64,000 nucleotides of DNA, from positions 1 to 64,000 of the forward strand of contig JAUCBJ010007204.1 in assembly GCA_032718475.1 (NCBI GenBank), given 5' to 3'. Under the pieces are notes generated by a model that did not search any database, had not been told where the DNA came from, and worked only from the letters and a program-made list of their open reading frames with translations. Shown here one piece after another: positions 1-64,000 of this stretch (its first letter is position 1; every line of letters begins with the position of its first letter). Source of the stretch: Nemertoderma westbladi (lineage: Eukaryota; Animalia; Xenacoelomorpha). The translations under genes were made by a program, and so were the position numbers.

Positions 1-3000
1 AACCAGGGTGTGGTATTTGCCCCGAGAGCTGACTCGTCAAAAAAGCACCCCCCAACCCCCACTATGGATTACATTAGTAATGCGGAGGTCCGGCCACTAG
101 AGGCCAGTGGAATGACTGGACACAATCGGCCTCACAGGCGTCAGTTATCTCCTGACCGGCTGCCTGTCTCACCCCCTACTGGAGAGAGAGCAGCCAACAA
201 TTCTGAGTACCTTTTCTGATGACCTTTCTGACCCAAACCCTGGGTCACCAGGGAGGCCAGATTGTGAGGGGGAGAGGGATTCTGGAGTTGGAGGCTACTC
301 TCATGTTCCACCCCGACCAACAAAGCCATTGGTGAATCTGAGGCAAGTCACTAGACTAGCCTCAGTAAACACCCTAACACTCGGGTCCCCAATGCGACAA
401 GGTGAGCTGACTGCCTTGGCAGATAAGCTTTCTCTTAGCGCAGTGGGTGTTCAAGAGCACCGAATTCAGACTGATGAGGTTCTGATTAAGGACATGGGGG
501 GGGGGGGGGGGGGTTGGCGACTCGCCCTCGCGTCAGCAGATGATAGTGGCAATGATGGAATTGGTCTATTGATGAATCTAACTGCACATGCAGCATTGGA
601 CAAAATAGACCAAATCTCTAACCGCATCACCCGTTGCCACTTCTCATGTTCTGGAAGACTAGCTAAGAAGTTTCCTAAGGTGGTTCTGATTGTGTGCTAC
701 TCTCCAACTAGTGTTGCCACTACCACAATCTACAAGCAGCTACTGATGGAGGGGATCAGCATGCATTCTTAACATTCCTGGGAGACTTTAATGCAAGTCT
801 GCATCAATCACATCGCCCTGGGTCTATAGCAATAGTGTTAACCGAAATTCCGTCCATCTTCAGGATTTTATCTCTGGAAATGGATTGTTTTCGGCTGGAA
901 CCCAGTTCAATAAGCTAACGCTTTACTTAGCTTTACTTTTTTTAGGAAATACAGGAGCTCTATACAAGACTGTAATGCATTTACACTTCGACCCTTCTCC
1001 AGTGATCACCGCCTTATTGAGGCCAAGGTAAGACTTAGTCTGCGTGCTAGCAGAACAACGAAATCTGCCTTGCCGCGGCATGACTGGTCCTCTCTGTTGC
1101 AACAGCCAAGTGTGAGATGCAGCTTCACACTACAGCTGAGCAACAGGTATGAGGTTCTTGCCTCTGAGGCGGCAGATCACTGCGAGGGCTATACTGCCTT
1201 CACAGAAGCAGTTAAGTTAGCAGCTGCAGAAACAGTTCCTGTATACCCTCGAAACAGGTAAAGGGCCCCCTGGACTGACAACAAAATTCAGAAGTGCCGA
1301 AATGACCTCTATAAGGCGCAGAAAGAGTACCGACTCAAACAGACTACAGCGGCCAAGAATGCAGTTAAGGCTGCATCTAGGTCCCTGAACAGAATACTCT
1401 GTTAATCTACAGGAGCTAATAAACCAACAGGTTGATGTCATCAATGATGCTGACGACAGCAGGCAATCATCCCAGGCATGGAAATCGATCAACTTGCTTA
1501 CTGGGCGGAAAAGCCAACCAACCACCAAGGTGAAGGCTGAATCACCTGCCGATCGCCTCAATGGTTGGAAAGCCCACTTTGAAAAGCTCCTCAATAATGA
1601 CAGGGTATTGCGTGATAACTTTATAGAAGTAAAAGTGTCTGAGTCTGTACTCCCAGATATTCTCATTGGCGATATCTCCTTTGCAGAAGTGAAGGCTGCA
1701 AAGAGCATTAAGACCAATCGTGCCAGTGGAGTAAATGGTGTTCCCCCTGAGGTCTTTAAAATACCTGAGTGTTTAAAACTCATCTATCCCATCATAGTAG
1801 ACATGTACCGAACAACAAGAGTCCCACAAGAAATTAAAACAAATAAGTTTGTGCCAGTTCCCAAGAATGGCAACCTATTACTCTATGGTTCTTTTCGGGG
1901 AATCTCATCCCTATACAATAGAATTCCATTAAATCGCATCAGGGATCCCATTGAGAGACTGCTCCGTGGAAATCAGAATGGGTTCCGTAAAGGTCGTGCA
2001 ACCATGGAGCCCATTTTGGCACTTAAAAGGATAATTGAAGAGTTATTATCAAAAAAGAAAGACAGGCATCTGGTTGTTATCTTTGTTGACTTCTTCAAGG
2101 CCTTTCATTCAGTCTCTCTCTCACGTATGTTCAGCATACTTTCATTATATGGGATTCGTGATGAAATTATTGCAGCAATCAGATCAGTATACGATGGTTC
2201 GACAACATTTGTGTCTACTGTTGACGGTGACACAGAACCATTTTAAGTGTTATGGGGCGTCCTCCAGGGAGACACACTTGCACCATTCTTGTTCATAATT
2301 GTGGTTGACTATGTTCTACGCTTGTCCTTAGATCATCATAATGATGATGGGGTGATGATAACTACACCTACTGGCTCCCGAAGTCGAGGAAATCCTGCCA
2401 AATACCTAACTGATCTAGACTTTGCTGATAACTTAGGAGTACTCGCAGAATCACTAGAGGGAGCCCAACGGCTCCTCAGCTCATTAGAACAGGCTGCTTC
2501 TAGTGTTGGTCTTTTTATTAACTCCAGAAAGAGCAAATTTTTAACAGTTAACTTTGAAAGTCCTCAGCAAGTCTCTGACCGGATGAGCATAAGCTCAAAT
2601 GATGGTATGCTTGAGCATGTGGACGACTTCTGTTACCTGGGATCATGGATCCGGAAGTCAGGTGAGGACCTTCGAATACGTAAGGGAAAGGCATGGGCAG
2701 CCTTGGATAGGCTTTCCAGGATTTGGAAGTCACCGAAAATTAATCGGAATCTTCAGGTCCAATTATTTAGAGCAGCAGTAGTTCCAGTACTCCTCTATGG
2801 GAGTACATGCTGGGCTCTAACTGCTGAGGATACCAAATCTCTGGATGGCACAATCACAAGAATGCTACGCCGGGTATATTGTGTCAAGTACAATGCACAC
2901 ATCTCCAACCACACACAATATATAACATTGGAGGTGTCTCATTGGTTCTCCCAAGCTTGGCACTAGAACAAAATCTACAAATTCAAACAAAATCGAAACA

Positions 3001-3264
3001 AACTTAGCAGGACATTGCTTTCGCCGTGAGGACCAGCCAGTGCATAATCTTGTACTTTGGCAGCCTCATGGAGTGAATAAGCATGGTGGACAGCCCATGA
3101 CTTTCTTGAGACGCATCTTAAAGGACACTGGCCTTCAAGATGCGGATGATCTAGCAAATGTCATTGGTGATAGGGAGTTGTGGCGGCGCAATTTTGTCGA
3201 CAAGCTGGCACAGCATTCTTAAAAATGCAGCTGCAATGCAGCATGCCGATCCTAGTAGTAGTAG
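1..3264 (+). mobile_element. Degraded RTE-clade (RTE/RTE-X-like) non-LTR retrotransposon
   Basis: Broken ORFs give an APE endonuclease (ASVNTLTL, VGVQEHR, CYSPT, GDFNA), then RT motifs (QNGFRKGR, FVDFFKAF, GVLQGDTLAPFLF, LDFADN, YLGS) and an RTE-type C-terminus (LWQP..G). It ends in a (TAG)n tail at ~3253-3264. The 5' end is not defined. Confidence 0.85.
329..3222 (+). pseudogene. APE endonuclease-reverse transcriptase ORF, disrupted by stops and frameshifts
   Basis: Split across ORFs 329-772, 1070-1261, 1494-2246, 2247-2966 and 3040-3222. The catalytic FADD motif reads FADN. Confidence 0.85.
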
Positions 3265-3433
3265 ACTGGTTTAGTTGTGTGTTACGCGCCACCCTGGCTG
3301 CCACCCTGAGTTAATGGACTAGCTTTTGGCCGTAGGGCCGGTAAATAAAGTAGAGTTTTATTATAGTCCGGCAGCAAAATGCATAGATTTTGGTGAACCG
3401 TGATTTTTATATCCATAAAATGTTTCATCGGTT

Positions 3434-4218
3434 TAGTACTCATTATACCTATAGTACTCATTATACCTATAGTACTCATTATACCTATAGTACTCATTAT
3501 ACCTATAGTACTCATTATACCTATAGTACTCATTATACCTATAGTACTCATTATACCTATAGTACTCATTATACCTATAGTACTCATTATACCTATAGTA
3601 CTCATTATACCTATAGTACTCATTATACCTATAGTACTCATTATACCTATAGTACTCATTATACCTATAGTACTCATTATACCTATAGTACTCATTATAC
3701 CTATAGTACTCATTATACCTATAGTACTCATTATACCTATAGTACTCATTATACCTATAGTACTCATTATACCTATAGTACTCATTATACCTATAGTACT
3801 CATTATACCTATAGTACTCATTATACCTATAGTACTCATTATACCTATAGTACTCATTATACCTATAGTACTCATTATACCTATAGTACTCATTATACCT
3901 ATAGTACTCATTATACCTATAGTACTCATTATACCTATAGTACTCATTATACCTATAGTACTCATTATACCTATAGTACTCATTATACCTATAGTACTCA
4001 TTATACCTATAGTACTCATTATACCTATAGTACTCATTATACCTATAGTACTCATTATACCTATAGTACTCATTATACCTATAGTACTCATTATACCTAT
4101 AGTACTCATTATACCTATAGTACTCATTATACCTATAGTACTCATTATACCTATAGTACTCATTATACCTATAGTACTCATTATACCTATAGTACTCATT
4201 ATACCTATAGTACTCATT
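3434..4218. repeat. Perfect 18-bp tandem repeat (TAGTACTCATTATACCTA), ~43.5 copies
   Basis: Directly visible; no variant units seen. Confidence 0.97.
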
Positions 4219-4259
4219 TACCTTCATACAGACCACTGTAATTTGAGCCAAGTAATTGA

Positions 4260-7200
4260 TGGGCGAGCCACGAAGTGAGTGAGCCTTAGCGTAGTGGTAC
4301 CATTAATCAACCTGTCGTTCTGTGGGGCGAGCCACGAAGTGAGTGAGCCTTAGCGTAGTGGTACCATTAATCAACCTGTCGTTCTGTCGTTCTGTCGTTC
4401 TGTCGTTCTGTCGTTCTGTCGTGTTCAATTTTAAACGTTAATAACTCGGCCAATCTTTGATGAAATCTATCCAAACTTGGTACACATGTTGTTTGGCAAA
4501 AGTTTAGAAATTTTCCAAGTAGAATTTCAGTGTGGCCTTCGAGAAGCTAAGATAATAGCAGTTAATTAGTTAATTAAGTTATTACGGTAAAAACACCATT
4601 TTCAACCTGCCTTTTAAAGGAAATTAATTGTTTTACAGTATAAGATTTAAATAATTATAATTAAAAATTATACAGATGTAATCCCCATACGCCATTCTAT
4701 TATAGTTTTTAATTAGTTCAAGTGATTTGCTTTAATAATTGTGTCTTTAATTGATCTAAAGTAATTAAAACGGCAAAAAAAATTTATTCTCATTAAATAC
4801 TGCTCATTTATTGGCCAACATGCTGGTACATAGATGGGATGTGTGTGTCATTCCCAGTTGCTGGGAATGATTATTGGTCAAGTCTCTGCTGCTGGCTGGG
4901 AGTTGTTGCTAAGACTAACCAGAGAGGAATAGTAATAGACAACCAGTATTGCTATTCCAGCCCAGACAGCATTCTTTAAATTCACTATAAATGTTGTATT
5001 GCTATCTCAGGTGAATGACAGATATCATAACATAAATACTATCCATGGCATGGCTGTTGTGTAGGCTTCTGAAATAGTTTATTCCACAATGTATATGTCT
5101 GGTTATTTTTTAATTGAATTTTTGCAAAGTAGTAAAATTAATGTTCTTAAAAATAATATTATTATTTTATATGTAACCTAGGAAATTAGCTACATTTTTT
5201 CGCTGCAGCTTTAAGAGTGTACATTAATTTAATATTATTTCAATACCCATATTACTACATCGGCATAAGATGCGTTGGCGTTGTATCACACATCTCCACA
5301 TATCACACATATCCACATAGATGTATCAACAGTTACTCGCACAGTTTCGAAACTTCGCATAGTTATAACTGTATAAAGATCGTCAGTCTGCGTTTAGGAA
5401 AAATATTTTATAACAAAACAGGACAAGCGACGAGCGCAACGAGGCATATAATGAAGACGAGTACTGCGTTGACTAAATTATTATATAAACCACCTGGCTT
5501 CACATATTGATCGCATCCCTAGTTATTATTATTATAAAGAACGTCCTAGCCTGCGTTTAAGAAATATATTTAAATACAAAACAGGACGAACGCAACGAGG
5601 CTTATAATGAATACGAGTACTGCGTTTATTATATTCCTATAAACCACCTGGCTTTGCATATTGAACGTGCGATTGGAAATAAGTTCGTGCTACCCTTCCG
5701 TGGGTGGTAGATGTCGCGGTTATGTATTGGTGGTTGGGAAGGGTGGGGGGGGGGGGGGATTAAAAGGGGTGAACACGTACTGTCCCCCTTTCTTTGATTG
5801 ATTGGTGGTGTGGGTAAATTTCTCAAAACCTGATTTTGTGATACAGTCGCTCAATTTTAATTTGTATCTCATAACTGGGCCTCGTGCTGCGCGAAGGCCC
5901 CACGAACGTGTCGTTCTGTCGTTCTGTCGTTCTGTCGCGTTCAATTTTAAACGTTAATAACTCGGCCAATCTTTGATGAAATCTATCCAAACTTGGTACA
6001 CATGTTGTTTGGCAAAAGTTTAGAAATTTTCCAAGTAGAATTTCAGTGTGGCCTTCGAGAAGCTAAGATAATAGCAGTTAATTAGTTAATTAAGTTATTA
6101 CGGTAAAAACACCATTTTCAACCTGCCTTTTAAAGGAAATTAATTGTTTTACAGTATAAGATTTAAATAATTATAATTAAAAATTATACAGATGTAATCC
6201 CCATACGCCATTCTATTATAGTTTTTAATTAGTTCAAGTGATTTGCTTTAATAATTGTGTCTTTAATTGATCTAAAGTAATTAAAACGGCAAAAAAAATT
6301 TATTCTCATTAAATACTGCTCATTTATTGGCCAACATGCTGGTACATAGATGGGATGTGTGTGTCATTCCCAGTTGCTGGGAATGATTATTGGTCAAGTC
6401 TCTGCTGCTGGCTGGGAGTTGTTGCTAAGACTAACCAGAGAGGAATAGTAATAGACAACCAGTATTGCTATTCCAGCCCAGACAGCATTCTTTAAATTCA
6501 CTATAAATGTTGTATTGCTATCTCAGGTGAATGACAGATATCATAACATAAATACTATCCATGGCATGGCTGTTGTGTAGGCTTCTGAAATAGTTTATTC
6601 CACAATGTATATGTCTGGTTATTTTTTAATTGAATTTTTGCAAAGTAGTAAAATTAATGTTCTTAAAAATAATATTATTATTTTATATGTAACCTAGGAA
6701 ATTAGCTACATTTTTTCGCTGCAGCTTTAAGAGTGTACATTAATTTAATATTATTTCAATACCCATATTACTACATCGGCATAAGATGCGTTGGCGTTGT
6801 ATCACACATCTCCACATATCACACATATCCACATAGATGTATCAACAGTTACTCGCACAGTTTCGAAACTTCGCATAGTTATAACTGTATAAAGATCGTC
6901 AGTCTGCGTTTAGGAAAAATATTTTATAACAAAACAGGACAAGCGACGAGCGCAACGAGGCATATAATGAAGACGAGTACTGCGTTGACTAAATTATTAT
7001 ATAAACCACCTGGCTTCACATATTGATCGCATCCCTAGTTATTATTATTATAAAGAACGTCCTAGCCTGCGTTTAAGAAATATATTTAAATCCACAACCA
7101 ACGAGGCTTATAATGAAAACGAGTACTGCGTTTATTATATTCCTATAAACCACCTGGCTTTGCATATTGAACGTGCGATTGGAAATAAGTTCGTGCTACC

Positions 7201-7414
7201 CTTCCGTGGGTGGTAGATGTCGCGGTTATGTATTGGTGGTTGGGAAGGGTGGGGGGGGGGGGATTAAAAGGGGTGAACACGTACTGTCCCCCTTTCTTTG
7301 ATTGATTGGTGGTGTGGGTAAATTTCTCAAAACCTGATTTTGTGATACAGTCGCTCAATTTTAATTTGTATCTCATAACTGGGCCTCGTGCTGCGCGAAG
7401 GCCCCACGAACGTG
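4260..7414 (+). mobile_element. Head-to-tail dimer of a ~1516-bp non-coding element, HINE/DINE-1-like (Helentron-associated) architecture
   Basis: Identical ORF-track hits at 5217 and 6733 give a 1516-bp period. Each unit opens with a (GTCGTTCT)n microsatellite and closes with a GC-rich hairpin (GGGCCT..N..AGGCCC). A ~65-bp duplicated head lies at 4260-4390. The family assignment is inferred from architecture only. Confidence 0.55.
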
Positions 7415-7994
7415 TTACTAATGTTCCCTTCTGCCTACCTCAATACTAAAGAAAGTTAGGGGAATTATCGATTATTCATAAGTATTCTCCAAATATAAGC
7501 ATCCATTAAATAGGTTACCAACCACAATGAATAACAGTATAAAAACAGTATAAATTACGCGGTGCCGGCAGTGTCAGAATGTTTGAGAGTCAGAATGTGT
7601 TTACGAGAGTGAGTACCGATAGTAGTACTGTAGTACGAGAGATAATTTATTTGCGTTTGATAATTCTCTCTGGCCGCTGATGGTTCTGGGCAGAAGTCAG
7701 AATGTCAAAATGAAGGATTTGTCGCACTGCGGCATATTCATATGTAAACAAGGCCTTGATAAACCTTAACGTGAAAATCCTGCTGATTGGACGAAAAATA
7801 ACATAGAACATACGGGACAAAGAGAAAGGCTGGCCAATAGCTGGTGATTTCGTCATTAAAGCTCTGCACCAAAATACACGCTAGAGGGCGTAGGTTTATA
7901 GGCCTACGTTCTCCAATCCCTAGAGATAATGCCAGTTTTTTAGAGTAGTTCGCGCATTGTACAAAAAACGACACATTTTTGCCGCAAAAGCTTT

Positions 7995-10610
7995 AACAAC
8001 TGGTGCAGACACTTGTGCAGACAATGGTGTAGACACCGGTGCAGACAGTGGTGCAGACACTGGTGCAGACATTGGAGCAGACACTGGTGCAGACACCTGG
8101 TGCAGGCAGTGGTGCCCGCTTAGCGACTTAGTTAGTACTGTATATGTAATAAATACAACAGGCCAGGAAGATATTTTCCGCTTCTTTAGTTCCTGCTGAT
8201 GCAAACGAGTCGTTACTTTCTTCAAACTTTAAAGGTAATTTCCAGTATTTAGTTCCCGCATATCGTTATTATTTAACATTTTTAATTTCAACTTAGATCT
8301 TTTATGATTAAAAAATTTATTAACCTCAGTTAGACATGGTAGCATTTATACTATTTGGTTTTGCAGTAAAGTTTTCAAGGAATGAGGATTAAGCAACAGC
8401 GTTTCATTGTTTATAAATAACCTACTTTTGATTGAGTATGTTTAATTTGTTTAACTTTATTAGAGACAGTGTGTAATAAAAACATCAAGGTGCTGTACAG
8501 TATAATGGTCCGAGTACGCACTAACCAATATATTTTAGTAACTATTAATTAATGATTTCAAGAAAAATACTCAGTCGACTGTCTGACATTTTGTCGACAA
8601 AGTAAAAGTAGTACTTTTATTTAATTAAATTAGTGTATGTTAATGAAGGAGGCCGTTGTAGATGACTTTGGTTGAATGGGGTATAAGTAAGAAGAAAAAC
8701 GGATTGCCTTATACTAGCTTCCAAATTCAGCGCGGGATGCGGGCACTAATGACTCGCAGGCACTAACGTCTCACTTGCAGACAAGGTCCTTGCGCACTAA
8801 TGACTCGCGGGCACTAACGTCTTACTTGCAGACAAGGTCCTCGGGCACTAATGACTCGCGGGCACTAAAGACCTGAGACATTAGTGCCCGCGGGCACTAT
8901 TGTCTCGCGGGCACTAACGTCCCCCAATCCTTCCTGGCCTGTTGTATTTATTACATATACTAACTAAGTCGCTAGACGCGGGCACTAATGTCTCGCGGCA
9001 CTAATGTCTCGCGGGCACTATTGTCTCGCAGGCACTAACGTCTCGCGGGCACTAACGTCCCAAGACCGTGTTGGATGAACAGGACACCATGACCCTCCCT
9101 CTACTACAGTGACATACGCAACCACAATCACATCCACTATACATCTAATATACAACGCATTCGTTCACTCCCAACAATGTTTAACCGTTTCCTAGTAAAC
9201 AAATATTTAATATGTTCACCACTTCACCATCGATTAACACAAGGGTATAAGGCAATCAATTTTCCTTCTTACTTATACCCCATTGCTTTACTTTTAATTC
9301 GTCCACAAAATGTCAGACAGAAGACTGAGTATTATTCTTGAAATCATTCATTCATTATATATTATTATAGTTAATGCGTCCTTGGAGGATTATTTTCTTG
9401 TTTATTTATTATAAGCTGACACCACAGCAAAGTTAAACAATGTAAACATACTCAGTCTAAAGTAGGTTATGTATAAACAATCAAACGCCGTTGCTTAATC
9501 CTCATTCCTTGAAGACTTTACCGCAAAACCAAATAATACAAATGCTACTAAGTCTAGCCGAGGTTAATTAATTTTTTTATTCATAAATGATTCAAGTTTG
9601 AAGAAAAAAAGGTTAAATTTAATGAGGTGTGGAAACAAAAGACTGGAAATTTGTCCCTTTGAAGTTTGAAGAAATTTTGCGTAAGCAGGAACTAAAGAAG
9701 CTATAAATGTCTTCCTGACCCGTTCTTTTACATATACTAAATCGCTAGACGGGCACTAATGTCTCGCGCGCACTAACGGCTCGCGAGCACTAAAGTCCCA
9801 TGGGACATTAGTCAGCGACAATGCGACTAAGTGACCGCGGCCACTAATGTCTCGCGGGCACAGCCTCATTCCTTGGGACATTGCAGCTCAGAGTTTGTAG
9901 ACATTATTGTTTATATGAAAAATGGGAATACCAATTAATTACTTTCGTACACACCACTTATAATTATTTGTAATCAGGGCACCCCGACTTGTACTACATA
10001 CTACCTCCCTACTTCATGTAGAACCTTTCAGTAGTTACTCGCATATTTGTAGATAATAAAGTCTATGATAAAATATAGTATAATAGTGCCTGGTGGTTCC
10101 GTGTTTTGTGGGGTGCGCTCTGGTATTTCAGTATTTTCACCAGGTGTCTGCACCAGTGTCTGCCCCAGTGTCTGCACCAGTGTCTGCACCAGTGTCTGCC
10201 CCAGTGTCTGCACCAGTGTATGCACCAACGTCTGCACCAGTGTATGCACCACTGTCTTCACCAGTATCTACACCACTGTCCTCACCACTGTCTGCCCCAG
10301 TGTCTGCACCAGGTGTCTGCATCAGTGTCTGCACCACTGTCTGCACCACTGTCTGCACCAGGTGTCTGCACCAGTGTCTGCACCACTGTCTGCACCAGGT
10401 GTCTGCACCAGTGACTGCAACAGTGTCTACACCAGTGTGTGCACCAGTGTCTGTTCCATTGCCTTCACCTATATCTGCACCAGTGTCTGCACCAGGTGTC
10501 TGCAGTCTGCACCAGTGTCTGCACCACTGTCTGCACCAAATGTATGCACTAGTGTCTGCACCAGGTGTCTGCAGTACTGTCTGCACCAGGTGTCTGCACC
10601 AGTGTCTGCG
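7995..10610. repeat. Degenerate foldback-like region with inverted arms and 12-bp subrepeats
   Basis: (TGGTGCAGACAC)n at ~8000-8110 is inverted relative to (GTGTCTGCACCA)n at ~10140-10610. The segment ~8160-8715 is an inverted, diverged copy of ~9245-9725. GCGGGCACTAATGTCTC subrepeats occur at ~8740-9060 and ~9750-9860. Confidence 0.7.
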
Positions 10611-11092
10611 TAACGTTTACACCCGCTCAAAACAACCTCTATTGGGTCTGGTTGGTTAATTAATAGTGTATGACATGAAGGAAGCACACCACCACTCAGC
10701 AGCATTAATGATAATGATATTGGTGAAGTTCGCATCACAGCGGATAGAACATATCGTGACCATAGAGCCAGAACAACACATACCACAATTTTTCAAAAAA
10801 AAAATTTTTCACCAAAATTACTCAAGATGGCGTTCTACATCTTATGTTAAAATCCTAGACTTGTATGTCAGTCCGTTTAGGAGATATGGAAAACCAGAAC
10901 AACCCACACAACATAGAAGTTGAAAACTGTTAGAGGTAAAACAACACATACCACACTTTCCCTATCATACTTTGCCAGGAAAAACACCATTCAATAGTCG
11001 AGGAATGACGTGAGTTCTTATGTTTCTGTGATAAAATCCTAGAGGTAAAACAACACACACAGACTAGAGTTAATGTTAAATTTCAGTATGTG

Positions 11093-12292
11093 TGTAAAAG
11101 CTTTTGTGGGATAACTGATTCGTTTGCCTTGCTGGCCAGTTCCCCCCCCGGTCGCTAGAATACTCTAAAAGGGATCTATAGGTAAAATAGTGCAAGCTAC
11201 CAGCTTATTGGCTGATGGGCTGTACGAAGGTATCTGGGTTCTGTTCGATCGGCCAACCAGCTTAGGGAGGTTGCCTTAGCCCTGCTGTCCGTATCGGCCA
11301 ATAGAATTTGAGTGGGCGTTGATTTTGACCTATCCCAGAGCTACTGAACTGAATTTCCTATCTGTATGCTCATCCTCTGTGTTGGACGGGAGCTTCGGGG
11401 AATAAGGGTAGTTGGTATCCTCGTATAGTTATTCTAGTCATATGATTCTTCATATGATTCTGTTGTTGTGTTCCCATTTTCCGCCATAACACCGGCTTTT
11501 GGGAAGAACTCCAGTAAAACTGCTTAAATTATCGAAAGTATAACTGTTACCTTAACTTACCTTACCTAACTCACTTAATTTAACTGCACTAATCATATTG
11601 TTTGTACTGTTATTTACCGTCAGTTATTAATTGTATATATTTGTTGATGAATTATTGCCCTTTGGAGAATACGGATAAATCACCCAAAATTCCCAATTTT
11701 CTTGATACACTACAGGTTAGAGAGACAGGCTATACATAACAATTGCGATTTATATCAATGTGGTGTGTATTGAATCTAATGTTATTTAGCAGACCCTACA
11801 TGAGTCAATTGCTGCTCTCTTTATGTGTGATCAAGTTTACTGACGGTCGGCAGAGTAGTGTGCATGATTGTGAGTGTGACTGGTAACAAAGCATTTCCTA
11901 AAGAATGCGCCTTATACTTTAATCATAAGCAGTATCGTTGCGTTTAGTATAAGTCCTAGTTCTGTTTAAATAGATAGAGCGCCACGTCCTAAAGGAACTG
12001 TTAATATTTCCCGAAAGCCAATAATATCTGTCAGAAATTAATTATTAACGATCTATCGAATAATACAGTAGGTTTACACTGCAACCTTACACTGCAATAA
12101 TAAAATTTAAGCATCCGAATTCAGCCTCCCGGGTGTAGATCCATCGGGTGAATGATCGCGCATGGGCTGACTTCGGCTAATGTTTTGTTTATTAGCATAA
12201 AATATTGTCGTATGCTAAAGGTGTTTTAATTAACTAAAAGACATATAAATTTTGGCAGGTTAAACTGCTAAAGGTCTTCAAAAGCGCGAACA
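11093..12292 (+). repeat. 5' LTR of element A (1200 bp)
   Basis: TGTAAAAGC...GCGCGAACA; direct repeat of 25216-26413 with about five differences by eye. Confidence 0.95.
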
Positions 12293-12303
12293 GTAACAGT
12301 TAT
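12293..12303 (+). promoter_or_regulatory. Non-canonical primer-binding site, complementary to LTR-internal 11540-11550
   Basis: GTAACAGTTAT abuts the LTR end, lacks the TGG start of a tRNA PBS, and is the exact reverse complement of ATAACTGTTAC (11540-11550). Confidence 0.6.
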
Positions 12304-14553
12304 CGATCTTATTGCAGTAAGCAATAAGGTTGCAAAATACCGTAGTGACCGGTAAACCTGAACCGGTACTTCTGTAGGTCAGTAGGCCCAACTGCCAGAA
12401 CCGGTACTGCTGTAGGTCCGTAGGTCCAACTGCCAGAACCGGTACTTCTGTAGGTCTGTAGGCCCAACTGTCCTAACCGGTACTGCTGTATCAGTACATT
12501 AGTATTATTCGAATTTGATTGGTGTATACCGGTAGGTCTTAGTACTTAATCAGGGACTGCAGCCCTGAATTTTTATTGAGATTCTACTTATTTCTGTCGG
12601 TTTTATTTACTAGTAGGCTAATATTGAGCAGAAGGCGTGTGACCCTGCTCAGATTGTTCAGATAATTGTAGGCTGAGCTGCTGTCTGACTGTTGTTGGGT
12701 TTGGAGAGATTACGGCGTGTGTAGAGTTTGTCTGATAAAGTGCCGTTAGTAAGTTGGGGCAGCCATATGCTGTAAGGTCAATCCCCTCTTAAAGAATAAG
12801 TCGTACTACCGTGTTAGAACGCATACTAACTAACTGTTTCAGAATCTGCATATACTGTAGTTTATTTAGGCTTGATCGTAGTCTGCCAGTGTTTTAGCCT
12901 GTGTTTGTTTGTGTGGTCTGTTCAGGTACCGTAATAGTTATTACTCAGATATTTTGTAGGCTGGATTGTTGTCTAGCTATTATTAGGTCTGAAGAGATTG
13001 CTGTGTGTGTGGAGTTTGTCTGATAAAGTGCTGTTAGTAAGTTGGGGCAGCCATATGCTGTAAGGTCAATCCCCTCTTAAAGAATAAGTCGTACTACCGT
13101 GTTAGAACGCATACTAACTAACCATTTCAGAATCTACACGTACGGTAGTTTATTTAGGCTTGGTGGTAGTCTGCCAGCGTTTGGTTTGTATTTGTTTGAG
13201 TATTCTGTACGGGTAGCGTAATATTTATTATTCAGAGTTTATGCGATTATTCGCAACATTCATGTCCCCAAGTTTATTCCTACAGTAATTGTGCTTGTTA
13301 TACATACCGTTATAGTTAAATTAACCCCGGTACTACACGGGCTGCTTGGCGTAGGACAAGACTGGTGACTTTGTGCTCTGGTCACTCCAGCAGATGCCGT
13401 GGTTCTTTTAACTGTTCAAGTATATTTAACTACTGATTATTTGTTGTACCGGTACTTGTACCTAATTTAGGGTTTAGTGTACAGTGCTTTCCGAAGTAAT
13501 TAGTGTGTAGGCAGTATATTTGTGTTGTAAAGTGGTTGATAGGCACATTCGTTAGCTCTATTAACTTCTGGGTAGGAACACTCCGTGATACATAACGTAG
13601 TACCTATAGCGATACGGTTATAGGTCGTCAGGCGGTGGTATTTTCCTATCTGGACAGCGCAGTATATTTACTACTACTTATTATTTCAAATACCGTAGTA
13701 CCCTGTCTGTTCTAATAACCAGAATTCTAACCCTTTGTTAGGCTGGTTTGTAGACTTCCTGTAAAATTACCCTAAAAAATTTCGTACGTAATATTTTGTT
13801 GTGTTTAATTAGAGAATTAATCTCACCCGTATCGTAAGTAATTTGTAGTATTAAGTAACTTAGGTAAATTAGAATTATCAGTTTTAGTGTCTCAATAAGT
13901 AGCACTTCACTGAGAGCGCACAGCTTCTGTGTAGTGACTCCCCAGAAATAATAACATTTATTTCAAATATTGACAAAACCCATTTTAAACGGGTATATAT
14001 CTATTATAAATCAACTCAAATGATTTATAAATAGTAGGCCTGCCATCCAACAACTAGGTCTCAATATCAGTTGGACTACTGCTTAAATAACGGTAATAAA
14101 GTAAGTTAAAGTAACCAAGTAACCCTAAAATATTCAGAAATTCAATTATTCTAAAAATAATTGACATACCGGTATTTACCATAGGCTTATTATATTTATT
14201 TCTATAAATTTGAGCTGAAATCATACCGGTACTCTGTACTTAATTCTAGTTTGTAATAATTATATTTATATATACTATAAGTGTCAGCTGTATACTGGTA
14301 TTCACGATAGGCCTATTATATATTTATATATATTTGTGCTAAAATTATATACCGGTACTCTGTGACAAATCTAGTCTGTAATAATACGTATATATATATT
14401 ATAAGCATACCGGTATTCTAATATATTGTATATATATCACGTTACACCGAGTAACGGTACCGGTAATAAATAGCTAGGCTTGCGGTCATACTGAATTACC
14501 AGACTTGCTTTAACTGAAACTATAGTAGTAGACATTCAACTGTATAGCTAAAC

Positions 14554-17500
14554 ATGTCTGACACTCAACAAAACCTGTCAGACAGTCTGATCGATACAAC
14601 TATCTGCGACACAGATAGGAGTGTGGAGCGATTAAGAAAGGAGTTCAGCTCACCTCCTACTGCAAAAAAGGTCATCCCTCCAGTAGTATCAGACCCTAGG
14701 CTAATCCACCATAGGTCCATCATAGGCACTCGGGCACAGGTCAAACGGAACCAAGAGGCAGTTATCCTATCGCAGCAACATCTTGGTCAAGAACCTACTT
14801 CACAGCGACCCGATAGCTCCAGCAGTTCGGATACTGTAGAGCTGACCCCCGAACACGGAGTGCAGATGGCTGATACAGTCTACTCGGACCCCCTTCTTAC
14901 CCTTCCTGCTGCAGTGCTAACTACTATATTCATTGCGGTGGAGGAACATCAAGCCGACTGGGCGAGGAATAAGCGAGCGACCCAAGATAATTATGCGGGA
15001 TACGCCAGGGAAGAATTGATGTCTATTGTCGAGTCACAATGGAACTTTCCCGGACTCGGACTCCCGTTGGATCTGTCCGAGGCTACTTGGGAAGATATAC
15101 ACAGGATGGGAGTGGCTAAAGACACAATGGATCCAGCTGTTTGGAAGAGGTCGGCAGCAGGATATGTGCAGGGATTCTTCGGCTCCTTGGAGCGATTGGA
15201 AGAACAACTGTTTCGACAACCTCAAGGACCTCAAGAGCAGGAAGAGCTGCTATACCAAATACGCGAAAGAACCCTACGCATACGACTAATCCTCTCAGCC
15301 TTTGAGGAAACTTCCAAAAGAAGACAGGACACGTCGCTGCAGGTTGCTGTCAAAACTTGGTTACATCGGGTAGATCTTAAAGTACAGGAAACGGCCCAGT
15401 GGAAATCCCAGCTGGCTGAGAGATCAACCTATGAAGAACAAACTGATGTCACCCTTTCTCAAGCGGAAAGCGAAGAGACCGCCGAGAAACCGCGAACTAG
15501 AGACGCTATCGACATATATTTGTCCGACTATCAGCGATTCCTAGGAGACGAAGAGTTGAGGAGACGGCTGTCTGGACTTTCCCCTAATAGTGAAGGAACC
15601 AAGCTTGTGTTGGACTCAATCGATGCGGAAATGTTAGCTGCAAACCAAGCTGAATGTGATGAAAAACTCCGCCTCACTAGAGTCCGAGAAGAACAAGTAA
15701 AGAAAGAATGGATAGAGAAAAGAAAGGTGGCAGCAGCAGCGGCGGCAGAAGCAGAAGCCGAAAGAAAAGCGGCAGAAGCAGAAGCCGAAAGAAAGTCGGC
15801 AAAAGCAGAAGCCGAAAGAAAGGCGGCAGAAGCAGAAGCAGAAGCCGAAAGAAAGGCAGCAGAAGCAGAAGCAGAAAGAAAAGCAGCAGTGGCAGAAGCA
15901 GAAGCCGAAAGAAAGGCGGCAGAAGCAGAAGCAGAAAGAAAAGCAGCAGTGGCAGAAGCAGAACGTAGAGCTTCTGAGGAGACTATCCAATTGGAGTTGG
16001 AAAATCTGCAAGAGACGCAAGACAGTATAAATAAACAGTTTACTGCTAATCAAATGCAGATGATGAGAAAATCTACTCCCAAGCGCCAGGGATACACATC
16101 CTCGGAGGAAGGCGAGACTACCGATCCTGAAGGCGGAGGAAATAGATCTCATCTAAGTAGGCGTAGAAAAACATCTTATCGTCGCAAATTGCCTGATTTG
16201 CCCCCAGCTGTTAGAAGACAGCTAGCTAGCACAGACTTGAGTAGTATAGAACCTACAGCCCAAAGTATTAAAGTCCAAAGACTCTCTACAATAGTTGATG
16301 AGCCTGAGATAATTAGGCCAGTCGTTCCCAAAGTCACTTCTGTGTTAGAGACCCCTGTACTTCCAGAGCTTAACTCTAAATTCCCTTTACATAGTACTAC
16401 ACTGCCTGTACCCGGTGGAACAGTCCAAGAGAATATCTCTGTCCAGATAGCAGAGAGAGAAATCAAAAATTTGTCTCCCGTCGTCCCGCATCAGCCCGCT
16501 ACTATGTTGGCGACTCCCGCTTTGGCGGTTGAGTGGGTAGAAGAGGGACGGCGGGGGATGAATCTCCTGCTAGGACAGATGCAGGAGACTGTCCACCAAC
16601 TTAAGGGAACAGTGAGGGAAGGTAGAGCAGAGTTGCAAGAAGTGCAGCAAAGTATCGCACTAGAACGCGACAAATTAGTCAATATCCAAAAGGGCATACC
16701 AATACCCCCTGTAACATTGTGTCAACCTGTTAGGTCTGAAGTACTACATGCACAAGGTGTGGAGCCTACACGCATCTATACTGCTAGTGAAGTAGAAACT
16801 CCTATAGCAAACCCTATTAAGGGTGATTATACGCCTGTTGCTAATGATATTCCCTATAGACCTGATAATAATCCGAGAAATTTATATACCGATAATTCAA
16901 TATTAAATAACACGATGGCCCAAGAAAGTTTTACGCGTCAGATGGCTAGAACAGAAGCCCGCCAAGCGGTCAAAGTGGGAGAGATCGTCAAATTCAATGG
17001 AGATGAGATGAAATGGTTACCTTTCAACGAATATTACAAAGATAGCATACAGAACTCTGTACTATCTAACGGAGAGAAACTTAGATTCCTCATCAAGTGC
17101 TTGGAAGGACCTCCCAAGTTAATGGCGTTAAAGTTTATTGGACATCCAGATGGATTAAGACAAGTTTGGGATACATTAAACATCAGGTATGGTAACAAGG
17201 ATAACATAGCTAAGTATTTGTATGCAAAATTAGTAGCCCCCCGACACTTCCTTAGTAGCGGGATTATAGAGTTTTCCGATGAAATTCAAGAGATCTGTAG
17301 ACAACTGGACTGGTTAGGTAAGTCACATGAATATCAGAGTTCCATGGTTATTGGAGCCGTAGTCTCTACTTTACCAAAGGGTGGAGTATGTACACGCTGG
17401 GACAAGAAAGTGTTGTACATGAATGAACAACAACGACGAAGTCCTACCATGGCTGATCTCATGTCTTTCTTAGATAGTGAAGTAAAATTACAACTCATAA

Positions 17501-19257
17501 GGCCGTCCAGAGAGAAAACATCAGAAAATAAGGTAAGTGAGAAACCCGTTTCTAGGAGAAGGATAATACCAGTGTGTTATACTGACGAAGGCGAAAGCCA
17601 AGCTTCTCAAGAAGAGGACAGCGGGAAAGACACAGCAAAATCGTACTATGACAACAAGACCTATAAAGACGTAAGTAAATACAAGTCTCGAACCAGTGAC
17701 AGGAGAGAACAGGTAACAACAACTCCTCCTACGTCTCCTAAGAGAATTCCCGGAAGAAAGCCCGAAGAAAGAACGAGAGTGCATAACGTTAACCAAGTTA
17801 AGGTGAGTAACATCAAACCAAAATGTGCGCTGTGCGACGGGCCCCACCGTTTGAGTGCGTGTGCTGAATTTCTAAAGAAATCCCTTGTAGACAGACGTAC
17901 AGTCCTGTGGAATAAGCGGTTTTGCTATAATTGCCTCAGACCAGGACATCAACGGCGAACCTGTTACTCCGACATAAAGTGTGCAAAGTGTGGCGCGAAA
18001 CATCACATCTTGTTACACAGTGAGTTCGAACGAGACAGACAGAGTCAGGTAAGTGAGCCCGAACTACATGTCCAATTCAGTGACGTAAACGACACTGATC
18101 AAGAGTCTGAGATGGAAGGATTCTATACTGACGAATTCTCCGACGCCAATGAATCCTGTTATCTAATAAATACCGCAGTGTATCGAGCACTTACTTACGA
18201 AAAGGACATCAACGATGAGTTTCCCCCAACTACTTTCGCCAAACAACCATCTTGGAAAGCTCCAGCTTCCAACGTAGGAATCAGAGAATTTCCTGTAGTT
18301 CAAGTAAGAGTTCACGGTCTTAACAAAAGCTACATAGTGAACGCCCTCCTTGACTCCGGCAGCACAGGAACATTCATCGATCAAGAACTAGCCGAAGATA
18401 TCTTTGCTGGACAACCCAAGTTCCGGACTAAATTGAATATGTCAGGAATTATGCAGGTTTGGAAATCTACCCTAACGGCAGACTACTATGTAGGTGTGTT
18501 GTCCACCCCCCAGGATAAATTAGGAGCACAAGGTATAAGGTCGGTAAAAATGGTGGCTATAAAGAACTTCGCTACTACCCAAGCAGACCTTTATAATTGG
18601 GACGAGGATGAGAGCATCCAACATCTTAAGATACCTCGAGTCCAGACAGATTATCCTGGAGTGCAAATACTCATCGGCCAAAACGCGCATGAGGCGCTCG
18701 AGACATTGGAGAAACGGCCTGCTCAACCGCAGCCACTACAAACCTATGCGGTAAGAACTAGAGTAGGTTGGTACTTCACTGGCCCTTCCCATAGAACTCT
18801 CAAAGAGAGATTACCTCAACAACAGGTATACCAAGTAAAGGAATGGGAAGTGGAGAGCAGTGATGTGGACGATCCAACTGAGGGAACACCATACTCCTCA
18901 GATAATGACGATATTAACTCCGATGTAGATCAACGGAGACATTGCCTTGGGACAATTAATCCAGCCGACATCGATCCCAGAGGAGCAACTCCTCAAGAAC
19001 TGATGGATACTCCAGGCTGGTTAGGTGGATCCGACTTCTTAAGTAAAGAAGAAGATGAACGGCCTCCTCATCTTACCACGGCGGAGAGTAGACAGGCCAA
19101 GGGAGCGGAGAAAGTAACACGACAACCCAATCACCCAGCTGGTCGTTTATGTTTACTGGAAAGAAACCGGAAACTGTCCGGAAACTATGGAAGGCAAGAT
19201 ACTCTTCCTACGACCACTTCCCTAATCCGACAAATATCTAGGGACTCCATAACGTAA
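14554..19257 (+). CDS. gag: BEL/Pao-type Gag-aspartic protease polyprotein (1567 aa) with vestigial RNase H and integrase remnants
   Basis: Contains a capsid-like segment (KFNGDEMKWLPF...EKLRFLIKCLEG...RYG), three Cys/His knuckles (CALCDGPHRLSAC, CYNCLRPGHQRRTC, CAKCGAKHHILLH), protease ALLDSGS (~18343) and ILIG...TRVGW. These are followed by NPAD..RG....W..G..FL and RLCLLE. An AEAERKA repeat tract lies at ~15740-15970. Confidence 0.9.
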   Translation: MSDTQQNLSDSLIDTTICDTDRSVERLRKEFSSPPTAKKVIPPVVSDPRLIHHRSIIGTRAQVKRNQEAVILSQQHLGQEPTSQRPDSSSSSDTVELTPEHGVQMADTVYSDPLLTLPAAVLTTIFIAVEEHQADWARNKRATQDNYAGYAREELMSIVESQWNFPGLGLPLDLSEATWEDIHRMGVAKDTMDPAVWKRSAAGYVQGFFGSLERLEEQLFRQPQGPQEQEELLYQIRERTLRIRLILSAFEETSKRRQDTSLQVAVKTWLHRVDLKVQETAQWKSQLAERSTYEEQTDVTLSQAESEETAEKPRTRDAIDIYLSDYQRFLGDEELRRRLSGLSPNSEGTKLVLDSIDAEMLAANQAECDEKLRLTRVREEQVKKEWIEKRKVAAAAAAEAEAERKAAEAEAERKSAKAEAERKAAEAEAEAERKAAEAEAERKAAVAEAEAERKAAEAEAERKAAVAEAERRASEETIQLELENLQETQDSINKQFTANQMQMMRKSTPKRQGYTSSEEGETTDPEGGGNRSHLSRRRKTSYRRKLPDLPPAVRRQLASTDLSSIEPTAQSIKVQRLSTIVDEPEIIRPVVPKVTSVLETPVLPELNSKFPLHSTTLPVPGGTVQENISVQIAEREIKNLSPVVPHQPATMLATPALAVEWVEEGRRGMNLLLGQMQETVHQLKGTVREGRAELQEVQQSIALERDKLVNIQKGIPIPPVTLCQPVRSEVLHAQGVEPTRIYTASEVETPIANPIKGDYTPVANDIPYRPDNNPRNLYTDNSILNNTMAQESFTRQMARTEARQAVKVGEIVKFNGDEMKWLPFNEYYKDSIQNSVLSNGEKLRFLIKCLEGPPKLMALKFIGHPDGLRQVWDTLNIRYGNKDNIAKYLYAKLVAPRHFLSSGIIEFSDEIQEICRQLDWLGKSHEYQSSMVIGAVVSTLPKGGVCTRWDKKVLYMNEQQRRSPTMADLMSFLDSEVKLQLIRPSREKTSENKVSEKPVSRRRIIPVCYTDEGESQASQEEDSGKDTAKSYYDNKTYKDVSKYKSRTSDRREQVTTTPPTSPKRIPGRKPEERTRVHNVNQVKVSNIKPKCALCDGPHRLSACAEFLKKSLVDRRTVLWNKRFCYNCLRPGHQRRTCYSDIKCAKCGAKHHILLHSEFERDRQSQVSEPELHVQFSDVNDTDQESEMEGFYTDEFSDANESCYLINTAVYRALTYEKDINDEFPPTTFAKQPSWKAPASNVGIREFPVVQVRVHGLNKSYIVNALLDSGSTGTFIDQELAEDIFAGQPKFRTKLNMSGIMQVWKSTLTADYYVGVLSTPQDKLGAQGIRSVKMVAIKNFATTQADLYNWDEDESIQHLKIPRVQTDYPGVQILIGQNAHEALETLEKRPAQPQPLQTYAVRTRVGWYFTGPSHRTLKERLPQQQVYQVKEWEVESSDVDDPTEGTPYSSDNDDINSDVDQRRHCLGTINPADIDPRGATPQELMDTPGWLGGSDFLSKEEDERPPHLTTAESRQAKGAEKVTRQPNHPAGRLCLLERNRKLSGNYGRQDTLPTTTSLIRQISRDSIT

Positions 19258-20883
19258 TAACATATGGAGTGGGCGTGTGACTATATCATTTTATATTTGT
19301 TTTTATTTTATATTTATGTATGTATTATTATGTAATTTTATTATAATCATTTTCTTTAATTTTTATTTAGTAGAATGTTATTTTAGGGATTATTTAGTAG
19401 ATTAGTGCAATATATTAGTGTTTATTACGTACATAATTACTATAATATATATTTAGTGCGACGGCGAGAAATAATTATTTTTCTCTTCCCTTACTGTCCG
19501 TATCATATTATAAATACGTGACTACAGTAAGATGAAATGTCTGTACTTCTTAAAGTACAATAAAGCCACTACTATATTTAAGTATTATTGGTAGGCAGAG
19601 TATTAGGAATGCAAAGTTCAGATCCTCGTGTCTCGGCTAAACCAAGCTCTGGGTAGACCTTGGAAACGACTTGCCTCTTCACACTGACATTGCTTCGTGC
19701 GATATTGCTCTTCTACCTTATAACAAATAATACATATAGTAGCGTGATGTCCCTCTAACAGTAGCGTAAATCGCAAATAAATCTGTTAAACTTTTTGACC
19801 ATCTGTAATTCTAGTCGATTAAGATATCGTGGCACCCACCGATATACTTGAAAGACAAATTCTAGAATCAGTGGTTAACGTCCCCAGACAAGTTCTGGAA
19901 TAAATCGGTGCCCATCCTAAATATTAATTTAATATTTATTAAAATCTGTAAAATCCCGATCCTTTAAAATTTCTAGTCAATTAAGATATCGCAGTATTTA
20001 CCGATATTCTTAGAAGGACTATTTTATAGAATTAAGGATCCTAAGTCCCCAGATATGCTCTGGAATAAAATTTGTGTCAATTTAACATCAAATAATAAAA
20101 TTCACGGGAATAAATTTAAATTCATATTCAAATGAATTTCATAAATTGTCATTTTGTGCAATTTATAACATTCCCAAAATTCCAGTAATTAATAGATCAT
20201 GGGAGCGGAGATTCATATTGAGTGTACTAGAGTGCGAGAATCTCCAACATATAGTCAATAGCCGATAAAATTTATAAAATCATGCATAAAGAGGATATTG
20301 ACAATTAAAGAATTACTATTAAATAACATCCCAGATCTGTATGCATGAGAATTACCCTAATTCTACCGCTAGTTTTCCATAATGTCACCATGGCAACACC
20401 CACGCTAGAATTAGAAGCAAGTTAAAGGAACAATAAAAAGCTTGCCCCATTGCGTAGCATAAGAGTATACATAGCGCACTATTAGTATCCAAGGATACAT
20501 AGTAATAACGTGACATTCTGGAAGACACTGACTAACGGACAAATGGCATGCATGTGTGCAGTAAGTAATGATTGTATGGAATTTGTGCGTTTATAGGTGA
20601 ATGTTACTACTAAAGTGTGTTTACAGTAGCTAATCGCAATTGTAAAGTAGCCCTAACTCTACCGAGATAACCTCAAGTGGATTCAAGCCTTTGGGACGGA
20701 CAGTGGTGGGACTTGTGCCGGTTATCGTTGTCGTGCTGTTGCTACATGTTGGCGTAAACACCGCGACAACGGTACATCGGCGCTGAGAAACCCACTGTCC
20801 GGGGGCAAAAGCCTAGTAGGCAGCGACGCCCGCTTGCCTAAAATATTAACTCATATTGATATTAATAAACTCAGATAGCAGAT

Positions 20884-23800
20884 ATGACGGAATTGATAGA
20901 AGATGACCTTGGTATCAGGGAGCGATATACTCTACCTTTACAAGCGTTTGTGGATAGCTTGATACGCGGTGAAGCCGATCCGACTATTACGGAGGACGAT
21001 GGTCGTTATATCGAACCGCCGATGTCCCAGGAACAACTTACGCGTGAATTGGACTATAGAAAATTCACCGCTCGCTATACGAATCGTAATGGTACGTATA
21101 TGGACTTCTTAACTACCGGCCATCCTACCGATTTACATGATACGGAAGATGTAGACACCGAAAGGGAAATGGTTTTATTTAAATATCATGCCCAGCGGAA
21201 TCGTAATGATAAACCGAGAATAGAACACGAGAACTCTATTCGCAACCTACTCGACAGAGAAAACGTTGAAGAACCCGATAAGCGCCTCAACTTCAACGAC
21301 TACTTGGAATTTTTGAGAGAAACCTATCTCAATATTGCCAGTCAACAGAACCTAGAGACTCGATATCCTCAAGGTATACATCACGATCCCATGGTAGAAC
21401 TCAAACGACTCTATTTCACCATGATGTATCTTACCGCAGATCGTCCACTGCCTGTTGTCCCGGACAGCTTTGAACAAATGGAAGAGTATTGCAAAACTGG
21501 AGAACGATCACCCGCGTTTCCTCTGCAGGACGTACGTCTTTGGTATTATTGTGACTCATGTCCTAGACCTAACCAGCAAACGGAAAGACATAAACATCCG
21601 CGGAGACGTTGTGCTAAACACAGTTTTACGCGTTATACTTACGGGAGTTTCGAGCGAAACCTGTTCGACGTATCACCTACGATCGCCCGTCTAAAACGCT
21701 CGCTAAATAAACCCATGATCAGAGTTCCGGAATACTCGGTCAGGCCTCCCCATTTCCCCGTGAGACCTCAAACTCTTGATCCTAACAGTATCACTGATCC
21801 TCCCGAGTTATACTCACTGTTCAAAGATTTGGTGTTACCCGAGCAGTTAATCGGTGGTGTTCCAGCGGTAGGTTCGTTAGATATTCGACCATCCTATTTA
21901 ACCGCATTGGGACGCGGGCATCTAACATCGCCATTTAATCCTTACAATCGGCCAGGATTAACTCCGATACAACCTGCCACGGAAGTCGAGGAGAGTGTCA
22001 TCAGAAACGCTCTAGACGCCATCCGACAGAAAATCGGAAAGGGAACCCAGGATTTTCTAGAGAAACGTAAATTACAGCAGCAGGTCCAATCGGTGAAAGA
22101 GTTAGCCTTGCCGCAGTTTGATAGAGAAATCCAAAACCTCGAAGAGGACATCGAGCTTGGACGTACGTATTCTCTACAGGAGTTTCTAGAAGAACGCTTA
22201 CAGAAACAAGCGGAGGAAAATCAACTAGAGGAGAAACATACGGAAATGGATGAGAGAGAAGAAGCCGCTTTAGCCCAACCCGAAGCTCAGATACTCATAA
22301 CCGATCTCTACTCTAAAACCGTCCGTCATCCCTCGATGGTTCCGCATTTCGGAGATAAACTTTTCGCAAAGATACAACCCCAACCGGTTGATATCAGCAT
22401 AAGATCGCAAAATCTTATCGCCGACGCTCCTATGTTACAGCGTCCGCCAATCGAGGCCGCTCGAGTTGACGGTATACTCGTTGAACCTCCGGACAATCGA
22501 GCGGATCTTGTCCGTCGTATGGTACACGATGTCAACATACGCGCTAGACCTTTACAGAACTCTTTTTATGGAATTAAAGACCACCCTTATTACGTTAATC
22601 TGACTCAATATTATATGGTCAAACCAGAAGATCCGACGCATAATTTAAAGTTTCTACCACTAATAAATCCTCTGGACATTGTCGAACTCGAACAATTACA
22701 AAAACATCTGGATCAGTTAGTAAAGGTAAACTCATTTCGAAAACCATATAACGTTTCTCGAATAGAGAAGGATACAGAACCTCCTTATAATCTCGATGGA
22801 TTTATTAAAACTCGATTAGTCCATTGGAATCTAGACGTATTATTCGAGGAGGAGAAAATACAACGATATGGAAATGTGGAGACGTATACCACTCGATACC
22901 TGAAGTATAGTGATCTCCCTGACGCTAATCAATGCGCCACCTTGTGGCATCCGGTAGGGATGACCCTCGAGAACGCCACCAAAGAGTGGAATGAAACTCT
23001 TAATATCATTGAGATGTATGGCGTTGTTACTTACGATAACGAAGGTAGCGTTCCAACCGGAGAATTAGGAACTACGCGCATGATACACATACGCGGATTA
23101 GCTGGTTCCACTCACGTGTTTACGCGAGCGTGTTCCGACGTGATAGATTATTCCTTTGAAACTCTCACCGAAACGCAAAAGAATCTCCGACATGGACAAT
23201 TCGAACTCGCGCAGCGTTACGTCATTGATACCGAACGCAAACCGGCCATGGGTATCGATGGATCAATGTTACCCCAGCCCGTTCTCGAGATGTTATTCAA
23301 CGAAAGAATCATTAAAATCGGCTCAGCTGTTTACGGAGATCTCCAAAACGACTTTCGGAATATGGAAAATATCCCCTATCCTTTCGTGGATACTCAGCTG
23401 ATAGCTCCTTGGGCCGAAGGCCGAGGTTTCTTCCGCACCATGTATGCTAATGCGTCTAGCGACATTACAAAGGTGCAACGAACTTCCATCGGACATCTTG
23501 CTTTTCAGGAATACGGATGGAATTTCAAGGTCGGAAACCCCATCAACTATCAACAAGTATACGGAGACCATTATTCTCGATTATACTTTGACGGACCGTT
23601 GACCGCACCTGGCGCCGTGTATAGCTTCATGAGTGTTCCACTCCGCCCCTCCTTAGCTATCTACACGATCTTCGAAAACACCGCACTTTCCGGTTGGCTA
23701 GCCGATGTGTGCAGTCGTACTATACGCGCCCATCCATTAATCCTTGGGACCAAACTCGCTAAGCTAGATGAACATAATAAATTCATCCGCTTTGAATGTT

Positions 23801-25137
23801 TCCGACGGTTTTTAACCCCGTTTCGCAATGTGGATAGCCAATTCAAAGACCGCGCTTTGACCAAGCTCAGCTTAAGAGACTCGGCTGCGGAGAAGTTAGA
23901 TAGTGCTGGATTTGCTATTTTCAAAGACGTTTGTATAATAAACCTGCACTCCTCGGTTATCCAAAGACCTCGGATCCCCACAGGTTATTCTGTCGTGGAA
24001 ATTCAGACGGTAGGTCCACTTGAAGAAACGGCCATACCTACCTCAACTATACAAGGGGAAGACGAACCCATATGTTTAGAATCTGAAGAGATTCAGCCCC
24101 CCACGTCTCGGAGTAGCGATAGCGACTACATATTGGAATGGTATCAAGGTCCACAGTGTCTCACTGCGTATGATTATCGCCATGCCAATTATGTTTCTCG
24201 ACAACGCTGTCGGCTGTGCGCATCGAGAGACCATATTACGTCTATGGACACCAACGATCTCTGTTCCTATTTCCACGAGCAACCGTCGATGGAAATCTAT
24301 TGTGCATATTGTCGGCTTAATAATTTGCATATTTTTGCTGTCTGTCCCCAATTTATGACTCAATGCCATCATTGTCAATTAAAAGGACACGCCAGCTTTG
24401 ATTGTCCCTTTAATCATGATTTAGAGAGCGTAGATGAAATGATTGTACTACATTATATCAGAGCTTGGGAAGCGAACGCTGATTTACATTGTGATTCACG
24501 CCATCGCTATTACCCTGGACGCGCTTACGAAGGAGTTTATGCGTTCCATCCTTATTTGTTTGCCTCCGTCGAGCAGAAATCACGCCTATCAAGTTATGAA
24601 CTATTGAAACGCGTTGGAGAATGTATTTCAACTAAATATGTACGCAAATTTCTCAGGAGCATTAATCCGAGTGACATCAATTCTTACAACTTAATAAACT
24701 TTATCCGTCAAGATCCGGCCTATGGAGACTTGTTTGTCAACTCACACCCCGAGTTACAGGAAGTGTATCGACGGCCTTACGAGTATCGAGCCCGCGAACG
24801 CGAGTTGGAAAGAACCATTAAACCAAGGAAGTTTCTAACTGCCTATGGTCCACCCACGGCCCTCGTTCAGACCACTCATAAAGGACCCGTAAGAGAGGCT
24901 GTCTTGAAACGAGCTCTTAAAGCCGTTAGACCCCTCTCCCCGGACGTTGATGTCAATCAACCCGGTACGTCGACCGGCGGATATACCGATCGTAATCCCA
25001 TACCTTCTGATGCAATCATATTGCACCCTTCACCCAGGAGTTATAGCCCTCCTTGTAAAGTGGCTCGCCCCAAAGAGAAAAGGACTCTTGCTAGCCTTAA
25101 AAAACTGCGTAAACGCCGTCCGCGCAAGAAAGACTAA
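20884..25137 (+). CDS. Element-borne 1417-aa ORF2: DEDDy 3'-5' exonuclease-like domain, CCHC zinc knuckles, basic C-terminus
   Basis: Uninterrupted ORF inside the LTRs. Motifs: ExoI VVTYDNEG (D718/E720), LPQPVLEMLFNERIIKIG, ExoII ..YGDL (D819), FVDTQLIA, SIGHLAFQEYG, and ExoIII-like PL...YTIFE (Y927/E931). Zinc knuckles: CRLCASRDH, CAYCRLNNLHIFAVC, CHHCQLKGHASFDC. It ends KKLRKRRPRKKD. Confidence 0.8.
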   Translation: MTELIEDDLGIRERYTLPLQAFVDSLIRGEADPTITEDDGRYIEPPMSQEQLTRELDYRKFTARYTNRNGTYMDFLTTGHPTDLHDTEDVDTEREMVLFKYHAQRNRNDKPRIEHENSIRNLLDRENVEEPDKRLNFNDYLEFLRETYLNIASQQNLETRYPQGIHHDPMVELKRLYFTMMYLTADRPLPVVPDSFEQMEEYCKTGERSPAFPLQDVRLWYYCDSCPRPNQQTERHKHPRRRCAKHSFTRYTYGSFERNLFDVSPTIARLKRSLNKPMIRVPEYSVRPPHFPVRPQTLDPNSITDPPELYSLFKDLVLPEQLIGGVPAVGSLDIRPSYLTALGRGHLTSPFNPYNRPGLTPIQPATEVEESVIRNALDAIRQKIGKGTQDFLEKRKLQQQVQSVKELALPQFDREIQNLEEDIELGRTYSLQEFLEERLQKQAEENQLEEKHTEMDEREEAALAQPEAQILITDLYSKTVRHPSMVPHFGDKLFAKIQPQPVDISIRSQNLIADAPMLQRPPIEAARVDGILVEPPDNRADLVRRMVHDVNIRARPLQNSFYGIKDHPYYVNLTQYYMVKPEDPTHNLKFLPLINPLDIVELEQLQKHLDQLVKVNSFRKPYNVSRIEKDTEPPYNLDGFIKTRLVHWNLDVLFEEEKIQRYGNVETYTTRYLKYSDLPDANQCATLWHPVGMTLENATKEWNETLNIIEMYGVVTYDNEGSVPTGELGTTRMIHIRGLAGSTHVFTRACSDVIDYSFETLTETQKNLRHGQFELAQRYVIDTERKPAMGIDGSMLPQPVLEMLFNERIIKIGSAVYGDLQNDFRNMENIPYPFVDTQLIAPWAEGRGFFRTMYANASSDITKVQRTSIGHLAFQEYGWNFKVGNPINYQQVYGDHYSRLYFDGPLTAPGAVYSFMSVPLRPSLAIYTIFENTALSGWLADVCSRTIRAHPLILGTKLAKLDEHNKFIRFECFRRFLTPFRNVDSQFKDRALTKLSLRDSAAEKLDSAGFAIFKDVCIINLHSSVIQRPRIPTGYSVVEIQTVGPLEETAIPTSTIQGEDEPICLESEEIQPPTSRSSDSDYILEWYQGPQCLTAYDYRHANYVSRQRCRLCASRDHITSMDTNDLCSYFHEQPSMEIYCAYCRLNNLHIFAVCPQFMTQCHHCQLKGHASFDCPFNHDLESVDEMIVLHYIRAWEANADLHCDSRHRYYPGRAYEGVYAFHPYLFASVEQKSRLSSYELLKRVGECISTKYVRKFLRSINPSDINSYNLINFIRQDPAYGDLFVNSHPELQEVYRRPYEYRARERELERTIKPRKFLTAYGPPTALVQTTHKGPVREAVLKRALKAVRPLSPDVDVNQPGTSTGGYTDRNPIPSDAIILHPSPRSYSPPCKVARPKEKRTLASLKKLRKRRPRKKD

Positions 25138-25207
25138 CTGTTTAGAGTATTTTTATATTTTAGAAACTGTGATTTTGTATATTTTATAGACTTAAATCCT
25201 ATTTTCT

Positions 25208-25215
25208 GGGAGCGG
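25208..25215 (+). promoter_or_regulatory. Short polypurine-tract-like sequence
   Basis: GGGAGCGG immediately precedes the 3' LTR; it is short and imperfect. Confidence 0.5.
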
Positions 25216-26413
25216 TGTAAAAGCTTTTGTGGGATAACTGATTCGTTTGCCTTGCTGGCCAGTTCCCCCCCGGTCGCTAGAATACTCTAAAAGGGATCTA
25301 TAGGTAAAATAGTGCAAGCTACCAGCTTATTGGCTGATGGGCTGTACGAAGGTATCTGGGTTCTGTTCGATCGGCCAACCAGCTTAGGGAGGTTGCCTTA
25401 GCCCTGCTGTCCGTATCGGCCAATAGAATTTGAGTGGGCGTTGATTTTGACCTATCCCAGAGCTACTGAACTGAATTTCCTATCTGTATGCTCATCCTCT
25501 GTGTTGGACGGGAGCTTCGGGGAATAAGGGTAGTTGGTATCCTCGTATAGTTATTCTAGTCATATGATTCTTCATATGATTCTGTTGTTGTGTTCCCATT
25601 TTCCGCCATAACACCAGCTTTTGGGAAGAACTCCAGTAAAACTGCTTAAATTATCGAAAGTATAACTGTTACCTTACTTACCTTACCTAACTCACTTAAT
25701 TTAACTGCACTAATCATATTGTTTGTACTGTTATTTACCGTCAGTTATTAATTGTATATATTTGTTGATGAATTATTGCCCTTTGGAGAATACGGATAAA
25801 TCACCCAAAATTCCCAATTTTCTTGATACACTACAGGTTAGAGAGACAGGCTATACATAACAATTGCGATTTATATCAATGTGGTGTGTATTGAATCTAA
25901 TGTTATTTAGCAGACCCTACATGAGTCAATTGCTGCTCTCTTTATGTGTGATCAAGTTTACTGACGGTCGGCAGAGTAGTGTGCATGATTGTGAGTGTGA
26001 CTGGTAACAAAGCATTTCCTAAAGAATGCGCCTTATACTTTAATCATAAGCAGTATCGTTGCGTTTAGTATAAGTCCTAGTTCTGTTTAAATAGATAGAG
26101 CGCCACGTCCTAAAGGAACTGTTAATATTTCCCGAAAGCCAATAATATCTGTCAGAAATTAATTATTAAAGATCTATCGAATAATACAGTAGGTTTACAC
26201 TGCAACCTTACACTGCAATAATAAAATTTAAGCATCCGAATTCAGCCTCCCGGGTGTAGATCCATCGGGTGAATGATCGCGCATGGGCTGACTTCGGCTA
26301 ATGTTTTGTTTATTAGCATAAAAGATTGTCGTATGCTAAAGGTGTTTTAATTAACTAAAAGACATATAAATTTTGGCAGGTTAAACTGCTAAAGGTCTTC
26401 AAAAGCGCGAACA
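25216..26413 (+). repeat. 3' LTR of element A (1198 bp)
   Basis: Direct repeat of 11093-12292, followed by the TSD ATGTG. Confidence 0.95.
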
Positions 26414-27029
26414 ATGTGTTGTTTTGCCTCTTTGGAAAATAACGAAAAAAACAGTTTTTTTCATTAACAAAATTTATTCTGAATGCTAGCCACTATTAGA
26501 AAATGTATCATTGTATCTTCCCAGACCTCTGTCGAAAAAATTAGGAGACGGGATCCATATAGAGGGAAATGAGAAGGTTTTTTGCATTTTTCTCGAAACC
26601 ACATTTGTTGGTGAGTGTTGTTCTGGCTCTTTGGTCACGATATGAACAACGCAAGAATGCTCGCGAACGCTACCAACGGCGCATTGGTCGTTCCACCGAG
26701 GGGACACTGTCTGCTGTGCAATCGTCCTCTGCACTCCCTACCTTTTCCGGAGGTAGAAAGGTGCAGAGCCAAGGAGTGAGTGCTACGGTTTCTGTATCCG
26801 ATCCATCGATAGCCACTGCTGCGAACTATCTACATAATGTTAGTAGTGTCTCCACTGATGATGAAGTTTCTCTTTCTAGTCCCCAAAACCTAGGAATGAG
26901 AAATGCGACGACCAATATCCAGGAATCTGGTGATGTAGTTAGTGAGTTTTGTGTCGATCCGGTTGGTTCAGTCTTCACAGTCAGGTTGACTACGTCATCA
27001 ATCGGGTGATTGCCTAGGTAGTAGGCCTA

Positions 27030-27860
27030 CTGGTAACTTTACTGTTTTAAACATAAATGCCCAGTGTATTAGAAACAAACTTAATGAGTTGCGTGTTAGG
27101 GTTGCATTAATAAAACCTGATATAATTGCAGTGACTGAAACCTGGTTAGATAATACAATTCATAATGAAGCCCTTTCTATATTGAATTATGACTTATATA
27201 GATGTGATAGAGATACCGATGGTGGTGGTGCTGCACTTTATATACGACAGTCTAATATGTTTTCAGTTGAAATAGTTAACCCAGGCAATATCTGTTTTGA
27301 TGAGTTTATCTGTTTACGTATAAATCAGAATAATGGTCGTAATTTTACAGTTTGCTGTATTTACCGCTCTACAGCATCTTCGCATGCTAATGACACAGCT
27401 TTGCATGTTTTAATTGACAAGTTACTTGTTAATTGTGGTTGTGAAATTTTGTTTACCGGTGATTTTAATTTCCCTCATATAGATTGGGAAAATTTGTGTA
27501 CATTACCTAGGGCAAGGCAATTTGAGCGCGATTTTCTCGAATTTGTTCTTGATAATAATCTTTCTCAACACGTTTTTGAAAACACGAGACTGGATAGAAA
27601 CCATATTTTGAGTTCTAGATTAGACTTATTTTTTACTAAATCCATTTATTCAATTTCTGATGTACGTGTACTCTGTCCTCTTGGGAAGTCTGACCATAGT
27701 GTGGTGCATGCGGTCTTGAATGTACACCGGGATATTAGTGAACCTACTCGGACGTACTTAAGATATGACAAGGGTGATTACGACAACTGGCGAACATCCC
27801 TCCGTGACATTGACTGGGATGACTGTCTGGAAGGCAAGGACGCTGACCAGGCATGGACTG
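27030..27860 (+). pseudogene. CR1-type LINE ORF2 endonuclease fragment, cut by element B
   Basis: Motifs NINAQCIRNK, PDIIAVTETWL, RCDR...GGGAALYI, IYRS, GDFNFPHIDW, LDLFFT, SDH and YDKGDY...L..IDW. The frame is broken exactly at the TGTAA start of the next LTR. Confidence 0.85.
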
Positions 27861-29057
27861 TGTAATGGCTTTTGCGGATCTAACTAGTTATTTTCCCCGC
27901 AAAGTACTCTGTAGGTGTTTTAACGGACATAAAAAGCCGTTTCCTTACTGTACCGGTGTTTTAGTGGACATAAAAGCCATTTCTTCTATATGTGTACTTT
28001 AGCGGACATAACTACTGTGTACTTTAGCGGACATAACTAGCGATCTTATGTCGCAATAGCCAAAATCCTCTTGACACAGTGTAGTTACTATGACGACGGC
28101 TAACAGCTGATCTGTACACGTGGAGGTTTTCCTTTGTTCTCTGTCGTTTCTTTGTTCGGTCGACCAATCAGAGCGTTTTTTTTGACTCTGTGTTGGAGGT
28201 TGTATACAGAAACTCAGGAATTGAGTCAGTATGTGCATTTGGTCCTGGGCCCAGAAGACCGGCTTTGGAATCTCTGTGTTTTCAGTCTTTAGCCCAACAT
28301 TAGTAGGCTTAATTATAGAACGTATATCTGTTATCTTACAAACCACAAACCAATTCATATCTACAAACACCGCATTTTACTGCTATTTACTGTCGGTCAT
28401 TAATTATATCAGTTGTTTGATGGAATATTATTATATTGGATAATATCGATAAATTAATCATAAAACCCTCAATCTTCTTGATATACTGAAGGTAAGAGAG
28501 ACCGGTTACATATAACGATTGCGACTTACATTAAAGTGGTTTTGAAGTGAATCTAATGCTATTTCATAGGCACTACATGTATTGGTTGTTGTTCTCTTTA
28601 TATGTGACTAAAATTAGTGAAGGTCGGCAGATCGGTGTGCAGCATTGTGCAGTATTCTGTATGATTGTGACTGATAACAAAGCATCTCCTAAAGAATGCG
28701 CCATATACGTGAATCCATAGCCATCCCGTTGTGTCTAGTTAAAGTCATAACTCTGTTTATATATTTAGAGCGCCACGTCCTAAAGGAACTGTTAATATTT
28801 CCCGAAAGTTAATAATATTTGTCAGAGATTATATATTACGATCAGTCGAATAATACAGTAGAGTAGGCCTACACCGCAATAAGGTTAGGCTTCCGAATCC
28901 AGTCTCCCGGGTATATCCAAGGGGTGAATGGTCGCGCATAGACTGGCTTCGGCTAATGTAGTGTATCAAATACTCGTCATAGGCTAAAGTCGATTTATTA
29001 TCTAGAAGACATCCAAATTTGGCAGGTTAAACTGCTAAAGGTCTAAAAGCGCAAACA
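27861..29057 (+). repeat. 5' LTR of element B (~1197 bp)
   Basis: TGTAATGGCTTTTG...GCGCAAACA. The 3' two-thirds align with the element A LTR; the 5' part is diverged and has short (TTTAGCGGACATAA)-like repeats. Confidence 0.85.
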
Positions 29058-32000
29058 ATAACAGATATAGCTTCTGTATTGCAGTAGGCAATAAAGCTGA
29101 AGTACCGGTCAACCGGTACCTAGTAGGCCTGACTACCTAACCACCCGGACTGGTACCTACAGCAGTACAGGTACCGTACAGCAGTATTATTTCGATTGTG
29201 ATATATTGTATATTGTAGGCTGTTAGGGGATTAGGGATTGATCACCCCTTATTCCTTTGTATGGTTTACTTATTTCTGTCAGTTTTATTTATTTGTAGGC
29301 CAATATTGAGCAGAAGGCGTGTAAGCCTGCTCAGATTGTACAGATAATTTGTAGGCTGGACTGTTGTCTGACTGTCGTTAAGTCTGAAGGGACTGTAGTG
29401 TGTGTAGAGCGTATGTCCGAAAAAGTACTAGTTAGGAAAGTAGGGGCTTCCAGTGCTGTGAGGTAAACCCCCTCGAAAGAATAAGTCGTACTACTCGGTT
29501 AGAACGCATACTAACTAACCATTTCGGAGTCTGCATATACTGTAGTTTATTTAGGCTTGATAGTAGTCTGTCAGCGTTTGGTCTGTATTTTGTTTGAGTA
29601 GTCTGTACGCGTAGCGTAATATTTATTATTCAGAGTTTATGCGATTATTCGCAACATTCATATCCCCAAGTTAATTCCTACAGTAATTGTGCTTGTTATA
29701 TATACCGTTATAGTTAAACTAACCCCGGTACTACATCAGGGCTGCTTGGCGTAGGTAAAGACTGGTGATTTTGTGCCCCGGTCACTCCAGCAGATACCGT
29801 GGTTCTTTTAGCTATTCAAGTATTTTTAACTACTGATTATTGGTTGTATAAGTACTTGTACCTAATTTAGGGTTTAGTGTACAGTGCTTTCCGAAGGTAA
29901 TTAGTGTGTAGGCAGTGTATTTGTGTTGTAAAGTGGTTAATAGGCACGTTGGTTCTCGTAGACCGCGGTAATTAACTTCTAGGTAGGAACACTCCGTGAT
30001 ACATAACGTAGTACTTATAGCGATACGGCTATAAGTCGTCAGACGGTGGTATTTTTCCTATCTGGAAATATATTTATAAAATAGTAGGCCTGTCTTACAA
30101 CAATTAGGTCTCAATATCAGTTGGACTACTGCTCAAATAACAGTAATAAAGTAAGTAAAGTAACCAAGTAACCCCTAAAAATTCAGAAATTCAATTATTT
30201 AAAATAATTGACATACCGGTATTTACAATAGGCTTATTATATTTATTTCTATAAATTTAGGCTGAAATCATACCGGTATTCTGTAATTAATTCTAGTCTG
30301 TAATTATACTTATATATATACTATAAGTAAGCTGTATACCGATATTCACGATAGGCCTATTATATATTTATAAATTTAGGCTGAAATTATACCGGTATTC
30401 TGTAATTAATTCTAGTTCATAATTATACTTATATATACTATAAGTGTAAGCTGTATACCGGTATTCACAATAGGCCTATTATATATTTATATATATTTGT
30501 GCTGAAATTACATACCAGTATTCTGTGACAAACCTAGTCTGTAATAATACTTATATATATATACTATAGGTGTATACCGGTATTCTAATATATTATATAT
30601 ATATATCACGCTACACTGAGTAGCAGTATCGGTAATTAATTACTAGGCTAACAGTTGATACTGAATTACTAGACTTGCTTTAACTGTAATATAGCAGTAG
30701 GCATTCACCTGTACAAACAAACATGTCTGACACAAAGCAAAACCTGTCAGACAGTCTCCTAGATACAACCATCTGTGACCCAGACAAGAGTGTGGAACGT
30801 GTGAGACCGAAGTTCAACTCACCTCCTACTGTAAGAAAGATCATCCCTCCAGTAGTAGTATCAGACCCTAGGCTAGTCCAACACCGTAGGTCTATCATAG
30901 GCACTCGAGCTCAGGTCAAGCGGGACCAAGAAGCAGCGGAACAGCGGCAACACTCGAGCCGAGAACTTATTTCTCAGCGGCCCGACAGCTCCAGTAGTGA
31001 GGATACTGTAGAGCTGACACCCGAGCACGGAGCAAAGATGACAGATGCGGTTTATTCGGATCCCCTTCTCATCCTTCCTGCAGCCGTACTCACTAGGGTA
31101 TTGATTGCGGTGGAGGAACACCAGATTGATTGGGCGAGAAGTAAGCGATCGACTAAGGATAGTTATGCGGGATACACAAGGGAAGAACTGAAGTCTATTG
31201 TCGAGTCGCAATGGAACTTCCCCGGACCCGGACTCCCGTTTGACTTATCGGAAGCTGCCTGGGAAGACATACACAGGATGGGAGTGACAAAGGAAACCAG
31301 CGATCCAGCTGTGTGGAAGAGGTCAGCAGCCGGATACGTACAGGGATTCTTCAGCTCCATGGAGCGATTAGAGGAACAATTGTTTAGACAACCACAAGGA
31401 CCTCAAGAGCAGGGAGAGCTGCTTTATCAAGTTCGAGAAAGAATTCTAAGAATCAGACTAATCCTATCGGCCTTTGAGGAGGCTTCGAAAAGAAGACAAG
31501 ACACGTCGTTGCAAGTTGCCGTAAAGACTTGGTTACAGCGGGTGAGTCTCCAAGTTCAAAGAACTGCCCCGTGGAAATCTCAGCTGGCTGAGCGCTCAAC
31601 CCTTGGAGAATCAACAGACGCTACCTTTTCACAAGTGGAAAGCGAAGCGACAGCAGAGAAACCGCATAAGAGGGATGTTATTGACATCTATCTGTCAGAC
31701 TATCAACGCTTTGTAGGTGATGAAGAGTTGAGGAGAAGGCTAGATGGACTTAGCCCTAATAGTGAAGGAGCCAAGCTTGTGTTGGACGCTATCGATGCGG
31801 ATATGAGAGCTGCGAACCAAGCTAAATTTGATGAACGCCTCCGTATCGCTAGAGTCCAAGAAGAACAAGTAAAGAAAAAACGTATAGAAGACAGAAAGAC
31901 AGCGGCAGTGGCAGCAGCAGTGGCAGCGGCAGAAGCAGAAAGAAAGGCGGCAGAGGTAGAAGCCGAAAGAAAGGCGGCAGAGATAGAAACAGAAAGAAAG

Positions 32001-34319
32001 GCAGCAGAGGTAGAAGCCGAAAGAAAGGCGGCAGAGATAGAAGCAGAAAGAAAAGCGGCAGTGGCAGCGGCAGAAGCAGAAAGGAGAGCGTCTGAAGAGA
32101 TCGCCCAACTAGATTTGGAAAATATTCAAGAGAATCAAGACTGCATAAATAAACAGTTAACAGCTAGTCAAATGCAGATGATGAGTCGATCTACTCCCAA
32201 AAGACAGGGATATACATCATCTGAGGAAGGCGATACAACCGATACTGAAGGCGGAGGAAATAGATCTCGTCTAAGCAGACGTAGAAGAATATCCCACCGT
32301 CAGAAATTGCCTGATTTGTCCCCAGCTGTTAGAAGGCAACTAACTAACACCAACTTAGGTAGTACAGAACCCACAGACCAAATAATTAAAATAGAAAAAC
32401 TCCCTACTATAGTAGATGAGCCTGAAATAATTAGGCCTGTTCTCAAAGCCACCCCTTCGGTGATAGAGACACCTGTACTCCCTGAACCTACCTCTAAATT
32501 CCCTCTGCACAGCACTAAGCTACCTGTGCCCCACAGAACCACCCTTGAAAATGTTCATGTCCTGGACTCCGAGCGAAATATTAATGATTTGTCGCCCGTT
32601 GTCCCTCGTCCGCCCGCTACAACGTTGGCGCCTCCCGCTTCGGCGGTCGAGTGGGTAGATGAGGGACGACGGGAGATGGGTCTCCTGCTCGGGCAGCTGA
32701 GGGAACACCGTTCCCGCTCCTCTCAGCAAGTCCAGGAGATGGAGGGGATTGTGCAGCAGTTAAAGGGAACAATTAGAGAGAGTAGGTTAGAGTTGCAAGA
32801 AGTGCAGCAAAGTATCACGTTAGAACGCGATAAATTAGTAAATACACAAAAGGGTATACCACCACCCCCTGTAACAATATGTCAACCTGTTAGGTCTGAA
32901 GTATTTCATGCGCAAGGTGTGGAGCCTACACGCATCTATACTGCTAGCGAAGTGGAAACTCCTATAGTAAACCCTATTAAGGGTAATTATAAACCTGTTG
33001 ACAATGATATCCCATATAGACTTGATAATAATCCGAGAAATTTATATACCGATAACTCGATATTAAATAACACGATGCCCCAAGAAAGTTTTACGCGTCA
33101 AATGGCTAGAACCGAAGCCCGTCAAGCGGTAAAGGTAGGAGAGATCGTTAAGTTCAATGGAGATGAGATGAAATGGTTACCTTTTAATGAATATTACAAA
33201 GATAACATACAGAACTCTGTGCTATCAAACGGAGAGAAACTTAGATTCCTCATCGAGTGCTTGGAAGGATCTCCCAAGTTAATGGCGTTAAAGTTTATTG
33301 GACATCCCGATGGATTAAGACAAGTTTGGGATACCCTAAACATCAGGTATGGTAATAGGAATAACATAGCTAGGTATTTGTATGCAAAATTGGTAGCGCC
33401 CCGAAAATTCATTAGCAGCGGGATTATAGAGTTTTCTGATGAGATTCAGGAGATCTGTAGACAATTAGATTGGCTAGGTAAGTCTCATGAATATCAGAGT
33501 TCTATGGTTATTGGAGCTGTGGCCTCTACTTTACCGAAGGGTGGAGTAGGTACACGCTGGGATAAGAAAGTGTTATATATGATGGAACAGCAACGACGAG
33601 ACCCTACCATGGCTGATCTCATGTCATTCTTGGATGGAGAAGTGAAATTACAACTCCTAAAGCAGTCCAGAGAGAAGACACCGGAAAACAAGGTAAGTGA
33701 GAAACCCGTTTCTAGGAGAAAGGTAACCCCAGTGTGTTATACCGACGACGGCGAAAGCCAGGCTTCTCAAGGAGAGGACAGCGGGAAAGACACTGAAAGA
33801 TCTTATGTCAACAAAACGCCTAAAGATGTAAGTAAATTCAGGTCTCGAACCAATGACAGGAGAGAACAGGTAAGAAAAACCCCTCCTACGTCTCCTAAGA
33901 GAATTCAAGTAAGAAAGCCCGAAGAAAGAACGAGTGTGCACAACGTTACTCAAAATAAGGTAAGTAACATCAAACCGAAATGTGCGCTGTGTGACGGGCC
34001 CCACCGTTTGAATGTGTGTGATGAATTCCTAAAGAAATCATTAACAGATAGACGGGAAGTCATATGGGATAAGCGGTTGTGTTATAATTGCCTCAGACAA
34101 GGACACCAACGGCGAACCTGTTACTCCGACGCAAGGTGTGCAAAGTGCGGTGCGAAACATCATATCTTGTTGCACACTGAATTCGAGCGAAACAGCCCGA
34201 GTCAGGTAAGTGAGTCCGAACTACATGTCCAATTCAGTGATGTGAATGACACTGACCAAAGTTCTGAGATGGAAGGATTCTATACGGACGAATTCTCCGA
34301 CGAAGACGAATCCTGTTAC
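27861..34319 (+). mobile_element. Second, diverged member of the same LTR family (element B), 3'-truncated
   Basis: LTR, leader and gag are collinear with element A. Similarity stops abruptly after GAATCCTGTTA (~34319); no 3' LTR or ORF2 is in the window. Confidence 0.9.
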
Positions 34320-34322
34320 TAG
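30723..34322 (+). CDS. gag: BEL/Pao-type Gag of element B (1199 aa), ending just before the protease
   Basis: Collinear paralogue of 14554-18160 with all three Cys/His knuckles; the stop codon arises at the truncation junction. Confidence 0.85.
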   Translation: MSDTKQNLSDSLLDTTICDPDKSVERVRPKFNSPPTVRKIIPPVVVSDPRLVQHRRSIIGTRAQVKRDQEAAEQRQHSSRELISQRPDSSSSEDTVELTPEHGAKMTDAVYSDPLLILPAAVLTRVLIAVEEHQIDWARSKRSTKDSYAGYTREELKSIVESQWNFPGPGLPFDLSEAAWEDIHRMGVTKETSDPAVWKRSAAGYVQGFFSSMERLEEQLFRQPQGPQEQGELLYQVRERILRIRLILSAFEEASKRRQDTSLQVAVKTWLQRVSLQVQRTAPWKSQLAERSTLGESTDATFSQVESEATAEKPHKRDVIDIYLSDYQRFVGDEELRRRLDGLSPNSEGAKLVLDAIDADMRAANQAKFDERLRIARVQEEQVKKKRIEDRKTAAVAAAVAAAEAERKAAEVEAERKAAEIETERKAAEVEAERKAAEIEAERKAAVAAAEAERRASEEIAQLDLENIQENQDCINKQLTASQMQMMSRSTPKRQGYTSSEEGDTTDTEGGGNRSRLSRRRRISHRQKLPDLSPAVRRQLTNTNLGSTEPTDQIIKIEKLPTIVDEPEIIRPVLKATPSVIETPVLPEPTSKFPLHSTKLPVPHRTTLENVHVLDSERNINDLSPVVPRPPATTLAPPASAVEWVDEGRREMGLLLGQLREHRSRSSQQVQEMEGIVQQLKGTIRESRLELQEVQQSITLERDKLVNTQKGIPPPPVTICQPVRSEVFHAQGVEPTRIYTASEVETPIVNPIKGNYKPVDNDIPYRLDNNPRNLYTDNSILNNTMPQESFTRQMARTEARQAVKVGEIVKFNGDEMKWLPFNEYYKDNIQNSVLSNGEKLRFLIECLEGSPKLMALKFIGHPDGLRQVWDTLNIRYGNRNNIARYLYAKLVAPRKFISSGIIEFSDEIQEICRQLDWLGKSHEYQSSMVIGAVASTLPKGGVGTRWDKKVLYMMEQQRRDPTMADLMSFLDGEVKLQLLKQSREKTPENKVSEKPVSRRKVTPVCYTDDGESQASQGEDSGKDTERSYVNKTPKDVSKFRSRTNDRREQVRKTPPTSPKRIQVRKPEERTSVHNVTQNKVSNIKPKCALCDGPHRLNVCDEFLKKSLTDRREVIWDKRLCYNCLRQGHQRRTCYSDARCAKCGAKHHILLHTEFERNSPSQVSESELHVQFSDVNDTDQSSEMEGFYTDEFSDEDESCY

Positions 34323-36322
34323 ACTATACTTGTTACACTGTGTTATACTGTTACTATACTTGTACTAAAAAGAATGTGCTATGCCGGGTTACGTACGGCA
34401 GGCGCAGAGACAATTATAGAGACCTATAAACAGAGATGCTTCGTCGGTGCCGTCGTCATAGCATCGCCTAGATAAATTACATCACTGCACCAGCACTGCC
34501 TGGCTCCAGGCTACTCTGCTGTACTGCACTATCATAACACACCAAACTGCCGAACAATTGTATTGTTTGTTGGTTTGAGCATATTTGAATTTACCTCTCT
34601 TTTATAAAGGCTCTAGTTCAATTCATTCACTAGTTGCTATGCAAAAATTTACCCTACCTACGCGAAACTGCATTCCATTAGGTTACGAGTAGGCTACACG
34701 AACGCGGAAAAGTCAAACCAGGAAGTGATGAATTATGGTGTTCTACAAGTAAAGGCCCAGCTAACATTTCAGGCACCTTAATAACTGAAGGCTGACTATG
34801 AGAGGTGCTTAGGCTGTTAGGGCTGGCTTTCTATTACTTCAGTACTTACTTTGATCACTTACAGACTTATACAGTTATAGGAATAGGCCTAGGTAAATTT
34901 ATAGCAATAAGCAATATACAGATATAAAACCTATAGTCAATTTGCAATCAATAAGCGAATAAGGTAATAATACTGCAGTACTGCAGTACTGTACAGCTGT
35001 ATGTAATAATGCTTTTGAAATAGGCCTACTCTACTGCGTTGCGGACTGCAATTCTAATTTACCGGTCATCAAATTTGCGACGTGCAGTAAACCCTGCACA
35101 TTGACCTGACCTGAAGATTTCGCTAAGGTTTGTGATTGATTACGGCAAAAAAGGGTCAGGTTGTATCCGAGGCCGACCAAACCTAATACCGACTCCTACG
35201 CCGAGACAGGGGGACTCGACAGGGGAGGGGAACTCGACGCAAAACCCGCCTTGGCGAATTAATATCCCGCGTCAATGTTCAATTCTCAATTTAGGGAAAG
35301 GAGCAGGTTACAGTGGCACGTTATTTAAACCAAAACAATAAACTAAACACTATGGGATGCGCGGGATGAGGATGAGCGGAATAATTCGTTTGCCAATTTG
35401 ACTCTCCATAAATTAGGCCTACAATGGAACTACTGGTTGTCGATGGACATTTAAAATCCTTTGGTCGGCGGACTTTCTCGAAAGGGTGCCTCGTTTTATT
35501 AAAGATCAACGATTACTTGCGAACTGAAGTTTGAATTGAAGTTGAAAATACTGACGATATATTGTAGTGTTATAGCTTTTATGCTCTGGCATATTAGTTT
35601 ATTGCGTTATTTTTCACTTTATAGTAGTAAATATATTTCTGTGCATTTATTATGGTGCATTTGTTTGATATCCTTACTATTTCCCTAAAGGTATCTTGAA
35701 TTATTACCAGAATTATTACCTTAGAATTATTAAATATATTAAATACCTTCCAAGGGGCAAATTGTTCGCATATGTTATAAACTATATATAAGCTATATAT
35801 GTTTTACTCCTCTCTAAAACGAATAGGTACCTCTCAATGTGTTTTCTCCCTAAAATTGAACAAACCACTGGTTTTCGGTACGTACGTTGTCATATCAGTA
35901 ACTCAGGATCTTATGTTTTATTAAACTTATCATTCGTTACTAACTTATAATATTTGGCTTACGGAATTGTAATTCATAACCATCTTTATATGAGCCAATG
36001 TAAAAGTCGGCCTTCAGTTTTTATGCTCATTTACATGAGTGCCTGGCCTTTACTTATAGTTATAGAACACCATATTGAAAATGGGTTTTAAGAAAATTAA
36101 CAGCTATATATTTCAATAAATGTATGTTATTGACAAATATATCGTGTATCGTGTAGGTCCAAACTTTACAAGTGTCGAATATTCAGGTAGTGGCTTTTAC
36201 TATCAGCAAATAAACTTTGTATAACAACCTCGGCCTTTATAGTTGTTATATACAGTTTGCTTCAGGTTTATATATCGTATGGGCCTACTGTATACCACCC
36301 CTTCTATTTAACTTAAAACAAT

Positions 36323-37366
36323 ATGACTATATTGAAACGATGCAATATGACTGACTATATTGAAACGATGAAGAAGATGATAAAATTATTGAAGATAAAA
36401 AGAAAATATACATTTTTTTTCCTATTATGTTTCTTAACCGCCGCCACATTTTATTTCTGGAATGGGAGAATAATTTGTGAAAACATAGCAAGTACAGAGG
36501 AACTTGTTCCTAATATAGTACATATCATTTGGTTAAACCAAGCTGAATTCCAATTCATCAACTATATATGTCTGGTCTCAGTTTATAAAAATATGAAACC
36601 GAAGGTAATTTATTTCCACACAAACAAGGGGCTTAATTTCACCGGAAGTAACGGTAATACACCGCCTTGGTTTACCAGAGCCAAGGAGGAGATTCCCATA
36701 ATAGTTGTCAAGGAAACTGTTGCCCCGGAGACTGTGTTTGGTATCCCTTTATCCAGCAACCCAAAGTTTCGTGTTTCGCACCAAACCGACGTGCTGAGAT
36801 TCCAAATACTCCGACAATACGGTGGAATCTACCTAGACGGCGATGTATTTGGCGTCCAGCCGATTAATGAATCTGTCCGTTGCTATGACTACAGTGCTGA
36901 TCGCGATGACTACTATTTCAATATGCTGGCATCTGGAGTTATTGTAGCCAAGAAAAATTCATCGTTTCTAAATATGGCGTCGGAAAGTTTTCGGAACTAT
37001 GACGGTGACTGTTGGGGGTGTGCTGCCATAGAAGAACCAGGGAAGATTTATGCCAGTTGTAAGCATTTGGTCAATGTGGTGGAAGATGGATTTATTTATC
37101 CCAAATGGAGGCAAGGTGGCCTCCAACTCTATGTGGACTATGATTGGTGGAGTGGTAGATACACAGTACATCTGTGGATGCGGCGGTGGAGTATATGGGA
37201 TAAAAATGAGCAAATTACCCAGGACAATGTGCATTGTGTGGATTCCGCATTAGGGGAGATTCTTCGATCGATTCATCGCGTTGATAAACTTTGTACTGAA
37301 GCGGAACGGCTCCGTTTGCTACCAGTTTACGTACGGAATCGCGATAAATACAGACGAGAAATGTAG
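36323..37366 (+). CDS. GT32 / DXD-motif glycosyltransferase (alpha-1,4-Gal/GlcNAc transferase-like), intronless, type II membrane protein
   Basis: Basic N-tail plus TM segment (YTFFFLLCFLTAATFYFW), VPNIVHIIW, HQTDVLRFQILRQYGGIYLDGDV. The true start may be a downstream Met. Confidence 0.88.
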   Translation: MTILKRCNMTDYIETMKKMIKLLKIKRKYTFFFLLCFLTAATFYFWNGRIICENIASTEELVPNIVHIIWLNQAEFQFINYICLVSVYKNMKPKVIYFHTNKGLNFTGSNGNTPPWFTRAKEEIPIIVVKETVAPETVFGIPLSSNPKFRVSHQTDVLRFQILRQYGGIYLDGDVFGVQPINESVRCYDYSADRDDYYFNMLASGVIVAKKNSSFLNMASESFRNYDGDCWGCAAIEEPGKIYASCKHLVNVVEDGFIYPKWRQGGLQLYVDYDWWSGRYTVHLWMRRWSIWDKNEQITQDNVHCVDSALGEILRSIHRVDKLCTEAERLRLLPVYVRNRDKYRREM

Positions 37367-38935
37367 AAATATAATCTTCCATAGTAAACCTGCTGTAAAC
37401 CACAGTAAACCTGGTTTCCTGAGGTCCGAGATGCCGAGATGCGTGATGATGTTGATACTCTTTCATTTACAGGAGGATATCCATCCAGTGCTATAAACTA
37501 TAACTAAGATAGACCCGGAAATAACTAAATTACTGTTATGTAATAATTATCGGTATATTATTCTGAAATTGGCATATTTTGCATTTAAAGTAACGTTTAG
37601 TAGAAGTAACATTTTTTTGTCGGACTCTTTATAATCCAATTTCCGATGAATATTTAAAGCATACGTACGCTTTTACTATAAAATTGCTTTTAGCCTTTAC
37701 TATTTTTCGAGGAAATGCGCATTACAAAGATGACTTACACATCTTGGGAGATTTCCAAATCATCCCTGACAGCTAATTGAATAGACACCCTTTGCGAATG
37801 CGGAAATATTCTGACGAACTTTGTAGGCTTCATCTTTGAAGGCAGATAGAATAAGTATTCAAGATGACCTACAGATCCACCCAGATAAGTTAACTATATA
37901 TATCATGATCAACATCTGGTTAGCGTAGCCCAAGGACAACTCTACCATTTGTAGTAGAGTTGTCCTTTGGTCTGCCATAATCGTTGTTTTGGTTTGACCA
38001 TATTGCTTAACAATAATACCAACATTGGTGGCTGCTTCGCTTCTGCTAACCTGTGTAACACCCTTTGAGCTTCATTTAAATGTCTCTCTAAAAATAATTT
38101 TTTTTATTGAAATGTACGGAGTCCCTAAAGGGACATGAGAATTTTTTTTTTTTTCGCTAACTCGTGCGAACGACTTACTAAGTCGTGCGAACGACTTAAC
38201 TAACGCGTGCGAACGACTTAGTAAGTCGTGCGAACGACTTACTATGTCGTGCGAACGACATACTAAGTCGTGCGAACGACTTACTAAGCGTGCGAACGAC
38301 ATACTAAGTCGTGCGAACGACTTAGCTAACGTCGTGCGAACGACTTAGTAAGTCGTGCGAACGACTTACTAAGTCGTGCGAACGACATTAACTAACGTCG
38401 TGCGAACGACTTAACTAACGCGTGCGAACGACTTACTAAGTCGTGCGAACGACATACTAAGTCGTGCGAACGACTTAACTAACGTCGTGCGAACGACTTA
38501 GTAACTCGTGCGAACGACTTACTAACTTTACTTTGATTGGCTAAATAATACTGGTAATAAAAGTACAACATTTTTAGCGGGATTTTCAATTCAATCTACA
38601 GCATTTGTTGATGACATTATTGGTTGAAAATATTATTATCAATGGCTGAACGCGCTCTGTTAATATCGACGTACTTTAACTTAGGCCGACAATACAACCG
38701 ACATATTGTAGCAAATTATAATATCTTTAACATATTAATTTTATTTTAACTTATTCAGTAAATAGCTGTATTATCTACGGTCAGCGCTGTTAGATAAGCT
38801 GATTATAGTGTCAGGTGTTGTTGCTGTGTTGCTAAGCAACATTCCCATCTCACTATTGTATCGAAAAGCTGTAGTCGAAATCTCAGGTTTTGGGGGGAGG
38901 TGAGATAGGTCCTACTATTTAGAGTATTGTACAAT

Positions 38936-39358
38936 CAGAGGCGTAGCGAGGGGGGGGGGGATGTTCCCCCGGGCGCACTCACCCGGGGGCGCTGAAATGC
39001 CAGGCAAATGTCAGGGTATTCTTGTAAAAATAAGACAAATCAGTGAAAATTCAGGGATTGTGATACAGTCAGTATACAGGACATGTGTCATAAGCGAAAA
39101 ATTTAAAAATTTTCTCTGCTTCGTTGCCTTTCAATATACAGTATTATAATTTCACTATATCAAACTTGTGTATAATAGATTTGATATAGTTATATACTTT
39201 TAGTAAACTGTTTTATAGATGTTTTTTTTAATGTTATATTCTGTTATATAATATTAAAAAAACCCACCATAAATGAAAAGTTAAAATTATTGAAGGGGGG
39301 GGGGGGGGCTATCTCAGCGTCATTTCCCTGGGCGCCAGAAGGGCTCGCTACGCCTCTG
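38936..39358. mobile_element. hAT-type MITE nested in the IS3EU-like element
   Basis: TIR CAGAGGCGTAGCGAG / CTCGCTACGCCTCTG with a perfect 8-bp TSD TGTACAAT (38928-38935, 39359-39366). Confidence 0.88.
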
Positions 39359-39491
39359 TGTACAATATTGTGACTCCGCCACAATATTCGATTTAAATAA
39401 AGTACGTACCCGTATTTCACTTTCAGGCACTCATTTCGTATTTCACTCAGTCGCTTACGCTCGTTCTTAATAAAATTTATTCGAATAAGTA

Positions 39492-39764
39492 ATGCGTAAC
39501 ATCCCTAATGAAACCAGTGGGTGCATTGATGGATATTCCCGGAAAATGATTTGGTTGAACGTGTATAACACCAACAATGACAGTAAATTTATCTGGGGCT
39601 ACTTCCTGGAAGCGATAACTGAGAACAAGGGTGCTCCGCGGATTGTTCGTGGGGATTTTGGAACAGAAAATGTTCGCGTTCGAGACTTTCAGAAGTTCAT
39701 CCGTAGAGATCACACTGACAATATGCAACAGACCTGTTACATCGATGGCGCAAGCACAGCTTAG
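39492..39764 (+). pseudogene. DDE integrase-core (IS3/IS481-like) transposase fragment
   Basis: GCIDGYSRKMIWL...NN...YFLEAI....G.PRIVRGDFGTEN carries the first two acidic residues of an rve-like core. Confidence 0.75.
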
Positions 39765-42700
39765 GATAATTTCATTATTTAGTTTTAAAGCAGATTAAAT
39801 CTGTCCGTATGTTAGGCCTAAGTTAAAGTACGTCGATATTAACAGAGCGCGTTCAGCCATTGATAATAATATTTTCAACCAATAATGCCATCAACAAATG
39901 CTGTAGATTGAATTGAAAATCCTGCTAAAAAGGTTGTACTTTTATTACCAGTATTATTTAGCCAATCAAAGTAAAGTTAGTAAGTCGTTCGCACGAGTTA
40001 CTAAGTCGTTCGCACGCGTTAGTTAAGTCGTTCGCACGACATAGTATGTCGTTCGCACGAGTTAGTTAAGTCGTTCGCACGAGTTACTAAGTCGTTCGCA
40101 CGCGTTAGTTAAGTCGTTCGCACGACATAGTATGTCGTTCGCACGAGTTAGTTAAGTCGTTCGCACGAGTTACTAAGTCGTTCGCACGCGTTAGTTAAGT
40201 CGTTCGCACGACTTAGTATGTCGTTCGCAAGAGTTAGTTAAGTCGTTCGCACGACTTAGTATGTCGTTCGCACGAGTTAGTTAAGTCGTTCGCACGAGTT
40301 ACTAAGTCGTTCGCACGCGTTAGTTAAGTCGTTCGCACGACATAGTATGTCGTTCGCACGAGTTAGTTAAGTCGTTCGCACGAGTTACTAAGTCGTTCGC
40401 ACGCGTTAGTTAAGTCGTTCGCACGACTTAGTATGTCGTTCGCAAGAGTTAGTTAAGTCGTTCGCACGACATAGTATGTCGTTCGCACGAGTTAGTTAAG
40501 TCGTTCGCACGAGTTACTAAGTCGTTCGCACGCGTTAGTTAAGTCGTTCGCACGACTTAGTATGTCGTTCGCAAGAGTTAGTTAAGTCGTTCGCACGACA
40601 TAGTATGTCGTTCGCACGAGTTAGTTAAGTCGTTCGCACGAGTTACTAAGTCGTTCGCACGCGTTAGTTAAGTCGTTCGCACGACTTAGTATGTCGTTCG
40701 CAAGAGTTAGTTAAGTCGTTCGCACGACATAGTATGTCGTTCGCACGCGTTAGTTAAGTCGTTCGCACGACATAGTATGTCGTTCGCACGAGTTAGTTAA
40801 GTCGTTCGCACGAGTTACTAAGTCGTTCGCACGCGTTAGTTAAGTCGTTCGCACGACTTAGTATGTCGTTCGCACGAGTTAGTTAAGTCGTTCGCACGAC
40901 TTAGTATGTCGTTCGCACGAGTTAGTTAAGTCGTTCGCACGACTTAGTATGTCGTTCGCAAGAGTTAGTTAAGTCGTTCGCACGACTTAGTATGTCGTTC
41001 GCACGAGTTAGTTAAGTCGTTCGCACGACTTAGTATGTCGTTCGCACGACTTAGTATGTCGTTCGCACGACTTAGTAAGTCGTTCGCACGAGTTAGTTAA
41101 GTCGTTCGCACGAGTTAGTAAGTCGTTCGCACGAGTTAGCAAAAAAAAATTTTTTTTCTCATGTCCCTTTAGGGGCTCCGTAGAAATGTCTATTACTCGA
41201 ACAATTTTACATGTGTGTTGAAACATTTTCTTATGTTGTTGCCCTAACATGTGCTACACAGGATGGAAAATTCCAGGGTAATATCTTTTATAGTTTTTGA
41301 TATTTTGTAGGGGAAAGGCGAATGCGAATAAATGCGATGATCCGAAATTGCCCCAAAAGTCCTTAGCCGCATTTGGCGTATGTGCCCAGATTAATGCTTA
41401 TAAGTTGTTTTGATTGGATTTGATTCAGGTCATTTGCTTATCGAGTTTTGGAATCTACATTCAATTCTGCACTAGATGGATCAATTCTGAAAATGAAATA
41501 AGAAAAAAAAATATTTCAAAATTTGGGCCCAAATTAGAAAAATATCGGACCGCCTTGGAAATTTCACCGAAAAGTGCACATTGCTTTTGATTGATTGCGA
41601 TTCAGGTCTTGGGACCGTGATTTTTGGAATCTTATGTCAAATTTTGCATTAAGATGAGGTGTTATATGAGAAAGTCCACAATTTTAATCTTAAGGGTGGT
41701 ACACGGTTTTTTGGAATATTTTACTTTTAGCTCTGTAAAATTGAAATGGGAGCTTTAAACGAATTAAAATTTTGTGAATGTGTGCCAGTTTGCCATTAAA
41801 TAGAGAAATGCAGTATATATATTTTTTTAATTATGAAATAACATTAATTAATTATTAACAATTTATTTTTGAATGGCTGCTTGCCCTTATGCTAAAAGTT
41901 GGCATGTTAATTCAGGTCAAGTAAGAGACATTGGATATCAGATAACTTTTTTTTTAATTTGAGAACCCCAAATGGCGGTGCTTTAAATTTTCATTTTTAT
42001 TTTTTCTAATTTTTATTCAAAAATCATTGAAAAAAAGGTAGAAAAAGTCTTCTGTTCGAAATTTCAGAAATCTTTCTGATATCCTTGTAGAGGTCATTGC
42101 GATAAACGCGATCAAATTTCAGCCGAAACGGTTTAGAAATACCGGGAAACGAGCATTTTTTGTAAAAATATTTATATTTTAAGAAAAACGCCGGTAAAGT
42201 CTGAAACTTCCCGCGCTAAAACTATCTGTTATTATGTAAGAATGTCGGTCAATTATATCTACTGTAGCAACAATAAGCACAAATCATGCTAAGGTTTTTG
42301 GTATGGGAGTTTTCCTGATTTAATTTCTGAGGTCAGTTTTCACTTTGAATGAAATCTAGTTTGTATGTCTATCGGTCTATCTGACTGTCCAACAGTCTGT
42401 TTGTCAAATATAATATATAGTCCAAAATATAATATAATATATATATAAAATATAATATATAGTACAAATATATCATAGGCTGTCGGTTATGTTTTGACGG
42501 GCAGACTGACAGGCATACAGACATAAACTATACGCCACACTTGAATACTGACATCGACAATGAAGTCACTGACCAAGGAAACCACCCCATATAGGATTTT
42601 TTTTATAATTTATATTTATTTTGTCTAGGAAATAAAGTGAAAACCTATGGTTTAATTCACATGAGCCTTTATTCTCCGTAATAGCGTCAAGCGTTTTAAT

Positions 42701-43416
42701 TTATTTTAATAAAATTCGGATATCTAAAGTACATAAAATGAAAATGTTACAAATTTAAAAAGTGATTTGAAAATTGAAAAGTGAAAATTAACTCGGAAAT
42801 TGAAAAGTGGATACTATGTTAATCAATATATATAATATAGGCAGGCAAACAGTCAGCCATTAGCCTCTACCGACCGTGCCAGTTTAACAGGGTACATAGG
42901 CCTATCTTGTTTAGTTAGGAGTGGAAGATGTGGGATTGCCATTATTACTGAAGGACTAGTGTGTCCTCCAAATTGTTCTGTGTAGACCTGTACTGTACTT
43001 CCTCTGTGTAACGCGGCGCACTACTGCACTATACCATACCGGTAATTAAAACTGTCAAGTAACCCTAACCACTGTATCGGCAACACCACTAGTACTAGTA
43101 GGATGTATTTTCGTTTCTCTCCAATGCAACCCCTAGCCCGCATGACAAGACAATATGGTATTTGTAAGGTCCAATGTTGTAATGTTGGCCGTCCAATCCA
43201 GTGTACAGTGACCCTGACCCAAGCTGACCTCATGGTCCAAGTAAACCCTGACTACGGTAATTGTCTATCCAATGTTTCTTTTACAATGATACGTTTGATA
43301 CCGCACCAGAGTAGGCCTACAGGAGTTATTTTTTTATTTGTATTTTGTATTTATCAATATGGATAAATATTATTTAAGGTATATCGTATTGTTGTACAAA
43401 CTATAACCTAAATAAA

Positions 43417-45645
43417 ATGGCCGAGAATAAATCAGACTTGTGGAGGTCGACTTGCGGAATACCTCCAGAATATATGCAAGCGATCGAAGAAAAATATTCC
43501 CAGTCAAATATCCCGATTGATGTGCGAAATTGGTTTTCAAACTTGTTGGAGAAGCAGTGCAATGATCTCAAGCAAGGCGATGACACCTCCACCGCAATGT
43601 TTGAATCATTAGTACAACAGGTGTATATACGAAGCTCGTGTGAGCCCGAGTACATCATTAAACATCATCTGCGAATTGGATTAGAAAGAATTCGAGAACA
43701 TCATACTGAAAGTCCTGCGAAATTCTATGAATTAATGACCTCTTGTCTTCAATTTGAAGAGGCGAAAGTCAGAGAATATCTCAGCAGCAACACTAATGTC
43801 CCCCTTGACATTGGGTATGATGATATGCATCTATTTAATGATTGTGTTACAAAAATAGAGCAAGCCCAATTAGTCTGTAGCCAATGCGCCAACAAGGTCC
43901 AAGACATTATGACAAACCATGAAGAATATGTGTTTTACAATGAAGCATTAATAAAAATAGAACATCAGGAACAAGTAATAATGGGAATGACTGATGTGGA
44001 GAGAAATAAAGAACATGTAAAAACCGTTTTCAGTAATATTCAATTAGAAAAGACACAAATTAAAACTAATTTGTCTCAATTAGGGAATTACCTATGCCAA
44101 ATAATATGGAGTGTGTACCAACGGTGGAAAAATGAGTTGATAATAAAATTGGAAGATTGTTTCAATTCAGTTTCAAGTGCAATAACTCGTTGGATCTTTG
44201 ACCACAACAAGGACAGCACTGCCACAATGATTGGTTCTGGCAACTGTATGGAGATAGTTCAGAAATGTTTTGTCAAACATTTCCAAACTTATATCGAATT
44301 TTCCAATGAATTGGAAAAAATGAGAATAGCGGATGATTTTATTCGGGAGGCTTTCCAAGATATTGATACTATGCCACTCATCTCTATAGATGGAATGTTA
44401 CGTCGGAGAGTCTCTGAACTGATTATTAAAATGGGAAATGCTTCGCTAATCGTGGAAGAGCAACCTAAACCAAGAGTTATTCGAACCGGTTCTAAATTCA
44501 ACGCCAGTGTGAGGTTGCTCCTTGGAAGTTATTTATCTAGCAACCCAGAACTTCCCAAAACTCGATGTTTTATTCTCACTGAGCCGGAAGTTGTCGAGTA
44601 TGCCAACAATGGCTTTTTAGAATCTGCAAAAAATTACAATCTACTAAACAACTCCGAGGTACAAATGGATTACAACGAATCAGAGTCTGCTATGATTGCA
44701 TCATTTAAAGGTTTAAACATTTCAAAAATTATTAGACCAAAAAAGGGATCTTCAGATGCCTCAGTCACTGAGGGGAAATTCTGTTTAGGATTTCAAGCGA
44801 CATTTCGTTTTGGCGAATTTGAATTTAAACCGACCTGTTTGTCTTTACCCTTTGTGATGACAGTTCACAATAACCAGGAAATCGATGGCCATGCCACTAT
44901 CTTCTGGGACGACTCATTCTCCACTCTGGGCCGTCGAGGATTCTCCACTCCAGATTCGGTAGCTTGGCCAGATATGGCTCGAGCTTTAAACCGAAAGTTT
45001 ATCCAGATTGGAGCGACACCCCTGAATGATTTCAAGATGGGCGAGTTGGGTTCCAGATTGTACAACACCTCGGTTGGTGGGGTGGGTTTGAGTGAACAGA
45101 ATATTTCCTGGATGCAATTTAATAAGTTGCCACTGCCAGGTAAGACATTCACATTCTGGCACTGGTTTTATGCCATAATTTCACTTTTGGATAAATTCCT
45201 ATTGAAGTTCTGGAATGATAAGCTGATATATGGATTTGTGTCAAAAGAATCCGCTGAGAAAATGTTAAGAGCTCATCCAGAGAACGGTTTGTTTCTGTTA
45301 CGGTTTTCCGAAGGGGCACTGGGAGGTTTAGCTGTAGCGTGGCTTTTTGAAGATGGAGAAGGAGGTTTTAAGATTGATCATGTCAACCCTTTTTTTGCTA
45401 ATGATTTCATTCAAAAATCTATTCTGCCTTTACCTGAAATTTTAAAGGATTTAGATCTTCTGCGGACCTTGTATGTGGATGAAAGCAGCTCTATTCCGAA
45501 AATTCTAGCGTTTAGTGAGTATAACAAACCATGTCTCTCTCATACACCAACTGTTGGCGGTTACACCAGGTGGTCCCTTCATGTTAAAATGGAAACTGAT
45601 TCCCAAACTTCCAATGAACCACTTGGCGAAACTGTTGGAATGTAA
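43417..45645 (+). CDS. STAT: STAT-family transcription factor (742 aa), encoded in a single ORF
   Basis: N-domain (PIDVRNWFSNLLEKQ), coiled coil, DNA-binding domain (VEEQP..VIRTGSKFNASVRLL; SVTEGKF; SLPFVMTVHNNQ...ATIFWD), linker (TFTFWHWF), SH2 (GFVSK...GLFLLRFSE) and a C-terminal GY (Y716). Confidence 0.93.
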   Translation: MAENKSDLWRSTCGIPPEYMQAIEEKYSQSNIPIDVRNWFSNLLEKQCNDLKQGDDTSTAMFESLVQQVYIRSSCEPEYIIKHHLRIGLERIREHHTESPAKFYELMTSCLQFEEAKVREYLSSNTNVPLDIGYDDMHLFNDCVTKIEQAQLVCSQCANKVQDIMTNHEEYVFYNEALIKIEHQEQVIMGMTDVERNKEHVKTVFSNIQLEKTQIKTNLSQLGNYLCQIIWSVYQRWKNELIIKLEDCFNSVSSAITRWIFDHNKDSTATMIGSGNCMEIVQKCFVKHFQTYIEFSNELEKMRIADDFIREAFQDIDTMPLISIDGMLRRRVSELIIKMGNASLIVEEQPKPRVIRTGSKFNASVRLLLGSYLSSNPELPKTRCFILTEPEVVEYANNGFLESAKNYNLLNNSEVQMDYNESESAMIASFKGLNISKIIRPKKGSSDASVTEGKFCLGFQATFRFGEFEFKPTCLSLPFVMTVHNNQEIDGHATIFWDDSFSTLGRRGFSTPDSVAWPDMARALNRKFIQIGATPLNDFKMGELGSRLYNTSVGGVGLSEQNISWMQFNKLPLPGKTFTFWHWFYAIISLLDKFLLKFWNDKLIYGFVSKESAEKMLRAHPENGLFLLRFSEGALGGLAVAWLFEDGEGGFKIDHVNPFFANDFIQKSILPLPEILKDLDLLRTLYVDESSSIPKILAFSEYNKPCLSHTPTVGGYTRWSLHVKMETDSQTSNEPLGETVGM

Positions 45646-47221
45646 ATTTTCCGCTCGCAAACGATTACAGGATAACTCTAATCCGTGTGGGTTTCAGTAT
45701 TTACTGGTCTTTTAAACTTCAGCATTAACTGGTTTTTACTATCAGTTTGTAGCATACAGTAGTCCCACTAAATTCTGTAGTTAGAAACTACTTAGTAAAC
45801 AAGGTAACACTGAATCAATGAACTTCTTGGAATGTTATAATTACTTTTTTAATAGAGATTTTTTTAATGGATAAGGAGAAATTATTTACGAATTACGAAT
45901 TATTGTTGGTAGACCTAAACAAACTGGATGGTTGGGGGAGGGGGGGGGGGGTTAACTTTCGACGCCATCAATAAAATCGACTCAATAACAGCTGATTACT
46001 CCCAAAAATAAATTGTAACCTGTCATATTGACTTTAGTTTATTGCTTTGGTTAGAATAACTTGCGTGCCACTGTAAACCTGCTCCATTCCCTAAATTGAT
46101 GAATTAGCGTTGAGGCTGAGCCACTCTGTCCACGGTACCATCTAGGAACCCAGGTAACTCTTCCTCCACACCCGGCAGTGATCGGATCTCGATTCACCCA
46201 TTGTGGGACCGAGCCTGGCGCCATATACCCATCCATACTTCCGCCTGACCCTCCTGATGTAATGAGGTTGTGCGTGGTTCCGGGTGTCGATATGGGATAG
46301 AAGATTGTGGATATGTTAACTGCCTTTGGCAATTAGGGCACCCAAACCACCCACTCTACTTCCATTGTAACTGTATTCCAGAGAGAGCCTGAGATAGAAA
46401 ATAGTCCCAAATGTGAGGACAATTATATTCTGATTATGTAGGAATGTGGGAATGCAGGAATTTCCAATTTTCTTTGGGCGCTCCACCACTAGACACATGG
46501 AAATCTTAAGGTTCGATTGTTTAGAGCTTAATTTTAATAGCCGATGAGAATTGCACTAAATAATAACTTCTGTAAAATAAAGAGTTGGATTAATATTGCA
46601 ATGGATATGAGTAAGGATAATAAAGTAGTAAAATAATATATTGAGTAGGCCCTAAATATAAAAAGTAAATATATGTCTTGTCCAATCACATAGCACGCTA
46701 AATGTGCTAATATAAAATAATATAAAATGCACGCTAATATACTTTCATATATTACGAATTATATTTATTTATTTATCAAGCACGTTAAGTAAGAAACCTT
46801 ACCGTGTTCTTACCAAAAAAAAACTAAAAAGCAACAATCACAGTATCTTTGAGCCAAATTTGTTCGGAAAACCTAGATTTCGTGACTTTACCTAAAATTG
46901 AATGAGCTATCCAACAGCGCACATGGCAATTACAGTATATACTGTAGCTATGATAGTTTTAGTGCAGTGGTCCCACTCTGGCACCCATCTCCAATGTTAT
47001 TCGTGTTTTTTCGTGATGAAATTTTCAAGTTTTTATGACTCACTAAATCAGGGGTAACGAGTTCAGCAGCGCAGAATACTTCGTACCGCAAAATATATAA
47101 TTACCTCTATTTTTTCTTTCAGATTGTTAGTATAAAAACAAGCGCGATATCGGGCAAAGGTCCGCGTCTACTAAAGCATGAACTGTCTCCTTGAATGGCT
47201 ACTACCAAAAAAATCAACCGG

Positions 47222-47288
47222 AAGGGGGGATTGAACTCGGTACCTAGAGATTCCAAGTCTCTACCAACTTTGCCACTGCGCCGTATGA
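47222..47288 (-). other. tRNA-like sequence (pseudo-tRNA or SINE head)
   Basis: Minus strand has A-box-like GGCGCAGTGG, an anticodon-like arm AGAGA-CTTGGAA-TCTCT and B-box-like GAGTTCAATCCC. No convincing acceptor stem. Confidence 0.4.
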
Positions 47289-47897
47289 AGCCTTAACCAA
47301 AACCCAACTGGAAATTAACAACAACAACAAAACAACGGAGTGAATACTAACGTCTCGACTAATAATTATTCAATATAACGGACGCCCTATCAATAAATAA
47401 AATTTTCCTATTCTTTCATCTAAATTCGTACCTACCACCAATATTTCGTAAACGCCAACTATTAATTTATTTTGAACAATTTGTTCGAAATGATTGTTTT
47501 GGTTCTCGATAACCGACACACTAACCTGTTCCTTTCAAATAATGTTTTAAATTAAAACTAAGTTTTTAAACCCACTAAACACATAATTGGTGTTTGAGTC
47601 AGTTAGGACTCCATTGCAAACAACACATGTGTGCGACACACTCACTGAACATGTTAATGCGCCATGTAATTTCTGGACAAATTCCAGATAATTTACAGTA
47701 TATAAGGATAAATGACAATATTGCCCTCATTGCCTTTGTGTATTACAGTTTAACGTTTACATAATATTTTGAGGTTATGTAAAGTGGGGTTACTTTAGAA
47801 TTCTTTTTAGAATCTATTTTTTAATGATATAATTTATATTGGACTTTGAATGATTTAAGTTTGATTTGGCTGCCGATGTAATAATTCATATATTGAT

Positions 47898-49109
47898 ATG
47901 AGCTACAAAATTAGGATGTTTCAAATAAGAAGAAAATATGTAGTTTTGTTTTCGATAATATGTATCTTAATCTCAACCACCTTTTATATTTGGAATGGGA
48001 GAACAACTCTCGTTCGCCAAAGAGTAGGACCAGCCCAACCGTTGCTAAGTGTACATTCGTCCGACCATCCCTCTGTCCGTCCATCAGTCCGTATATCTGC
48101 ACCCGATCTAACTAAGATGTCCGATAAGAATATCAGTATAATATTTCAATCAAAGGAGAATCAATTACGGAAATTATCGGATGAAGCGGGGTTCTATCCA
48201 ATCCACGACGATCAAAGCGAGCTGTTTTGTTCAAACGGAGAGCCACTTGTTCCTAATATCGTACATCTCATTTGGTTACACCAAATTGAATTCCAATTCA
48301 TCAACTATATATGTCTGGTCTCAGTTTATAAAAATATGAAACCGAAGGTTATTTATTTCCACACAAACAAGGGGCTTAATTTCACCGGAAGTAACGGTAA
48401 TACACCGCCTTGGTTTACCAGAGCCAAGGAGGAGATTCCCATAATAGTTGTCAAGGAAACTGTTGCCCCGGAGACTGTGTTTGGTATCCCTTTATCCAGC
48501 AACCCAGAGTTTCGTGCCTCGCACCAAACCGACGTGCTGAGATTCCAAATACTCCGACAATACGGTGGAATCTACCTAGACGGCGATGTATTCGGGGTCC
48601 AGACGATTAATGCATCTGTCCGTTGCTATGACTACAGTGCTGATCGCGATGAAAACGGTAACAATATGCTGGCATCTGGAGTTATTGTAGCTAAGAAAAA
48701 TTCATCATTTCTAAAGTTAGTGTCGGAAAGTTTTCGGAACTATAACGGTGACTGTTGGGGGTGTGCTGCCATAGAAGAACCAGGGAAGATTTTCGAAAGT
48801 TCTCCACATTTGGTCAATGTGGTGGAAGATGGATTTATTTATCCCAAATGGAGGCAAGGTGGCCTCCAACTCTATGCGGACTATGATTGGTGGAGTGGTA
48901 GATACACAGTACATCTGTGGATGCGGCGGTGGAGTATATGGGATAAAAATGAGCAAATTACCCAGGACAATGTGCATTGTGTGGATTCCGCATTAGGAGA
49001 GATTCTTCGATCGATTCATCGTGTTGATAAACTTTGTACTGAAGCGGAACGGGGTGGTCTGCTACCAGTTTACGTACGGAATCGCGATAAATACAGACGA
49101 GAAATGTAG
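47898..49109 (+). CDS. GT32 / DXD-motif glycosyltransferase, paralogue of 36323-37366 with a longer stem region
   Basis: TM segment (YVVLFSIICILISTTFYIW). The catalytic domain is nearly identical to the first copy from LVPNIVH to the stop; GGIYLDGDV is present. Confidence 0.9.
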   Translation: MSYKIRMFQIRRKYVVLFSIICILISTTFYIWNGRTTLVRQRVGPAQPLLSVHSSDHPSVRPSVRISAPDLTKMSDKNISIIFQSKENQLRKLSDEAGFYPIHDDQSELFCSNGEPLVPNIVHLIWLHQIEFQFINYICLVSVYKNMKPKVIYFHTNKGLNFTGSNGNTPPWFTRAKEEIPIIVVKETVAPETVFGIPLSSNPEFRASHQTDVLRFQILRQYGGIYLDGDVFGVQTINASVRCYDYSADRDENGNNMLASGVIVAKKNSSFLKLVSESFRNYNGDCWGCAAIEEPGKIFESSPHLVNVVEDGFIYPKWRQGGLQLYADYDWWSGRYTVHLWMRRWSIWDKNEQITQDNVHCVDSALGEILRSIHRVDKLCTEAERGGLLPVYVRNRDKYRREM

Positions 49110-49309
49110 AAATATAATATGATTGGACGATTTCGTGATCTTCCACAGTAAACAATCCTTCGAATCGCAAGGTTCACCGATTAGATGATGAAATAATCTA
49201 TATTTATATAAGGAAATCCTATGGAAATAATATAACTAAGAAATACCATCGGCCATGAAACAACTAATAATATGGATGGGGAATCGATTAGGCTTATTTA
49301 TCCAGGGTA

Positions 49310-51466
49310 TGCCGGTTCATCACTATGGTTGATCTTCCACAGTGAACGCTCCACTCTGTTTCCTAAAGGAATGCCCATTCACCACCATGGATGATATTCC
49401 ACAGTAAACCTTCCACTCTATTTCCTAAAAGTTGCCTGTTCACCACCATGGGTGATCTTCCACAGTAAACCCTTCACTCTGTTTCCTAAAGGAATGCCTG
49501 TTCACCACCATGGGTGATCTTCCACAGTAAACCCTACCACTCTGTTTCCTAAAGGAATGCCTGTTCACCACCATGGATGATCTTCCACAGTAAACCCTTC
49601 CACTCTGTTTCCTAAAGGAATGCCTGTTCACCACCATGGATGATCTTCCACAGTAAACCCTTCCACTCTGTTTCCTAAAGGAATGCCTGTTCACAACATG
49701 GGTGATATTCCACAGTAAAACCTTCCACTCTGTTTCCTAAAGGAATGCCTGTTTACCACCATGGGTGATCTTCCACAGTAAACCCTTCCACTCTGTTTCC
49801 TAAAGGAATGCCTGTTCACCACCATGGATGATCTTCCACAGTAAACCCTTCCACTCTGTTTCCTAAAGGAATGCCTGTTTACCACAATGGGTGATCTTCC
49901 ACAGTAAACCCTTCCACTCTGTTTCCTAAAGGAATGCCTGTTTACCACCATGGGTGATCTTCCACAGTAAACCCTTCCACTCTGTTTCCTAAAGGAATGC
50001 CAGTTCACCACATGGGTGATCTTCCACAGTAAACCCTTCCACTCTGTTTCCTAAAGGAATGCCCGTTTACCACCATGGGTGATCTTCCACAGCAAACCCA
50101 TCCTCTCTGTTTCCTAAAGGAATGCCTGTTCACCACCATGGTTGATCTTCCACAGTAAACCCTCCACTATGTTTCCTAAAGGAATGCCCGTTCACCACCA
50201 TGGATGATATTCCACAGTAAACCTTCCACTCTGTTTCCTAAAGGAATGCCTGTTCACCACCATGGGTGATCTTCCACAGTAAACCCTTCCACTCTGTTTC
50301 CTAAAGGAATGCATGTTCACCACCATGGATGATCTTCCACAGTAAACCCTTCCACTCTGTTTCCTAAAGGAATGCCTGTTTACCACCATGGGTGATATTC
50401 CACAGTAAACCCTTCCACTCTGTTTCCTAAAGGAATGCATGTTCACCACCATGGATGATCTTCCACAGTAAACCCTTCCACTCTGTTTCCTAAAGGAATG
50501 CATGTTCACCACCATGGATGATCTTCCACAGTAAACCCTTCCACTCTGTTTCCTAAAGGAATGCATGTTCACCACCATGGATGATCTTCCACAGTAAACC
50601 CTTCCACTCTGTTTCCTAAAGGAATGCCTGTTTACCACCATGGGTGATCTTCCACAGTAAACCCTTCCACTCTGTTTCCTAAAGGAATGCCAGTTCACCA
50701 CATGGGTGATCTTCCACAGTAAACCCTTCCACTCTGTTTCCTAAAGGAATGCCCGTTTACCACCATGGGTGATCTTCCACAGCAAACCCATCCTCTCTGT
50801 TTCCTAAAGGAATGCCTGTTCACCACCATGGTTGATCTTCCACAGTAAACCCTCCACTATGTTTCCTAAAGGAATGCCCGTTCACCACCATGGATGATAT
50901 TCCACAGTAAACCTTCCACTCTGTTTCCTAAAGGAATGCCTGTTCACCACCATGGGTGATCTTCCACAGTAAACCCTTCCACTCTGTTTCCTAAAGGAAT
51001 GCATGTTCACCACCATGGATGATCTTCCACAGTAAACCCTTCCACTCTGTTTCCTAAAGGAATGCCTGTTCACCACCATGGTGATCTTCCACAGTAAACC
51101 CTTCCACTCTGTTTCCTAAAGGAATGCATGTTCACCACATGGGTGATATTCCACAGTAAAACCTTCCACTCTGTTTCCTAAAGGAATGCCTGTTCACCAC
51201 CATGGGTGATCTTCCACATTAAACCCTTCCACTCTGTATCCTAAAGGAATGCCTGTTCACCACTATGGGTGATCTTCCACAGTAAACCCTTCCACTCTGT
51301 TTCCTAAAGGAATGCCTGTTGGTGATCTCCCACAGTAAACCCTTCCACTATGTTTCCTAAATGAATACCTGTTCACCACCAAGGATAATCTTCCACAGTA
51401 AACCCTTCCACTCTGTTTCCTAAAGGAATGCCTGTTCACCACCATGGATGATCATCAACAGTAAAC
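49310..51466. repeat. 63-bp tandem repeat (CACCACCATGGGTGATCTTCCACAGTAAACCCTTCCACTCTGTTTCCTAAAGGAATGCCTGTT), ~34 copies
   Basis: Directly visible; variant units recur in a higher-order block of roughly 690 bp. Confidence 0.95.
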
Positions 51467-51949
51467 CATTACATTTTATTACATTTTTATGTAATGTTTA
51501 TTATTTTTATGTAATGTAATAATTTCATGTAATCTTTTGTTTCCTTACTGACCAGTCAAGGATAAAAGCCTGGATTGAGCTATGCTGCAACATTTAATAT
51601 ACTGTGTCCAAACAGTGCTACTCAATCTGTGGATCAAAACAGGGCCAACTTAATGCGGAAGCTCAGGAAGGTCACACTATAGCAAGTGACTGCTAACTGA
51701 CTAATGTTACACTAATAAATGTAATATGTTGATAATATATAACACGTAATAATAGCCGGTATGTTGGTTATCTATAAGATACTTTATATTTATTTCGCAA
51801 TTTAAACTTTTATCAGCAAATCTTCGCTTTAGATCACATCAGGAGGGGGGGGGGGGGGGGGGGGCTGAACTTTCGAAGAAATACAAATTCACCCCTCTCC
51901 TCTCCGCAGGGGCATTTTACCCAAATACTACTATTACTATGTCGAGCGA

Positions 51950-53462
51950 ACTCGGACAGTGGAAATGAGATCCTTCCAGGCTTCCCGATTCTCCATAGTT
52001 CAGTATCCCTTTCAAGTTGATCTATATATGTTATGGCCGGTCGTCCACGACTACGCTTTCCATGAGTTGGTTGCCAGAAAAGTAGATCTGGTATGACCTC
52101 GTCTTTACTTCGCCAGCAGTGACAACTGAATCTTAATCTGCATTCATGGAGGGTGGTATTGTACCATAAAGCTCGGTGTTTGTCATGTGTTGTCTCCAGC
52201 TGATGTTTAGGGCTGCCCTTAGTAGTCTTGTGTAGCAACCATCAATTCGTTGTTCAAGTGATTTAGTCAGTGTCCAGGTCTCACCACCGTATAAAAATGC
52301 ACTTTCCACTGTGGCTCGAAAGAACTTAGTCTTCAGTTGCCTGGAGAGATCTGATTTCCAGATGGTATCCATTTTTGATAGAACTACCCAAGCCTTTGCT
52401 TTCCTAACTTCTATGTCCTTTTTGCTACTTTCTATCCATGATCCAAGGTACTGGAAGTCGTCAACCTTCCTTAGTTGATTATTATCAATGGTTGTCAAGT
52501 TTCCATCAACATTAAAGGTCATGAATTCGGTCTTGGTAGCATTTATATGCAATCCAACCTCCTTAGCAGCCCTCTCCACTTTATTTAGTAGAAGCTGTGC
52601 ATCTGCAAGGGTATTAGAGAGCAAGGCGATGTCATCCGCGAAGTCGGTGTCTGTGACTGTAGTTGCCGGATACCTACTACTTCTGCGTTCTTGAAATGTG
52701 AATAGTAATGGTGCTAATGTGTCACCTTGCAGTACGCCAGCCAAGATTGAGAAAAACTCAGTTTCACCATCTGGTGAGAGTACCTGCGCTTCTGTGTCAC
52801 AATATAACAATCCAATGCCAGCAACAATTACTTCTGTTAATCCATAAGCTCTTAGGATTTCAAGCATTTTGCCTCTATGGATGGAGTCGAATGCCTTCTT
52901 GAAGTCCAACAAAAGTTATGACTGCGCGGAGATTCTTTACTTTATTCCTTCAATCAGTCTCCGTAGTGCAAGTATCTGATCTATTGTTGATCTACTTGGT
53001 CGAAATCCGTTTTGGCTCTTACGCAGTAGTTTCTCTATGTGAGGCCTAATCCTATATAGAATCATTTTATTGTATATTTTGGCAGCTACCACAAGCAGAC
53101 AGATCCCACGATAGTTTGTTGGTATACCGAGGTCTCCTTTCTTGGGGAGAGGCTTTAGTTGACCTTTAGTCAAAATTGGTGGTGGCTTTTCCCCCTTTAA
53201 CATCCTGTTGCAAACATTCAATAATGGTCTGTTTAGCACTCCTGTTTTCCATACCTCCGCTGGGATTTCATCTAATCCACTCGCTTTTTTATTGGAGATG
53301 CTTTTAATGCTTCTTTGGAGTTCGGCAGGTGTGAAGTCCCCTGTTTCTATAGGTAGTGTCTTGTCATATTATTTCCTTGTAGGGCTGACCTCGATGTTTG
53401 GTGGCTGCCCAAGCAAGTTGCTGAAGTGATTTTTCCACTTCCCAACACGTTCTTCAGGACTC
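51950..53462 (-). pseudogene. 5'-truncated, frameshifted RTE-clade LINE reverse transcriptase
   Basis: Motifs PLPKKGDL..PTNYRGI, QNGFRPSRST, DFKKAFDS, GVLQGDTLAP, FADD, YLGS and FWQPTHGKRSRGRP. Related to, but distinct from, the LINE at 1-3264. Confidence 0.88.
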
Positions 53463-53580
53463 GCAATATTTCCAAAACTGTTGTGCTATGGACACTGGAC
53501 AGGCATAGATAGGTTTTATGTATATAGAATAATAGTTAAGTTAAAGGATTCGTACCAAATCAAAAACTCCTCAGAAACCT

Positions 53581-53645
53581 ATGCTGGGATCGAACCCACG
53601 ACCTACGGATTGATGTGAATTCATTTTTAACCACAACGCCAAGGT
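53581..53645 (-). other. tRNA-derived SINE-like head
   Basis: Minus strand has A-box TGGCGTTGTGG and B-box GGTTCGATCCC at tRNA-like spacing; no complete cloverleaf. Confidence 0.45.
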
Positions 53646-53974
53646 GTAACTGAAAGAAAATTGGTGGTACAATTTAAAATAAGACAATTAATTACTTGGC
53701 TATTCTCATTTCATCACACCTCATCCATTTTTACCTACTTTCTCGTCCTATTGTCATATTTAATCTATTAAATATTTCCTTGCTAAGGTTAAGGTATTAT
53801 TATAGACAAGTACAGCAGCAGCTTAATTAAGGTTATGATACACAGATAATGTTTATAATAATAAATGAATTGTTGTGGGGTGAGTGACGGTGAATTAAAT
53901 ATATAATGTAGATAAGACAATATGATAATGCTCTCCATAGCGAAAAATATCAACCGACCCTGTTAGGGCCCGAA

Positions 53975-54016
53975 CCCGGTACCTAGGTTTCAAACTTCTG
54001 GTTATCATCAGCCGGG
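53975..54016 (-). ncRNA. Minimal type I hammerhead ribozyme motif
   Basis: Minus strand reads CCCGG-CTGATGA-T-AACCAGAAGTTT-GAAA-CCTAGG-TA-CCGGG. Confidence 0.65.
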
Positions 54017-54344
54017 TGTGTGTACTGAGCTACAGGGTCGGTTGATACTTTTCGCTATGGAGAGCATTATCATATTGTCTTATCTACATTATATAGTTAA
54101 TTTACCGTCTCTCACCCAACAACAATTCATTTATTATTATTAATTAACAACCTGGGCCAGGCATACGGGGTTACAGTGGTTTCTACAACACTGTATAGTA
54201 GTTATTCTTTGAGGCATGGTTGCCATTTCTGGCAGAGCACGGGAATAACGAACTTGTACTTTCCTTTGAGTGATTAGTTGGCCTAAATATGATCTCCCAC
54301 TCCACAGCGAAATTTTCATCCGGTCTGGTAGATCAGTACACTCA

Positions 54345-54386
54345 CCCGGCTGATGATAACCGGAAGTTTGAAACCTAGGTACCGGG
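54345..54386 (+). ncRNA. Minimal type I hammerhead ribozyme motif
   Basis: CCCGG-CTGATGA-T-AACCGGAAGTTT-GAAA-CCTAGG-TA-CCGGG: stem I, conserved core, short palindromic stem III and a GUA cleavage triplet. Confidence 0.68.
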
Positions 54387-55928
54387 TTCGAGCCCCAACA
54401 GTGTCGGTTGATATTTTTCGCTATGTAGAGCATTATCATATTGTCTTATCTACATTATACAGATAATGTTTGTATTTTTGGGAGAGACCCGAGTAAGTGG
54501 ATAAGACTTGACTACGAGTTTTAATTAAGTCGTAAATAACTTTATTCATCAACATCAACTTTGCTGTTGTTAATCATAAAGACTTAGAGACATCCACCAA
54601 CTTCCAGCAAATTAATGGTGAGTCGGAATACAGTAAGTTATAAGTGACACTGTTAAATCTGAACATTTTTAATAAATTGAAAGGAAAATGATAAATTCAG
54701 TCAATTTTACGATTATAATTATTTTTTTCATTTTTTGTTGTTTCATCAAAAAATATTTGTGTTAATAAATCATCAATAAATAATCATCAATAAATCAATC
54801 ACTTGATAGGGGGAACTTTCGACGCAATCAAAATTCTTTCCTCACCAGAAAAAAATCGTAGAAATCACAGCTGATTTCTATCAAAAATACAACTGTAACC
54901 TGTTCTATTGACATTATTTTTTGCTTTTGCTTTGGTTCGAATAAAGCTCACTGTAACCTGTTCCCTTTTCTTAAATGATAATTTAACATTGAGACGAGAG
55001 GGGAATAATACTATTGTACTTGTACAACAAAATAACGAAGTGTTTCTTCAAAAACTAAATAGGCCTACTATAAATTTACAAATCGTAGATAAGCCGGTGA
55101 TGGCAGATGGCACAGCAAGAACATGCATAAAATAAGTTGCAGCACACAAAAAAAACAATAACATCATAATAAAAACTATTTCGTCGAGAATAAAAGCGGC
55201 TTGTAGCTGTTGGTGCGTATGTATGGTGTGGTGCGTGGTTAGGGAGTTACTAATTGGGCTATAAATCAGGGAAAACAAAGATCAAATATAAAATATATAG
55301 TCAATATAAAAACGCCTCTACCCACTGCAACACAGCAACCTGGTCCAGGCAGAACTAACTGGAGCAGAGGTAGAGGGAGGGATGTTTAAGAGTCTGTGTT
55401 TATCCCTCAAAGTGCCTGTAACTACCCCTAGGGAACCCGACAAACATGCCACCATCCACATGGAGTCTATACCAATTAATGAGACTATAGACAGTTCCAG
55501 GCGATGTTTCTTCCACATGTTTAACAAATAGAATGGATGCATAGTGCCAGCCAACCAGACTGCTCCTCCAACAGGCCGCCCCTGTGCGGGGTGCCGGGCT
55601 AATTGGCAAGCCTTTTGTTTTACCCGCGGGCGTGTTTCCCCCTCATTGGCTCAACACAGACGGAAATCCGTTGCCTGTTTCCCTGAAGTCGCTTCTCTCA
55701 ATCAGACTTACCGTATTAACTGGCAGAGTTTCGATTTAAGCTCATCATTTGTCTCATTGCGAAGGTTGTTAATAGTAGGTAATTAGAGATCAACTTAGAA
55801 ATAAAAAAGGTTTTCGGTTTTTTTGTCGTCGTTTTCCTCGGATTTCCAATTTCTTTAGTAATCAGAACCAATGTTACATTGCGCTAAGCCCTGACCCTCA
55901 TCACACCTACCATTCTCGGATCCACCCG

Positions 55929-58900
55929 GCCCCCTCACCCCAACTCCATTATGTTCCGCTACTCCCTGCCCCCTCACCCCAACTCCATTATGTTCCGCTA
56001 CTCCCTGCCCCCTCACCCCAACTCCATTATGTTCCACTACTCCCTGCCCCCTCAGCCCAACTCCATTATGTTCCGCTACTCCCCGCCCCCTCACCCCAAC
56101 TCCAATAAGTTCCACTACTCCCTGCCCCCTCACCCCAACTTCATTCTGTTCCACTACTCCCTGCCCCCTCAGCCCAACTCCATTATGTTCCGCTACTCCC
56201 CGCCCCCTCACCCCAACTCCAATAAGTTCCACTACTCCCTGCCCCCTCACCCCAACTCCATTATGTTCCGCTACTCCCTGCCCCCTCAGCCCAACTCCAT
56301 TATGTTCCGCTACTCCCCGCCCCCTCACCCCAACTCCAATAAGTTCCACTACTCCCTGCCCCCTCACCCCAACTTCATTCTGTTCCACTACTCCCTGCCC
56401 CCTCACCCCAACTCCATTATGTTCCGCTACTCCCTGCCCCCTCAGCCCAACTCCATTATGTTCCGCTACTCCCTGCCCCCTCAGCCCAACTCCATTATGT
56501 ACCACCACTCCCCGCCCCCTCACCCCAACTCCATTATGTTCCGCTACTCCCTGCCCCCTCAGCCCAACTCCATTATGTTCCGCTACTCCCCGCCCCCTCA
56601 CCCCAACTCCAATAAGTTCCACTACTCCCTGCCCCCTCACCCCAACTTCATTCTGTTCCACTACTCCCTGCCCCCTCAGCCCAACTCCATTATGTTCCGC
56701 TACTCCCCGCCCCCTCACCCCAACTCCAATAAGTTCCACTACTCCCTGCCCCCTCACCCCAACTCCATTATGTTCCGCTACTCCCTGCCCCCTCAGCCCA
56801 ACTCCATTATGTTCCGCTACTCCCCGCCCCCTCACCCCAACTCCAATAAGTTCCACTACTCCCTGCCCCCTCACCCCAACTTCATTCTGTTCCACTACTC
56901 CCTGCCCCCTCACCCCAACTCCATTATGTTCCGCTACTCCCTGCCCCCTCAGCCCAACTCCATTATGTTCCGCTACTCCCTGCCCCCTCAGCCCAACTCC
57001 ATTATGTACCACCACTCCCCGCCCCCTCACCCCAACTCCAATAAGTTCCACTACTCCCCGCCCCCTCACCCCAACTCCATTCTGTTCCACGACCCCTGCC
57101 CCCTCACCCCAACTCCATTCTGTTCCACAACCTCCTGCCCCCTCACCCCAACTCCATTAAGTTCCACTACTCCCCGCCCCCTCACCCCAACTCCATTCTC
57201 TTCCACTACTCCCTGCCCCCTCACCCCAACTCCAATAAGTTCCGCTACTCCCTGCCCCCTCACCCCAACTCCATTCTGTTTCACAACCTCCTGCCCCCTC
57301 ACCCCAACTCCAATAAGTTCCACTACTCCCCGCCCCCTCACCCCAACTCCATTCTGTTCCACGACCCCTGCCCCCTCACCCCAACTCCATTCTGTTCCAC
57401 AACCTCCTGCCCCCTCACCCCAACTCCATTAAGTTCCACTACTCCCCGCCCCCTCACCCCAACTCCATTAAGTTCCACAACCTCCTGCCCCCCTCAGCCC
57501 AACTCCATTCTGTTTCACAACCTCCTGCCCCCTCACCCCAACTCCAATAAGTTCCACTACTCCCCGCCCCCTCACCCCAACTCCATTCTGTTCCACGACC
57601 CCTGCCCCCTCACCCCAACTCCATTCTGTTCCACAACCTCCTGCCCCCTCACCCCAACTCCATTAAGTTCCACTACTCCCCGCCCCCTCACCCCAACTCC
57701 ATTAAGTTCCACAACCTCCTGCCCCCCTCAGCCCAACTCCATTCTGTTCCACTACTCCCTGCCCCCTCACCCCAACTCCATTCTGTTTCACAACCTCCTG
57801 CCCCCTCACCCCAACTCCATTAAGTTCCACTACTCCCCGCCCCCTCACCCCAACTCCAATAAGTTCCACTACTCCCCGCCCCCTCACCCCAACTCCATTC
57901 TGTTCCACGACCCCTGCCCCCTCACCCCAACTCCATTCTGTTCCACAACCTCCTGCCCCCTCACCCCAACTCCATTAAGTTCCACTACTCCCCGCCCCCT
58001 CACCCCAACTCCATTAAGTTCCACAACCTCCTGCCCCCCTCAGCCCAACTCCATTCTGTTCCACTACTCCCTGCCCCCTCACCCCAACTCCATTCTGTTT
58101 CACAACCTCCTGCCCCCTCACCCCAACTCCATTAAGTTCCACTACTCCCCGCCCCCTCACCCCAACTCCATTAAGTTCCACAACCTCCTGCCCCCCTCAG
58201 CCCAACTCCATTCTGTTCCACTACTCCTTGCCCCCTCACCCCAACTCCATTCTGTTCCACAACCTCCTGCCCCCTCACCCCAACTCCATTCTGTTCCACA
58301 ACCTCCTGGCCCCTCACCCCAACTCCATTAAGTTCCACTACTCCCCGCCCCCTCAGCCCAACTCCATTCTGTTCCACTACTCCCTGCCCCCTCACCCCAA
58401 CTCCATTCTGTTCCACAACCTCCTGCCCCCTCACCCCAACTCCATTCTGTTCCACAACCTCCTGCCCCCTCACCCCAACTCCATTCTGTTCCACAACCTA
58501 CTGCCCCCTCACCCCAACTCCATTAAGTTCCACTACTCCCCGGCCCCTCACCCCAACTCCATTCTGTTCCACAACCTCCTGCCCCCTCACCCCAACTCCA
58601 ATAAGTTCCACTACTCCCTGCCCCCTCACCCCAACTCCAATAAGTTCCACTACTCCCCGCCCCCTCACCCCTACTCCAATAAGTTCCACTACTCCCCGCC
58701 CCCTCACCCCAACTCCAATAAGTTCCACTACTCCCTGCCCCCTCACCCCAACTTCATTCTGTTCCACTACTCCCTGCCCCCTCACCCCAACTCCATTCTG
58801 TTCCACAACCTCCTGCCCCCTCACCCCAACTCCATTCTGTTCCACAACCTCCTGCCCCCTCACCCCAACTCCATTAAGTTCCACTACTCCCCGCCCCCTC

Positions 58901-61900
58901 ACCCCAACTCCATTCTGTTCCACAACCTCCTGCCCCTTCACCCCAACTCCATTATGTTCCGCTACTCCCTGCCCCCTCAGCCCTACTCCATTCTGTTCCA
59001 CTACTCCCTGCCCCCTCACCCCAACTCCATTCTGTTCCACAACCTCCTGCCCCCTCACCCCAACTCCATTCTGTTCCACAACCTCCTGCCCCCTCACCCC
59101 AACTCCATTCTGTTCCACAACCTCCTGCCCCCTCACCCCAACTCCATTAAGTTCCACTACTCCCCGCCCCCTCACCCCAACTCCATTCTGTTCCACAACC
59201 TCCTGCCCCCTCACCCCAACTCCAATAAGTTCCACTACTCCCTGCCCCCTCACCCCAACTCCAATAAGTTCCACTACTCCCCGCCCCCTCACCCTAACTC
59301 CAATAAGTTACACTTCTCCCCGCCCCCTCACCCCATCTCCATTCTGTTCCACAACCTCCTGCCCCCTCACCCCAACTCCAATAAGTTCCACTACTCCCTG
59401 CCCCCTCACCTCAACTCCAATAAGTTCCACTACTCCCCGCCCCCTCACCCTAACTCCAATAAGTTACACTTCTCCCCGCCCCCTCACCCCAACTCCATCC
59501 TGTTCCACAACCTCCTGCCCCCTCACCCCAACTCCAATAAGTTCCACTTCTCCCCGCCCCCTCACCCCAACTCCATTCTGTTCCACAACCTCCTGCCCCC
59601 TCACCCCAACTCCATTCTGTTCCACAACCTCCTGCCCCCTCACCCCAACTCCATTATGTTCCACAACCTCCTGCCCGTCACCCCAACTCCAATAAGTTCC
59701 ACTACTCCCTGCCCCCTCACCCCAACTCCAATAAGTTCCACTACTCCCCGCCCCCTCACCCCAACTCCATTCTGTTCCACAACCTCCTGCCCCGTCACCC
59801 CAACTCCAATAAGTTCCACTACTCCCTGCCCCCTAACCCCAACTCCAATAAGTTCCACTACTCCCTGCCCCCTCACCCCAACTCCAATAAGTTACACTAC
59901 TCCCTGCCCCCTCACCCCAACTCCAATAAGTTCCACTACTCCCTGCCCCCTCACCCCAACTCCAATAAGTTCCACTACTCCCTGCCCCCTCACCCCAACT
60001 CCAATAAGTTCCACTACTCCCCGCCCCCTCACCCCAACTCCATTCTGTTCCACAACCTCCTGCCCCCTCACCCCAACTCCAATAAGTTCCACTTCTCCCC
60101 GCCCCCTCACCCCAACTCCATTCTGTTCCACAACCTCCTGCCCCCTCACCCCAACTCCAATAAGTTCCACTACCCCCCGCCCCCTCACCCCAACTCCATT
60201 CTGTTCCACAACCTCCTGCCCCGTCACCCCAACTCCAATAAGTTCCACTACTCCCTGCCCCCTCACCCCAACTCCAATAAGTTCCACTTCTCCCCGCCCC
60301 CTCACCCCAACTCCATTCTGTTCCACAACCTCCTGCCCCCTCACCCCAACTCCAATAAGTTCCACTTCTCCCCGCCCCCTCACCCCAACTCCATTCTGTT
60401 CCACAACCTCCTGCCCCCTCACCCCAACTCCAATAAGTTCCACTACTCCCTGCCCCCTCACCCCAACTCCATTCTGTTCCACAACCTCCCGCCCCCTCAC
60501 CCCAACTCCATTCTGTTCCACAACCTCCTGCCCCCTCACCCCAACTCCAATAAGTTCCACTACTCCCTGCCCCCTCACCCCAACTCCATTCTGTTCCACA
60601 ACCTCCTGCCCCCTCACCCCAACTCCATTCTGTTCCACAACCTCCTGCCCCCTCACCCCAACTCCAATAAGTTCCACTACTCCCCGCCCCCTCACCCCAA
60701 CTCCATTAAGTTCCACTACTTCCCGCCCCCTCACCCCAACTCCATTCTGTTCCACAACCTCCTGCCCCCTCACCCCAACTCCATTCTGTTCCACAACCTC
60801 CTGCCCCCTCACCCCAACTCCAATAAGTTCCACTACTCCCTGCCCCCTCACCCCAACTCCAATAAGTTCCATTACTCCCTGCCCCCTCACCCCAACTCCA
60901 TTAAGTTCCACTTCTCCCCGCCCCCTCACCCCAACTCCATTCTGTTCCACAACCTCCTGCCCCCTCACCCCAACTCCAATAAGTTCCACTACTCCCTGCC
61001 CCCTCACCCCAACTCCATTCTGTTCCACAACCTCCTGCCCCCTCACCCCAACTCCATTATGTTCCACAACCTCCTGCCCCCTCACCCCAACTCCAATAAG
61101 TTCCACTTCTCCCCGCCCCCTCACCCCAACTTCATTCTGTTCCACTACTCCCTGCCCCCTCACCCCAACTCCATTCTGTTCCACAACCTCCTGCCCCCTC
61201 ACCCCAACTCCATTATGTTCCACAACCTCCTTCCCCCTCACCCCAACTCCAATAAGTTCCACTACTCCCTGCCCCCTCACCCAAACTCCATTCTGTTCCA
61301 CAACCTCCTGCCCCCTCACACCAACTCCAATAAGTTCCACTACTCCCTGCCCCCTCACCCCAACTCCATTCTGTTCCACAACCTCCTGCCCCCTCACCCC
61401 AACTCCATTCTGTTCCACAACCTCCTGCCCCCTCACCCCAACTCCAATAAGTTCCACTACTCCCTGCCCCCTCACCCCAACTCCATTCTGTTCCACAACC
61501 TCCTGCCCCCTCACCCCAACTCCAATAAGTTCCACTACTCCCTGCCCCCTCACCCCAACTCCATTCTGTTCCACAACCTCCTGCCCCCTCACCCCAACTC
61601 CAATAAGTTCCACTTCTCCCCGCCCCCTCACCCCAACTCCAATAAGTTCCACTACTCCCTGCCCCCTCACCCCAACTCCATTCTGTTCCACAACCTCCTG
61701 CCCCCTCACCCCAACTCCAATAAGTTCCACTACTCCCCGCCCACTCACCCCAACTCCATTCTCTTCCACTACTCCCTGCCCCCTCACCCCAACTCCATTC
61801 TGTTCCACAACCTCCTGCCCCCTCACCCCAACTCCAATAAGTTCCACTACTCCCTGCCCCCTCACCCCAACTCCATTCTGTTCCACAACCTCCTGCCCCC

Positions 61901-61990
61901 TCACGCCAACTCCATTCTGTTCCACAACCTCCCGCCCCCTCAAACCAACTTCATTCTACTCAACTCTTGCCCTCCTGACCCCAACTCAAA
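55929..61990. repeat. 39-bp C-rich minisatellite (CCCCTCACCCCAACTCCATTCTGTTCCACTACTCCCTGC), ~155 copies
   Basis: Directly visible; variant units form higher-order blocks. Confidence 0.97.
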
Positions 61991-62749
61991 TCCTCTCAAC
62001 TCCGTACCTGCCACCTCACCCCAACCACCCCCCCTCCTTCTCTAACCACTTCTCTCCCAATTCTTTGAGAACTGTTCCCGTTCCCTTATGTTCCATTCCA
62101 AACTGAATTTATGTTTTAAGACCAGAATCCCTATTCCGCAACACCTAATTACGTAGATTTCAATCTCATTAGTAAATTAAATTATTCAACACATTGAGTT
62201 GTAGACTTACAATTATGAAACACTTGACTGCATCTAATAAATTCTGGTGCTACCAATATTGTTAAATTATAACTCTGTGTAGATCGTAGGCCTAATAAAT
62301 ATTGATATTTCCGCTTAATTCTCTCGCATTAACAGCAATTAAAGAGTAAAATATAGTGTTAAAATTAATTTGTTATATCATTACTATTACTATTAAATTT
62401 CACTAACAGTTATTAATTGAATTGAGTTGGAATTATATTATCTACTGAATGATTTTATTATTGCAACAATAATTACAAGTATAATAATATTGTTCCGCCC
62501 ATATAAACAGACCATAATGGCGGATAACACAGGTCAGTTTGCTATAATTTAGTATGGGGCCAGACACGAAGTCCCTATGTTAGATTGAGTTATTAGCTGC
62601 TCAAAATCTAACACTAACGGCTGCGACAACTACTTGTAATTATTGACTCCATGACATTTGTGAGTTCGCAAAGGCTTCGCCTACTACTACGTGACTCACC
62701 CCATAAGTTGAATATTATTATTGAGTCATAAACACTAAACACACACAGA

Positions 62750-63693
62750 CAGGGCCGGATTTAGGCATAGGCCGAGTAGGCGTGCGGACTAGGGCCTCCC
62801 ATAAAAAGGGGGCCTCACACAAAAATACCATACCAGACATTTTTTAAATATAAATAACATTATTTTTTGAACTACAGTATTATCATATTCATATATTAAT
62901 CTAATATTTATATTATTATGTAAATATACAATTTTCGGAAATATCTTATCACACGCTAACAACTAAAATTTACAGAGCCTGTGCGTGCATGGCCTGTGTA
63001 AGGGCCTCCGGGCCAGAGGAGCCCAAAAAGGCTAGCCCTTAACAGAGACAAAACCAAGTCATTTCATAATATGCAATGCACTAAATAACTTTATGTTCAT
63101 TTAAATATTATGTTTGTTTGTGATCTATTATTTCTGGCAGTGGCAGTGGCGGAGGAGTTGTGTTTTTCGTATGAAAAAATGTCATTTCGAAATAATTGCC
63201 ATCAATGTTGAAACCTTCCCACCCCCACATAGAACAGCCTGTCTCAGGGTGTGCTTGTGTGGCGAGCCACGTAAGTCCAGGTGAGACTTTGCAAAGGCTC
63301 TTCTGGACTTACATACTGACAACAACAATGTCGGGCACGAAGGAAGCACACCAACTAACATTTCATTACGGTTTTCTGAATCGCTGATGTCATTTATGAT
63401 ATCAGTTTTAATATTTGGTGGAATATAGTCTGTCTGTTTACATTTTGGCGGACAAATTGGCAGACAGAGATTCCATGATAACTCGAGAACGGAAATAAAT
63501 TTCGATAAGCTGTTATCAGATTTGGAATCCTCATTAAATTACACTCTAGTTGTAATAAAAAACTAATTTCTGAATTTTTCACCAAAGGAGGCTACACACC
63601 CCCCCCCCCCCCTCAACCCTTAAAAAAAAATTTATTTGGGAGCCTTTCACAAAGTTATGGCTTAGGGACTCCCACAATCTAAATCCGGCCCTG
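62750..63693. mobile_element. hAT-type non-autonomous TIR element
   Basis: TIR CAGGGCCGGATTTAG / CTAAATCCGGCCCTG with GGGCC-type subterminal motifs. The 8-bp flanks match only 6/8 (CACACAGA vs AACACACA). Confidence 0.75.
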
Positions 63694-64000
63694 AACACAC
63701 ATCCCACAGCCTACAAACACTGACACAATGTCTATAATATTTGATTTATTGATTGTATGTATACGCAGCTACCTCTATACCAGTAAGTATTTTTTACTAT
63801 TTTACGATTAAACTCTAATGATAATTATAGAGCTGGTAGAGACACAGAGAAAATCCAACAGTCAATACAACAATGTGATTGAACAGTTTAGATAAAGATA
63901 TAAATAAATACAACGGACGCACTGCCGGTCTTTGCTATTAAGTTTATAGTGGAATTATAAACTAAATCAATGATTAGTATAAATTACGTCGGAAAGATTT

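Follow-up and report, generated by a model that had tools for sequence, protein, structure and literature searches.

A BEL/Pao-derived LTR element of Nemertoderma westbladi that lost reverse transcriptase and integrase and carries a likely exonuclease gene and a predicted self-priming signature

The LTR element of 15,321 bp located at positions 11093–26413 of the window examined (64 kb of Nemertoderma westbladi contig JAUCBJ010007204.1) raises the question of how an element without the enzymes of retrotransposition came to be inserted, and what its second large gene contributes. A BEL/Pao-derived element that lost reverse transcriptase (RT) and integrase was inserted at this locus recently. 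The reading preferred here, given a probability of roughly 0.6, is that this element represents a non-autonomous family, likely old and present in high copy number, for which self-primed reverse transcription of the Tf1 kind is predicted and which likely obtains Pol from a related helper. The features identified are listed in Table 1.

Table 1. Features of the element and of the neighbouring sister copy (positions in the window)
Feature	Position	Strand	Basis
Target-site duplication, left copy, ATGTG	11088-11092	.	letters flanking 5' LTR
5' LTR, 1200 nt, TGT...ACA	11093-12292	+	LTR self-comparison
Predicted self-primer, exact complement of first 11 nt past 5' LTR	11540-11550	+	complement search, folds
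Predicted U5 stem-loop, same in element and sister	12251-12272	+	folds
Primer-binding position, predicted to pair with 11540-11550	12293-12303	+	complement search
Predicted hairpin just behind primer-binding position	12310-12326	+	two-copy consensus fold
ORF1, 1567 aa from Met, Gag-protease fused in frame to presumed RNase H tail remnant	14554-19257	+	ORF, Pfam, profile
DUF1759 (BEL/Pao Gag domain)	16993-17379	+	Pfam E 8.8e-12, above cut-off
Triple Cys/His box, fits three Pao/BEL patterns	17824-18018	+	patterns given in PMC554778
Aspartic protease region, approximate bounds	18298-18792	+	LLDSG, P0001 aa 1267; profile match
Zone containing in-frame deletion	18844-18919	+	BEL Gag-Pol profile match 107-627, then 1153-1211
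Pol remnant, ~60 aa	18919-19095	+	profile iE 1.2e-7
Spacer, 1.6 kb, AT-rich, non-coding, at expected integrase position	19258-20883	+	ORF list, profile search
ORF2, 1417 aa from Met, basic C-terminal tail	20884-25137	+	ORF list
DEDDy-like 3'-5' exonuclease domain, predicted, approximate bounds	23011-23703	+	Atlas, relatives' alignments
Three Cys/His knuckle-like motifs, one canonical CX2CX4HX4C	24208-24405	+	motif scan
PPT, purine-rich tract adjoining 3' LTR	25207-25215	+	sequence
3' LTR, 1198 nt, TGT...ACA	25216-26413	+	LTR self-comparison
Target-site duplication, right copy, ATGTG	26414-26418	.	letters flanking 3' LTR
Truncated sister copy	27861-34322	+	LTR 27861-29057, Gag frame 30690-34322
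Sister self-primer pair, 12 nt	28323-28334 with 29058-29069	+	complement search

The preliminary description of this DNA had reported a complete element with a perfect 5-bp target-site duplication, LTRs differing at about 5 of 1200 positions and two long uninterrupted ORFs, and each of these observations was reproduced. The duplicated letters are identical on both sides, the 5 differences between the LTRs comprise 3 substitutions and 2 one-base indels counted over the full length of both, and neither ORF contains a stop. The empty target (joint 11087 to 26414) was present in contigs of runs X1, X3 and X5. LTRs within 0.2–1.2 kb, a PPT and a target duplication, as expected of BEL/Pao, were all found. 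The first ~430 nt of the 5' LTR aligned poorly with the LTR of the sister copy and the remainder at about 65–80% per 100 columns, and from the sequence these parts are likely to be U3 and R-U5, respectively. In the spacer between the ORFs, a degenerate integrase was ruled out, as the BEL Gag-Pol profile gave no integrase match there. Within the spacer, a stretch of ~100 nt is duplicated and the PPT 9-mer recurs at 20200.

The earlier assignment of Gag and protease to the BEL/Pao type is supported by DUF1759, the triple Cys/His box, the LLDSG motif and the relatives of ORF1, as 21 of 21 Gag-protease matches carry both DUF1759 and Peptidase_A17, which is the BEL/Pao Gag-Pol type. The match of the protease to Asp_protease_2 (E 0.019) lies below the Pfam cut-off. 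A BEL Gag-Pol profile was built from these relatives, with 4 of the 21 (P0012, P0013, P0019 and P0023) omitted as partial or fused, and the deletion in ORF1 corresponds to about 525 profile positions that include RT and most of RNase H. In the profile, the Pol remnant that follows has the Pao Peptidase_A17 domain on one side and the Integrase_H2C2 zinc finger on the other, and we take it to be the C-terminal end of RNase H. Neither ORF1 nor ORF2 contains a [YF]xDD or [YF]VDN motif in a motif scan, and the profile matched no RT or integrase in 2561 six-frame pieces of the window, in agreement with the reported absence of RT and integrase catalytic motifs. The accompanying statement that RT and integrase were lost and Gag and protease kept holds, with the refinement that ORF1 retains this remnant of the Pol region. 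As RT and integrase are missing and only this remnant is left, the element is a derived non-autonomous one and not a full member of BEL/Pao.

The sister copy begins 1448 nt downstream of the element and shares about 82% identity over Gag, with the similarity stopping at 34318, just past the Gag Cys/His boxes; its protease, ORF2 and 3' LTR are absent. It had been taken as a sign of a long-lived family. The copy exists, but as it breaks off before the protease it is uninformative on pol loss or ORF2, and it was rejected as proof of a pol-less family. The suggested dN/dS comparison gave 0.23 for Gag against the sister copy at dS 0.50 (0.11 in the DUF1759 region), a signal that may predate pol loss. 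Of the 8 ORF2 variant sites listed, 3 are at third positions, which is no excess. In the protease part, 9 of the 13 variant sites listed are third-position.

Other copies were surveyed in short-read contigs of public runs X1, X3, X5 and X4, the last of which may be an RNA run, and in these contig depth does not equal copy number; run X7, with short, low-depth pieces only, was left out of the counts. At least three pieces cross 18903–18915 without a gap, as counted over a listing of 24 from X3, X4 and X5 (2192 others lie beyond the listing). These are X5 record 20 (study P4; 18713–18945, 27 differences), X3 record 5 (study P2; 18832–18942, 14 differences, depth 4629) and X4 record 12 (study P3; 18868–18996, 19 differences). 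With the wide profile bounds, 18844–18919, X5 record 20 alone spans the zone among the listed pieces, its right side past 18919 being 26 letters against the 31-letter rule of the tool. The pieces over the deletion zone come from three separate studies and are 12–15% diverged, indicating that the pol-less form is old. Contigs covered 30 of 30 bins for X3, X4 and X5 in the deletion-zone search, and did so continuously for X1, X3 and X5 in the whole-element search.

ORF2 pieces without gaps were found in X5 (82 differences in 730 nt and 60 in 561 nt), and in X3 one ORF2 piece had a depth of 14039 compared with 13 for a flank piece. Eleven of the 12 indels listed (139 others lie beyond the listing) are outside the ORFs, which make up 59% of the element, and the single one within them is 3 nt. 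Forms with ORF2 deleted also occur, one with joint 21246 to 24056 in X5 (depth 2918, versus 304–367 for the listed ORF2 interior pieces) and a second with joint 22624 to 24978 in X1. The boundaries between spacer and ORF2 and between ORF2 and LTR are crossed by none of the listed contigs, and the short-read contigs of the public runs yielded no other full-length copy with a target duplication of its own. The contigs that cross the deletion zone, together with the repeat-level depth and gap-free diverged variants of ORF2, bear out the earlier proposal of a multi-copy family and not a one-off deletion, and the element is likely to be a member of a non-autonomous family that is old and high in copy number.

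ORF2 gave no Pfam match above cut-off, PF01612 included; its N-terminal ~690 aa have no domain match, and the knuckles match zf-CCHC_3 below cut-off (E 0.0046). Its Atlas features scored 0.92 to DNA_pol_A_exo1 clusters in 25 of 30 matches, where a score of at least 0.9 arises by chance 4–10% of the time and 165 shared features fall short of the tool's mark of 170. A search of 1.84 billion representatives gave two relatives, with E of 6e-7 and 4e-4, and both have the exonuclease-like plus knuckle layout of ORF2. One of them matched a PF01612 + zf-CCHC cluster in the Atlas with a score of 0.92 and 194 shared features, and the PF01612 match of relative P0028 reached only E 0.2. The putative Exo residues are D723/E725, D824 and Y932...E936 (P0002 numbering), of which D723/E725 and D824 can be aligned to the two relatives. 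In each restricted alignment the three Exo motifs carry acids, with ExoIII as Y-x3-E, but the ExoIII register differs in the whole-length alignment and one BLAST, where Ser and not an acid is found; the favoured register has Glu in place of the fourth Asp.

Two single-sequence structure models of ORF2 (pLDDT about 30) gave no usable fold. Word-based protein searches with ORF2 returned no match at near or shorter lengths, no locus turned up in metagenome and viral contigs scanned with ORF2, P0028, P0029 and alignment A2, and PDB sequence searches gave chance matches or nucleocapsid knuckles only. An env product was ruled out, as the highest 19-residue hydropathy is 1.36, no membrane segment is predicted and no env family was matched in Pfam. 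From the two distant relatives and the Atlas matches, ORF2 is likely to be a DEDDy-like exonuclease with zinc knuckles, in line with the cargo gene first suggested.

An exonuclease ORF may be carried by a C. elegans Cer element, which, if true, would make the cargo less novel within BEL/Pao. DEDDy ORF3s are known in bdelloid LTR elements (PMC5408684), so an exonuclease cargo is less new than the preliminary description implied; as far as that source reports, no activity or role has been demonstrated for DEDDy exonucleases borne by transposable elements. By judgement and not by calculation, the single most likely use of ORF2 is to process or protect the RNA of the element within its RNP, at well under even odds. 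A role in countering host small-RNA silencing is possible but less probable, non-catalytic RNA binding is unlikely, and a neutral passenger is more unlikely still.

The most unusual feature of the element, overlooked in the preliminary description, is its self-priming signature. No TGG, as in a tRNA-type primer site, occurs within 30 nt after either LTR. On this basis the 18-nt primer-binding site of BEL/Pao, complementary to the 3' end of host tRNA-Arg or tRNA-Gly, is lacking, and an LTR-internal complement is in its place. The predicted helix begins with the first post-LTR base in element and sister alike and was formed in both by MFE and centroid folds, and the 2 differences between element and sister in the 11-bp helix are both compensated on the opposite strand. 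In a post hoc test on the two copies, complements of the observed length arose by chance in 44 of 20000 trials for the element (11 nt) and 56 of 20000 for the sister (12 nt), and among control positions in the element 1 of 99 reached 10 nt and 0 of 99 reached 11. The rule given in PMC6317226 for self-priming, a complement of at least 10 bp starting 0–5 bp after the LTR, describes the element, and its 11-nt pairing has the geometry reported for the Tf1 self-primer (PMC7175516). Reverse transcription is thus predicted to be primed by the element RNA itself in Tf1 style, without a tRNA. The site 11540–11550 is near the predicted transcript start. No report of self-priming in BEL/Pao was found in a literature search, though Repbase, GyDB, subscription journals or paper supplements may contain a self-priming or exonuclease-bearing BEL entry.

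As RT and integrase were lost, the element likely moves via enzymes borrowed from a putative helper; no helper was identified, and the window holds no RT or integrase match. Transcription would begin near 11540, so that the first 11 nt of the RNA would loop round to pair with the 11 nt directly following the 5' LTR. By analogy with Tf1, the RT/RNase H of the helper would then cut past the paired stretch and extend into U5. The element's own Gag-protease would package its RNA, which favours Gag being kept in cis, and co-assembled helper Gag-Pol would provide RT and integrase. Integration, seen only in its outcome, would give the 5-bp duplication and the near-identical LTRs. ORF2, probably expressed from a spliced or subgenomic RNA, would bind RNA via its knuckles and trim 3' ends. 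A more elaborate version, which is doubtful, has a self-priming BEL/Pao lineage with a dominant Pol-less form, in which the exonuclease would trim the RNA to the 11-bp helix and so finish the primer; the satellite would control priming, and perhaps packaging, and a rare helper or Pol-only partner would give only RT and integrase.

An alternative that is unlikely but carries some weight is an ordinary deletion derivative, with ORF2 and self-priming inherited from an autonomous ancestor and a pol-less form that hitch-hikes, its ORFs intact through recent amplification and not selection. Internal deletion forms are described as common in LTR families (PMC3286476), ORF2-deleted forms are present in the contigs, the 8 ORF2 sites listed show no third-position excess, and bdelloid ORF3s are reported in PMC5408684 to show no significant departure from neutrality within a genome. 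However, the divergence across the deletion zone points to an old pol-less form, ORF2 pieces are about 11% diverged yet gap-free, the listed indels avoid the ORFs, and third positions predominate among the variant sites listed in the protease part. It is quite improbable that the Gag-protease and exonuclease element and a Pol-only partner are mutually dependent, like a segmented virus, with no complete helper being parasitised. Contigs that depart from the element where the deletion starts or ends have low depth, compared with hundreds to thousands for those following it. These contigs, X5 record 21 (depth 30; fits 18760–18914, then 228 nt unlike) and X3 record 6 (depth 39; fits 18987–19109, then 253 nt unlike), could be read in this way, and plant single-gene LTR elements TR-RT and TR-INT-RT have been described (PMC9784723). 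However, X5 record 21 has protease-side sequence, as expected of a complete Gag-Pol helper, loose ends at 19115 may be a pol-less subfamily rejoining at 19173, and a Pol-only partner was not seen among the contig pieces listed.

The LTR-leader complementarity could instead be a structural or packaging helix, with priming by a tRNA or tRNA half at an unrecognised site, which is considered improbable. It would agree with tRNA-Arg or tRNA-Gly priming, the ICTV rule for the family (PMC8742986), and with half-tRNA priming in Ty1/copia lineages (PMC6317226), and the verdict on the tRNA site covers TGG within 30 nt of the LTR; half-tRNA priming was set aside as probably the weaker reading. The lack of TGG after both LTRs and a pairing that starts at the first post-LTR base in both copies and is kept through two double changes argue for self-priming. 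A misassembly, or a chimera of Gag with an unrelated exonuclease element, is very improbable. No single contig or long read covers the whole element, but the LTRs match, the target duplication is clean, the PPT directly follows ORF2, the window contains no N, and the full bin cover in X1, X3 and X5 is joined by an uninterrupted target in three runs.

BEL/Pao replication is poorly understood and is regarded as tRNA-primed (PMC8742986). Self-priming in a BEL/Pao lineage, if true, would mean that tRNA-free priming arose independently once more, beyond Ty3/gypsy and Ty1/copia, and the prediction is open to test by 5'-end mapping. A high-copy Pol-less family that kept its exonuclease gene open over about 11% divergence offers, within a single genome, numerous natural copies that either carry or lack the cargo, so that the question of why retroelements carry such nucleases becomes directly testable.

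With BEL/Pao (Belpaoviridae, Semotivirus) as described in PMC8742986 and PMC554778, the element shares the DUF1759 Gag, triple Cys/His box, LLDxG protease, 5-bp duplication and PPT, and its LTR is at the 1.2-kb upper end. However, members of the family have RT and integrase, a size of 4.2–10 kb and, in some, an env glycoprotein, whereas the element has only the presumed RNase H tail, 15.3 kb and an extra ORF that is not env. They are also tRNA-primed (PMC8742986), while the element has no tRNA primer site. Tas, Cer7, roo and Anakin, which bear env, encode a membrane glycoprotein after pol, and the element has none. Anakin, a mosquito Pao element with a chuvirus glycoprotein (PMC7642597), likewise has a captured cargo after pol and includes defective or non-autonomous copies, but that cargo is a membrane glycoprotein and ORF2 has no predicted membrane segment. 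TR-GAG and other plant single-gene LTR elements (PMC9784723) have two LTRs, kept Gag, lost Pol and are mobile in some species; that source describes no second large gene in them, whereas the present animal BEL/Pao element has a protease and a 4.3-kb cargo.

The self-priming elements Tf1/Tf2, Sushi and Tcn1 (Ty3/gypsy) and TAR/Houba/Osr-1 (Ty1/copia) belong to other superfamilies, but as described in PMC7175516 and PMC6317226 they resemble the element in an 11-nt LTR-leader complement, a U5 stem-loop and no tRNA site. The loop enclosed here would be about 740 nt, and the RNase H for the cut would be needed in trans, in contrast to the Tf1 type. As all 21 Gag-protease relatives are BEL/Pao-type, the likeness to Tf1 concerns the predicted priming mode and not membership of the Tf1/Sushi chromoviruses. 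In Juno and Vesta of bdelloid rotifers a DEDDy-like exonuclease gene occupies the env position, as in the element, and the acid set is altered in both cases (DEED in bdelloid ORF3, likely D-E-D-E in ORF2); the non-autonomous TelKA2n kept ORF3 after losing most of pol (PMC5408684). However, as described in PMC5408684, Juno and Vesta keep pol, and TelKA2n is missing part of gag while retaining env, whereas the element is BEL/Pao with a full Gag-protease and a 1417-aa knuckle cargo whose long N-terminus is unassigned, and the exonuclease likeness drawn here is one of gene position and acid set. Every part of the element has a precedent elsewhere, and it is their combination within BEL/Pao that appears to be new.

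The sequence ATGTG is found on both sides of the element as a target duplication, and its LTRs differ by only 3 substitutions and 2 one-base indels, indicating that the insertion was recent, as the preliminary description had proposed. The element is hosted by a ~570-bp element, which is enclosed by an endonuclease fragment presumed from its motifs to be LINE-like, and the truncated sister copy, 1448 nt downstream, was inserted in the same fragment at 27861. Contigs from three public sequencing runs were found to join 11087 to 26414 with a single target copy. As their shorter sides are just 19-29 letters and the target lies within a repeat, these contigs reveal that an uninterrupted target exists, and say nothing about polymorphism of this locus.

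Features of the element and of the surrounding sequence in the window
Feature	Position	Strand	Basis or remark
Several frames, likely decayed	116-2966	+	medium length; weak matches to BEL Pol RT region (E 0.02-0.7)
~570-bp element	10750-26644		36-nt inverted ends
Element	11093-26413
5' LTR	11093-12292		LTR comparison
3' LTR	25216-26413		LTR comparison
ORF1	14554-19257	+	1567 aa from Met
Gag tandem repeats	15720-15970		Ala/Glu-rich; length differs between copies
Spacer	19258-20883
Spacer duplication (19809-20208)	19809-19904; 19971-20069		~100 nt, 76%
Second PPT 9-mer copy	20200		in spacer
ORF2	20884-25137	+	1417 aa
Derivatives lacking most of ORF2, contig joints	21246-24056; 22624-24978		first at high depth in run X5
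Nesting in the LINE-like endonuclease fragment	10750-26644; 26990-27865
Sister copy	27861-34322	+
Gly_transf_sug (DXD) genes	36317-37366; 47865-49109	+	near-identical, intronless; flank STAT gene
STAT gene	43378-45645	+	unbroken 755-aa frame; STAT_int, STAT_bind, linker, SH2 above cut-off
39-nt unit array	55800-62100		at least ~155 copies; C-over-G skew about -0.8; long open frames

ORF1 includes DUF1759 above the cut-off, LLDSG and the three Pao/BEL Cys/His patterns defined after the available text of PMC554778. DUF1759 and Peptidase_A17 were present in all 21 relatives found with ORF1 aa 800-1520, and a BEL Gag-Pol profile was built from 17 of these. ORF1 matched the profile at aa 791-1433 (profile 107-627) and aa 1458-1516 (profile 1153-1211, iE 1.2e-7), two matches that are partly circular, ORF1 being the query behind the profile. 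In the relatives, the stretch corresponding to the second match comes after Peptidase_A17 and before the integrase zinc finger, and is presumably an RNase H tail. Across the window's 2561 six-frame pieces, the profile matched nothing more within the element, hence neither RT nor integrase, an absence not affected by the circularity. The loss of both from a BEL/Pao-type Gag-protease, claimed earlier, is thus borne out. An in-frame deletion thus removed RT and most of RNase H, and a 1.6-kb non-coding spacer takes the place of integrase. The PPT 9-mer in the spacer is possibly an ancestral PPT predating the gain of ORF2, or a central PPT.

ORF2 had been described as an exonuclease/zinc-knuckle cargo gene; its length stands, Cys/His knuckles occur in its relatives, and the exonuclease part is likely. 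No Pfam family passed the cut-off, no membrane segment was predicted, and word-based protein searches gave no match. In the Atlas, aa 640-1020 matched DNA_pol_A_exo1 clusters at 0.92 (25 of 30 matches; 165 shared features). A full HMMER pass over 1.84 billion representatives recovered two unnamed relatives (648 and 575 aa), P0028 and P0029, both of which carry Cys/His knuckles downstream of an exonuclease-like region. P0028 matched PF01612 at E 0.2, and P0029 an Atlas cluster with PF01612 and zf-CCHC (0.92, 194 features). This small family of stand-alone proteins, encoded on contigs of 9-11.5 kb, may derive from other mobile elements. Restricted alignments of ORF2 gave D723/E725, D824 and Y932-x3-E936, and an alternative register placed Ser at the last of these positions. 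On this indirect evidence, ORF2 is likely a DEDDy-like exonuclease, with an unassigned N-terminal part of ~690 aa.

The BEL/Pao family rule is an 18-nt primer site for tRNA-Arg or tRNA-Gly (PMC8742986); no TGG occurs within 30 nt past the LTR in the element or the sister copy. Instead, the first 11 nt past the LTR are perfectly complementary to 11540-11550 (44/20000 by chance; 0 of 99 control positions in the element with 11 nt) and the homologous site in the sister copy has a 12-nt match (chance 56/20000), in a test that was post hoc and covers two copies. Each helix strand has two differences between the copies, both pair-preserving, and the helix is therefore compensated in the sequence. 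It is predicted to span ~740 nt in single-copy folds, both MFE and centroid, and is flanked by a predicted U5 stem-loop identical in the two copies. Clear LTR similarity between them starts near 11540-11550, as would follow from a U3 end and a transcript start at that point.

The sister copy had also been taken to indicate a long-lived pol-less family. It shares ~82% identity over Gag and stops past the Cys/His boxes, with protease, ORF2 and second LTR all absent within the window, ruling it out as proof of such a family; support for the family comes instead from diverged contigs that cross the deletion point. Contigs of 5 of 10 public runs were aligned to the element. Among the matches listed for 18560-19420 (2192 further), 3 of 24 pieces from runs X3, X4 and X5 were gap-free over 18903-18915, the deletion point inferred from motifs. 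These are 12-15% diverged and represent three separate studies, one piece being at depth 4629. Just one listed piece spans the wider bounds given by the profile, with 26 letters on one side. ORF2 was found as gap-free pieces with up to ~11% divergence. In X3 it reached depth 14039, where a flank piece had 13, which marks a repeat although depth cannot be read as copy number. Both the deletion junction and ORF2 are thus present at repeat level; no piece listed links ORF2 to the spacer. Two of the listed pieces, X5 record 21 (depth 30), which matches on the protease side and departs from the element at 18914, and X3 record 6 (depth 39), departing at 19109, may stem from a rare helper that carries pol.

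We favour, at a probability of roughly 0.6, a self-priming, Pol-less BEL/Pao-derived element that uses helper Gag-Pol. Its transcript would start near 11540 and prime itself with RNase H acting in trans, its own Gag would package together with helper Gag-Pol, and ORF2 would be made from a subgenomic mRNA, most likely serving to trim 3' ends of the element's own RNA. The main rival, in which a deletion derivative hitch-hikes and its ORFs are neutral, appears unlikely. Among the matches listed (139 further), 11 of 12 indels fell outside the ORFs and the remaining one was in frame. Pointing the other way, large ORF2 deletions are well represented among contigs, and ORF2 variants at 8 sites among the matches listed showed no third-position excess. 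Gag dN/dS between element and sister copy was 0.23 at dS 0.50, a signal that may be older than the pol loss.

Elsewhere in the window, the frames at the left end are likely a further decayed retroelement. The STAT gene is possibly a retrocopy, as it is intronless, and the glycosyltransferase pair around it likely arose by local duplication.

In the available text of the sources, TR-GAG elements are likewise non-autonomous and keep Gag (PMC9784723), DEDDy ORF3 cargo is known in LTR elements, one of them pol-deleted and retaining ORF3 (PMC5408684), Pao elements with cargo are known (PMC7642597), and self-priming occurs in other LTR elements (PMC6317226, PMC7175516). BEL/Pao elements have a metazoan range (PMC8742986), which together with the STAT gene points to an animal host. 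A literature search, with Repbase, GyDB, supplements and most subscription journals outside its scope, found neither self-priming nor an exonuclease in BEL/Pao in the text available, and a term search of PMC3118150 and PMC12440569 returned no mention of primers or exonucleases. Two defining features of Belpaoviridae, Pol and the tRNA primer site, are missing from the element, which on present sequence evidence is best called BEL/Pao-derived, non-autonomous and Tf1-like in priming. Cargo type and pol loss already have precedents, and it is the predicted priming signature that sets this element apart.

Follow-up and report, generated by a model that had tools for sequence, protein, structure and literature searches.

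Probable priming of reverse transcription by LTR-derived RNA in a non-autonomous BEL/Pao retrotransposon family of Nemertoderma westbladi

In Tf1, the RNA's first 11 bases anneal to the PBS, and cleavage by RNase H falls between bases 11 and 12 (PMC7175516, excerpt). The Tf1 primer lies within a three-helix structure (PMC10085805, excerpt), and about half of the Tf1 cDNA carries a copied PBS (PMC11042837, excerpt). Self-priming is also listed for Tf1/sushi, Tcn1 and TAR elements (PMC6317226 and PMC4600332, excerpts), and for the TAR lineage of Ty1/copia (Houba, Osr-1) it was predicted from an LTR complement of at least 10 nt to bases 0-5 nt past the LTR (PMC6317226, excerpt). For the Belpaoviridae, the ICTV profile gives an 18-nt PBS for tRNA-Arg or tRNA-Gly and a length of 4.2-10 kb, and describes replication as poorly understood (PMC8742986). 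A DUF1759 capsid and a triple Cys-His box are the hallmark of BEL-type Gag (PMC554778, excerpt). Full-text searches of the literature gave no report of BEL/Pao self-priming, and subscription journals, Repbase reports or supplements may hold one. In PMC3118150 the terms primer, priming, PBS and tRNA are all absent (term search), the excerpt of PMC554778 mentions neither PBS nor tRNA, and nothing on BEL/Pao priming was found in the excerpts of PMC3601003, PMC5006619, PMC5443660, PMC5371799 and PMC8220671, nor by a term search of PMC7472051. Self-priming is described in the literature found only for other retrotransposon groups. Cer7 of Caenorhabditis elegans is a BEL/Pao element that has reportedly been proposed to carry its own tRNA-like primer, which is said to be a separate internal tRNA-like sequence and not, as here, a stretch of the LTR.

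We analysed a stretch of 64,000 nt from N. westbladi (assembly GCA_032718475.1, contig JAUCBJ010007204.1, positions 1 to 64,000; hereafter the window), in which two related elements, A and B, have their features on the + strand. Element A spans 11093-26413 (15.3 kb) between two LTRs. The 5' LTR (11093..12292, 1200 nt, TG...CA) is 99.6% identical to the 3' LTR (25216..26413), with 5 differences, and identical 5-mers flank the element as a target-site duplication (left 11088..11092, right 26414-26418), so element A is a recent insertion. A purine-rich tract ahead of the 3' LTR (25208..25215) is a candidate PPT. ORF1 (14548..19257, ATG 14554) encodes a BEL/Pao gag, a protease and, after these, just a short piece left over from the RNase H end. 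DUF1759 was detected in ORF1 (Pfam E 8.8e-12), the Gag has three Cys-His boxes (triple Cys-His nucleocapsid), and 13 of 14 database homologues contain PF05380 (BEL/Pao family). Together with the TG...CA LTRs, the PPT and the target duplication, these features bear out the BEL/Pao affiliation given in a preliminary description of the window. The pol of A consists of the protease and the RNase H remnant only, and neither RT nor integrase was matched in the element by motifs or by tblastn with full-length relatives; judged by its gag-protease, element A is a non-autonomous BEL/Pao derivative. No autonomous partner supplying its enzymes was found in this analysis. Element A shares with the Belpaoviridae (Sinbad, Suzu, Tas, BEL, Pao) the DUF1759 capsid, the triple Cys-His box, a DSG protease, TG...CA LTRs and the 5-bp duplication, but differs in a self-complementary PBS of 11-12 nt (A/B), its greater length, a mostly missing pol and an extra ORF that is not env-like.

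In a gag-protease tree, for which 54 candidate rows were kept, short or split matches were excluded and 12 of 49 inner branches are open, the A/B pair falls among non-insect elements on a long unresolved branch (length 3.6). The A family is very abundant in public contigs, with 11545 contigs of run X1 placed over 1451 nt. An exact 21-nt LTR pattern matched 0 metagenome stretches, and among viral contigs 0 of 35 candidates were confirmed as BEL loci. The 2.3-kb leader (12293-14553) contains internal duplications, with units of about 290, 126 and 38 nt, that are common to B.

Element B is inserted in a LINE endonuclease ORF (26990-27865, Pfam). Its 5' LTR (27861..29057, 1197 nt) is 75% identical to that of A over the last 683 nt, and its first part is not alignable with LTR A. 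A 43-nt block (11976-12018) is identical between the two LTRs, which are elsewhere 75% alike. The gag of B (30690..34322) encodes a protein 79% identical to that of A and breaks off before the protease; on this Gag identity, B is classed as a sister family of A. Element B ends inside gag, and no 3' LTR of B was found within the window. The rest of the window contains a STAT gene (43378-45645) in one uninterrupted frame of 755 aa, which together with the LINE fragments marks the host as an animal, and two DXD glycosyltransferase ORFs (36317-37366 and 47865-49109) that are 95% identical over 880 nt, the matched part being intronless. Inverted arrays of a 21/43-nt unit at 38157-41149 form long inverted repeats, possibly the ends of a foldback-type element, and tandem arrays were seen at 49309-51467 (63-nt unit, 35 copies) and 55925-61955 (39-nt unit, 155 copies).

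The PBS of A (12293..12303) directly follows the LTR and is the exact complement of 11540..11550, hereafter the partner and predicted self-primer. Likewise, the PBS of B (29058..29069) is the exact complement of its partner at 28323..28334. The partners start 448 nt into the LTR in A and 463 nt in B, and in both elements the 3' base of the partner pairs with the first base after the CA of the LTR, which is the register of a primer. By alignment, both A/B changes within the shared 11 nt of the PBS are matched in the partner, and TGG, expected of a PBS for a tRNA 3' end, is absent from the first 21 nt of both leaders. The preliminary description had noted these reverse complements, about 450-460 nt into the LTR, with their register, their two compensated differences and the missing TGG, and our reanalysis agrees with it on each. 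A third A/B difference, at PBS position 12, is uncompensated in A, so that A pairs over 11 nt and B over 12 nt.

The duplex energy was about -11.7 kcal/mol and weakened to -5.7 and -6.5 kcal/mol when the partners were swapped between A and B. A complement from the first base as long as the one found arose in 4/5000 (A) and 0/5000 (B) dinucleotide shuffles of the LTR, and in 7/5000 (A) and 11/5000 (B) when offsets of 0-5 were permitted; an equally good match to the LTR was seen at 8 of the 12908 positions internal to A. Both 800-nt leaders, when folded from the partner onward, which presupposes an RNA start there, contained the helix in their minimum-energy structure, with pair probabilities mostly above 0.9 (0.67-0.99 for the partner of A in an 821-nt fold begun at 11540). 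In 50-nt bins, the LTRs of A and B were 23-45% identical upstream of the partner, and beginning at 11593 they were 62-88% identical. Such a loss of alignability just upstream of the partner, not base-exact, is as would be expected of a U3/R border. The 40 nt downstream of the partner hold a single G in each element. Folding predicted a 12-bp hairpin (12304..12332) right after the PBS of A, the 5' arm of which can alternatively pair with LTR positions 12091-12100 at an energy not beyond chance. A partner assembled by splicing was rejected for A and B, as no GT-AG join outdoes the contiguous match.

Like Tf1/Tf2/Tj1, Tf1/sushi and Tcn1, these elements have no tRNA PBS and carry an LTR complement of about 11 nt to a PBS that abuts the CA of the LTR, and the PBS of B shares the first five bases of the Tf1 PBS (PMC11042837, excerpt). 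They differ from Tf1/sushi in having a BEL/Pao gag and no chromodomain gene, in being non-autonomous, and in a partner about 750 nt from the PBS. The 5'-end primer, the RNase H cut and the three-helix 'pretzel' of Tf1 are putative in A and B. Helices flanking the pairing as in the pretzel are possible at homologous places in A/B, with energies not beyond chance, being matched by 170/300 and 45/300 shuffles. Both elements also show the TAR feature, a complement of at least 10 nt located 0-5 nt after the LTR (PMC6317226, excerpt); the TAR elements, however, are plant copia elements, and their self-priming is likewise only predicted. Judged from its pairing, the family probably works like Tf1, yet it is no Tf1/sushi member by its gag and homologues, which are BEL/Pao.

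We also examined variation among public contigs. A T inserted after 12299, together with omission of C12304, was seen in contigs of all four runs. If the pairing matters, an extra A was therefore predicted in the partner, before the partner contigs had been inspected. An extra A after 11541 was then found in X1 (4 contigs) and X3 (2 contigs); at 11543 it showed up in the form of loose ends, 7 in X1 and 1 in X6. The depths of the two forms were 90.7 and 97.6 in X6, and the summed depths of the matched insertions disagree in X1 (7103 vs 1282) and X3 (5900 vs 18836). The matched insertion, present in X1, X3 and X6, is unphased, as no contig covers both PBS and partner, and in X4 the PBS insertion is present while the single contig over the partner lacks the match. 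No substitution was listed at 11534-11551 in the four runs, whereas 11527, 11533 and 11552-11566 vary. This conservation is partly a limit of the tool, because contig cover drops steeply across 11540-11554 and changes near contig ends go unlisted.

Other BEL/Pao loci were sought in metagenome contigs, with five aligned non-insect relatives as the query. This gave at least 599 stretches, 543 of them confirmed, and the best 80 were kept (78 distinct). The LTR end was undefinable in 70 of the 78 loci, and the other 8 have a repeat whose 3' copy diverges; L067 was excluded as a tandem repeat, leaving 7 usable loci, a set that is biased by the query and not representative of all BEL/Pao. A long ORF with an RT motif is present in 6/7. 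None of these seven unrelated loci has TGG in its first six leader bases. In five of the seven, pairing with the locus's own LTR begins at the first base and extends over 9 nt (L016), 9 nt (L018), 11 nt (L019), 7 nt (L061) and 15 nt (L070), and cross pairings among the loci plus A and B gave a complement of at most 7 nt in 72. The complements of L019 and L070 were matched by 0/2000 shuffles. In L065 and L064 only 4 and 3 nt pair from the first base, and the complements lie at an offset (10 nt at offset 4 and 12 nt at offset 9, respectively); the two loci differ from each other by one matched change. In the leaders of L064 and L065, after 155 and 207, a self-complementary stretch extends to the gag start. 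Loci L017 and L024 show the 9-nt match of L016 and were left uncounted, their LTR ends being located by motif. The self-pairing loci are spread over several subclades of the gag-protease tree.

Removal of a GT-AG intron from the LTR completed the partner in three of these loci, to 11 nt in L016 (6924-7109), 12 nt in L018 (10968-11068) and 10 nt in L061 (LTR 7593-8052). Of the 72 cross cells, 1 exceeded zero; the donor motifs had been picked after L016 and L018 were seen. The dependence of the full partner on intron removal in these loci suggests that the primer does not have to be the very start of the RNA. A 16-nt spliced match of L061 was discarded, its donor lying outside the LTR.

ORF2 of A (20869..25137, ATG 20884) is intact and encodes 1422 aa with a predicted 3'-5' exonuclease-like domain and Cys-His knuckles. 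Compared with PF01612 (3'-5' exonuclease) clusters it reached ESM Atlas feature scores of 0.90 and 0.92, and an ExoI-like D-x-E occurs at residues 727-729 without an HMM hit. A search for homologues gave no match in Pfam (above the cut-off), PDB sequences or protein databases, and a single-sequence structure model was unusable (pLDDT 29.7). The exonuclease-like assignment, drawn from language-model features and motifs, is a lead only. The LTR elements Juno and Vesta of bdelloid rotifers have a DEDDy exonuclease ORF3, like the extra 3' ORF of A (PMC5408684, excerpt), but they are not BEL/Pao, and ORF2 is likened to theirs via the same features and motifs only. ORF2 is apparently expressed via a message spliced from an LTR donor, the GT of which starts at 11716 (28492 in B; motif scan), to an acceptor AG at 20665-20666. 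One X6 contig joins 11715 to 20667 across GT-AG ends, the run type of X6 being guessed as DNA. The LTR upstream of 11716 is a likely first exon for ORF2, with the start position left unplaced. From the same donor a candidate LTR intron of 77-78 nt extends over 11716-11792 (A) and 28492-28569 (B), with conserved donor, branch-point-like word and acceptor. An additional conserved donor-like site lies at 12259 (A) and 29026 (B).

Self-priming is strengthened by the predicted third matched change, the conservation of the partner and the same pairing in unrelated BEL/Pao loci. Overall, we consider it highly probable that this family primes with its own LTR-derived RNA. The form we prefer, and regard as reasonably likely, is a Tf1-like one in which the LTR stretch of 11-12 nt from the 5' copy primes minus-strand DNA instead of a tRNA. 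Transcription would begin at or upstream of 11540 in the 5' LTR, and the partner would fold onto the PBS from a distance of about 750 nt. Cleavage behind 11550 would leave a 3' end with its terminal base paired to the base that directly follows the LTR, and minus-strand synthesis would begin at the terminal CA of the LTR. The partner would be restored from the 3' LTR copy, and the primer would be copied in plus-strand synthesis, carrying primer changes into the PBS; copying of the PBS onto the cDNA end, as in Tf1, would alone suffice to pass them on. RT, RNase H and integrase would come in trans from an autonomous relative, because element A is without them.

An RNA start near 11540, with the first 11-12 nt as the primer, is a prediction made in the preliminary description, on which the promoter-like words cut both ways. 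A TATA-like word at 11539 overlaps the 5' end of the partner, both elements have an Inr-like word 33-34 nt further downstream, and neither element has a TATA-like word 25-35 nt upstream of the partner. An RNA start downstream of the partner, near 11573, with the primer taken from the 3' copy or another transcript, is thus a real rival; it would refute the Tf1 geometry but not self-priming, because the partner copy in the 3' LTR is also transcribed. On the other side, in other copies the partner and the downstream block stand up to 10 nt closer together, and the partners of the seven other loci are not TATA-like, six of the seven sitting 13-35 nt before AATAAA/ATTAAA (absent in A and B), the usual place of a short R. 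Another suggested start, TCAGTT near 11621, was set aside, since the word differs at the aligned place in B, a similar word occurring nearby. Stated more broadly, the primer may be self-derived without being the RNA's first bases, the RNA starting near 11573 or far upstream. The source of the primer would then be either the partner in the 3' LTR or a separate transcript with LTR sequence (a solo LTR or the spliced ORF2 message), annealed to the PBS and shortened to the duplex by cutting or trimming. This would account for all of the covariation equally well, and a second partner copy (25662-25672), very many LTR copies, the splice-assembled partners in 3/7 other loci and the exonuclease-like ORF2 agree with it. 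We nevertheless hold it to be rather unlikely, as cutting in the 3' copy would strip R from that RNA, and the other loci, which are autonomous, showed no sign of requiring an additional ORF. A bolder version, which we find improbable, has LTR-derived RNA annealing to the PBS, the 3'-5' exonuclease of ORF2 trimming it to the duplex, and a large part of the non-insect BEL/Pao being self-primed; ORF2 would be made from the spliced message, which skips the PBS. This would explain why Gag and ORF2 are kept intact in an RT-less parasite.

Priming by a host RNA (a tRNA half or small RNA), with the LTR-PBS helix regulating translation, dimerisation or packaging, would fit the Belpaoviridae as described, with tRNA-Arg or tRNA-Gly primers (PMC8742986), and half-tRNA priming exists in Ty1/copia (PMC6317226, excerpt). 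Three PBS variants within one family, differing even at the 3' base of the primer, and seven unrelated PBS sequences that each follow their own LTR make it doubtful at best, since repeated copying of a host primer would return the PBS to a single sequence. The shared CTGTTA core presumably resembles a tRNA-Asn anticodon loop. No tRNAs or Rfam families were detected in the window by ARAGORN and Rfam. A helix with a purely structural role would have no need to start exactly where the LTR ends, yet in 7/9 elements the helix does so. A coincidental pairing, or an old, short and functionless inverted duplication, is very improbable and largely refuted by the shuffle tests, the matched changes and the diagonal in the cross table, even though the sequence of A is nearly palindromic and A+T-rich and the contiguous 7 nt of L061 equal the best cross pairing.

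Self-priming has been demonstrated in Tf1, and it has been inferred in its gypsy relatives and in a single copia lineage; if the present reading is true, BEL/Pao would be the third superfamily, and self-priming would either have been invented repeatedly or be an ancient property of LTR elements. The young and very high-copy A family allows exact predictions, namely RNA termini at positions 11540 and 11551. Such elements would be missed or misplaced by annotation software for which a tRNA PBS is a requirement. The elements themselves would be independent of the host tRNA supply and would offer no target to tRNA fragments.

Follow-up and report, generated by a model that had tools for sequence, protein, structure and literature searches.

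RNase D-like DEDDy exonucleases are a described cargo of LTR retrotransposons: such accessory ORFs were published in 2017 for Gypsy-type LTR and Athena elements of rotifers, and 3′-end processing of element RNA was proposed as their role (PMC5408684, available portion). What this cargo does in LTR retrotransposons has been a standing question since 2017. Elements of the Belpaoviridae measure 4.2-10 kb, encode a full pol and optionally an env, and have an 18-nt primer site for tRNA-Arg or tRNA-Gly (PMC8742986). In Tf1-type elements, the primer is an RNA 5′ end freed by a cut (PMC4600332, 10.1101/2022.12.06.519325, PMC6317226, available portions), and self-priming proceeds without a nuclease gene of the kind described below (PMC4600332, 10.1101/2022.12.06.519325, in the portions available). 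Our literature search for DEDDy accessory ORFs in BEL/Pao elements found none. The locus analyzed here carries such a candidate, termed ORF2; given the 2017 publication of DEDDy ORFs from LTR retrotransposons (PMC5408684, available portion), it is less novel than the initial annotation implied.

A young BEL/Pao-type insertion with an accessory ORF

The window, the whole 64,000-nucleotide stretch of Nemertoderma westbladi DNA that was analyzed, contains a 15.3-kb element with a 5-bp target duplication. ORF2 lies between the LTRs of this BEL/Pao-type element, in line with the retroelement setting initially proposed. Its parts are:

11088..11092, + strand: left copy of the target site duplication, an identical 5-mer on both flanks
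11093..12292, + strand: 5′ LTR, 1200 bp, TG...CA, 99.6% identical to the 3′ LTR
14554..19257, + strand: ORF1, 1567 aa, BEL/Pao gag (DUF1759, three Cys/His knuckles), aspartic protease (D1267) and a short tail
20884..25137, + strand: ORF2, 1417 aa, accessory ORF, stop 78 bp upstream of the 3′ LTR
25208..25215, + strand: likely PPT, a short purine-rich tract preceding the 3′ LTR
25216..26413, + strand: 3′ LTR, 1198 bp, from the pairwise LTR comparison
26414..26418, + strand: right copy of the target site duplication, matching the left 5-mer

The host element of ORF2 is a young, recent LTR insertion. Its LTRs differ by 3 mismatches and 2 gap columns (5 differences over about 1200 columns), and the empty-site joint 11087-26414 was recovered in three of four runs, with one contig per run and 19-29 letters on the short side. 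In the sequencing runs the family is both abundant and diverse, with 124,404 contigs in run X1; contig depth was not taken as copy number, and coverage of ORF2 in run X4, possibly an RNA run, was left out of account. Arrival of ORF2 as a separate insertion within the element was rejected: no repeat pair of at least 60 bp flanks it, and its end lies 78 bp from the LTR.

In a Pfam search, ORF1 matched DUF1759, which we take to be a marker of BEL/Pao gag, above the cut-off (E=9e-12); the protease (Asp_protease_2, E=0.002-0.019) and knuckle matches were weak. The order of DUF1759 gag, knuckles and protease, the TG...CA LTRs, the target duplication and the PPT are BEL/Pao features. Of the BEL/Pao pol (RT, RNase H, integrase), the Pfam search of ORF1 returned neither RT nor integrase, and the 1.6-kb gap between ORF1 and ORF2 holds no frame of 150 aa. 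An NPAD...W..G motif located 202 aa beyond the protease Asp, at which Pfam gave no match, is presumably a remnant of the RNase H end. The 15.3-kb element is thus a non-autonomous derivative of BEL/Pao type, without RT or integrase in the present copy.

The exonuclease-like domain of ORF2

Three regions of ORF2 were considered separately:

20884..22980, + strand: N-terminal half, about 700 aa, with a Cys/His cluster at residues 223-247
22981..23718, + strand: predicted DEDDy exonuclease domain of RNase D type (residues about 700-945), containing two insertions
24208..24405, + strand: three Cys/His clusters, residues 1109-1127, 1140-1154 and 1161-1174

The DnaQ-like DEDDy fold put forward by the initial annotation is supported, as a prediction, by NCBIfam (RNase D TIGR01388, E=0.0013; PRK10829, E=0.0097), by the ESM Atlas, where 25 of 30 matches to the domain were RNase D-like, and by profile alignments to RNase D-like proteins (72-87%). 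As judged by an HMM built from 25 bacterial RNase D domains, the central match exceeds chance: ORF2 scored 18.5 bits, equaled by none of 300 shuffles (best shuffle, 1.0), and two of three bacterial sub-profiles gave little or no signal. The domain falls below every curated cut-off. Pfam, to which the earlier reading had looked for the exonuclease, returned no such domain at E<=10; PHROGs gave nothing useful, and a PDB sequence search missed the exonuclease domain. A glutamine synthetase match in the PDB sequence searches (E 0.7-1.2) was dismissed as chance, and a phage tblastn with ORF2 gave nine unannotated matches at E=9.

All catalytic candidates named at the outset are in place: D718 (nt 23035), E720 (23041), D819 (23338), D836 of FVDTQ (23389), Y927 (23662) and E931 (23674). 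Their assignment differs in strength. Block profiles ranked the predicted ExoII and DTQ sites first across all 1417 aa (12.8 vs -3.7 and 15.6 vs 8.4, respectively), and by this measure the ExoII assignment (D819 with the DTQ motif, D836) is firm. The ExoI profile ranked D718 only fifth, and the ExoIII profile placed the predicted site outside the first five. Several alignments align D718/E720 with the family ExoI motif and others use different registers, including ExoI at D755 or D782; D718/E720 is the best local match within the domain to ExoI of the relative described below (P0001), with 29 of 500 shuffles scoring as well. The D718/E720 register is favored by a small margin and is not unique.

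In alignment A5, which combines ORF2, P0001 and 16 bacterial DEDDy domains, D718, E720, K811, D819, L920 and Y927 are invariant. ExoIII departs from Y-x3-D in that the Asp column, four residues after the invariant Tyr, is occupied by Glu in both ORF2 (E931) and P0001, which bears out the suspected replacement of the final catalytic Asp. On these alignments, we class the domain as DEDDy-like (DEDE-y) and not as a canonical member; its activity may be weak or absent because the last catalytic Asp is Glu.

P0001 was the single relative of ORF2 recovered from 1.84 billion representatives. It shares the layout of ORF2, exonuclease followed by three knuckles, has the same Glu, and retains D62, E64, D130, Y229 and E233 at about 30% identity. 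A two-sequence profile of ORF2 and P0001 gave alignments of 146-159 columns, and against the RNase D set the three motifs all fell in register. For the knuckles of P0001, retroviral nucleocapsid and Air2 were the best PDB matches; the alignment-based PDB search matched the knuckles alone. Word-based homologue searches with ORF2 regions returned none, the two-sequence alignment retrieved P0001 alone, no relative turned up in viral or metagenome contigs that were scanned, an exact look-up of four window proteins in the protein collection found none, and tblastn of ORF2 across the window gave only the self-match. By sequence comparison, ORF2 and P0001 appear to constitute a very divergent two-member family in which the Asp-to-Glu change is conserved and knuckles are fused to the domain.

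Both the DnaQ-like fold and the catalytic register are predictions. The unguided single-sequence AlphaFold model of the domain failed, at a pLDDT of 31. An alignment-guided model reached 58.6 (core blocks 72-91), a circular result since its alignment contained the 16 bacterial DEDDy domains. Foldseek with this guided, circular model matched RNase D, WRN and Rrp6, with the WRN exonuclease second, and Egalitarian chains and Nibbler EXO also among the matches.

The exonuclease domain is under purifying selection. Among the best-supported 40 of 158 variants, 34 were synonymous (23-30% expected), none of the six non-synonymous ones hit a catalytic codon, and the rough omega was 0.05-0.07; the variants listed include no indel in the domain. 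Across the whole of ORF2, just 7 of the 14 variants listed were synonymous.

Outside the domain, the proposed tandem CCHC knuckles held in part. The cluster at 1161-1174 is a canonical CX2CX4HX4C; that at 1140-1154 reads CX2CX5HX4C, and that at 1109-1127 is atypical. Pfam gave zf-CCHC_3 at E=0.002, under its cut-off. Pfam, NCBIfam and PHROGs gave no usable match to the N-terminal half, and neither did the ESM Atlas (residues 90-340) or, from residue 80 on, the search of the representatives. A basic C-terminal tail, a putative NLS, is visible in the translation, and no HRDC domain was found in ORF2. An env identity was rejected, as the top 19-residue Kyte-Doolittle average is 1.36, the N-terminus is acidic and the start is not signal-like.

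A self-complementary primer site

The position at which a primer would bind in this element is complementary to its own LTR, and the same holds for a second element in the window:

11540..11550, + strand: candidate self-primer, complementary at all 11 nt to the primer-binding position
12293..12303, + strand: primer-binding position, immediately 3′ of the 5′ LTR, no TGG start
25662..25672, + strand: second copy of the primer-complementary site, in the 3′ LTR
28324..28334, + strand: second element, primer-complementary LTR site, perfect complement of 29058-29068
29058..29068, + strand: second element, primer-binding position with two compensatory changes
30723..34322, + strand: second element, ORF1 (gag), about 80% identical to ORF1 and ending after the knuckles

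The complementarity is perfect over 11 nt at offset 0, against a background of 7 in 12,885 internal 11-mers. All 11 positions are complementary in both elements, with the changes at duplex positions 4 and 11 compensated (two sequences compared), and crossed site pairs are weaker (-5.7 and -6.5 kcal/mol) than own pairs (-11.7 and -10.5 kcal/mol). Assuming that the RNA starts there, pairing probabilities at 11540..11550 were 0.69-1.0. The primer site together with its compensatory changes is a self-priming signature, and it adjoins ORF2 in a group that is officially tRNA-primed.

Neither element has a TGG start after the LTR, the sign looked for of an 18-nt site of the tRNA-Arg or tRNA-Gly type; an internal fragment of a host tRNA would still be a conceivable primer. 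ARAGORN detected no tRNA in the window and Rfam nothing in 11000-35000, so no element-encoded tRNA primer is present by these searches. A splice-built primer was considered and set aside as unnecessary: each LTR holds the site uninterrupted, with no AG immediately before it. ORF1 of the second element has a dN/dS of 0.21; tblastn found no ORF2 remnant of this element within the window, where the element is cut off earlier.

Candidate roles of ORF2 and comparison with known systems

We tentatively read ORF2 as a conserved accessory gene whose predicted domain, joined to zinc knuckles, would bind element RNA and trim 3′ ends, its most probable task being to mature the 3′-OH of the self-primer. 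Because the primer site complements the element's own LTR, ORF2 likely processes element RNA and may help to make the primer; this complementarity raises the standing of primer maturation among the roles suggested by the initial annotation. The knuckles would hold element RNA, and pairing would occur between the LTR site and the primer-binding position. As substrate we envisage an RNA carrying the LTR site upstream of its own 3′ end, either in the 3′ LTR copy of the genomic RNA or in a short transcript of the LTR that ends at the LTR poly(A) signal (AATAAA at 26220 in the 3′ LTR, downstream of the copy at 25662-25672). The exonuclease would shorten this RNA 3′ to 5′, stall at the duplex and leave the primer, with reverse transcriptase presumably supplied in trans by an element other than those observed. 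Such a route would differ from that of Tf1, since a 3′-5′ exonuclease cannot make the Tf1 internal cut.

In its most specific form, this reading describes a BEL/Pao lineage that self-primes, in which a dedicated DEDE-y exonuclease with knuckles trims the RNA 3′ end down to the 11-bp duplex and pol is borrowed from a partner. We consider that complete scheme unlikely; if true, it would be a third priming route of LTR elements, using neither a tRNA nor a Tf1-type internal cut. Against primer maturation, ORF2 and the primer site are tied solely by their co-presence in one element, and the second element shares the site yet is cut off before any ORF2. Further points against it are that self-priming of the Tf1 type proceeds without such a gene, that Glu stands for the last catalytic Asp, that the ExoI register has a small margin, that 7 of the 14 variants listed over all of ORF2 are synonymous, and that half of the protein has no usable match.

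It is possible, if doubtful, that the domain has little or no catalysis and that ORF2 acts as an RNA-binding adaptor in the manner of Egalitarian, EXD1 or Maelstrom, delivering RNP to particles or germ cells. Maelstrom and EXD1 are inactive DEDD derivatives that retain RNA binding (PMC5408684, available portion). The Glu that ORF2 and P0001 both carry at the final Asp position, the tandem knuckles with a long N-terminal half lacking a usable match, and the Egalitarian chains among the Foldseek matches of the guided model would all fit such a protein. However, four acidic positions and the Tyr are kept in ORF2 and P0001 despite about 30% identity, and dead exonuclease derivatives usually lose charge, whereas Asp to Glu is a conservative change.

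Counter-silencing, in which ORF2 would trim, degrade or sequester host piRNAs or siRNAs, is rather improbable. Nibbler/Mut-7 and EXD1 have the DEDDy-type fold and act in small-RNA pathways, and Nibbler EXO was among the Foldseek matches; the abundance and diversity of the family in the runs (124,404 contigs in X1) and the recent insertion are also compatible with this role. However, no sequence evidence places the domain with Mut-7/Nibbler or EXD1 in preference to RNase D, and in the available portion of the rotifer study copy number showed no clear relation to ORFs of this kind (PMC5408684).

Action on DNA, in which ORF2 would enter the nucleus and trim either the ends of cDNA or intermediates of integration, seems quite unlikely. 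The second Foldseek rank of the WRN exonuclease (guided model) and the basic C-terminal tail point in this direction, but LTR integrases process their ends themselves, the best sequence profiles are those of RNase D, and the knuckles resemble the RNA-binding nucleocapsid and Air2. The precedent would be the DEDDy exonucleases of some Dada transposases, proposed to process 3′ ends in transposition (PMC3706591, available portion).

A partial or accidental likeness, in which resemblance to RNase D stops at the central ExoII region and the fold or function is another, is very improbable: the missing Pfam, PHROGs and PDB sequence matches, the pLDDT of 31 for the single-sequence model, the little or no signal from two of three bacterial sub-profiles and the ExoI and ExoIII blocks that are weak alone speak for it, but several independent methods point to one and the same family, and the two-sequence profile, aligning across 146-159 columns, keeps all three motifs in register with the RNase D set.

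Primer maturation, the preferred reading, comes with a defined substrate: on an RNA tail above the 11-bp duplex, it could be distinguished in vitro from an RNA adaptor and from counter-silencing.

Compared with the PF01612 clan (RNase D, Rrp6, WRN-exo, EXD2, Mut-7/Nibbler, Egalitarian), ORF2 appears to have the ExoI DxE, ExoII Asp, DTQ and ExoIII Tyr in common order and register; unlike these, it has Glu for the last Asp, insertions at about 750-795 and 860-915, and no HRDC found. Some Dada DNA transposons likewise combine a DEDDy exonuclease with a eukaryotic transposon, but theirs sits inside the DDE transposase and retains all four DEDD residues (PMC3706591, available portion). Tf1/Tf2, Tj1, Tf1/sushi, plant Tcn1 and TAR share with the ORF2 element an own-LTR-complementary position after the 5′ LTR and the absence of a tRNA site; that group comprises Gypsy chromoviruses or Copia, whereas the present element is of BEL/Pao type (PMC4600332, 10.1101/2022.12.06.519325, PMC6317226, available portions). 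Belpaoviridae have the DUF1759 gag, protease, 1.2 kb LTR and short PPT in common with it and differ from its 15.3 kb length, missing RT and integrase, nuclease-like ORF and 11-nt self-complementary site (PMC8742986).

A close parallel is ORF3 of Juno, Vesta and Athena/Terminon in bdelloid rotifers, like ORF2 an RNase D-like DEDDy ORF that sits where an LTR element would carry env, with no transmembrane segment, an Asp-to-Glu motif change and predicted activity (PMC5408684, available portion). The rotifer motif is written DEED, whereas in ORF2 the Glu sits at the last position (PMC5408684, same portion). ORF2 differs in its 1417 aa, three knuckles and 700-aa half without a usable match, and its element, likened to the rotifer hosts by description only, is of BEL/Pao type, is devoid of RT and integrase and carries a primer site complementary to its own LTR. 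Young, intact and under selection, ORF2 would extend the nuclease cargo of LTR retrotransposons to the BEL/Pao group.

Anatomy of the element carrying ORF2

ORF2, an accessory frame with an RNase D-like domain followed by three knuckles, lies in an LTR element. Aligned with each other, the 5' and 3' LTRs of this element show 3 mismatches and 2 gap columns. A 5-bp duplication stands on both sides of it, and just before the 3' LTR comes a short run of purines. A joint skipping the entire element was found in three of four sequencing runs (one contig each) and suggests an empty allele, with short sides of 19–29 letters that fall within the tool's warning range.

Features of the element and of the rest of the window
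11093–26413: LTR element hosting ORF2; two LTRs and a flanking duplication
11093–12292: 5' LTR; starts TG, ends CA
12304–14553: non-coding leader, unusually long (2.2 kb), with short tandem and 290-bp duplications
14554–19257 (+): ORF1, gag and protease frame, 1567 aa
19258–20883: non-coding spacer before ORF2, unusually long (1.6 kb)
20884–25137: ORF2, 1417 aa, inside the LTR element
25216–26413: 3' LTR; starts TG, ends CA
28306–34322: second BEL/Pao-type element, ~82% identical over gag; ends after the gag knuckles, U3 region unalignable
1389–2966 (+), 26990–27865 (+), 52133–52915 (−): non-LTR retrotransposon fragments with RT and AP-endonuclease matches
3434–4223, 38157–41139, 49309–51467, 55925–61955: tandem arrays; unit lengths 18, 21/43, 63 and 39 bp

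Pfam finds DUF1759 in ORF1 (E = 9e-12); the frame also has Cys/His knuckles and encodes an aspartic protease. About 200 residues past the protease Asp lies a motif that we take to be the end of the BEL RNase H, over which Pfam gave no match, and the frame then ends. ORF1 holds neither RT nor integrase, and the 1.6-kb gap between ORF1 and ORF2 contains no frame of 150 aa; this copy is therefore a non-autonomous BEL/Pao derivative. Deletion derivatives without the exonuclease domain also exist (joints 21246–24056 and 22624–24978, one run each).

Elsewhere in the window, an intronless 742-aa STAT-like gene (43417–45645, +; Pfam STAT_int, DNA-binding, linker and SH2) may represent a retrocopy or else a compact paralogue. 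It is flanked on each side by an intronless DXD-type glycosyltransferase ORF (PF04488; 36323–37366 and 47898–49109, +), the two sharing 95% identity over 880 bp. Among the tandem arrays, those with 21/43-bp units are inverted relative to each other, and 38486–40016 has 210-bp inverted arms.

Constraint and predicted fold of the ORF2 domain

The domain (residues ~700–945; 22981–23718, +) is under purifying constraint. Across 22990–23730, the four runs gave 158 listed differences and no indel, along with one low-depth joint that skips 160 bases. Among the 40 best-supported of these differences, 34 were synonymous against 23–30% expected (p < 1e-12; rough omega 0.05–0.07), and none of the 6 non-synonymous ones fell in a catalytic codon. 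In a wider comparison, 14 differences were listed for ORF2, and 7 of them were synonymous; ORF1 compared with that of the second element (30723–34322, +) gave a dN/dS of 0.21.

The initial annotation had described a DEDDy exonuclease joined to CCHC knuckles, and the residues it named are all in place in ORF2. The PF01612 match it looked to as a check did not appear, Pfam returning no exonuclease on ORF2 at E ≤ 10; PHROGs and a PDB sequence search likewise returned none. NCBIfam reported two RNase D matches, with E = 0.0013 and 0.0097, both falling far short of its curated cut-offs, and tblastn against 72,556 plasmid records gave a single match, an rnd gene (E = 3). In the ESM Atlas, 25 of 30 domain matches fell in one set, and 50% of the proteins in its best cluster have PF01612; the score was 0.92 (160/256 features), a range in which shuffled proteins reach 0.9 in 4–10 of 100 cases.

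We compared the domain with 63 bacterial PF01612 domains. The RNase D set (25) scored 18.5 bits, which none of 300 shuffles reached, the EXD-like set (16) 2.2 bits (best shuffle 1.7), and the short set (22) gave no signal (58 shuffles as high). Block profiles run over the whole of ORF2 gave the top rank to D819 for ExoII and to D836 for the DTQ motif, but only the fifth rank to D718 for ExoI; the ExoIII profile did not find the predicted site. An additional Cys/His cluster (21550–21624, residues 223–247) lies in the N-terminal half, for which Pfam, NCBIfam and PHROGs gave no usable match.

HMMER searches with residues 80–1279 against 1.84 billion protein representatives found no relative besides P0001, a 648-aa singleton from one 9.4-kb contig (E = 7e-6), which shares 30% identity with ORF2 across the domain. 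Like ORF2, it has the exonuclease domain followed by three knuckles, keeps D62, E64, D130 and Y229, and carries Glu at the last catalytic position. Pfam matches P0001 itself to PF01612 at E = 0.2. A suspected similarity past the knuckles proved no better than chance: 474 of 500 shuffles scored as high. The joint ORF2–P0001 profile matched the RNase D set over 146 columns (probability 72%), with the three motifs all in register, and the pooled bacterial set over 159 columns (87%); for the other two sets the probabilities were only 4% and 0.7%. When both proteins were aligned with 16 bacterial DEDDy domains (18 sequences), D718, E720, K811, D819, L920 and Y927 were invariant and E931 sat in the Asp column. 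The ExoI register is not unique, since an insertion of 30–40 residues lets D755 or D782 serve in other alignments; the local score for D718/E720 was equalled by 29 of 500 shuffles.

Unguided, single-sequence structure prediction gave no usable fold (pLDDT 31). The alignment-guided model (pLDDT 58.6, pTM 0.60; core blocks 72–91, insertions <50) places D718–E720 on a strand with two more strands after it, and its best Foldseek matches were RNase D (E = 3e-4), WRN, Rrp6, Egalitarian, Nibbler and EXD2. Because 16 of the 18 alignment rows are already DEDDy proteins, the model shows no more than compatibility with the predicted fold and catalytic register.

A covarying primer complement in two elements

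The bases after the 5' LTR of the ORF2 element have no TGG start. Instead, 12293–12303 is a perfect complement of 11540–11550 within the LTR, a property shared by only 7 of 12,885 internal 11-mers. A splice-donor-like site at 12315 lies within a hairpin just past this primer position. The second element, which within the 64-kb window has no 3' LTR and no ORF2, has an LTR ~75% identical over the alignable part, with two changes in the LTR site (28324–28334) and two in the primer position (29058–29068). They fall at the same duplex positions, so its pairing is still perfect, and crossed pairs between the two elements lose about half of the energy. Folds starting at the LTR site gave helix pairing probabilities of 0.69–1.0. 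Two BEL/Pao-type elements in the window carry a self-priming signature with two compensatory changes.

Similarity between the LTRs of the two elements begins ~20 bases upstream of the LTR site, which would fit a nearby U3/R border and leaves the RNA start unfixed. The 3' LTR repeats the site at 25662–25672, upstream of AATAAA (26220), so genomic RNA would carry it near the 3' end wherever transcription starts.

Possible roles of ORF2 and known systems

ORF2 is predicted to work like a DEDDy exonuclease or an RNA-binding derivative of one; we do not count it among the canonical members, since Glu stands in place of the last Asp. Its product may be an RNA-binding 3'–5' trimmer acting on element RNA. 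Such an enzyme would be unable to free a 5'-terminal primer as in Tf1; it could shorten RNA carrying the LTR site and stall at the duplex. We tentatively favour this role in primer formation, enzyme and primer being linked solely by co-occurrence in one element. What the initial annotation observed in ORF2 holds, and its interpretation is supported in part. A near-inactive RNA adaptor, a reading to set beside the Glu at the last position, is somewhat unlikely, and a counter-silencing factor is unlikely. DNA-end processing seems improbable, and an erroneous fold assignment, given the RNase D profile matches, very improbable.

The ICTV profile of the Belpaoviridae (PMC8742986) describes tRNA-primed elements of 4.2–10 kb that encode gag and pol and, optionally, env. 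Within a literature scope of mostly non-subscription papers, which does not establish absence from print, we found no report of an exonuclease ORF, self-priming or a pol-less element in BEL/Pao, and the accessible parts of PMC3118150, PMC11662393 and PMC6086898 report none of the three. Self-priming is known for Tf1/sushi, Tcn1 and TAR (PMC6317226, PMC4600332, 10.1101/2022.12.06.519325, PMC3601003 and PMC5443660), and Dada transposases contain a DEDDy domain (PMC3706591). DEDDy exonuclease ORFs in LTR elements are already known from rotifers: Juno and Vesta LTR elements and Athena/Terminon elements carry RNase D-like DEDDy ORF3s in which DEDD has become DEED and whose activity is unproven (PMC5408684), an account repeated in PMC6431247 and PMC5718144. 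ORF2 resembles these ORF3s as RNase D-like DEDDy cargo and differs in its BEL/Pao host group; new with it are this host group, a very divergent protein family, the fusion to knuckles and a pol-less carrier with a self-priming signature.
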